DNA of 64,000 nt from Perna viridis (taxonomy: Eukaryota), in assembly GCA_037379345.1 (NCBI GenBank), contig CM074513.1:1116001-1180000 (forward strand), in the 5' to 3' direction. The notes below the pieces were generated by a model. It made no database searches and was not told the DNA's origin. It saw only the letters and a list, made by a program, of their open reading frames with translations. This document shows, piece by piece, positions 1 through 64,000 of the stretch. Position numbers and translations under genes: made by a program. Numbering within the stretch: the first letter of the stretch is position 1; each line of letters begins with the position of its first letter.

Positions 1-14200: not shown

Positions 14201-17200
14201 TTTGTGTTAAAGTGTTGTTTCTTACTTCTGTCAATAAATGTTTTTATATCTACAAGTGATTAAAGAATTTCTTACCAAAAAAAAACAAATTTTATATCTG
14301 TCAGGGATGATTTTCTTATATTCATCAGTGGATTTTGTATTTTGCAATCCTCTATTTTATCATACCATTCTATTTTTGTACTGTATATTTACTTCCAGTT
14401 TATTAATTTTGGCTTCCCTGCTTTTCTTTGTATTAGATCCTGGATTCATAATACATAACATTATTAAGATATTGCACAACAATTATTCAGTGTACCATTT
14501 CAACCTGAATATTATCTTTACATTTATTCAGAAAAAAGAATAGAAGAAGATGTAGGTGTATGTAGAGGTTATGTCATGACCTTTGACACTGAGGGAATAG
14601 ATAGAACTGTTAAATCATTGGTTGGTAGATGCCGGAGGGTGTGTCAGGTGGCTGAGAGAATTGTTGACTGTCATGATGATCCATTATATAGAAATGGGTT
14701 GTTGGTTTTCATCAAAGGTCTTCATAAAGGTCAGTGATGGCTGATATATGTAGGAGGTTTGAAACATGGTTCAAAGCCATTCTGTTGGAAATAATTATTT
14801 GACCTAGTAATACAGGGGCAAAGTAAAAATCTTGCATACTTCTGTTGGTGTAGGCATCCCCCATAGCAACAAGCAACTTCACAAAACGATTACAAATGTT
14901 TATGTCTTGAAAAATGCATACCCTTTTTTAAACTACTGTAAGGTTGCATTCATAAGTTTTTAAATAAAACTGGTGAATAAAATGTGTGTTTGTCAACAGT
15001 GTTTGAAAGTGTATATACATGTGTATATTTTATCAGAGGATATATGGTTTCAAATATTAACATGAGTTACAATAATAGTACTGTATAAGTAGTTATTTTG
15101 TTGTGATTTTCTTCAAAATCTGGGTAAGTTTTTTTTGCATAATGTAATTTTCACCATAGACAAACAGTTTAATGAATAAGATAAATATAAATAAGTCTAT
15201 TTTAACAGAATAAATATTTAGCATGATTTGATTTTCACATTCCAACTTTGACCCTGAATATATCAAAAATTTAATCTCTGGGAAAATAACCACTTAAACA
15301 GTAACTCCATGAATATCTGTGTTGTATACTAAATAAATGTGCATATTTTTTATGCTTCAAGTTTTTCTAAATGTGGTTTCTATTTTTTGCTGTTGGCTTT
15401 CATGTCTGTTTCAATGACAATCAATGGGGATTTGCCCATTTTAACTGAGTTATTATTCAATTACTAGTTTCCCTTATCTGTAAAAAAAACCAGAATAAAT
15501 TTGTCAGTGAATAGTAAAAACCAAAAAATGAAGTTAAAGAAAAAATAATTATTTGTTATATTTGAACATTTGTATTTTGTATATTGCAAGCTTTTTAGAG
15601 GTGTGTATTTCTTATTCTATGTTTGTCTAAAAATGTGGTACTATATTTTGATGTTTTATCTCTTATTCTCAGCTATAAATGGAACCCGAGCAGCATGTAA
15701 TCATGTGACTTCTGATGTAACCAGCAACACAGCTGTAGAAACCTTACTAAGAAGGCTGACCCAGATATTGGACAGTGTCAGGAAGGTCAAGGACGGACTG
15801 GTTCCTGAGAATCAGCCCAGTCTACTTAGTCCACAGAGGAAAAATCTTAGATTTGCTGGTAGGAAAAAACATTTGTAATAGTACTCATTTTTTACTTTGC
15901 ATTATGTAATTTTGGTGTCTTCCACATATTATAGTTAAAACCTTAAAGTAAAAAATCTAAGTTTTGTGGATGGCTGGTAATTGTCTTTATGGTTAAGTGT
16001 TGTAGATGTATTGTTATACACAGGCAAAATTGCAACATATATTTAGGACTAGTATGGTAAAAATATGTTATGGGCTTTTAAAATACATGAAATCATGTGT
16101 TTTCGAAAACCATATGAAAACTTTTCACTTTTTACAATTGAAATCCTATATAAACATATGAATACCGTATGATTTTTACTTGTTTTTCATTAATTAGTTT
16201 GTTAAGTCAGAAACATATGTTTTACATATGTACATGTAATTCATGGTGGTCCTAAACATACGAAAAACATGTGTTGGAATTTTTCCTGTGTATGCTGCTA
16301 TCTGTCAGGCTGTCAGTTAATCACTCTGCCCACATGTTATTTTGTATATTTAATGCTTTGAGTGAAATAATTGATTTATATTAGTAGAATGTTTGTCTTG
16401 TATGCAGGCACTATTTTTATTTTTCAAAGTTTTACTATGATTCTTTCCAAAATTATGGGACTTTATTATACACCTAAACAGGTGATAGGGAAATCATTAC
16501 TTAGTCGATTTATTGTTTGGAAATTTTTTTTCAGAAGCAGAAAAAAGAGTGAAATCCACTACGTCTTCCAAATTCAAGTTCTCATCAACCGGTGCTCTAA
16601 AATCCCTTCCAATTGACAATAGATTTCTACAGGAGGAGATGTGTAGTAGCGATGACCTTTTCACTCATACATCTGTTCCTACTCTACATAAAGGAGTCCA
16701 TAAACAACACATTTTATCTAATCCTGCACTCGAGAAAAGTCATAGTTCATTACAGAAAAGTTCAGAATCTTTGTGTTCCACTTCATCTGAGGAATCATAT
16801 CACCAATCTGCAGTAACTTTTCACAGATCTAATCAAGGTATTAGATGTAGAATCCTGCTGTTTTTACTTTTCTTTACAGTTTCTTCGTAATTTGTAGAAA
16901 TTTTCAGTGTGAATCAAATATTACAGATTGCGAGTCTGAATAGAAATCTTCATAGATAAACTATAGAGAATCATAGAGTTTAAGTTTAGATAATGTCAAA
17001 TTTACAGAATGCTGGAGTGTATGGCAAACAAATCTTTTCTTAAATAACATGTTGTTAAAAATCATTATGAATTCATTGCCAATTTCTGTGGTTTACTTTT
17101 CACTTTTAGATTTGACCTCTAGATATTATTTCAAGCAAAATTGAAATAAATTATGAAGAATTTGATAAAAAAAAATAATTTCACATTTGAATTAGAAGTT

Positions 17201-20200
17201 TGATTGGTTGGATTTTACATGTATGAAGCAATAGTAGAGTTGTTTTGCTCTTTGCCCCATTGATTGGTTGGGTTTTACATGTGTGAAGCAGTAGCAGAGT
17301 TGTTTTGCTCTTTGCCCCATTGATTGGTTGGGTTTTACATGTATGAAGCAATAGCAGAGTTGTTTTGCTCTTTGCCCCATTGATTGGTTGGGTTTTACAT
17401 GTATGAAGCAATAGCAGAGTTGTTTTGCTCTTTGCCCCATTGATTGGTTGGGTTTTACATGTATGAAGCAATAGCAGAGTTGTTTTGCTCTTTGCCCCAT
17501 TGATTGGTTGGGTTTTACATGTGTGAAGCAATAGTAGAATTGTTTTGCTCTTTGCCCCATTGATTGGTTGGGTTTTACATGTGTGAAGCAATAGCAGAGT
17601 TGTTTTGCTCTTTGCCCCATTGATTGGTTAGGTTTTACATGTGTGAAGCGATAGCAGAGTTGTTTTGCTCTTTGCCCCATTGATTGGTTAGGTTTTACAT
17701 TTGTGAAGCGATAGTAGAGTTGTTTTGCTCTTTGCCCCATTGATTGGTTGGGTTTTACATGTGTGAAGCAATTGTAGAGTTGTTTTGCTCTTTGCCCCAT
17801 TGATTGGTTGGGTTTTACATGTATGAAGCAATAGTAGAGTTGTTTTGCTCTTTGCCTCATTGATTGGTTGGGTTTTACATGTGTGAAGCAATAGTAGAGT
17901 TGTTTTGCTCTTTGCCCCATTGATTGGTTAGGTTTTACATGTGTGAAGCAATAGTAGAGTTGTTTTGCTCTTTGCCCCATTAATTGGTTGGATTTTACAT
18001 GTATGAAGCAATAGCAGAGTTGTTTTGCTCTTTGCTCCATTGATTGGTTGGGTTTTACATGTGTGAAGCAATAGTAGAGTTGTTTTGCTCTTTGCGCAAG
18101 TAATTGTTTTTTTTTATTCTCTACACACTATTATTAAGTGTCATATATATCATATAGATTCTGATAAGAGTATTTTTATGAGTATTGCATAAAAATTAGC
18201 AAAGGTTAATTTTTAGCTTTTTCAGAATGGTGGAAATTTCAGATTTGAAAGCATATGACTGAAAATATTAAAGGCATGATACTGAAATTAATGACTAAAC
18301 ACTCATCCTTATAACGATTTTTGTTAACTGTCTGATGGTGTTTTGACTTTGTTCTTCTCAATATCACTAACTACCATTACACTTTCAGTTGAAAAAACCA
18401 CTACCTCACTCATAACTCAGAGAATCAAGTCAGCAGTCAGCATGGGAGACAAGAAAAGCATTAAATCACTCAGTGGAGATATTCTGGGATGGAGTAATCA
18501 CATTGTTGACAGTGCAGAATGTTTGTTAGTCCACACAGAAAGTACAAAGAAAAGGTTTGTTAGTGTATGGGTAATTTTTGGAAGGTGATGGAAATAAAAG
18601 TTTAATCAATCAAATTCTAAGAGGAAGTAACTATATTGTGACTCATTGGATAATTACTATGTATATATAAGGTTTTTAAGATGCAAAACTTTCATTCTCC
18701 TATGATTGCTTTTTGTAAATTATTCTTTGTACTGATATGACCACAGATTTACTGATTATGACACTATAGTATGCAAATGCTGTCTAATCACCATCAGTGT
18801 ATTCATGCTGCAATGGAGGAGGGAGGTTTGGCATGCTGTAAAACCTAGATTTAACCAACCATTTCGTTTGAAATGCCTTTACCAAGTCAGGACCATTGCA
18901 GTACCAGCTACTCTGGTGATGTAATATCTATTTTGTCAGATTGATTTTGGACTTGACTTGATTATGGATCGGTTTAGTGTTTGGTAATTTTGTTGTTACC
19001 CTTATTTTGTGTAGTACACTGGTCAAAAAGTCAAATAAATTACTCATGATTTACCAAACCCAATATCCAGTATTGGCTCTCAGAACTAAGAGTGATACTC
19101 TCTCATTGTAAGTGTATGTCATATTTTTTTCTTGAAAGGAGCATCCACACTTTGTGCAGTGAAGTTGATGAGATACTGGCAGACATTACAGAGAAGATGA
19201 AATTTGTTGCAATGGGAGACTATGAGAATGTTAGAGAAATCATTAAACAAAGCCAGCAATGGGAAACAAAGGTTCTATTTCCATTCATGAGTTTTAAGGC
19301 TTAATTCACTTCTAAAATAAAATCGGTACAATTTACATCTTAAAACTGTATATTAAACCTTAAGGTTATGAAATATATATATATGCAATGCACTGAGGTT
19401 ACAGTTTTATGATTACTATGTTTTTATTACTTATTTGTTTTGAAATATCTCATAAAAAATTTACAACACTGTTCACTGCATCTACTAATCATAGCCTGTT
19501 GATATCTTAATTAGATAGCACCCATTGAATTGTCGATAGAAGTACAGTTTACTTTTAGGTAGAGAAGATCCGAGTATTTATTGATGTAACCGTAGATTCT
19601 TGGAAGGATATATCTGATTCCGTCTATCAGTCTTCTATAACCTCAGATCAGTCTCTCAAACAACAGGTTAGTCCAATGTATTATTTTTTCCATGTATTTC
19701 CTTTAATCTATGAGAATGGATTAATTCCCAGCTTTATTATACTTTTTATGTAAATGAGGATTTGAAATTTAAGAAGGTTTAAGGGTTAGGCACATCATAT
19801 GCTTTAGCATACTCTCCCCTGTTTGTCATTATTCTCTACAGTTTTTTAATTCTTGTTTAGGTGGATGACCTGAAACACCATACCACCATGGTATCTGAAT
19901 TGATGAGTTTGTCAGAAGACATGGATGATCAAGATATTGGTGAAATTAGATGTCATAGATTACAGGAAAATAGTAATGAACTTGATAACCTAACAGTTAC
20001 CATAGTAACGACCTCAGGTGTACTCACATCTGCTTGTAAGTTCATATTTAATTTAGTTTTGACTGTTGATCATGAAGTGTTTAATTTTTCAGTTCAATAA
20101 CATTTGATTAGTTTGTTTATTTACAGTCTATTTTTCAGGAAAGAAATGCAGGGGGCAATGTAACGTGTTCAACAATGTCAAATCTTTCACAATCTAAGAT

Positions 20201-23200
20201 ATTTTAGGAAGCACTGAAACAAGGTCACATGAATAAGAAAAAGTATCACTTAAAATTAATAAAAATGTATTATAACTAAGTTATTGTGATTTTTTGTGAT
20301 TCTCTCTGTGTAAGTAAAGACTGTCTGATATTTCCATTCTGTTAAACAGTAAATTGTTAACAAAATAACTTGTTGAGAACTGTGATCTTAAAATTTCCTA
20401 CTTATCAAAATAACTATATTAAGATATATTATTCTGTATATTTCAGCATCACATCAGGACAAGAACCAATTGGAACAACTTTGTAGAGAATGGGCTGTTA
20501 GAATATTCTGTGTGGTTAGTGACCTTGAGGATTTAACCTCTGACCTTTACACTAAAGGTCATGACAGGAACTTATGGCCAAGTAATAACATTCCATTGAA
20601 AGATGGGCAGCTATTAGAACATATCCAGTCACAGAATAGTCAGAACAGAGAACTGTTACACAGTGCTTGTCTAGGGTAATCAGGATTTTTATTTTATTTC
20701 CCCACAAAGTTTGGGGTATATACAGATATCCCTACCTGTCTGTCTGTCCACATAAAGCATAAAAACAACTTGTCCTTAAATATACAATGAATTTTGTTTA
20801 TATTTTATAAGAATGTACATGTGTACAAAGAGATAATAATTGTCAGATGTCTTAAAGGGTAGATAATCCAACATTTTACATGTTGAAAAATTGTTGATGC
20901 AATGCCTCCAACTGTTTGATGAATTTTGATGTTGAAAATATCCTTGAATAGTTTATAATATAATTGTAGAGTTTACATTTAAAGGAAAACTTATTCTGAA
21001 ATTATTTATATTTTTAAAAAAATCAATGTAATAAATTGAAAATCATGCGAAGTGAAATCTACCTAACAAAACACTGAGTAAATGTCAATTCAGCCTACCA
21101 ACTGGAAAAAATATCATATAATTCAAATAATGTTAAAGGTGTAAATGTTACTTTTTAGAAATGATGAAACATCAGAATTAGCAACAAGACTATGTAGAGA
21201 TTTAGAAGGATTGTACGATAGCATTAAACAGGCCTCCTCCAGAAAGAAATTGGAGTATCATAAAATGATATTGACATACATCTGTTGTAGACTTGGTCTT
21301 TTAAATGGACAGTGGATACTTAAAGTAAGGCCATCATTCAAAGTTCAAAATCATAGTTAATAATTATTTTGGAACATATTACTAATTTGTAATATTTTTA
21401 TCTTTTTGGTGGTTGGAACTCACTCACATTGATACGTCTCCTAAATTGTTCCCAATTTGAAGAACTTGATGTACTGAACACAAGTTTATAGTCCACATGT
21501 TACATACATAAGGCTAAATATCTAGTAACTATAATATTAAAATACCAACCAGCATATGTTCTCCTCATGGAATATAAATAGAACCATCTAAAATTTGTTG
21601 CATTTTCTGTCAATTTCTGAGTGGCAAGTTAATTGGTGCATTGCCACACCTGAGAATCATATGAAGTAGAACAAATGATAATCATATGAATCAAACATGA
21701 TTAATATTGTTTGAATTTACGTATGATAATCACATGATTGTCTTTTTCATAAACATATTGATAATTATATTTTAGCAAGTTAATATGACTTAAGGCTTGG
21801 AGGGATGGAGCTATTGGTTATCAACTTACATTTAGCCTTATTTACAATACACCATTATGTTGTTGTATTTATCAACAGGAATTTATGAGATTTCCGAATA
21901 CATGATGTGCATCTACATTTAAAGTTCAAACAATTAAATTTATCACTTCCCACAGAAAGATTTTGAGCCATACATGTTTTGACAGACAAACTACATTCAT
22001 GTATATAGGACGTTCCTGATGCTCTGTCCCTAGTAATAACATATAAAAAATTTTGATATTGTTATGTGATTATCATATGTAAATAATCCTATGATATGAT
22101 TATCATATGTAAATAATCCTGTGATATGATTATCATATGTAAATAATCCTGTGATATGATTATCATAATTGTCACTTATGGCTCTGTAGATTCTTCTCAT
22201 GAAATTCAATCTTATTATTTTTTAGAGTATAAGATGTATAGATCTGGTACAGGAACAAATCTTAATGTATACAGTCCTGCTCAATAAACTCTCTGACAGT
22301 GCTATGGAAGTTAGAACTGCTAAATCTGGTAAGAAAATTACACACACTTTTAACATTTGCCTCGAAATGTTTAACTACTACTGTTGTTTGTCAGTCATGT
22401 GTTTGTGAACAGTTTATAATTTACTTCCTTCTATAGAATTTGAACTCGCTTGATCCTAATTGATATCTTACCCTATTGATTTTCTAGGTCATTTATCAAA
22501 GGTAATTTTTTCACCATATTTTGTTGCCCTATTTAATTGTGATTTTTGTTGTTTTTTTTTTTTAAGTTTTAAGGGTATTGAGATATTCCAGAGACAAATA
22601 ATAAAACAATGACTTTCAAGTGCTGAGACAGTATTGGTAATTGCAAAAAAAGTAAAAAATGGGTCTACGTTTTGCCACGTTTATACAATTTTTGCAGAAA
22701 TTTTGTATTTTCTTCATTCAATTTTAGTCATTCATTTTGTCTGTAGACAACTACTACATGTATATTAGCCATATTTTATCATCTGTAAAGTTTGTCAGGG
22801 CACTGTAAAAGAAATGCTAAAAATAGAAATACTAGCTACATTCAATTTCCAAGATAACTCTAATCAAAGAACTTTGGTTTCATGACCTCTTGAGAAATTC
22901 ACGTTTTGTAGTGCTAAGGCCAGATATCAAGTTTTACACTCTAAGGCCAGATATCAAGTTTTACACTCTAAGGTCAGATATCAAGTTTTACACTCTAAGG
23001 CCAGATATCAAGTTTTACACTTACACTCTAAGGTCAGATATCAAGTTTTACACTCTAAGGCCAGATATCAAGTTTTACACTCTAAGGTCAAATATCAAGT
23101 TTTACACTCTAAGGTCAGATATCAAGTTTTACACTCTAAGGCCAGATATCAAGTTTTACACTCTAAGGCCAGATATCAAGTTTTACTATGTAATGTATTT

Positions 23201-26200
23201 TATTAATATTTTATTCAGTTTTTTACATCAGGACAATTAAACACGCAGTAACTACATTTTTTACCATGGAAACTTAATTAATTAGTTTTCTGTTTTATGT
23301 ACAGAATCTGACAGACAGATGTGTATGTCTGAGTTCCAGCTCTCCCTGAGTAAGTTCAGTGAGAGTCTGATGAGTCTGAGACAGAAGACGTTACAAGGTA
23401 TACAGCTGTCTACAGAGCTAGAGAAGAGATCTGCTGTTAGGAAATGTCTGGATGAACTTACTGGCCTTTCTCCTCAACTGATTGATGGTGTTAAAAAATT
23501 ACTTGGTAAGATTTACTGTAAAAGTTTTAAATTTCGTGGTTGCTAAACATCTATGATTCTGTGGTGAGTACATATTTCTTGGTATCAATTTAAAAAAAAA
23601 TGAAAAGCATTAAATAGTGTTTAAAATAAATTTTGGTTGTATTATTTTTCTGTCCATTGTGAAAATAGCAAAACTAATAACAGGGTACAAATTAATACAG
23701 TTACAGTAGTTACATGAAAAGGCTTGTCATAAAAGTGAGTGTAGTACTGAACTTAAAGTCAATATTTGATTGACTTGTACTTGTAGTACTGAACTTAAAG
23801 TCAATATTAGATTGACTTGTAGTACTGAACTTAAAGTCAATATTAGATTGACTTGTAGTACTGAACTTAAAGTCAGTATTTGATTGACTTGTAATACTGA
23901 ACTTAAAGTCAGTATTAGATTGACTTGTAGTACTGAACTTAAAGTCAGTATTAGATTGACTTGTAGTACTGAACTTAAAGTCAATATTTGATTGACTTGT
24001 AGTACTGAACTTAAAGTCAGTATTAGATTGACTTGTAGTACTGAACTTAAAGTCAGTATTTGATTGACTTGTAGTACTGAACTTAAAGTCAGTATTTGAT
24101 TGACTTGTGAGAAAGCACTGGAAATATGTCTGGGTTAGATCTGAATTCATTTTACATTTTGGAACATGTCACTTATGGTTCTTTCTTGTACTGCATAGTT
24201 AATTTTGCCTGACCAGAGATCAGATTCTCTAAACAACTTGCTGGTTATTTGAGATTAACCTTACTTATGTTTCATCCACAAAGAAACTCAACTGAGGATT
24301 GGAGTTGTTCATGACCAAACTCTATATTCTTGCTTGCTTAGCTTACATCTCTTCAGACCATCTCCTCATCTGATTTGTGTAGTCAAAATGTTAACCGGTA
24401 GAACTAGAAAATCTTGCTTATATATACATAAAATTGATTATTTTTTCCACAATCTGAAATCTATTGCATGTATTACATATATTTTTTGCTCTTAAAATAT
24501 GTTGGTTTTTTTTTAAATCAAAATCACTTGCCTTAATTATTTATAGAAAAAACAGATTTGAAGCCAACAATGGACGAATTCAACAAGCAGACGATATGTT
24601 GGGCTGTCAAAGTTAGACAACTCTTGGCTAGTATTCAACAAATGAAAGATTTAAAACCGGGATTCATCATTAGTATGTATATTCAGTATAACTTCACAAA
24701 TAAAATCAGGGAACCATAATACCTATACACTTTCAACCATCATTAATGGGTTAACTCTTACAGCTAGTAGAAATCTTCTAATTTTGGTATTGATGCATAT
24801 ATGTTAATGAGTCTTTTTTTCTGGAGATGACAATGTTATTTGTGGATCTCTTTATGAGGAAATACTGTTCCACCAGTTATCAGGTTGTTGTCATACAGAA
24901 ATCTTCCAGTTGTTGTCTTACCTGTCATTGATTCAACTTCATGGTGGCCCATTACGTTCTCTGTATCACTCATCTTTTATTTACAAGATAATCGTAAAAA
25001 ATGTTATCAAGTTGAGTTTGTTAACACTAATTTCACATGAAAAATTTTTGCACTCATAATTTTTTTGTTGAAAGTTGTGCTTGATTCAAGCTCAGGATTG
25101 ATTTTTCTAAAAGTAGGCATTTGAAAGAATTAATCTTGGTAATTGCATTTTCAATAGATTTACACAAAGCACTAGGTGTGAAGACCACAGACATACAGAC
25201 TCTATCAGACAATGTTGAGCCTACAGATGAACTTACAGATTCTGCTAGACCAGTTTCGAAGAAGACTGTACATGAAGAATTACTTCAAGTAACGAGGTAA
25301 TGAGATGGCTATTTCTCATTTGTTGAAAAATAAGGCATTAATCCGGTTTGCTAACTCAATTTAAATAATTTTATAAAGAGACAGTTAATTCAAATGATTT
25401 TTGAGGAATCTCATTTAACACATTTTGCTGTTAATCAACGAGTGATGGTATATTGGAATCACCTTGTCATTCAGTTCAAAGTTTGGTTGCAATTATCTAA
25501 GCTTCCAGTATACAGTTTTATTGAAGGAATATGAACTTGTTCAAAAAAATAGATCTGAATATTTCAGCTGTTGTTAAATTGAGATTTTTTTGTTATTGTT
25601 CCACTCCTCAAAAGTGCTGTAGTCAACCAAATTTGTTCGTATTTCGATCTGTATTGAATTCCTGTGTGAATTATTATAACTTTATTTCAGTGAAAAACAA
25701 AACACAGCAATTGGTCAGTTTCCAAGAATGGTGAGGAAAAAGAAGGCAACTGATTCTCCCTACAAACCTAGCACATCTGTATTGGTAGGTGTATTCCCTA
25801 ATTAAAAGATGTATGTTGTGTGTATGGGTTTGCTCATTAAATACACAAAATACATGTTAAAAGACCTGCTCTCAGTAGTATAATAAAATTCTCCTGCAAT
25901 ATTTGTCATTTCTCAGGAGTGTAAAAAAGAAAAAGTAAGCTCAAACTTCTATTATAACACACTCTGTTGATGTTCAGGTATACTTTAGTGTATGATGTTG
26001 CAGATCAAACAAAACTCATGATATGTAATTTGACATATTGAAACTTGAAATACTACATTCTTAGAAATAAGGTTGACTTTCACTTTATATTTTGACAAAT
26101 TTTAAAATATGCCTGTTGGTAAAGACGGGGGGAAATATTTTGGATTGTAAGGTCTGTAGATTTTTTTTTAAGTTTGCTGCAACAACATTTCATTGTGGTT

Positions 26201-29200
26201 GATACCTTGGTAACTATCTTTCATAGTTTCCTTTGGAAGAAATAACGGTCTTCATAAAACATTGTCTTAAGATGCCATTTGTAGGATATGACCTTGAAAA
26301 GCCTAGGCTGTAGTGTTGTTATATGCAAAAATTGGGATCATTTGAATTCAGATTCTAGACCCATAGTCAGAGGCTTATGTTATTTATAATGATTCTGTTT
26401 TCTTTGTTAGCATTTAAAATTGTTGAAACTATGATAAATTTGGTTAAGCATTATTAAGGTTGAGAAAAAATTGTCCAGTTAACATCCCTTTAAACCGAAA
26501 TTATTTCTGGCTAAGTACATGCAAATCCAGTACCTATCATTATTTCTTTTGATATTTTTGCAGGCTGCTGCCAAGTATCTACAGTCTGAAGCAGAGAAGT
26601 GGGAAGATGATTGTAATCCTATTGTCAAGGTTGCCAAGGAGATGTCAGTACACTTAAACAATATGGCTGACTATACTAAAGGTGGAGGTCAAATCCAGGT
26701 GAGTGATGGTGGATTATGAAATTGAAAGTTTTCAAAGATGCAGCAGTCCTTTTCACAAAAAATTGTAAGTGTAAAATAAGTCATATTGTATGATGCCATA
26801 AAAGAACAAAGTACTGTGATTTCATAACTGAAAATTCATTTTACACTTATGAATTTTTGTGAAAGCGAACTACAGGTGCTTGATATATTTATGGTAAAAC
26901 TTGTTAAACAGATGGGGAAAATACCTGTTTTTCATCTTTCATTTCAAATTAAGATTTGATGTTTGGTATATCATCACATTGTACTGTTGTTGAGGAAACA
27001 AATAGTTCTAGTATAGCACTACATGTATCATCAAACTGTCTGATATCTTCAGTCTATTGCTAATGCAATAATACCAGACAATATTGCCAATTTCTAATGA
27101 CAGTGTTATAGCTATCAAATTAATTGTGACATCAGCAGTAAACAGAATATCATTAATTTTGAACCTCTTGACCAACTATCATATCGTGTTCAATCAGACT
27201 CAGAGTGATGCCTTCAGTCTCAACTTCAAAACTGACATTCTGTTATTTGGGAAAGTCACATGTATGAATAATATAACATGTCATTAGAGATTGGTAAAAC
27301 TTAAAGGTAACATAGAAATAGCCTGAGATGAAAAAAAATATCAGGTATTCATACATTTATATGTTTCAAACTGCACACAAACATTGTGTGAATTCATGTT
27401 ACTTCATTGTAGTTTTGTGAGTAACTTTATCTTAGAGTCCATGGAATATTATTCAAAAATGTGTAAGGAAAAAAAATTGCAGATTGTAAAAAATAAAAGG
27501 AGATTTGAGGAGAAATATTTTATTATGAAAGTACAAAGTCATTGATATTAATTAATCAGGTACATCTACAAATTTCTTAGCAAGCTCTGCAAAAATAAGT
27601 TTCATGGCATCGTCAGGTTCTTCTAAGGCATTTTCTTTTAATATAGTATATTGCATGTATTTTAAAACTGAAAGCAAATTTTCATGTAACTGTTGAATTG
27701 TACCTGGATCAATATTTTGTAAAAAGTTCAAGATTCCATTGTGCTCATCTACAACTGTTGTTGGTATTGAGATAGTAAATTTAGAATAATCTACTAGGGT
27801 AGGGAAAGCATACTGAAGTGACTGGTTTCCGAAAGTGACTGGTATGCATCCACTTGTTATTGAATCATAGAACGATTTTCTCGTCGGGGAATCACCAGGG
27901 GGCTGTAGACAGAACACTGAATGCTGCATCCACATCACTAAGTTTTTATCAGTTTTTCCATCACACCCTGTTACCTCAAAGAATACCATGTTGATTGGTT
28001 TATTTTGATTTTTGTATTCTTGATATGAATATTTTGTTTTGTATAAAAACTGGTCCATTATTTTACTTCTGAAATCATTCTTGTATGACATCCCTGCTGG
28101 AAGGAGTATGTAAACATCTCGTTGATTAAGATTACCAACTGGTAACCTGTTGTCAATTATATTTTCTGGTGCCAGATGTATGAATGAAGGGTATGGTATG
28201 ACAATGATTGACTGGGAAGCAGTTCTCATGTAATCATTGTAGTTTAGATTTGTCTCCCTTTCTATTGCCAGAAAAGTGATATTTTTAGTAACATTATACT
28301 GTAAATAAGGGCAAAATTCACCGCACATTTCTCTGTGAATCATGCTAATGGTTGAAAAATGAGGCTTCCCTTCTTTGAAATATTTTTGTGACTGCAAAAA
28401 GTCTGTAAGATTTAGAATCAGTTGTTCACTTAAGCTTGTAAAGTAGTATTTGTTATAAAAAATACAATGTGTGCCAACGTAAGCTGGTACATAAAATATG
28501 TCTGCTTCTTCTGGATTGAGGGTACGGAAAGTACTGTGCAACAGTTTTTTATGAATTATGACCTCCAGTGAGAATTGATCAGTGTTTCTGATGGACATTT
28601 CACCATTTTCGCCAAGTTTCATCAATTCATCACCCATTCCATTGCTTTCTAGGGAAATGCAGTTGGTGTACCCATAACGTTGTTTAGCATATTCTACAAT
28701 ATCATCATTCATTGACGACGGCAGATCATAAACAAAGATCTTGAGTTCCTTGTTTATAGCTGTGTCATCTTTGGAAGAGTTCCAAAATTGTAGTGATGTT
28801 TCCCTAAAATTATGTTTAAAAAATTCTTATTGAGTCTTAAGATAGATCATACCAAGATTTGTCTCAATTTTCTCAGGGAAGATGTTGGTTGTTTGTGGAC
28901 AAAGTACTTATCTGACAACTGTTAATATTTTTAATGACAGGTAGAAAATTAAGGGTGACATAACTTTGTTCCTAGTTCCTTAAAAAAAAAACAACTAATA
29001 TTCCATATTTAAGACAAATTATCTCCCCCTTTGAAGAGACTTTATAGAATAAAATGTATGTTATTTTTTCATTTAAAATTTGTTCTCTAAAATTCTTTCA
29101 GAATTACCAAAAAATTAAGTTTTTAAAGTATATCAAACACTGTTTGCTCATTTTAACTACATGTATTTCTATATGAATTTGCATGATGGCCATGCAAAAA

Positions 29201-32200
29201 GATGCTCTATGCAGATTTCAGATAGAGGAAAACAATTTAAAACATGCTGAAATACTTATTTTAGTTTTAAGAAGTATATAGACCATTAGATTTTAATTAA
29301 GAATATAATAATGCAAAATTCTTTTATCATTGAAGGTTGATGAACTTTTTCAAATTAATAATTCAGAAAGTTGAGGTATCTATGGAATTTTTGATTCACT
29401 TAAACATAGGGACTTAAAGTTCTTTAATGATACAACAATCAGTTTGGACGTTTTGTGGGGGTTTTGTCCAAAAGATGTTCAAAAGTGAAAATGAAAATGT
29501 ATTGGACTGATAAATATCAAAATGTATTGGACTGAGAAATATCACAATGTATTGGACTGAGAAATATCAAAATGTATTGGACTGATAAAAATTTATTAAT
29601 TCACCACTCCTCTTATGAAACTGGTAAGTAAAAAGAATTTTCAAAGAATTTTTCCCCTTTTGGAAAATGAAAAGTGGACTTTTCAGTCATTATCTATGTA
29701 CTTTCAATTAAACAGTGAAATCATACATAGGTTGTGTATGGTAATGATTTTGTAAACAGAAATTAACTCAGTAAAGTATGTTAAATATTACTTACGTAAG
29801 AACAATGAGCCCAGTGAAGCAGTAATATAGGATTCCCTTCATTATCATTTTCCTGAGGCTGTTCTGAATTAATTTATTCAGAAAACTTGACCTGCTAAAT
29901 TGTTGTTGAGTTTATTTACCAGAAAATCTTGAGTTTTAGTGATAAAAAAAATCCAACCACTTATATACTTGATCTCAACTCTAGGCCTGGTAATTATTTT
30001 TTTATATAAGTATATGAGACGATAACCTTGCAGTAGGTGTTAGCAGTAAATTGGTCGTAAAAATGTTGATGTTTTTATGAAAAGGATAAATAGTTTGCAT
30101 AAATGAATTGTAAAAAAAACAATTGTTTATTTGTCTTAAGTGTTATTGATTAAACAGCAGCTTGGGACTTAAAAGATTTTAGTGAAACTTGGTACACTTG
30201 TTAAATGAGACAGTTGGTGTTTTATGAGACTGTTATTGGTCTATCAAATAGTACTTAATGTTAGAATCGATTAACTGTAGGATAAAAACATCCACACCTA
30301 ATCTACTTCTATGGCTGTTTTACACCATTTGATTGTGAAGGTATAATGAAAAGAAGGCTAGTCATGACTGGTTATAACTGGATAGTTTAAGAATGTGGTT
30401 CAACCTCTTAGTCTCATAAAATTATATTTAATGAATTTTGTTATCCAAATTTTGGTATAAAGTCTGTCATGATTTTATTTATTGGTTATTCGCTGTTACT
30501 AAGATATAATTTAATTTCAGAAGCAGCATGCTTCCTGATTGTATAAAAAATCTGTACATCATCTTATAGACCAAATTTTGTAATGTCTCTGTGACGTCAT
30601 CTACCTTTTGATATGATTTACTTGTTGAATTTTGATACTAAAATTAAATTATAAGGAATGACTTTTGTATTTTTTTTGGTCTATTTGAAATAACCTAATT
30701 GCTTATGGTGCACACTATGCAGGTTATTTAGTGTGCACCACCTGATTGAGGTTATTTTTTTCATAGACCGAAAAAATATTTGTTTTGTAGAACCATGAGG
30801 AGTTATTGAGGATAGCCAAGGTTGTTGCTGAGAATGGAAGAAAAATGATGAAATTTGCTGAAATACTCTCACAACATTGTGTTGAAAAGAGGTATGGGCT
30901 GAAATCAAGCTAATGTTTGTTTCTATGACAACTATGTATTATGTTAGTTCTGATTATGGTTATTTGTTAAACATATTTTACTCTGGAAAAAGAAAAACAA
31001 AATATACACATGAAGTGTTCTATGATTCCACTTTCCCATCACCTGTGCCATTTTGGTATAGGAAAATTGATTATTATGACCCACTTTCCCTTCGACAAGT
31101 AGAAAGCTTGAATTTTTGAAGTTTGGGAAGCAAATTTCAAGTGTGGGAAAGTTAATCTCCGTTTAGAGTTTTCCCATGGAAACCTAGAATTTTGATAAGT
31201 TGTAGAACACTGACATGACAACAACACCTGACTGAAATGATCTGGAAACTATCATTGCTCCCTTTACAAGTCCAACTCAGGATTACTAGGGTAAAACTGC
31301 CGCCAAAAAAATGCATGTGCAACAGGTATTTCATTTGTCAAACAAACATTTTTCTTTTTCCCACACATGGGAATCATCCACAGTACATAGGCATTTACAT
31401 GTATATGTCACACATGTGAAATGCATGTGCCTTACATATGCAGATGTGTGGCATTTTTGGCAGTATATGGTTACTATTAAATGTATGTGTGTACTCCTTA
31501 TATTCTTTACAGAAGGTTTGGAATAATAGATGTTTTTCATTGTCGATTGAGATACAAATTTTCTTAAAATGTCCGTTGCAATTTGAAAATATTGATTCCT
31601 GTATGTAAACTCTGATTACCAACAATATCTTGTAAAATTGTGAAAATATATTGTTGATATAAGTACTTTCACAATATATTGTAATAAAATATTTGAGTTA
31701 ATGTTTATTTTGTAATCACAGTACAGGCAGAAACCTACCCAAGTTAAAATTATCTCCCATTTCATTGTGATTTTTATCTGTCGAGGAAATGGCTGCAATA
31801 GGCCGTTATTGGTTCTGATACGGAAAATGATCGAATTTGAACAACATTCACATGTTGATAATATATGTCTGGTGAAAAGTGCTTTCTACATGTATGGTGA
31901 ACAGGAAACGACAAGTGTAGATCGTGCCGTTTGCTTAACAGATTTGTAAAACGATGATTTCTTTGGATGGATAAGTTGTGAAAAATTCTTTTATTGGTGG
32001 TAATATGTGGTGCCCGGATGATATTTCATGGTTTAAAATTGGATCACGTGCCTTAATTGTATGGTAAGTGTTTCTAATTTCCTAGAAAGTAAAAATTGTT
32101 TTCCTCCAAAGTCGCATATAGAAGTGATCCCCTTAAACTTAAAATTTTACTTGAAGACACAACACACGTACATTATTAAGTAAACAAAAAGGGTCATAGG

Positions 32201-35200
32201 TTGTTATGTAGAACCTACATGTACTGTCCTATAGCTCCATTCTTGATTTCAATCGTCATATGGCAATCGTATCTTAAAATCATTCAAGATTAGAGTAGAA
32301 TAAGATGATAGCTAATGAAGGATTCTTACATACTCACAAGATGACAAGTTACGATTTTGCCATTATTGGAATAGGTTCTATGGAAATTTTATGCTAAGAA
32401 GCTATATATGTTATATTCCGAGCACATGACAATTAGAAAGCTAGTTAAAGTTCGTCACAAGGTTTTGTTATAGGCACCATGTTTATAATTGAAGACGGGC
32501 CAGATTGTATGGTCTTTTTGAAAAAAAAAAAGTTCCAATTTCTGTGATTTTTATCTCATCCATTCTTTGAAAAAAAATTATAATCTGACATCAAATCCAA
32601 GTACACACATCCCCCTCCTGGCCCCCCTCCCGCAGGATTAAAATGGTTGGTGTCTTTATTATTAAACTAAATATACTATTTAAAAGTTTAATTTTGAACT
32701 GGAATTTTCTTAAAGTGCATCCACATAGCACAGTCACTTCTTTCTATCAATGATTTGGCTGTATTATCCACATATACCCTGTGAAGGTTTTTTTCTCAGG
32801 GTACATGTACAAATGTACATGTGGATAGTGATAGAAACTAGTGCATGCCTTTAATTTATTCATTATTTAACAAATATGATTGGCAATTGAAAATGATTTT
32901 TTCCAGTCCCCTAGTACTTCTTAAATATTAAACAAAGTACATGTACACTGAAACAACTGACAAGTATTCAGGCTTACAAGTAGTAAATTTCTCTTTTTCC
33001 TTAATGTTACATTTATTTAATATTTTCCTTGTTTTCGGTAATAGCATTTTCGTATCTATTATCTTGGTAGCATTTTCGTATCTATTAACTTGGTAGCATT
33101 TACATGTAGCTATACTTGTACATGTATGTATTCATGACTTATACACATATATATTTATAGTAACTGTTAACTATTGTAACTAAATATACATACATGTGTA
33201 TATCATTTTCATACATTTGTAAATACAGTCACTCAGACAGTATTACTATATAATGCAGTTGTTATTTTACAGGGAAAGTACAGATAAGTGTCATAGAACA
33301 GTTTATGTTGGATTGGATCAACACGTGTTTATACCTAGATCAACAGCAATAAGAAGGAACATATTTATCAAATATGAGAAGAAGTCAAGAACTGTTTGGA
33401 ACAAAACATGTTTAAAAAACGAAATAAATTCAATATTTATTTATCACACTGTTACTAATATGATTCCTCCTATAATTCTGGTTGAGTTTCTATTCACCAA
33501 ATGAAAAATACAGAGTTATATCAAACTTGAATGTTGTGTTGGTACTTCTCTAAATTGTTCAGGTTTCTACCTTTACTGTCATATCAAAATGCTTTACATT
33601 CCTGTTGAATTTGAATTGTTTAGTATTAGGTTGCATCACACACTTTGCAAAAAGGATGAAACTTAAAGTAATTTGGATTGTGGGTATTATTATAGTATTT
33701 ATACATGTACATAGATAGATACAATAATTTTGTTGAGAAAGAGGTGTGACAGTGAGATGCATACTTTCAGCTTTAAGGAAAGATTCATGTCTACACCAGA
33801 TTAATTGATCTTAATAAAATTTTATAACAGGATAAAGAAAGGTTTGTATTGATTTTGGGGTTTTGGAGGAATGTGGTGTAGTCTTCTGACCAACCAAATT
33901 ATGTCGCTATCGGGATGTTTCTTGGTGCCGCATCCTCTACACTTTGTGCACATGTGTACTGTCACTGCCTTTTCTATTGAAAGAAAAAATAATACAGCAT
34001 AGTTTTAAATTTCGTAAACCATAGAATTAGAGACAGTGTGATTGTTACACAAACATAAGAAATTTGGGACTGAAAGCGTGAGAAAGGAATTAAGAGTAGA
34101 AGGTATGTAGTTTGCATATTTTGTCGGAGAGAAAAAATCTGCGACCGGAAATGTTTTAAATAAAAGCCATGTTCAACACTACCACAGACACCTCAAAAGC
34201 AAGAATTAATCAAATTTTAAGATTTTCACGAATAAAACTCCTAGTAAATAGAGTGAAAAGTATATTCAAATAATATTTGAGTAAATATCACTGATAGATG
34301 TATAATTGTAGTAAATCACTTTTGGTATTAAACCATAGCACTTTTTCGATATACACGTACATGTAACCTTGACCTTAATTGTTGACAAGCTTATTGACAG
34401 GATTATACAGGTAGACTTAGGTAAATGTATGTCATGTGTACATCAGCAAGCCTTCAATATCTTGACTCACTTAAATTTTTTTCCAATAATTATTACAGCT
34501 AGAAAAAATTCCAAATTTGGTATGTTGGTAGATACACGTTTGAGGGACTTGTGTATTTTTTCCTGATTTTTTTGGGGATCAAACATAAAGCGAGATCCAA
34601 TTTTGTTGAACGTATCCCCACTCAAAATCATTTCAATTAAGATCTAGGCTTTATCTTAGTATTATTTGATACTGTTTTTGTAGATAATTTAATGTTTACT
34701 AATAATGTTCCTAACTTAAAATGAAAATAATAACTTTTTTGTTTAAAAGTAACTTTTAAGGTCATTAGCAATGGCAATAAACAACAGGATTCACTTTTCC
34801 GTCTCAACTAAATGAGAGGGTGATTTCAATTTTTCTCGTCGCAGTATGTTTCTGCCAAGGGAAATCACCCAAACTGGTTTCTTAGAGTCATAAGAAACAG
34901 AATCTTACTGGCAAGCTGTTGATTATCATAGTTTTTACTGTTAAAAAAAAGATACAAAATGTATATGTTGCAATTTTCTTGCCATTGGCGAACAGTTTAA
35001 AACCTGTCCTTGGTAGAAATATTATAATGAATGGTAGAAATGTGTTAGTGCAATGCTGTCAAGGAAGCATATTTTTTATGACATTTTGTTATATTATTTA
35101 CAGGTTTGCCCAAGATTTGATGTTCTATGCCAACCAGATACCAACAGTTAGTACCCAGCTCAGTATTATTGCCAATGTACATCAAGGATCTACTGGGGAT

Positions 35201-38200
35201 GGTGATGTAAGCTATTTCTGCTTAAAATTCTTTTCAAAGATTGATGATTTTATTTGAAATGTGACATATCTTTTTATACCCCCACCACATGAAGTGGCAA
35301 GATATTATATGCTCCATAAAGTTATGTGCCCGTCCCCTGATGGTTTCCAGATGATTTAAAAAAACAAAAAAAATTTGCACAGATGTTTAGTACTTTAAAA
35401 TACAGATTAAGTTCAATTTTTAGCAAAATCCATAATGTAATTTACAAATTAGGCCATTTTGAGCATTTTGCCATCCCCCTTTTTTTCTCCATATTGTGTC
35501 AGGATATCATTTAATTTTTGATATACATAAAGAGGTTTTTTAGGCCACCTTTTGATAAATATATTTTGATGTGAAATGTTTTGCCTTCATGGAAGGCAGA
35601 TCCATGCCATTTTTCATGGTTTTCCAATGATTTTTAGAGGGTTATAGGACATTATAGGACTTAGAACCCAAAAAGGGAGTTAGTTTATTACTGGTACATG
35701 TATATACTTTAGCACTGCTGTTAATTTAAACTATAAACACCCATTGTAATTCAGTGATTTATGCCTTCTAGTTTATAGTAACTTGTATAGAATGAAGTTC
35801 AGTTAAAACTGTCTTAATGACTTGCAGCTGCTGGAAAACAGCATCTGAGTTGTTAAAATGTCAGTTTTCTGTGTTTTAATCTCACCCTTTTGTGAGGTAA
35901 GGAAATCTCACATGGCTAAAATAGGAAAACTTCATCTCTAAAGTGAGAAAATGAGCTGGTATCCTGCATTTACCTGTTAATCATATGTACTTAAAACATT
36001 CATGATATTTGGTTCATGTGATATGTTTTTAGATTTCAGCAAATATTTTTCCTGAAGTTTGTCCATTTCCTGAAAAGGTACAATGTGTGGTGCTTGAAAA
36101 TTGTTTTGCTATCTAGAGACAATTCACTACTTTTGTTTTTGACAGCTGTGTGTGAAGTATGCACATTACAAATTTATTCATGAGCACTGTCTGATTTTTA
36201 CCATATTATCTTATAAAATTTAACCTCCAGTCACATGTAAGTATCTCATCAATTGAGGCACATTTTTATTTTGTAGACAGATCTTACCCATGTAGTAGGG
36301 TGTAGACAGATCTTGTAGTAGGGTAAAGTTACCAGTATTTTATTTATTTTCCAAGCCCTAAAGTTAAAACTCTGCTCAGTTCTTGTGTTCAGTTAAATAA
36401 TAAAAAAAAATCATTTTCCAGTTTAATGATTTAAGACTTTATACCCCTACACATGAGTGGGTGGTATATTGGAAACCCTTTGTCCATTTGTCATTCTCTC
36501 TGTGCAAATTCTGTCTCAATCACCTTGGCTCCCAAGTGATGGGTTGATATTAAATTTAGTGTATTGCTTTATATAGATTGGGTATATGTTGTGAGTGATT
36601 TTTGGTACTGTTGGATATCAACTTCCTGTATGAATGGATGTGTGCCTAGTAAGCAAAAGTGTGCAACTTGATGTTTTGTTGGACTCAAACATCACAATAT
36701 TTACACTATTGTTCCAGTAAGGTGTAGATATATATTGTAATAAGATGTCATTAATAGTTTGGTAAATTCATACACTACCTGACAAATCCAGATTATTGTT
36801 TGGAATAAAAATAAAAACATCAGTAAAATATATCAAAAATTAACAATCAATAGGTAGTTGGGATTAACCAAAATATGATAACTTGTGCCAAAATTAACAG
36901 TAAATTTGATAAGTTTTGCTCTCATTAAGTCTTTTTCTTACTGTTGTTCAGTGTTTCCAAATTGGCAATTAACTAATGCTTTAGTTCTCAGTGCAACAAG
37001 CCAAGTAAATGTAACTCTTGAAAATAAAGAAAATTGGGAATGTTCTGTTAGTGGCATGTGGAACCTAAAGCTTTTTTTTAGCTAAAAGTAGTTACACAAT
37101 TGCGTGTAAATTAGTGATTAGAGAGTGTCCATATTGGTGTTCTGGTAGTTTTGTGTGTTATATGTTTTTTCCAGTGGGCCATTAAGTAGTGTTTTAGTAC
37201 CACTTTTACTCTGCATTTTACTGTTCAGAGACAAAAGCTGATGATGAAAATCTTGTATGTTCCCCCTTTTTTGTAAACCAATAATTGTGGCTAGAAGGGT
37301 TTCGATCTTGACTTCTTTCTGTATAAGAAATGGGGAAATGTTCATGATAAAATTAATTATGATGAATAACTGCAATTCGATTTTTTTGTATTTGTTTAAA
37401 ATAATTATCCTAATTTTCATGATAAACAAATAACAATAAAAATGGACCATTAATTTTTTTTTTTTTTTGCTAAGTAAGCATCTATATGAAAACTGAAAGC
37501 TTAAAAAATCATTTGTTACAATCATCAAACATGCACACTGAATATTAATATGGATTACCATTGTATTGACAAACATGGATTACCATTGTATTGACAAACA
37601 TGCACACTGAATATTAATACAGATTACCATTGTATTGACAAACATGCACAGTGAATACTAATACGGATTACCATTGTATTGACAAACATGGATTACCATT
37701 GTATTGATAAACATGCACACTGAATATTAATACGGATTACCATTGTATTGACAAACATGGATTACCATTGTATTGATAAACATGCATACTGAATATTAAT
37801 AGGGATTACCATTGTATTGACAAACATGGATTACCATTGTAGCGACAAACATGCACACTGAATATTAATATGGATTACCATTGTATTGACAAACATGCAC
37901 AGTGAATACTAATACGGATTACCATTGTATTGACAATTTCCATTATTTTTACATTACTATCCTTTATAGGTTAGTAAGATACTGACAGAGAATGCAGAAA
38001 ACCTGATGAAGATTGTGTTACAGACCATGAAGGCTGCTGAAGCTGTGTGTGTAAAGGTAGATTTTGATTAAAAACAATGTATTGTTCTAATCTATGAATA
38101 TTTTGTCAATCACAACTCCAATTTACAAGTGGAGGTTTAATATAGTGTTGAAATGTTGGTGGAGATCAAACATTAAGCAATGAAAAGTTAATTTAAAATC

Positions 38201-38658
38201 ATTTTCTTTAGATTTTGTGATTTTCTCCTTCAGCCTATGCTTTATTAAAACTATTTCTCCACTCTTTATGATAGTGTTGAGATTTTAACATCCTTGCTAA
38301 AACTTGCATGTTCAAAATCTAAGTTTAATCATCTCTTGTGGGAAAAGAAATTAAAACTATTCCTGACTTTAATAACATGCTTAAGGAAAATTTATTTTTG
38401 AAAGGTTTCTAAGAATTATATTGTAATTAAACATTTTGCTATATTTTCTGAAATTTTTAATCAAAGGGACTGAAAGCCCCAGAGGATACAACAAATCAGG
38501 ATGCAGCTAGTGCTATCGTCCTGGCAACACAGTGGCAGAGACGTCTTATACGTCAGCGGCAGAGAGAGATGGCAGATGCTGATAAAGATGACCTTGGACT
38601 CCGTAGAATAGAAGAACACAAGCCTCCTGAATTGACTCAGATTTTTAAAACCAGCTAG
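5177..38658 (+). CDS. Large vinculin/alpha-catenin (VIN) family protein, about 1483 aa, 30 coding exons (whole-gene span)
   Basis: Manual GT-AG assembly with matching phases at every junction, 4452 nt in total: join(5177..5257,6353..6487,6832..6987,7883..8005,8409..8588,9292..9426,11560..11706,12208..12281,12743..12899,13351..13459,13815..14024,14532..14729,15673..15858,16535..16837,18389..18554,19139..19271,19559..19666,19861..20035,20447..20675,21159..21324,22226..22328,23305..23505,24547..24672,25158..25296,25691..25784,26564..26698,30791..30891,35104..35206,37970..38056,38467..38658). VIN motifs: N-terminal TKSIERVLAPIASQISLL; alpha-catenin M-like EFEDHADKMCQVA..EWSFELNNL..LDEMTDPQIFMGVSEKRIEEDV..GRCRRVCQV; vinculin-tail-like AAAKYLQSEAEKW..NPIVKVAKEM, QIPTVSTQLSII and ENAENLMKIVLQTMKAAEA. 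Confidence 0.9.
6353..6487 (+). CDS. VIN-family gene exon 2
   Basis: ISLLIILDHSDG..AERLVVIGKDRAAKTSDD, AG/GT bounded, phase 0/0. Confidence 0.85.
6832..6987 (+). CDS. VIN-family gene exon 3
   Basis: ELKCNMASACE..VITAAKNVLQATMK, phase 0/0. Confidence 0.9.
6984..7130. repeat. 38-bp tandem repeat, 4 copies, overlapping the exon 3 splice donor
   Basis: gaaggtatgatcacaagttaacctttcaacttta..; GT at 6988, 7026, 7064 and 7102. Confidence 0.95.
7883..8005 (+). CDS. VIN-family gene exon 4
   Basis: VLLVSDDYEVRKIV..DLLALFK (compare vinculin LLLTFDEAEVRKII). Confidence 0.9.
8409..8588 (+). CDS. VIN-family gene exon 5
   Basis: NFTDCASVLTTMANKRQKDL..LKKAIPSL..KYPDNSQAH. Confidence 0.9.
9292..9426 (+). 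CDS. VIN-family gene exon 6
   Basis: VSKSYVINQVLSSVRDIVEAV..PGYFVSKIDQ. Confidence 0.85.
9440..9625 (+). mobile_element. Helentron/HINE-like non-autonomous element (related copy at about 36438-36630)
   Basis: taccc..gagt..ggtatatt..ggaatcacc..tgtctgtc..cttggctc..aaatttggtg..gtgattttgggtact..gatatcaacttc aligns by eye with the copy at 36438. Confidence 0.5.
9626..11238. repeat. 45/48-bp minisatellite, about 35 copies
   Basis: aagtatcaagtaagacaatgtgtacaactgcatgtttcctat(gtt/gttgtt/tttgtt). Confidence 0.98.
11278..11524 (+). mobile_element. Helentron/HINE-like element (related copy at about 35271-35515)
   Basis: Both copies share tttatacccc..ccac, gtttccagatg and ggccattttga.cattttgccatccccctttttt..tatcatttaat. 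Confidence 0.55.
11560..11706 (+). CDS. VIN-family gene exon 7
   Basis: IMEALSVENREDL..HRNLIIKTCQR. Confidence 0.85.
12208..12281 (+). CDS. VIN-family gene exon 8
   Basis: ILQLKGRVMALSNNLKERPDIQKM, phase 0/2. Confidence 0.8.
12743..12899 (+). CDS. VIN-family gene exon 9
   Basis: EDYYECCE..LIVDIFKETTEPIERLIKAA (compare alpha-catenin VSDSFLETNVPLLVLIEAA). Confidence 0.9.
13351..13459 (+). CDS. VIN-family gene exon 10
   Basis: NHSLDEHDSLVSEFEDHADKMCQVASFAGASSTDES. Confidence 0.9.
13815..14024 (+). CDS. VIN-family gene exon 11
   Basis: VRIIRSCVCHLERLDPDIV..EWSFELNNLMQVLDEMTDPQIFMGVS. Confidence 0.9.
14532..14729 (+). CDS. VIN-family gene exon 12
   Basis: KRIEEDVGVCR..IDRTVKSLVGRCRRVCQVAERIVDCHDDPLYRNGL. 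Confidence 0.9.
15673..15858 (+). CDS. VIN-family gene exon 13
   Basis: INGTRAACNH..QILDSVRKVKDGL..KNLRFA. Confidence 0.85.
16017..16292. mobile_element. TA-flanked MITE
   Basis: TIRs tacacaggcaaaattgcaaca and tgttggaatttttcctgtgta. Confidence 0.55.
16535..16837 (+). CDS. VIN-family gene exon 14 (Ser/Thr-rich linker)
   Basis: AEKRVKSTTSSKF..SSEESYHQSAVTFHRSNQ, phase 1/1. Confidence 0.8.
17196..18094. repeat. 60-bp minisatellite, 15 copies
   Basis: gt[a/g]tgaagcaatag[c/t]agagttgttttgctctttgccccattgattggttgggttttacat, in exact 60-nt register. Confidence 0.98.
18389..18554 (+). CDS. VIN-family gene exon 15
   Basis: EKTTTSLITQRIK..LGWSNHIVDSAECLL..TKK. Confidence 0.8.
19139..19271 (+). CDS. 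VIN-family gene exon 16
   Basis: SIHTLCSEVDEIL..SQQWETK. Confidence 0.8.
19559..19666 (+). CDS. VIN-family gene exon 17
   Basis: VEKIRVFIDVTVDSWKDISDSVYQSSITSDQSLKQQ, phase 0/0. Confidence 0.75.
19861..20035 (+). CDS. VIN-family gene exon 18
   Basis: VDDLKHHTTMVSEL..; donor GTAAGT after 20035, with an alternative same-phase donor after 20017. Confidence 0.75.
20447..20675 (+). CDS. VIN-family gene exon 19
   Basis: HQDKNQLEQLCREWAVRIFCVVSDLEDL..LLHSACL. Confidence 0.8.
21159..21324 (+). CDS. VIN-family gene exon 20
   Basis: NDETSELATRLCRDL..LNGQWILK. Confidence 0.8.
22067..22167. repeat. 30-bp tandem repeat, about 3.3 copies
   Basis: tgattatcatatgtaaataatcct[a/g]tgata. Confidence 0.9.
22226..22328 (+). 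CDS. VIN-family gene exon 21
   Basis: SIRCIDLVQEQILMYTVLLNKLSDSAMEVRTAKS. Confidence 0.8.
22914..23187. repeat. 27-bp minisatellite, about 10 copies
   Basis: ctaagg[c/t]cagatatcaagttttacact; one copy has a 6-nt internal duplication. Confidence 0.97.
23305..23505 (+). CDS. VIN-family gene exon 22
   Basis: SDRQMCMSEF..CLDELTGLSPQLIDGVKKLL. Confidence 0.8.
23741..24107. repeat. 36-bp minisatellite, about 10 copies
   Basis: gtagtactgaacttaaagtca[g/a]tatt[a/t]gattgactt. Confidence 0.97.
24547..24672 (+). CDS. VIN-family gene exon 23
   Basis: KTDLKPTMDEFNKQTICWAVKVRQLLASIQQ.. Confidence 0.8.
25158..25296 (+). CDS. VIN-family gene exon 24
   Basis: LHKALGVKTTDIQTLSDNVEP..LQVT, phase 1/2. Confidence 0.75.
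25691..25784 (+). CDS. VIN-family gene exon 25
   Basis: EKQNTAIGQFPRMVRKKKATDSPYKPSTSVL, phase 2/0. Confidence 0.75.
26564..26698 (+). CDS. VIN-family gene exon 26 (start of tail/actin-binding domain)
   Basis: AAAKYLQSEAEKWEDDCNPIVKVAKEMSVHLNNMADYTKGGGQIQ (compare vinculin [26 protein letters not shown]). Confidence 0.9.
27552..28803 (-). CDS. GT47/exostosin-family glycosyltransferase (MUR3/xyloglucan galactosyltransferase-like), main coding exon; nested antisense gene
   Basis: The frame is open upstream of the track ATG to an acceptor (ttttag at 28804-28809). GT47 motifs: [71 protein letters not shown]. No GT64 domain. Confidence 0.9.
29497..29588. repeat. 25-bp tandem repeat, about 3.7 copies, in the GT47 intron
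   Basis: aatgtattggactga[t/g]aaatatca[a/c]. Confidence 0.9.
29796..29848 (-). CDS. GT47 gene first coding exon (signal anchor)
   Basis: MIMKGILYYCFTGLIVL plus AC followed by GTAAGT; phase 2 joins exactly to the G at 28803, giving an N-terminal hydrophobic segment and a protein of about 434 aa. Confidence 0.75.
30791..30891 (+). CDS. VIN-family gene exon 27
   Basis: NHEELLRIAKVVAENGRKMMKFAEILSQHCVEKR, phase 0/2. Confidence 0.9.
35104..35206 (+). CDS. VIN-family gene exon 28
   Basis: FAQDLMFYANQIPTVSTQLSIIANVHQ (compare vinculin RIPTISTQLKILSTVK). Confidence 0.9.
37526..37936. repeat. Composite minisatellite of 25-bp (A) and 19-bp (B) modules
   Basis: A=ggattaccattgtattgacaaacat, B=gcacactgaatattaata[c/t]; order BAABABAABAABAABABA. 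Confidence 0.95.
37970..38056 (+). CDS. VIN-family gene exon 29
   Basis: VSKILTENAENLMKIVLQTMKAAEAVCVK (compare vinculin [22 protein letters not shown]). Confidence 0.9.
38467..38658 (+). CDS. VIN-family gene terminal exon 30
   Basis: GLKAPED..LATQWQRRL..LGLRRIEEHKPPELTQIFKTS, ending in TAG. Confidence 0.85.
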   Translation, partial: GLKAPEDTTNQDAASAIVLATQWQRRLIRQRQREMADADKDDLGLRRIEEHKPPELTQIFKTS

Positions 38659-40543
38659 CTTATTGTATAAGTTCTGCATATCATGTATTTGATTTAGGGC
38701 TTTTTTTTAGTAAATCTTTTCTGTGAGGAAACAGTTTTCAAGAAGTCATGTAGAGTGTTTGCTTTCTGTTATCTTCCTACCTGTGCATTGCAAGGTTCAT
38801 TGCTACATAATTACATATTAAAATTAATATTTTTTTTTTTAAGAAACAAAAATGTTGCATTAAATTATTAGTTTATGGGCTTAGTTGTAATTGCAATTAA
38901 TAGAAATAGCTAGAATATAAAACATTTTAAAACATTATATTCTATTAAATTTTAGTATTCAGTTGCAATCACAATAATGAGAACATTGTCAGTTCATGTC
39001 GTATAGGAGGATGAACTTACCAAATATTGCAAAAACTAAAATATCATTTTGGTCAAATTTGACAAAATTGTGCTAATAAAAGAATGCAATAAATTTTGAA
39101 TTTACAGCAATATGTACATATATATTTTTGATTGCATTTTTCCGTAGTCAGTAAAAATGTTTACATGTATAATACTTTGTACTTCCCCACACATTTTTGC
39201 CTCATATTTACATGTAAAATATTTTATTACAAATGTGCAGCATTTTGCAAACAGTGTTCCCTTGGTTGTAAATTTTTATATGTTAACCTTGAAATACAAT
39301 TTTACAAGCCGTGCAATTTTTTGCATTTACATTTTTGTGGTTGTTTTTTAATTCTGCATTTATTTTTATAATTTATATTTGAAGGTACCCATACAGGCTT
39401 TTAATTACTTGTAGTTGTGCCATAATGAAATTGTTTTTTTTTTCCATGAATTTTTATTCATGCTTCAGATGTCAATTTTAAATATATTGTTTCATTTGAA
39501 TGTTATTTTAAAAATTGTAATGTGTATTGGGAAAAATCGTAAATTCATTTTTGAAAGTGTCATCATTTGTAGAATGTCGAACTTCTGATGGCTAGTATAA
39601 TAAGAAAAAAGTCAAATTTGGATAATCAAGTGGGCTAGTGATTGTGTTTTCCACTGTTCAGTAATTTTATGTACATGTATAGCAGTGAATTCATTTTTTT
39701 TCTTGAAACATTCTGTAAATAATGAGAATATTAAATGAACATTTTAATCAGCACTCTGGACATCATGAAATAGTTTTTTATTAATGAAATTTCAATAGAT
39801 ATTTTTATTAATTAAATACACAGGGAAATTTTAGTCACTTAAAATTCATGTGAAGAAAATTTGCCTGTATACCAATTCAATGCATTTTCAATATGATTTC
39901 CATACATTATTGAATTTCTATTTCTATCAAAGGGAGATCATCTGTATAGAATACATTGTTACATGTCATTTTTTTAAAATTTATACTATAAAACTGGGAG
40001 CAAACTTCTTTATGAAATTTTAATATGTTTGAATACACCATTTTATCTTTACTTTTCCATTTAATTGAACCAACAAATTTTCTCTTAACTGAAGTCAATA
40101 TGAAAAGGTGTGAATGATTTACTTCTAAATAGGTATAAAAGATAGGAGATCATCCATTACTCAATATGCTTATCATTCATTAAGAAAAAATAACACCAAA
40201 TACAACTAGTTCAGCCAATATTTTTTAAGCTTTGAAATATTTTTCTTTTAATGGGCTTGTGAAAATTTGTTGATTTTTTAATTTGAATACTGGCTCAAAC
40301 TTACAACCATGTTGCTTTGTTGTAAAACAATATTTCAACTTATTCTGGTGAAAATTCTCCTCTCAGACAACCCCTCAACTATTAATTGGTTCCCTGTTAG
40401 AAGGATTCTGGATCTGTAGCTTATTGTAACATTACCAAATCTGTTTTTACTGACTTATCGTAGTTTTATCATTTTTATTTATTTTTATGTAGTCGTACAA
40501 TTCATTCTAATTGTTAGAACAATAATTTTGTATTAAGGTTATG

Positions 40544-40750
40544 CTGTGAAGGTACTTTAATTTGTGGATAACAATTTTTGTGGATTAGGGAAGAAACACT
40601 AGTTCATGGATTCTTGAATTCATGGTTTTGAGGTTTTCAGTATACACATCAATAAAAATATCCTTTTGGTATTGAACCAGATTTCGTGGTTTAGTTTACC
40701 CGCAAAAACCATGCAAATTGGTACCCCCAGTAACAATAGTACTTTCACAG
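40544..40750. mobile_element. MITE, same family as 56439-56631
   Basis: ctgtgaaggtacttt at the left end and aatagtactttcacag followed by ta at the right end. Confidence 0.6.
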
Positions 40751-41499
40751 TACAATATTTTCAGTATGAATTAACCAACATTTTTATGATATTTATGCTT
40801 TATACACATGTACATTGTAAACCTAACTGTGTCAGTATGTATTAAGTTAGACAGTCTCCCCCACAAGGTAAAAAAATAGTGAAACCTTTCTAAATTACAC
40901 CTAAAATGATAAACCATGAACTAGACAGAGTTTAAACATAAATGACTGTCAGGTAAGCTAGAATAAGCTAGAAAACAAAGCTCACTAACGGATACTCTCT
41001 GCTTCTCTCTCTAGTGACTGCTATCAAAAATTTAAAAAAGTCATCAAAAAGAAAGTTAATGTTGCATCAGTCTGACAGTATGGCTTACCTATATAAAGCT
41101 TCTGTCCATATATCAGGCTGTGGTAAATAGTTGATGAGAAAATTGTAACGAGACATTTGTGGAAAGATGCACAGATGTACGTACTTCAAGTTCACTATAT
41201 ACCTCCTGCAAAGAAGTCTCTCCAAACTAAATAACCTTTATTCTTATTCAGTTTCAGTTTTCATAACTCTCTTACTGGATGTGCAATATTTAAAAATACT
41301 GTGTATTGAATAGTTAAATTCTGATTGCAAGATATCTCAGAATGAAACACTTATCACAGCAAAATTGTATTCAACCCCAAATAAATGTATTTGATAATGT
41401 ACATGTGTACATGCAGTTCATATATTTCAAAACCAGTCACAATATCCATCAATTCTAATTATATGATTTTTTAATACTTTCTCTTTGTCTGATATAATT

Positions 41500-41935
41500 G
41501 TCAAGGTGCCTACATGGATTCCAGTTACGAAACAACGTCATGGATGTAAAATTCGCTTAGTTTTGTATAGTACACAAGTTCATTTTTCTCCTTCAGTATA
41601 TTGCATGATGCATCAGAAACAATGATGTTTTGTATTGATGTTACACACATAGCATGTGGTTTGAATTTGTTTGAAAAAGTATTGACAACAGAGTTGCCAT
41701 AGTAGTAAGAATAAATATTTTCTGTTAATTCCCATTTTACCACCCGGAACCCATTGTCATGTGATAAACCATCTATTATATAGACAACCTCAATCTTCAA
41801 ATTAGTCATGCATATTGGGTACATTATAATGGGTTCTTTATTTTTGTTGCACTCCAGACTTCTTTTAAACTTTCCATCTAAGGTCTTAACTATGACAGCT
41901 CTCCTTCCGTGATGTGGAACGATGAAAATTAATTT
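41500..41935 (-). pseudogene. Degraded NHL-repeat beta-propeller fragment of a TRIM2/3/71-like gene
   Basis: Extended frame reads GRRAVIVKTLDGKFKRSLECNKNKEPIIMYP..IIDGLSHDNGFRVV..YYGNSVVNTFSNKFKPHAMCVTSIQNIIVSD, resembling bivalve TRIM-NHL C-termini (recognised by eye); truncated, with no B-box region nearby. Confidence 0.6.
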
Positions 41936-42444
41936 GTTTCCAACATGTTTGTATTATACATTTGACCTTCAAAGCTCAATTACTCTAATTTAAGTCAAAG
42001 AAATATTACAGCTTCTGAAATAGTTTTCTGCTTCATGGATAACTTGGTACAAAAAGTGACAACACAAAACAATACTAGAATTTGTTTAATGTGATTTAAT
42101 AAAACTCCAGCTTCTCTCATAGTTACATGTAACAAAAATTTATAACAATGGCATCTTCATGATTATGTACAATTCACCAGAACAAAAAAGGTTATACATT
42201 TACTTCCATATCCTAGTTACCTGATTAAATTTTACCGAGAATTTTTGCAATAATTTCTTATTTGGATTTTTTATTGTCCATTAGAAATCTAATTTTTTCT
42301 AATTATATATCCTGATAAACTCATGACAATTATTCTACACTAGTCCCACTTTGGTTTAAGATTTGACCCTTGGACCGACCTTACCACATGCCCCCCTCCC
42401 CACCCCAAAAAAAAAATAATCAAATGATAATGAGCAACTAAAAC

Positions 42445-42736
42445 TAAGGCATCAACCATTTTTATATTAAAGGTGGGAGGAGCTGGGATTATTTTGAAAA
42501 AAAAATATATTATTCCAAGTTTGAGCAAAACAATTTATTTATTCCACCATGCACAGAAAGAAAAAAATAATGATTCAATATTTCCCCCATTACTTAACAA
42601 TGTAGTTTTTTAAATAAAATTTTTAACTCGGGCTGCTGCTTAAAAACATATTTTCTTGCTTGCACGAAAAATTTCTTTTAACTCAACATAAAATCCCAGT
42701 TCCCCCACCCTTGAGAAGAAAATAGTCTGTGCCTTA
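42445..42736. mobile_element. MITE with about 45-bp imperfect TIRs
   Basis: taaggcatcaaccatttt..aaggtgggaggagctgggatt and aatcccagttcccccaccctt..aaaatagtctgtgcctta. Confidence 0.6.
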
Positions 42737-45700
42737 AATAAATAGAAAAAAAAATGAAAAGAACTGAATGAGTCAATGAGACAACAACTCTATTAACCAT
42801 TGAAAACAATAGTCAAAGCCTTCAATAAAAGGTGATAAAATTGCACGGATCATTTGATCAATCTGTATAATTCTGCACATTTTCAATTGCTCCATTATAA
42901 CTGTAAGATATCATATTACGAGTGTTTGGACAGAAGGGCAGAATACATGTTACATCTAATACTATGTATGACATATGAAATAAGAATATGATTTGTCAAC
43001 AACCTCTCCAAACCCTTTCAAAAAGCATCAAATTATTAACATGTAAATATATCAATAGATTTATCACTTCTTTCATTAAACAATAATGAAAAATAATACA
43101 TGTACATGTATCACTAAAATTTGAGCTAAATTATGACACAGAAATTGAAAATAAATTTCATTTACTTAGAATGCTCCAAAATCTCTGCATTAGTTTTATC
43201 GTATTTTACTTGAAGTAGGACTTAGGAACACTTATGACATTATAGAATTAGAATTAACATTTGTAGTATATTTTAAAGGGTGAAAATTTGATAAATATTT
43301 TTTTTCCTAGACATATTAGTGGTCCCTATCATCTCAGTTCCTGCAAATATTTGTAAATAGATTTGGCAAGCCTCAGATACACAATGAAGTACACAGCATC
43401 TACACACAAAAATGGTTTACATTATTCAGAACTTTTGTGCAGCATATATGAAATGTAACATTAGTCTTTTCATATTTTTACATGATAGGGAGAAAAAAAT
43501 TCATCGACACATGTAAGGAGGCTGAAAAATGAATGGTTCAGAATTGTTTAGTCAGAAATGATGTATGTAATTGTAAGTGGTTGTTTGGAGGCCAGTGCTG
43601 ACTGTGTTTTTGGACATTTGCAGCTGAACTGTTATTCTAACATATACGGCCTAAATCTTTTTATGAAACACTTGACTCGTTTAAATATTGCACCAGTAAC
43701 CAATACATTAATAATACAACCTCAAAATTTACATGTACAGAATATCATACGTTCTATTTCTATTTAAACCCCCAAAAATGAAAATAATTGAGAGACAAAT
43801 TAAAACTATACATATAAATTTATATTTTGATTAGCAATGATCACATCATTATATACAGATAATTTATCTATAATAATAAGCATATGTACATTAATTTCAA
43901 TCAATAGTTACAACACTTTGAAAAGAAACAAAAAATATCAAGTGAGCACCATTCAAAGGGGGATAACTCAAACCAAAAAACTGCTAGAACAAAGACCTGA
44001 GATAAGGGTGGATCTAAAAAACCTTAAAGAAGACAGTACAATGATGAAATATAAAAAAAAATATGGCAACAAAAATGATTTTTATAATCAAGTCACTTTT
44101 TCAAGTATTTCAAAAGGTTATTTAGATAAGATGAACAATGCCATCAAGCAGAAAAATCTTTAAAATGTATTTGTTTTAGGTTATAGTGGTCCAGCCAACT
44201 GTACGAAGTTCAGGATTGTTGCAAAGCATGATCAACAATGAAAACGAAATATAATACTAACAACCAAAAAATGAAGTAATTCTAATATAAGGCAAAAAAA
44301 GGATACCATTGCCTGGCAAGTCAATCACCCTGAAATTTTGTTTCTATACACAAAATAAATGCATTTATCTGTTCTTATATAAATTAAAAACAGAAACTGG
44401 AAGATGTTCTTCAGTTTCAGATCCATGACTTCAACTGCGAAAAGCAAAAAAAAAAAAAAATATATTGGTGATTTATTTGAAAATAAATAAGCAGGCAATT
44501 ATGATTATATCATTGTCTTCTATAAATAATTAATTTTATGTTTGTTACATGGGTGTTTCCATGTATTTTATGATAGAAAACATTGTCTTCAGAATTTGAA
44601 AATTGGTAAAATGGAATACATTCAAAGGCCAATACTGTGAGTGATGAATGGAAGATTGACAAGAGGATCACTCAATAGTCAATACCCCTGTCTCAGTTAA
44701 TAGGGATATAAAATTAAAGGGTAAAGCAGTGTGGTGTATGGAGAGGGGTGAGGGTGGAGACAGGCTACAATTCTCATCAAGAGAGATGATAGGTCAAAGG
44801 TCATATTTACAATGCAGAATTCAGAACATAGAGATATGTTTGGTTTTGAGCTGGGTCATAATTCTATGAATGATTTCTAAATGATCAATCTTTGTAAAAT
44901 CAAAATCTGTTCTTCATGCTGACTTCAAAATAGATCAAAAATGGGAAAAATAGTAGCATGGAATATAGCAAGTACAACCATTTAAATGGAAGCTACACCT
45001 GTAAATAACATGTTTAATGTATGAAAAAATTAAAAGCTAAATTCTGGAAAACCATAAAAAAACAAACTCAGATAAAAAGCTTATTGCAGAGAAAAAAACT
45101 GAAATATTTTATGCCCTATCAAGTGAGTCAAAATTACGAATTAGTAATCATCAAAAATGATCAACACCAGCTTGTCTATACAGGCAAAATTTATATGTAC
45201 ATTTGACACACAATGCAGGCACATAATTTTGATGGTTCTCAAGTTTTGCCTGTGATAAGCATTTTTACTAGCAGTACTGAATTTTTGTTTAGTTTGAACA
45301 AGATTTAAGACATCAATTACCATACCTGTTAACCATCACACATGAGGGGAGAAACTCCCACAAAGTCAATGAAAAATTAAGAAACTTGCACAAAAAAAAA
45401 AATCACGATCTGACGGGTGCTTTTTGGTTAATATTATTATATTTAGGCAAAAATTACTAAATAATTGAATTTTTACATAAAAAGTTTCCTTTACATAAAA
45501 ATATCCCACATGAGACATTGTAAATAGGGGAGAATCTCCCACCTGAAATGCTCGGAAGATTTACAGGTATGCAACTACACATGTTTCTAATCTTATGTTC
45601 CAATAGAAGTGAAGAGAATACACCTGTATGTATAATATACATGTTCACAGGTATGAAATAGTTCGTACAGATTTACAGGTATTGCATTACATGAAATTTC

Positions 45701-46475
45701 TCTATTAATATCATGACAAATATCAGTACAAAATATGAAAATGCAATGTTCAGATTATGAGTTGTGAGTTTATGTGATAAGAATAATTTAGGCCATTGTC
45801 ACATGATACTGTACATATTGAGCTAAATATAGATGAAAACCACATGACTATCATGTGATCTCTATAAAGCACTTATAAAAATCATACATAATTTAGTTCA
45901 GAACATACATTCCTAGTAATGATCACAGTTGGAGAGAGTTTATAAATATTTCAAAAGATTGAACATACTGTATAGCAAGACATTTTTGCCAGGTTTTTTT
46001 AAAATTGTTCTTTTTTAATGAAATATAAAAAAAAGTTCATCAAATTTAGTCAAAGTTCCTATAATTTATTTCTCTTGTTTTGCAATCTTTGGATCACCAT
46101 AGTAGACACACTGTAAGCAAGGTCACAATTAAATTTATATTCCTAAGGTTGGATCATCTTTTTTGAAACCCTCCAACAATAATCACCTTTCTATATGATG
46201 CCTATCCTTCAGGCTTCTTTTCAAATTTCATAAAAATCTTTTTGAGTAGTTCAGGAGGAGTTATAAGATATGTGTATAGATGAACTGAGAGAGGGGTTCC
46301 TACATAACCCAACTTCTCTGCAGGGGGTATAAAAAGGGCAAGATATTAGGAAGCATTAAACAAATATCATGAAGTTTGGCACTTGCAAAAATAACCTGCT
46401 ATACAATACCACAATCTATATCCAAAGATTCTCATTTAATTCTTGAAAGTTTGAACAGTGTATTTAATACAAGCA

Positions 46476-46957
46476 TCACGTTTTGTAAATTTTTATGACA
46501 TCATGAATTGTCTGTCGACAAATTGGGCACAGTGACCCTTTGTCTTTGACCTGTATTGCACATTCAAAACACATGCACACATGTCCACATTTGTATAACA
46601 CCGAGTTCACTTCTCGTTCGTAACACACAGTACATTCATTGTTTTCATTTTCTGGGATTGTATTTTCTGTTGGTGATGTAGGTGTTGATACAGAATGTGA
46701 TTTCTTTGGCGGAACTGGTGGAGACGATTTGTTGTGGACACCAGATGGCACACTGAAGCTACGGGTCATAGATTGTTGCTGCTGCTGTTGTAATAAATGC
46801 TGCTGTTGAAGTGAGCTGGTGTGAGAATTAGCTATGTTTTGAGAAGCAGGCTGGATTGGTCTTTCTGGACGAGGAAGCGCTACACTGAGTGGTCCCTGGG
46901 TAAGATAGGAAGTGGAGCGTGGTCTGGGTGGCACAGGAGGTTGATGGGGGGCTACAC
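46476..46957 (-). CDS. neur: neuralized last coding exon (Pro/Gln-rich linker plus RING)
   Basis: Acceptor tttcag at 46958; VAPHQPPVPPRP..polyQ..C3HC4 RING..IKIYKT then stop. Confidence 0.92.
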
Positions 46958-49900
46958 CTGAAATGGAGATATTTGATTAATTGACATTACACAATAAGGT
47001 TTTATCTGTTTTTCAAGCAGCTAAGTAAGTCACTACTGAACCTCAAGAACAGCACAGAAATTCAGACATGATACCTCTTCAATGTCAATACTGAAACATG
47101 TATTCCATTGGGAAGACATCTTCACAATGAAAGGGCACTTGTGTCCACTTGGGTGAACACAGGAGCTCTGACTCAATGGGAATGAAGGGAAGAGGGAAAC
47201 CTGTAAATCAAAACTGAATGTGTGATGTCTTAAGATCTCACTTTGCCATTATATGTACAAAACTGAACCTCAAATTTTCAGAGATACAACTGTGCCCTTG
47301 ACCTCTCACCTTAAAATTCAAAAGGGTTTGCAATTTCCCTACGGATGAAGTATGTACTTGCAAGAACTTTACATGATTGTAATATCTACTAAAATCATAT
47401 TGAGATAAATAAAGCTCAATTCATGTTCAAATGAGGCCAAATTTTACATTTAAAAGAAAGCTTCGACCTTAACTAACAGGAATAGAGATAATCCAAACTG
47501 AATGACAGTCAGACATACAGAATTGATAGCAACTGAACATTGATATTCTCCCATATTTTATCGCTGGGGCATTTTAACAACTGCATTACAACAAAATGCT
47601 TGATGACAGACAGACAGACAGAAAGACAGACAGACAGGCATAATTGATAGTAATTGAACATTGATGTGCTCTCAAATTTCATCACTGGAGCTCCAAGAAA
47701 TGTTTGATAACATTAATTCTTTTTGTTTCTTCATTATCATTTAATGAAATATGAAGGATAGCTGTAAGAGTTATTGCATAACTGAAAACATTGGAAAATT
47801 ATCATATTTGATAAAATTTGGCAAGAAACTAGGTTTTTCAAGAGCATTGCTGAAACCTTTGGAACCTTGATACAAATTACATACATCTACATTTTTGCTA
47901 CTTTATTAGCATTACAGCTCCTGGTTAGAATCAGGCAGATTTAAATCCAATTTAACACAAAGTGAAAATTGTAAGGGCAATCCTTTGAAATGCCTGTGAT
48001 AATATGAATTTTGAAAAAAATGGGAAGTCTTGAATTTTTAACAATCAAATAGAAAGCTGATTTATACAATGATTTTCCTGAAGAAACTTAACATTTTCAA
48101 AATCACAAGGAACACATCTTTGGAAATGTACAATTCGTATATCATGCAATATAATGCAGCTTTATCAACTGAAGGTGCAGAGAAAACTGAAGACATACAA
48201 CAAAAACACAAGATTAAGGCAACCATTTTCTTTAGATTTTATCAACAAGATGTACGCATCATCATGCTAAGAATACCCCCACACAGCCATTTCAGTCAAA
48301 GCTGGGAAAAGGAGACACAGTACAATTTGACATGTAGAAGTTATATACTGAATATCTAAGTATTCCATGCTATAGAAGCTGAGAAATCTGTAATGAAAGC
48401 ACCCTAAAAAACTACAAAGTCGATCAGTAAACAGGAAATAGTTAAGTAATGAACCTGAAAAAGGAAAAAAAAACTGTATAACTTATCATGAGGAAGCAAT
48501 AAACCAAACATCTAAGCAATCCCTCCAGCAGAACTTGAGAAATCTAGAAAAAAGGTGTAATGGATGGATCTACACAACGATAGACTGATAGATGGAGGGA
48601 CGGAATGACAAATGGACAAGGTGATTGCAATATAGCCCCCATTCTAATGAGTTGGGGTATAATTAAAATTTTGACAGTTTCATTCTGCATGAGGTGTAGT
48701 ATTCTACATGAACTACATGTTCTACAGTCTGTACTGTTTGTACATAAAGTTTCTTGCAGAATGGCATACAAAAATTGTAACACATTTATCACTGATCTCC
48801 TAGATAATATGTAATGCACAGGATTGGAATCTTTGGAGATTCAGTCAAAATAGCTGATTTTCAAATTATATTTGCAGTTCATTATTTTATAGTGATCTTA
48901 TCCAAATATTGATCATTTTTCCAAAACTCAGTAGTTAATGACAAACAATGAAATCTTTATTTCTTTTCAGTTTTATGCATATAGATACTTGTAGGTAATT
49001 TGAATACAAGTCTACATGTACTAAGATACGTGTAACCTACCCACCACCCTCCCCATAAAACTGACCTTCACCTTCACCAACGAAAATGAAATGATTTTTT
49101 CCATAATTTCTGACTATCAGAAACGGGCACTAAATCACAATTCATATCAAAGAGATCTCAATCATCAAAGCATAGCAGAAGAATGCAGAAATCATTACAT
49201 TCAAATCAAAGTGCTGACAGAACTAGCATTAGTTCTTATCCAGGAGATCTATAAACAAACATATGTCTCCATGTTGTATTTGTTTAAACATCATTTACAT
49301 TACCATCAACAAACAATCAGTGAAGAATTAGCACTGGGTTAAAGTTCAATGTGCAAACAAGCACGACTGCACGTAACTGACAGGTACTCCACATAGCATA
49401 TTAAAAAGATACATCTGGAAGTATGCAGGGGTAGAAATAAGAAGATTCGTCCAACTGGTCAAGCAAGCAATTTTTGCCCAAATTGAACTGGCCTGGAGTG
49501 AAGTTTAAAATTATGTGGCCCAGCAGTAAAGGGCTGTTTGAATTTGACTTGCTTGACACGAAGCCGCATGTAGGAGAGCACATATTTCTACTCCTTGGCA
49601 CAAATAATATTTTGCCTTTTCCAATGCATGTTTATTGACTTTTTTACACAGAACATCTCTATTTATATGCGCATTGTATTTCCTTCTGACTATTTTACTC
49701 TCAATCAAAGCCAACTTTCACTTGTTAACCATACATTTTTAGGTTTACTTGCTTGAGCTTGGTATCTATAAATTGCATTTAAATCTGTTTAAACTGAACA
49801 TCATTCCGTCTGAAAGTTTTATTTGGTTTTGGAAAGTGTTCAGATGAGGTCTAAAATGCATTAAAACTATTACCGTAGAGCAGGAAATTTTCATGTGATT

Positions 49901-52900
49901 TTATTTCATGCTATATTCTTGAGGTTTCTGCATGTTAGGAAATTGCAAAAAAAAGCTTGCCAAATTTTATTCAATATATTTATTCATATAATTTCCATTC
50001 CACTTCATCTAAAGATGTGAAAAACAAAGACTGCGAACATTTAATAACCCTATTTATAGAGTAAATCATGATATTTGGCACCAAATAAAATTCCCCGCCA
50101 TACAGTATTTAATCACTACAGATGAGAGATTTAGTCTGGTTCTCGGTTTTATTCAGGATTGGGTTGATTTCACTATATCTTAATTAACTCAACTACAAGG
50201 TGTGCCAAATTTAAATTATTTTGTCAACACAAAAATATCAGTGAGGAATTTCCTTGATTTATCATCACTGAAAATGTCACATGTAAATTTTATTCAATAT
50301 TCACAGCAGTATTAAAACTTGAAATAATTTTACACATGACATTTGTCATATTTTTATCAATTTAAAATATGTATTACACATAATAATGAGTATGTTATGA
50401 TCAAAACATTTAATATGGCATTTACAATGCATAACAATTCAGATTGTATATAAATTTAAATTCAAGGTTAGAATAATTTATATGAAGAAATTTGGCAGGT
50501 ATTAGAAATGAGCAGAATGTCAAGTACATTCTGGGAAGTTATCTTGAAAGATGAAGATGAGCTGGGCAAACTCATAATGTACCATACACATCCAAATAAT
50601 CAGTAATTCTGTTCCATCTGTAAATGTATCAAGGGCAGTATCTCCAAAAACTAAAACAAGTATTGAATAGAAATCTGATAAGTCTACATGAACTTGAAAT
50701 GTAAGATAGAATTTGTTTGTAAATTGTAAATATTTTTCCCAGCTCAAAAGGTACAGACACATGTTTACTGAGACTCATAATGTACACATTTTACATGTCA
50801 AAAAATATATTATAATAAAGAATATTTCTTGTAAGAAAGGTTCTGATAAAAATTAAGGTACCTGTCAAATACAGTGAATAGAGAAAGTGAACAGACATCT
50901 ATATTCCCCCAGTGATGCAATTCCAGTGGCGGATCCAAAGGGGTGTGTTCAGGGGGTTGGCACCCCTCCTTTTTATTGGAAAATTTGTCATTTTCAAGTG
51001 TAAAATTGACAAAAAAATGTAAATTATGTCCTAGCATACCCCTTTTATCTGAGGAACTCCAGCTTGCACCCCTCCTTTTCAAAGTGTCAGGATCCACCAC
51101 TGTATTCTACAATACATATCTAATCATACGAAAGTTCACCAGGTCTATTGAAATGTTCTTTTGACTACTTGTATTACATTTCAAGCAAGTAAAGTTTTCG
51201 TTATAGTTAGATCAAGAAGTTTTAACATTGGCTTAATGACTAATGATTATAATGGTTAGCAGTGAACAATGAGACTGCAAACTCATATCTGTATATACTA
51301 CTTGATGACAATTCATATTTTTCACCGTATCCTATGGAAATGATCTGTAAAATCCTGAACTTTCTGAAATTTTAACAAAAGTACTATGGAGACATTCACA
51401 ATCTGTAGAGCATAATTTGCAGTCAAAATTCATAAAAAATACGAAAATTTGTTTAAGTAAACACATCTGCAAACTGTCCAATGTGGGTCCTGACTCACAT
51501 CACATCAACTAGTTGACATAACTGGTATCCATGTATCTTATAGAGACATCTTTATGGCAAAAATTTCCTTGAGTGACCAACAAAAAATATTTTTTGGTCT
51601 GGCAGAACCTTCAAGTCTGTCTCTTCAGCCAGTTATAAAAAGTTTAAAATTCAGGCTCAACGCATTATTTTATTACAAGTCCAAAAGGGGTTAAAATCTA
51701 AGAGTGAAAGGTTCATGACTTTTCCAAGATTAAAAGGTCCAGGACTTCCAAGTTTCAAATCAATGGTCCACTTGAAGAAATCATTCTATAATAAAATGTT
51801 GATTTATAGAGTTTAAGGTCCAGAACCCATGTAAATGAAATTTCAGAGGTCCTAGGTAAGAAATTGAGGGTCTGCTGCTCCATGGTCTAGAAATGCCAGA
51901 AGCCATGAACCCTTTGCACTTAAATACTGAAAATTGGCCTTAAGCAAAGGATTTACAATGTAACTTAGGAGACCTTTTTTTTTAATTTCTATTTGAATCA
52001 CTGACAGGCACATCATTTGAACTTTGATACAAAATGTAAAAATCCATCTGTTCATTCATCTAAAATTCAACAGAAAACTGTTGGTGTACAATTTCTTCCC
52101 ATGACAAACAGATATAGACTTGTTTCAACATGCTTAAAACAAATTCATCTTCAAAAAAAGTAAATTAACAAGTAGATGTTTCAGAAACACCTGAGAGGTC
52201 AAAGGTAACACCCAATCAATAATTCTCCTAACTGAAGATGCACAAAATGCACCTTCTTACGTCATTAACTTCTTTCCTGCTAGGAAATTTATCATCTGAA
52301 GTGTGTGCCGAATGATTTTCTGACAACACATTCCACTTTACTGCTATCAATAAAAAAATGTCAGAATTATTCTTTATATTTTAGAAATTTCTTTTGAAAG
52401 AATTCACCTCTAGATAAAAGCTATCAGAATCAAAGACAACTTAGTTTTGATCATGATGTTTGGATCCCGTTCAAAGTTTTAAGCTTTCATACAAAACAAA
52501 GAAAGATATAATGTAGATATATGATGAAGACAATGACCCAAAACTTTTATAAACATCAACTGTAAGTTAATGAACCACACTTTTTCTTACTTAAGCAGTT
52601 TTATGAAAAACTAGAAAAAATTTGTCAGTTAATCACAGATACTCCTACCTTTAAAATTTAAAAAAGTGAAAAAGGGACATAACTCAAATATGGTGCAATA
52701 CCCAGTAAAAAAAAATTCCCTGAATTTTATGGCCTGCGTTTTCAAGTCTTGTAAAAGATCACTGAGTGGTTCTTCATTTACAAAAATATCATCCTTAAAC
52801 CAAGTATGATTAATGTAGATATATATGGATGGACAAGGCTACATAACAGTCCCTATATATTTCCTAACTTATGGATGGACAAGCCTACATAACAGTCCCT

Positions 52901-55900
52901 ATATATTTCCTAACTTATGGATGGACAAGCCTACATAACAGTCCCTATATATTTCCTAACTTATGGATGGACAAGGCTACATAACATTCTCTATAGATTT
53001 CCTAACTTATGGATGGACAAGCCTACATAAAAGTCCCTATATATTTCCTAACTTATGGACGGACAAGGCTACATAACATTCTCTATAGATTTCCTAACAG
53101 GTGTTTTCATAATTGTACAAAAATGTTGATACTTTCCAAACCAAGGCAAATTATTTAAGAATATTCAAAAATGATGTTTTCTACAAATATAAATCCTTGA
53201 TTTTCCATCTCAGCTGAATATTCCTACCTAAGCATCTTATTTTCTGTATATTTCCATAGATGTCGAAAAATATCCACAGCGGCAATGTTCTGTCGACATG
53301 CATTAAGGTGGCAACCTTACTGTTATTTCTAGAATACCGTACCTCACCTGTCAAAATAGGCATGTTAAATATATGTATAAATATAAATATAAATAATAAA
53401 ATATATATAATAATATAAATAATTATTCAAAAGGAACAAATATACTATAGTCAGTTCACTTGTTTTGGTCATTTCCACTTGCCAATGGTGGAGGTAAGTC
53501 ATCACCATAAGTGACCTCCAACTATAGCAATGACCAGTCTTAAAAGACTGTGATCGATTTCACAAAAAGTAGTTAATGTAAAATTATAATAAATATATAT
53601 AAAATAACTTATGATGTGTTAATAGAAAAAGCATTGTGATGTCATAATTTACCATCATTTCTACGCTTACAGCTGTTTGTGAAATAGACTATAGACTGGT
53701 ATAGAGATATCTGTGTATAGAACATTCTACATATTAAGACTACCTATAGATCTAATATAAGACCATAACTTAACTATCCCTTGAAAATTACTTAAAATTA
53801 GCAACATGTATAATTTAGAATATAATCTTTCAACTCATCACAGCCTCTTTAGAGATTTCAGTGACTTTTCAATTTCTAGCTGGAGCACTGTCAGTATTAC
53901 ATTTAATTATTCTACTGCAGATATATTTGTTAGTACATTAGTAGTATTTCTTACATCTCTTAATTTCTTATATCAACAGGTCTTGTGGTTAAGTTCCTTT
54001 GTTGGTGGATATCAACTTATCAATTTCCTGAAATCAACACAGTTATTTCATGGAATTTGATAATCTTTAAAAGTTAAGTGGAGGGATAATTCAATTTAAT
54101 CTATAAGGTTTGAACGCCACTTAGAAGCTGAACAAGAACTTAGTAAATACCCAACAAACAAAGGAACAACTTCAGAAATATTTTAAAAAATCAATTACAC
54201 ATTTCCTTAAATTAATTTTTTGAGGAAAAAAGAGACATAGTTTAGTGGTAATCGAAAACTAATGACCAAACTATACCACAAACACATTGATTGTTTATTC
54301 CATATTGTCAACTTTCCTTTCATCTGCGGCAACATCCCTTCAGCACCAAGTATGGAGTTTTCATATCACAACTCATACTTTATGCCAGAGCTTGCCATAA
54401 CTACGCAGACTTTTTGTATTGTGCTAGACTTCCTACAATTAGGCCTCTGGAACAGGCCTACGGTAATGTTGCAACAAGATAGAAGTCATCTCTACAGAAG
54501 TTTTATGGTCACCATCAGATAATAATTTTGTTATTACCCTTCATTGTATTAAATCTACACATTATGTACTAAAACCCCTTCAATATATATATATACATAT
54601 TTGCAAAAGTCAGAAGTCCCAAGGTGTGTATTTAATTTGCTACTCATGTAGTCTGATTGTATTCATGATCAAGATTTCTTAATCAGAAAATGGAAATACC
54701 TTCATGAATGTTTTATCATCAGAACCAGACAGCGTCTATTACAAAACATTGACAAACAAGGTAATGAAATCGACAACACTACTGAGAAGGGCAAATAGAA
54801 TCCATTGAAGCATTTTTTTAATCCTTTTATAGTCATATTTACCTAATTAAGAACTAATATAAACTAATTAAAATGATAGCTTTGAACCTTTCATACCTGT
54901 AGCTCTGGTGTAGTTATCATTTATGACAAATAATGATTTTTTTTTTAATTCCAGCACATGAGATAACTTGTCATCCAAGAGTGCATTTAGATTCAACTTT
55001 GCGAACAAGTTCCATACACTTGGCATATTTTGGCACTCATGATAATATTTTGATAATTCACCCATTCCAATTAATTATCCTATAAGAATTCCATGATCAG
55101 TTGTCCAGTTATCATCTGAAAACCGTTAGGGAATGGACATAAGGACAGACAGAACGACTGACACGATACTTCATGTTGCAGGTACATGTATAATAATTGA
55201 GTAATTCCTTAAAATTGGGGCAATTTTTCATGTATTCATAAAAATCAGGTACATTGATGGCATGATTAAACTGTCATGCAATTATTTGCTCAAAAACCCA
55301 AAATGAACCCCTAAATGGCTTTCAAATTAAAGATTTGAAGAAAGAAAAAAAAAAACAATGTTTTCATAAAAAAAAGTACTTGTAACTATGAATGAATTTG
55401 CAATACTACATCAATTTCAATGCAAATGTTCAAGATTGGATATGAAACAATGAAAATATAACAGGAAGGAATTGAATTCAGATTGAATTTTTCCATTGAA
55501 ACATGATACAATCAATTCTTTCAAGTATAAAGAAGTTTTCTAATTTCCAATAAAAAATTAAGCAGGTTTTCCTTAAATATAACAGTGTAAACAATACATT
55601 ACGGTCAATCCTGTCCTTAGTAACCATGAAAAGCAAACTCATGGTTACATAAGACAGGTGGTCATTATATACAGGCTACTTTTATATAATATGCATTACT
55701 AGTAGGATAGCCAGTTGAAATGAGTGAATAACCAAACATTATCACAAGTGCCGAAGAAGACCATGATTTTTAAACGAGTGTGCAGAACTTGTTCCATGCA
55801 CGAGTTAAATCTTCCAGCATTCTTGGCACAAGTAATCATATTTTGTTATTTATGATAAACAGTTGATTATCCTATTTATTATATAGATTTTCTTCATAAT

Positions 55901-57168
55901 TTATCAATATTTTCAACATGAATTTTAAATTCTGTGATTGGCGGATTGATATCAAAGTTGTAATGTTTCGGCGAGAGAAAGTCCAAGAGGGAAATTAATG
56001 AATTTACTTCACAGTGTGAATTATCAAAATTTATTACACTGGGAACATTTGATAAAACACTGCTATCTATATAATAAATAGAAATATTTCAATCACATGT
56101 ATAGTTTTTTTAAGACTGGTTATTGCAGAATACAGGTAGTTGTTAATACAATTTGAAGTGTACTTAAAGTCCGAAAGGTATTAACTGTTTTAGATTTAAC
56201 TTCTACGTCTGTGCATTTGTTCAGTTGCACAATATCTTCTTTTTTCTATAGTACTTGAAATCTTGAACTTATGGGCATATATTGCCCAAGAAACCTGATC
56301 TTATGTCTATGTAGGTAATCTAAAATATGGTGTTTTAAATAGATCTATTGGTTTGTATCTTCAAGTTAATCAATGACTCCAATTCACCCATGAAGATTAT
56401 ACAAAGATCAACTAAGTAATTTGAGGTTTATTAACATACAGTGAGAGTACTTTTATTTGGGGGTACCAATTTTTGTGGTTTAGGAAACAATTATCAGTTA
56501 TCAGATTCTTGAATTTGTGGATCATACAAACGAATGAGAATTTCCTCTTTGTTGGAAACCAAATTTCGTGGTTTATCAAACCCACGAAAACCACAAAAAT
56601 TAGTACCCTACAAACAATAGTACTTTCACAGTACATAATTTCTACCTACCATCATTTGTTAGATGAAAGCATAACTCGTCTCCAATTTCTGGTGATCGAT
56701 AAACATCCTTATTTACAACCCAATATTCCATCCTATCTAACAGAAGATCGGCATCATCTGGTAGCTCAGATTGCGACACAGAGTCGGGAGAACATGTCGT
56801 GAACCCCACAGCAAGTCCTCCAACATATGATCTGTCTATACCAAGAACTTGAAGCACTATTTTTTCACCACATTTTAATGGCCTAGAGGAGAAGACATAT
56901 CCATTACAGAATTCTTCAGGTGAGCGAAATGCAATAGTTCGACTAGGGTCCGTTATTTGAATATTTTTTCCATTGAGTTTATGAAATTGCATCAACGAGA
57001 ATCGTGTCATTGTATAATATTTTATGGGTAAACTCTGTGACTGCACCACAGTGTTGGGCGGAGCTTGGTCTCCTGATGTCATAGCAGTCATCTGTGATGT
57101 AATCGCTGAAATTTCTGCTGGCATTGATATTGATGGACGGTTTAACATATTGTTCAGCATTGGAGGCT
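46476..57168 (-). CDS. neur: Neuralized E3 ubiquitin ligase, 3' part (NHR domain plus C-terminal RING); join(complement 57168..56650, 53347..53228, 46957..46476)
   Basis: NHR motif FHKLNGKNIQI..AFRSPEEFCNGYVFSSRPL..GGLAVGFT..LPDDADLLLDRMEYWVV..GEVRYSRN..HVDRTLPLWIFFDIYG; RING ECTVCYEREVNSVLYKCGHVCMCFECA..CPICR; all junctions phase 1; upstream exons not found in the window. Confidence 0.93.
50924..51102. mobile_element. GC-rich MITE
   Basis: TIRs cagtggcggatcc and ggatccaccactg. Confidence 0.7.
52825..53097. repeat. 46-bp minisatellite, about 6 copies
   Basis: atggatggacaag[c/g]ctacataacagtccctatatatttcctaactt. Confidence 0.95.
53228..53347 (-). CDS. neur: neuralized exon (end of NHR domain)
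   Basis: GEVRYSRNNSKVATLMHVDRTLPLWIFFDIYGNIQKIRCL, 120 nt. Confidence 0.9.
54262..54515 (+). mobile_element. Relic of a reverse-transcriptase element (Penelope-like), C-terminal RT region, frameshifted
   Basis: KLYHKHIDCLFHIVNFPFICGNIPSAP, then a frameshift, then YGVFISQLILYARACHNYADFLYCARL; matches the common invertebrate motif LYDKRDDF..IVNFPF...IP..PAYGV.ISQLIRYARAC. Confidence 0.7.
55705..56075. repeat. Dispersed repeat, related copy at about 59295-59640
   Basis: Shared agaacttgttcc..cacgagttaaatcttcc..ttgattatcctatt..atagatttt..aatattttcaacat..tgtgat..gattgatat. Confidence 0.65.
56439..56631. mobile_element. TA-flanked MITE (Tc1/mariner-type target site)
   Basis: ta followed by cagtgagagtacttttatttgggggtaccaatttt at the left; aaaattagtaccctacaaacaatagtactttcacag followed by ta at the right. 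Confidence 0.7.
56650..57168 (-). CDS. neur: neuralized exon (NHR domain)
   Basis: AG acceptor at 57169-57170, GT donor at 56648-56649, 519 nt. Confidence 0.9.
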
Positions 57169-60100
57169 CTGGAAATTAAAAAAAAAATTTTTAAATAAGA
57201 ATAAAATGAGAATAAGTTTAAAACCCAATTTAATCTCCAACTTTAATAAGGGTCTTTCAAATACTGTTAATATGAAAACCTTGGCAGTGAGAGAATAGCA
57301 ATTTTTTCTACATTTGTGGTTATGAAATACCTGTGAAATTTACCCAAGTGAGTTGCAATATAACAGCCCCTCAAAAATATCCACATTGCCTGATTTCTCA
57401 CACCACACAGCTAGATACATCTGCAGAGGTGGTGCCCTAAACAAATGGGGCACATACAGACACAAAGTTCAAGCTTGATACAGTATTGAATTTTGTGACA
57501 TTTGATGAGAAACTAGGCAGGTGTTTCTAGAAAAGCAGAGGAAGCTTGCTCTGCCGGTGCATCTAGTCCATACTTCTGGTTTTTAGTGGAACCTTAATTG
57601 CTCATTGATTTTGTTTCTTTGTATTGTTATTTTGGTTATTCCATGTTCTTTGTTGTATGCTTCTATTTTCCCAGTCTAGTCTTTATCCTTTGAATACATT
57701 TTTTTTTATTACAGCTGGAATCTTTGTTGCATTGAGTGCTGGAACTATTTAACCATGCTCATTATAAAGTGCTGATCAAGTCAGACTTAAATATTTAACT
57801 AGCCAATTTAAATCAAGAAAACAAAAAACGTTACATATGACCTTGTGTCCAAAAACTTCCTAACTTTAAATTAAAAACATATCAACTAACATTGTTGTTT
57901 CTGCTACTTATAATGTGTTAATGTTGCACTTATGTTAAAGTATGGAATCAACAATTTACATAAGGCCAAAAAATATACATAAAGGCTGTTTATGGTTGAG
58001 AGTCAAGTTGAAAGACACTTTTTTCATCTGCAATCATAACTCATTTGATCACATAACAAATCAATTCTGCAAATTTCAAAACTAAAAACAAGAAAATGTA
58101 ACCATAAAACACAAATGCCTGACATCCCTATAATGTTAGAATCATAAAATGATGAATATGTGTGATAGGTTTACATAATAACAGTAACCACCTAACCCAC
58201 AGAAGACTACAAGGAGGTAGTGACAAACAAAAAATCTTTTAGATGTTATCACATACTTTGATACTTTGTGTGGCAGGGTATTAAAACCAAGTATCTGCTT
58301 TATAAGCAAGGCTTTAAAATTACTGTAAAGTAAAATATGTATGTGGCAGCAAAAAAAATTGCTTGCATCAAGAACCCCTCAAATCTTCCTTGTCTTACAC
58401 ATAGAGAAACCACAAAGAATCAATCCCATCACTAAGTCATTAAACTTTGCCCAAGGACATTAATAAAGAGTCACGTACATGTACAAGTAAAGAATGAGGC
58501 AATGTGACCTAATTTTGCCTTTAGAGTAGTACATAAGTTGGCAAATTCGTAAATCTCTGTATGAAATATTGCACACAGTATCGTGTATAGGAAAACCACA
58601 ATAAATTCCCCACATTATTCCGCTATCCTATCATGCCCCTAAGATCCTACTTAACTACCCCAATCTTAAGATCTACAGACAGTGAAATGATGTCTATATC
58701 ACTAAAGTGACAAAAATCATAATTATACATATTGACCCCCCTGAAGGTAAAATGATCAGTTTAAATTACAGTAAAATCTGTACATACATTTCATAAATCA
58801 TTGCATATTTTCTTCCAATACAAAATACATTTAAAGCTAGCTAAGCATTTTAAAAACAGCAAAGCCTTGGAGTTCTAAAATTTAACCCCTTTTGTTAAAG
58901 TTAGATGTTTGACGGTTATGTATTATGAGGACATCTCTAGACATAAAAAAAATCTGAATGTAACCTGATTACAGACCTATCCATGACCTTAAAAATCAAT
59001 AGGGATCAATTTTTTTTCAGAGAAGTATGTTGTAAAAAATTTCTACAAAATCTAATTTAAAGACAGTAAACAAGGATATTGAAGGATGGCAAAAAAAAGG
59101 ATGGATGTTAGAGTTACTTTTATCCATCATAACTTACATTGTATGTACACTAGGGATAGCCATAGTATAGTTAAAAGTGATATACATATACACTAGGGAT
59201 AGCCATAGTATAGTTAATAGCGATATACATGTACATGTATATTAAAATTATATCCTTGAAAAATCTAAGAATTAAAAGGAAAACAAAATGACTAATAGGA
59301 TAATGAATTGGAAAGGCTGAATACCCACAATATGGTCACCAGTGCCAAATATCTAGATTGAAGTGGCGTGTAGAACTTGTTCCCTACACGAGTTAAATCT
59401 TCCTGGGTTAAATCACTTCTCAAATATTGATTATCCTATTTATACATAGATTTTCTACATAACTTAATATTTTCAACATAAATCTAAAATTTTGTGATCA
59501 CCAGATTGATATTCCTGTTGTGAAATTTTTGCAGGGTGATAGTCCAGAAGTGAAATTAATAACCAAATTTATTTCACAGTGCGAATAAACAATTTTTTTA
59601 TACCGGGAGCGATAAATCGGTACTATATATGCATCTATAAGACATATCAATATTAAAAGTTCATATCGTCCATGAATAAACATGATATGATTTAAAGTGA
59701 GCTCTAGGTTTATATGTCCTAAGTGCCTGTCATTTCAATAACACGATTTTTTTTTTTTGTAAAGAGAGTAAATTGAAGTTTTGACTGCTCATAATACAAA
59801 CAATTATACGCAGCATAATGAGGTAATTCAAAATTATTGTAGCCTAACATAAATGCAGTGCAAAGGAAAATCCAAAAACTTACAGTCACACATGTATCAT
59901 CAAAAACATAATATATGTACTGGTACATGTATATTGATAGTGAATTATCTTCTATAACAGTTAAATTCCCAGTATCTTAAAAATTTGTTCAACACAGAAT
60001 ATACTTATGTCTCTATTTCTGGGTCCAAATAATAAGAAGTAAATGTATTTGCAGGGAGGGTACATGGCTTTGGTACATGGCTTTGGTATATGGCTTTGGT

Positions 60101-63100
60101 ACATGATAGTTTTGGATGTCTGGCAATGAGAAGTTGAACTAGCTAGTGATTCTAGTCTAGTCATCAATCTATGCCTGGACCAATAAAATGTTCCATATTT
60201 TATGCAGACCCAAATCTTGAAAAGCCTATAATAGGACAATGTTTGAGTTTGTAAAACAGCTAAAAATAGTAAAAAACAGAGATTATAAATCTAGTCTAGC
60301 AAAAACAAGTCATGATAATATCCAGAATATTCAGTTCAAAGAGGCAAGACCATCAGACATATTTCATGAATACCCTCATTCCCACATCAGAGATTATGGT
60401 GATGATATAAACAAGAATCTATCTATCTTATCACTTCAGAATAAGTTTTGTCTACAGCGAGCTGATGCCAGATAATTATTCTTTCTACTTGTTCAATAGA
60501 AATGTAAAACCACAAGAAAAACAAAGTGCTGCCAAAGTACAAGATAGCGGTATGCCACAAAGAGATTCCTGCTGATGGTAGGGTCAAAATAATTGATGAC
60601 CTTTATTTTGTTTACAAAATTGCTTTCTGCAACATTTTGTATCATTCAGGTTACAGACCACCAATTCAACCAATGAGCATTTGGAACGTACGCAAAAATA
60701 GTCCTACGCAGAAATTACCCCTATTCCTCATCGTGCTGTGAAAAAAGTTCTCATCTTATTTAAAAAATTCAAACAGTTTCTGAAAGGAAAAACATTTCTG
60801 TACATTTTATAGGTGCATTTTGGTTCTTGTGATGTGAAGCCTAATCTCCATAATGGTTTCTAAATATACCCCTATTTTGTGAAAACATTGGGATTTCCCA
60901 TGCCATTTATAGACCCTTCACTTCTGGTGACCAGTACTGCACTGCAAGTCTGCTAACCCCACATGCCATTCTGAGGATTGTGAGCTGACATATGTAGAAT
61001 CATGCTGATATATAGTCCTCTGCAGGTTAAAGTTAAGGTAAAGTCCAGAGAAGCCATTGAATATTGTGAAATTAGCATAGAAGCCTATGGGAAGTGGAAT
61101 TAAAGGTTTCTAGCCTTCACATGATGTTCCTTAAAGCTTTGAGTCCCAAAAAGCAGACAGTTCTAGTGAACTGATATAAAAAGGACTACTGAAAAGGATT
61201 AGCATCTACTCTGACAGAACACTTAAGACTACCTTAAATTACCTATTGCCATATCAATAGGCATAGGTACAGCCCATTTTCATACCTAATCTATATGTAT
61301 TGTATATAGTATAGAGAATAATCTTGTGGGGTGCTTATTTCGGTGTATTTTAGAGGTCTTTTTAAAAATGCCAAAATAAATTCAGCAAAATATTTACTAT
61401 GGGCTTAAACACCACTATGCATCTGCCAAAATAAGAAAAGCCAAAAATTTATATATACCTTTTTGTCTTTAAATATCACCAAATTTTACACTCGCCATAA
61501 GGTCAAAGTTCATAACATGGCTTTGGCTGTTAAACAATCAATGGTTAATCTACTTCATTGTTTTGGGATATTTTAACAAACAACATATCATCAGAAAAGT
61601 CAAGATATCAGGAGCACTGTCTGTGTAATGGACAGACAGAAGGAAATAGGGTCAGCCAGACTGGTAGACCGACAAGTGGAAATAGGGTCAGCCAGACTGG
61701 TAGACAGACAAGTAAAAAGCAATACAGCCTTTGCTGAAATGTTTATGTGCTTCTTTAAAAGAAACTGATAAAGTTCCTATAGAACAAACAAGTAAAAGCC
61801 ACAAGAAAAACAAAGGGATGCCAAAAAGACTAGATTATGGTATGACATGACAATTCCAATGATGAATGATTGTAATGTATGGTAGTAAAAATATTTACTG
61901 AATCCTTATTATTGAAGCTTGTAATTATATTCGACAAGAAATCAATCTACATCATTTCTGACAGTATGTTCCTCTTCCTACTGTGAACAAGTCATGTATT
62001 GCTGATAAATACCACATCTTCATAGAAATATCTGTGTTATGAACAGACAGACAGACAAGACAAGACAAAAACAATGTAGACTTCCCTGTAAGAGGAAATA
62101 CATAATTTACAAAAGAAATCTGTTAAACCTCCAACATTAAGTAGAAACACCCATAAAATCAATGAAAAAATTAAGAATCTCCCACATAAAAATATAAGAT
62201 CTGTGGAAGATTATTGGTTAATACTAAACTTTCTGAAAAATACTAAATAATTTTGCACCTCTACATTAAAAACTTGCTTATCCGCAAAAACCTCCCTCAT
62301 CTCCAACATGAACTGTTCAAAAGGTCAGTAGGTATCTATGTAGTAACACACACCTGTATAACTAAAGATACACTTCCTGTAGTGATACAGGTGTACATAA
62401 TACAAGTACACTCCCAGTTAATCTGTACTCTTCAGCTTTTCTTGTTACACAAAAGAAAAATCTCAGAGGCACTAGGCATAAAAATCTGTCAGCAATTTGA
62501 CAGATCCAATTCTAAAATTTGTAGCTAAACTGGATGAATTTTTTATCATATCTTAGCTCCTCGATTCACGCCAAAATTCTCGAAAGATTTAATGTTCTTT
62601 ACTTCTTTTCTAAAAGAGTTATTGTTCTTTATTTCTTGTGATAACTAATTAAATTTTTAAGTGCTACCTGGTGGATAGAACCATTTTGATTCCCGTATGA
62701 CTACAATTCAAGCAAATTCTTAACAAGAAATTCTCCTATCTGTATCCAAGGTTATTTCTTGTGTAGTGAAAATGGCAGAGTAGATCTGATTGCACTACAA
62801 GTACATGTATGTAGTTATCTAAGGAAGAAAGGATGATAAAGTGTACAATTTTCACAACATGTACTTTAGCCACTTGTAGAATACTTTACAGTGAAATAAT
62901 AATTAACATTTCATCATTTAACTTGATAAACGAAGAAATTGTTCATAAAAATAATGTAATTAGAAAATATTTGAAATCTTTCAAAATCTGCAACAAAAGC
63001 ACTTATCCAGATATTGTCTTTCATGTAGATCTCCCATCTCCACTTTTTACTCTTAACTCAAATAAAATTTATTTTAAAATCTTAATTTTCAATCTTTTGC

Positions 63101-64000
63101 AAGACAGTACAACAGAACAAGACAAGTCAAATATTTCTCATCATATTCTTGCATTTTTACATTCCCTACTTAATGCATGTGAGATGACATAATCATTAAA
63201 CCCTGCATAGTAATGTCACATTATTACACAGCCAGCTTTAATAAAAAAAAAATAATACAATAAACTCAAAAACAATTAGTTTTATCCTAAAATGGACAAC
63301 CAAAAAAAACATATTAATAGTTTACAACATTTCAAGCAGATGACAAATTTCTCCTAACCAAAATATTAACATGAATAAAACTGTCTGACTCGATCAATTT
63401 AAACATGTTTACCACAAACACAGTGAAGCATACTAAACCATGTCTCCATGACAATATTTTATACCTTACCCTTGGCCTTTTCCTTTTTCTTTTTCTTTCT
63501 CCCAAACATCATTAAATTCCCTTAATTATTTAGTCCATATCACAACAGAACTGGTACCCAAAAAAGGAAGTGTACATGTCGCTAGTTACAGTAAAATCAA
63601 GATTTATCTGATCTTTGACAGATGATAGTATCTTAAAGGAAGTCTATATCATCTGTAATTCATCAGTTTTTATATATAGTGTATAACCACATATATTATC
63701 ATTGATTTTACGTAGGACTTATTTTTAAATATCGATAAAGACTACACCATATATATGTCTATTCTTAGACCCTTAAAAAATCTGAATAAAAACTATTCAA
63801 ATATGATCAAATTTCTGAAGAACTAACATACCCCTGTGGATAGATATACTTATTATTACACAATATTATGGATGATTTCAATATGCCATTTGTACTACGA
63901 GAATCACCTGTATATATGCACAATCATGTATTTTATTTATCATAAGATTTTTAACCTATTTACAACAAGACATGAAAAACAGATCATTATTTGTTTACAT

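Follow-up and report, generated by a model that had tools for sequence, protein, structure and literature searches.

The window analysed here, by which we mean the whole 64,000-nucleotide stretch of Perna viridis DNA, contains a single copy of a GT47 glycosyltransferase gene. The gene is read from the minus strand and sits antisense in a 4092-nt intron (26699-30790) of a plus-strand gene of the vinculin/alpha-catenin family. Its two exons join into an ORF whose translation gives 434 amino acids with no internal stops. The features of the locus are listed below.

26564..26698, plus strand: host exon upstream of the nested gene (Pfam Vinculin profile 683-724, E 7e-7, below the curated cut-off)
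27519..27524, minus strand: candidate polyadenylation signal directly past the stop codon, presumed to be used; an X1 contig stops at 27517
27552..28803, minus strand: GT47 gene exon 2, encoding a short stem and the entire catalytic domain and ending with the stop codon
27726..28754, minus strand: Pfam Exostosin_GT47 domain, residues 35-377 of 434, with the predicted donor-site residues inside it
28804..29795, minus strand: GT47 gene intron, 992 nt, phase 2, GT..AG
29796..29848, minus strand: GT47 gene exon 1, 53 nt from the ATG, residues 1-17 plus two bases, encoding the hydrophobic N-terminus and lying within the spliced X9 contig
30791..30893, plus strand: host exon downstream of the nested gene (Pfam Vinculin profile 728-760, E 0.063, a weak match below the curated cut-off)

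An initial annotation, made from the letters alone, had proposed an intact protein of about 434 amino acids at this position, and the gene model confirms this together with a contig from run X9. The contig spans 27604-29850 and lacks precisely the 992-nt GT47 intron (the junction reads CT..AC on the plus strand), showing that the gene is expressed and spliced. The host intron was spliced in four of four runs, as RNA reads from X10 and X11 and contigs from X9 and X1 show, and the two flanking host exons correspond to consecutive stretches of the Pfam Vinculin profile. With both introns removed in public sequence data, the GT47 gene is a real spliced gene, antisense within a host intron, and the earlier argument that this location speaks against contamination is upheld. 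When 19-24% of each RNA run was read, expression of the GT47 gene was seen nowhere in X10 and in one bin only in X11. The host exons had no match among the 82 loci examined. A 25-nt short tandem repeat is present near 29488-29587, inside the GT47 intron.

The N-terminal hydrophobic stretch encoded by exon 1 was correctly recognized. Because it comprises only about 13 residues, a cleavable signal peptide is, to judge from its length, as possible as a membrane anchor. In the Mytilus coruscus orthologue (P0003) the N-terminus is similar and the total length the same to within one residue.

A stand-alone GT47 domain and its relatives

The Exostosin_GT47 family was matched with E 1.7e-40 and 139.6 bits, against a curated cut-off of 33.4, over profile positions 2-291 of 293. 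The Pfam scan detected neither GT64 nor any other family, in agreement with the initial annotation, and the stop follows the GT47 domain within exon 2. GT64 was likewise found in none of the 21 relatives scanned, six of which are 761-1402 residues long, while the count of zero fused forms among 3918 candidates of 1160-3310 residues is weak evidence. The predicted model has a GT-B fold (pLDDT 92.7, pTM 0.93), and its top structural matches are EXTL3 (Z 19.9, rmsd 3.9, 301 aligned) and EXT2 (Z 19.6, rmsd 4.0, 291 aligned), compared with Z 12.6 for the best unrelated GT-B structure. For the C-alpha4 aspartate, D331, the model helix is at 305-316 (ORF numbering), and the residue is aligned with an EXT2 Asp in the profile alignment. 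According to PMC9178029, a C-alpha4 Asp or Glu binds the nucleotide ribose in GT47. D331 is invariant in the animal clade described below (113 of 113 rows), and R326 and R263 are Arg in 111 of the 113.

The initial annotation had also placed the catalytic domain in a single exon, which is what was observed. As a mark of transfer or retroposition this arrangement was dropped, since it is family-wide: the domain is uninterrupted in 8 of 8 animal-clade metagenome loci checked, and plant loci are alike. A search of the ESM Atlas returned generic GT47 clusters only.

A family profile (A1) gave 45 bits for EXT2 and 25 bits for EXT1. With an animal-only profile, the 25 plant GT47-A rows that bear a name and were tested reached 160-239 bits, and F8H-type rows about 80. 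EXT was absent from a single-sequence search of the PDB at E up to 1. These profile scores place the Perna protein far nearer to plant GT47-A than to EXT; this and the missing GT64 bear out the earlier description of a stand-alone GT47 nearer to the plant enzymes.

Related proteins are found in seven animal phyla (molluscs, nemerteans, annelids, brachiopods, hemichordates, echinoderms and amphioxus), and more distant kin in chytrid fungi, basidiomycete yeasts and two ichthyosporeans. Automatically named invertebrate orthologues and paralogues are 29-66% identical to the Perna protein and bear database labels such as 'MUR3', 'probable xyloglucan galactosyltransferase GT14-GT20' and 'KATAMARI1-like'; these plant-type names are transferred by similarity. 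Among the matches listed, most of which are without an organism name, there is no named cnidarian, sponge or choanoflagellate. A prokaryotic donor was rejected, as none of 36 pattern matches in genome contigs encoded a relative, and so was a viral one, the four loci being 22-27% identical and the best of them (L001) grouping with the outgroup. No experimental study of animal GT47-A-like proteins and no published activity for the animal clade were found in the literature searched, in line with the uncharacterised activity that had been stated. This is a gap in the literature searched and not a hidden gene; the databases already label members.

Descent of the animal clade

The trees contained no EXT sequence. 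The main tree (LG+G4) was built from 66 selected rows and a mixture-model tree from 46; the first tree left out 108 of 329 rows. In the 66-row tree, 24 named animal and 9 unnamed rows form a clade on a branch with support 98/94, and 12 named plant GT47-A rows occupy their own branch (100/98) with no animals in it. The mixture model supports the animal clade with an SH-aLRT of 87. Within the clade of the 66-row tree, spiralians (100/97) form the sister group of deuterostomes (100/96), and the Perna protein is paired with its Mytilus orthologue (100/100) inside a group of five mussel rows (100/95). A second branch unites Saccoglossus, Tubulanus and Owenia (93/83), suggestive of a duplication older than the protostome-deuterostome split. 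The animal clade thus lies outside land-plant GT47-A, and its branching broadly tracks the species tree. In AU tests, the groups of which were defined after the tree was seen, a placement of the animals as sister to XUT1 was rejected (p-AU 2.7e-74), a direct sister relationship to land-plant GT47-A gave p-AU 0.028, and a grouping with fungi and Chromosphaera was not rejected (p-AU 0.094). The deep backbone is poorly resolved. In the free trees the opisthokont rows do not form a single clade, an Amoebidium row falls nearer the plants, and the closest non-animal rows to the animal clade are unnamed environmental proteins.

These data are best read as showing a GT47-A-like lineage of old eukaryotic origin that has passed down vertically from the bilaterian ancestor or from still earlier. 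The initial annotation had left the choice between lateral transfer and ancient retention; a clade that extends across seven phyla with species-like branching supports retention and does not support transfer into the Perna lineage. The same annotation would have yielded to broad vertical inheritance combined with a known function, and of these the broad inheritance was found and a known function was not. Recent lateral acquisition by the mussel lineage from a land plant or alga, or plant contamination, might explain the MUR3-type database names and the one-exon catalytic domain. It is nevertheless extremely improbable in view of the 65% identity to Mytilus proteins versus 26-32% to plant ones, the orthologues in seven phyla with their species-like tree, the rejection of XUT1 nesting, the gene's own spliced intron within a spliced animal intron, the unbroken domain at all eight metagenome loci, and a GC3 of 0.32 that is like that of the neighbouring gene's exons (0.32-0.34). 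The gene is neither a contaminant nor a one-off transfer. An older event, in which a stem bilaterian or stem animal acquired the gene once from an alga or protist and then passed it on vertically, would be consistent with the lack of named cnidarians, sponges and choanoflagellates among the matches listed, with the environmental proteins as nearest non-animal rows, and with the splitting of the opisthokonts in free trees. PMC9178029 also gives exostosin-clade sequences for Amphimedon and Monosiga, and its accessible part makes no mention of GT47-A-like sequences. We regard this older transfer as unlikely, however, because chytrids, basidiomycete yeasts and two ichthyosporeans carry related proteins, the tree that joins animals with fungi and Chromosphaera survives the AU test, no donor lineage emerges, and taxonomic gaps are weak evidence when most matches are nameless.

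Donor site and proposed activity

The predicted donor-site residues of the Perna protein are Q94-F95, M172-I173, I198-E199, Y222 and G321-K327, together with the ribose-binding D331; the roles of these positions were taken from PMC10952531 and PMC9178029. The counts for the second donor region and the GDS loop used 295 of 335 rows. A Lys in the second donor region is present in 99 of 140 animal-clade and 25 of 30 XUT1-clade rows, but in only 8 of 82 other plant GT47-A rows and 1 of 43 others. The GDS loop takes its P..K form in 113 of 140 animal-clade, 28 of 30 XUT1-clade and 11 of 82 other plant GT47-A rows. Since this loop form also turns up in rows from mosses and spikemosses and in 17 of the 43 rows that are neither plant nor animal, it is probably an ancestral trait and not one specific to uronic acids. 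The aromatic..R loop of galactosyltransferases was seen in 0 of 140 animal-clade rows versus 48 of 82 non-XUT1 plant rows. A Lys instead of an Arg at the donor site brings no added charge. The Perna protein itself has Met in place of the second-region Lys, as do 10 of 140 animal rows. Its residue 174 is His, against Glu or Gln in most rows, and its residue 257 is Ser, at a position occupied by Arg in 86 of 113. It departs from the five-region galactosyltransferase pattern of PMC10952531, matching in regions 1, 3 and 4 but carrying Met for Arg in region 2 and P..K in region 5. The motifs that had suggested a likeness to MUR3/KATAMARI1/XLT2 are present in the protein; its nearest plant donor-site match, on the other hand, is XUT1. 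GT47-A activities are not yet predictable from sequence (PMC10952531).

As a whole, we judge it probable, at about 0.7, that the lineage descended vertically from ancient times and that its product is an active side-chain transferase, both together and with the donor excluded from this figure. By analogy with the family, the single-domain protein would act in the secretory pathway (Golgi) and would carry out an inverting, metal-independent transfer from a UDP-sugar; with no GT64 partner domain, sugars would be added singly, rather than a polymer extended. The predicted donor residues of the clade match those of the uronic-acid transferase XUT1 and not those of the galactosyltransferases, and our leading guess is for this reason a glucuronosyltransferase, which might move a single GlcA from UDP-GlcA onto a side branch of a glycan carried by a glycoprotein or glycolipid. 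As donor of the animal clade, UDP-GlcA is a tentative first choice, short of an even chance, with UDP-Gal only slightly behind; some other donor seems unlikely and UDP-Xyl would be less likely again. A candidate product would be GlcA on antennal fucose, a structure reported from a marine snail and from Mytilus edulis (PMC6994554). As insects have an O-glycan with GlcA on fucose (PMC6994554) and the Drosophila GT47s of PMC9178029 fell in the exostosin clade, the linkage can be made without the animal GT47-A-like clade. The Perna copy is one of several mussel paralogues and its donor site has drifted, so its function may differ from that of the clade.

The same origin could also have given rise to a neutral-sugar transferase of the MUR3/XLT2/MBGT1 or XBT type, which would attach beta-Gal or beta-Xyl at the 2-position of a sugar in an invertebrate glycan. 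In its favour, the Perna protein retains QF, IE and Y from the galactosyltransferase pattern (PMC10952531) and does not have the Lys common to XUT1 and most of the animal clade, and Gal, Ara or Xyl is what the majority of characterised GT47-A enzymes transfer. The absence of the aromatic..R loop from the animal clade argues the other way, and we hold a neutral-sugar activity to be quite possible, if short of an even chance. Acceptors such as xyloglucan are not known in molluscs, which also weighs against it, and neither a xyloglucan nor a glucomannan acceptor is expected in a mussel. Alternatively, the Perna paralogue might be a degenerate or secreted, non-catalytic copy: its stem is short (the domain starts at residue 40, versus 70-145 in 8 of 10 other rows measured), as is its hydrophobic N-terminus, three otherwise conserved positions are changed, and expression was low or none in two RNA runs. 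This we find decidedly improbable. The frame is open, the Mytilus orthologues, at 65% identity, likewise have a short stem, His174 and a residue other than Arg at 257, and D331, R326, K327, R263, E199 and E98 are all retained; silent variants in contigs (4 of 8, versus 20% expected at random) point in the same direction, with small numbers. Returning to the preferred transferase, it is conceivable, if unlikely, that many marine invertebrates possess a second, non-exostosin and bilaterian-old GT47 class, equivalent to the enzymes that decorate plant hemicelluloses, that is the missing GlcA transferase for branched mollusc glycans such as those of mussel shell-forming fluid, with an XUT1-like pocket gained independently of plants.

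Comparison with known GT47 enzymes

In PMC9178029, the GT47 tree places its opisthokont sequences in exostosin clade G and only plants in clade A, but the opisthokonts sampled were limited to a sponge, a choanoflagellate, human, fly and nematode. A conserved GT47-A-like clade in seven unsampled phyla, with chytrid and ichthyosporean kin, would date the MUR3-like lineage far before land plants. It also provides named candidates for sugar transfers in mollusc and echinoderm glycans that have no enzyme assigned; new glycosyltransferase specificities are expected in molluscs (PMC8699351).

The exostosins EXT1, EXT2 and EXTL3 (GT47 clade G) have the GT-B fold and the C-alpha4 acidic residue in common with the Perna protein, but as structural matches they are only 10-15% identical to it, and GT64 is missing from the Perna protein. 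The GT47 domain of EXT1 is a metal-independent GlcA transferase (PMC9675754). With the plant GT47-A enzymes (MUR3/KATAMARI1, XLT2, XST, XDT, XBT and MBGT1) the Perna protein shares a single GT47 domain after a hydrophobic N-terminus, the motifs and the layout of the donor pocket, whereas it is only 26-32% identical to plant proteins, and the animal clade is separate and has the P..K loop in place of the plant aromatic..R. The XUT1 subclade, a xyloglucan galacturonosyltransferase, resembles most animal-clade rows in its form of the GDS loop and its second-region Lys, for which the Perna copy has Met. XUT1 transfers GalA, whereas the usual hexuronic acid of animals is GlcA (PMC6994554). Since XUT1 and the animals are not sister groups, their donor-site match reflects either shared ancestry or convergence.

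Gene model, host intron and expression

Apart from repetitive frames, the region has a single long one, with 424 codons from stop to stop (27552-28826, minus strand). A 53-nt exon 1 can be spliced to this frame through a GT donor following 29796 and an AG acceptor preceding 28803, giving a protein of 434 aa with no internal stops, and in run X9 a contig of 1255 nt spans 27604-29850 minus exactly the 992-nt intron. A Pfam scan of the protein yields Exostosin_GT47 alone (E 1.7e-40). The spliced contig, the open frame and the domain match bear out the intact GT47 protein of about 434 aa described in the initial annotation, whose observation is confirmed. The Mytilus coruscus orthologue (P0003) has 435 aa and a similar N-terminus. 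For Mytilus galloprovincialis, model P0001 seems to lack exon 1, and with it the hydrophobic N-terminus, starting instead within the intron and reading on into exon 2 at the equivalent position.

Other features of the window
6239-30893, probably beyond, plus strand: host vinculin/alpha-catenin-family gene with many exons (Pfam Vinculin, spliced contig)
46476-57175, minus strand: gene for an E3 ligase of the neuralized type, with a Neuralized domain (E 3e-28) and a C-terminal RING (E 5e-15)
41525-41953, minus strand: 142-codon frame without a Pfam match
9612-11377, 17181-18127, 22836-23240, 23710-24168 and 29488-29587: intronic minisatellites
30556-30780 and 26743-26865: short dispersed repeats, partly palindromic

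The GT47 gene lies antisense within a 4092-nt intron (26699-30790) of the host gene. The host exons on either side are consecutive Pfam Vinculin segments, each short piece scoring below the cut-off, and the splice junction between them is crossed by 4 reads in X10, 5 reads in X11 (both RNA runs), one contig in X9 and one in X1. GC3 is 0.32 in the GT47 gene; the neuralized gene nearby has a similar value in the two exons compared (0.32-0.34). X9 is very likely an RNA run, since the host gene is spliced there and most intron bins have no depth. Expression, which the initial annotation had proposed to survey, is uneven: the GT47 contig is spliced in X9 at depth 38.9 (host gene 40.9) and partial in X1, at depth near 2.8, but in the 19-24% of X10 and X11 that was read, exon 2 has no reads in X10 and is covered in a single bin in X11 (depth 2.9).

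The host-gene transcript contig is about 4.1 kb long. Because one host exon weakly matches Serendipity_A (E 9e-4), the gene may be a divergent catulin-like paralogue. To us the 142-codon frame looks like part of a bivalve TRIM-like gene, from its NHL/beta-propeller tail. The minisatellites produce long spurious repetitive ORFs; the dispersed repeats draw hundreds of partial reads from other genome sites and are likely MITE-like elements.

Distribution and origin

In a first protein search, 243 of 1812 candidates matched with E no higher than 0.001, of which 120 were listed. The best 101 of these, to E 7e-33, are named invertebrate or unnamed proteins; plant proteins with names first appear at rank 102 and show 26-32% identity, compared with 65% for Mytilus proteins. 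An exhaustive search found 1853 proteins, of which the best 150 were listed. Among the matches listed are molluscs (bivalves, gastropods, a chiton), the nemerteans Lineus and Tubulanus, the annelid Owenia, the brachiopod Lingula, the hemichordates Ptychodera, Glandiceps and Saccoglossus, the echinoderms Acanthaster, Patiria, Diadema, Lytechinus and Apostichopus, and Branchiostoma. Vertebrates, arthropods, nematodes, cnidarians and sponges are missing from the named matches listed; since most matches are nameless and the lists cover only part of them, loss in these groups is only suggested. Beyond animals and plants, relatives occur in basidiomycete yeasts, in the chytrids Geranomyces (116 bits in the exhaustive search), Thoreauomyces and Zopfochytrium, and in the ichthyosporeans Chromosphaera and Amoebidium (chytrid and ichthyosporean proteins P0149, P0236, P0237, P0292; P0195; P0200). 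In prokaryote genomes, 0 of 36 candidates proved to be relatives. A 200-kb viral contig encodes, at 2956-4920, a 654-aa protein whose N-terminal part is distantly GT47-like and whose C-terminal part we take to be sulfotransferase-like; this contig also encodes a second distant GT47-like copy.

For the phylogeny, 66 rows were chosen and an IQ-TREE LG+G4 tree was built without EXT (animal exostosins); its root was set by two plant GT47s from outside clade A together with an environmental and a viral row. The animal proteins form a clade (98/94) apart from land-plant GT47-A (100/98), the MUR3/XLT2/XUT1 clade. The main animal branch divides into deuterostomes (100/96) and spiralians (100/97), the latter containing molluscs (98/76), gastropods (93/90) and bivalves (99/94), with the Perna protein among five mussel rows (100/95). 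From a smaller branch of Saccoglossus, Tubulanus and Owenia (93/83), the bilaterian ancestor may have had two copies. A mixture-model tree, computed on 46 rows after removal of 20 that were long, gappy or redundant, recovers the main groups less strongly (animals 87), and in both trees the Amoebidium protein groups closer to land-plant GT47-A than to the animals. For groups defined post hoc, after inspection of the tree, AU tests put animals with XUT1 at 2.7e-74, animals with the whole of land-plant GT47-A at 0.028, and animals with fungi, Chromosphaera and two environmental rows, without Amoebidium, at 0.094. Of the two origins proposed earlier, ancient retention is supported; lateral transfer finds no support for the lineage of this gene.

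Because the trees contain no EXT proteins, apartness from EXT rests on scores. A profile of the family (A1) scores EXT2 at 45 bits and EXT1 at 25 bits, an animal-only profile scores 25 named plant GT47-A rows at 160-239 bits, and the single sequence found no EXT match in the PDB.

RefSeq and UniRef already contain these relatives, with names derived from plants. In the openly searchable literature (subscription literature lay mostly outside the search) we found no paper describing invertebrate GT47-A-like proteins; GT47 receives only brief mention in PMC11468063 and PMC4449007, of which the second reports a comparably broad early-eukaryote spread for GT43. What emerges is a known enzyme family with an uncharacterised subfamily widespread in invertebrates, for which a testable donor can be proposed.

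Structure and candidate donor

The predicted model (pLDDT 92.7) best matches EXTL3 (Z 19.9) and EXT2 (Z 19.6), with other GT-B enzymes at Z 12.6 and lower. Helix C-alpha4 carries a conserved Asp/Glu required for GT47 activity (PMC9178029); its equivalent, D331, is invariant across 113 animal rows. According to PMC9675754, GlcA transfer by EXT1 is metal-independent.

In Mytilus edulis and Volvarina rubella the antennal fucose of N-glycans is reported to bear GlcA (PMC6994554), and the Mytilus extrapallial protein to carry branched-fucose glycans (PMC8699351, which expects molluscs to have unknown glycosyltransferases). These glycans make a GlcA transferase a reasonable first candidate to test, and we give UDP-GlcA a probability of about one in three. 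However, insects also form a GlcA-on-fucose O-glycan (PMC6994554), and the fly GT47s sampled in PMC9178029 belong to the exostosin clade. UDP-Gal is only slightly less probable as donor than UDP-GlcA, some other sugar nucleotide is unlikely, and UDP-Xyl is still less probable.

The GT47-A donor pocket is described as five regions, with sequence as yet unable to reveal activity (PMC10952531), and donor switching as frequent, the products being 1,2-linked single sugars (PMC11662442, PMC12962292). Among the 295 of 335 rows that passed a 60% coverage filter, a Lys in region 2 is found in 99/140 animal, 25/30 XUT1-clade, 8/82 other plant and 1/43 other rows, and a P..K loop in region 5 in 113/140, 28/30, 11/82 and 17/43, respectively. 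The distribution of these counts suggests that the loop is probably ancestral, and the Lys shared by the animal clade and XUT1 looks convergent. The Perna protein itself has Met172 where Lys is expected, along with His174 and Ser257. In the four orthologues closest to it, the His is likewise present and the Arg likewise lost, but three retain the Lys. As a whole, the donor-pocket regions of the animal clade resemble those of rows annotated as XUT1-like, a label that reflects database names rather than assays.
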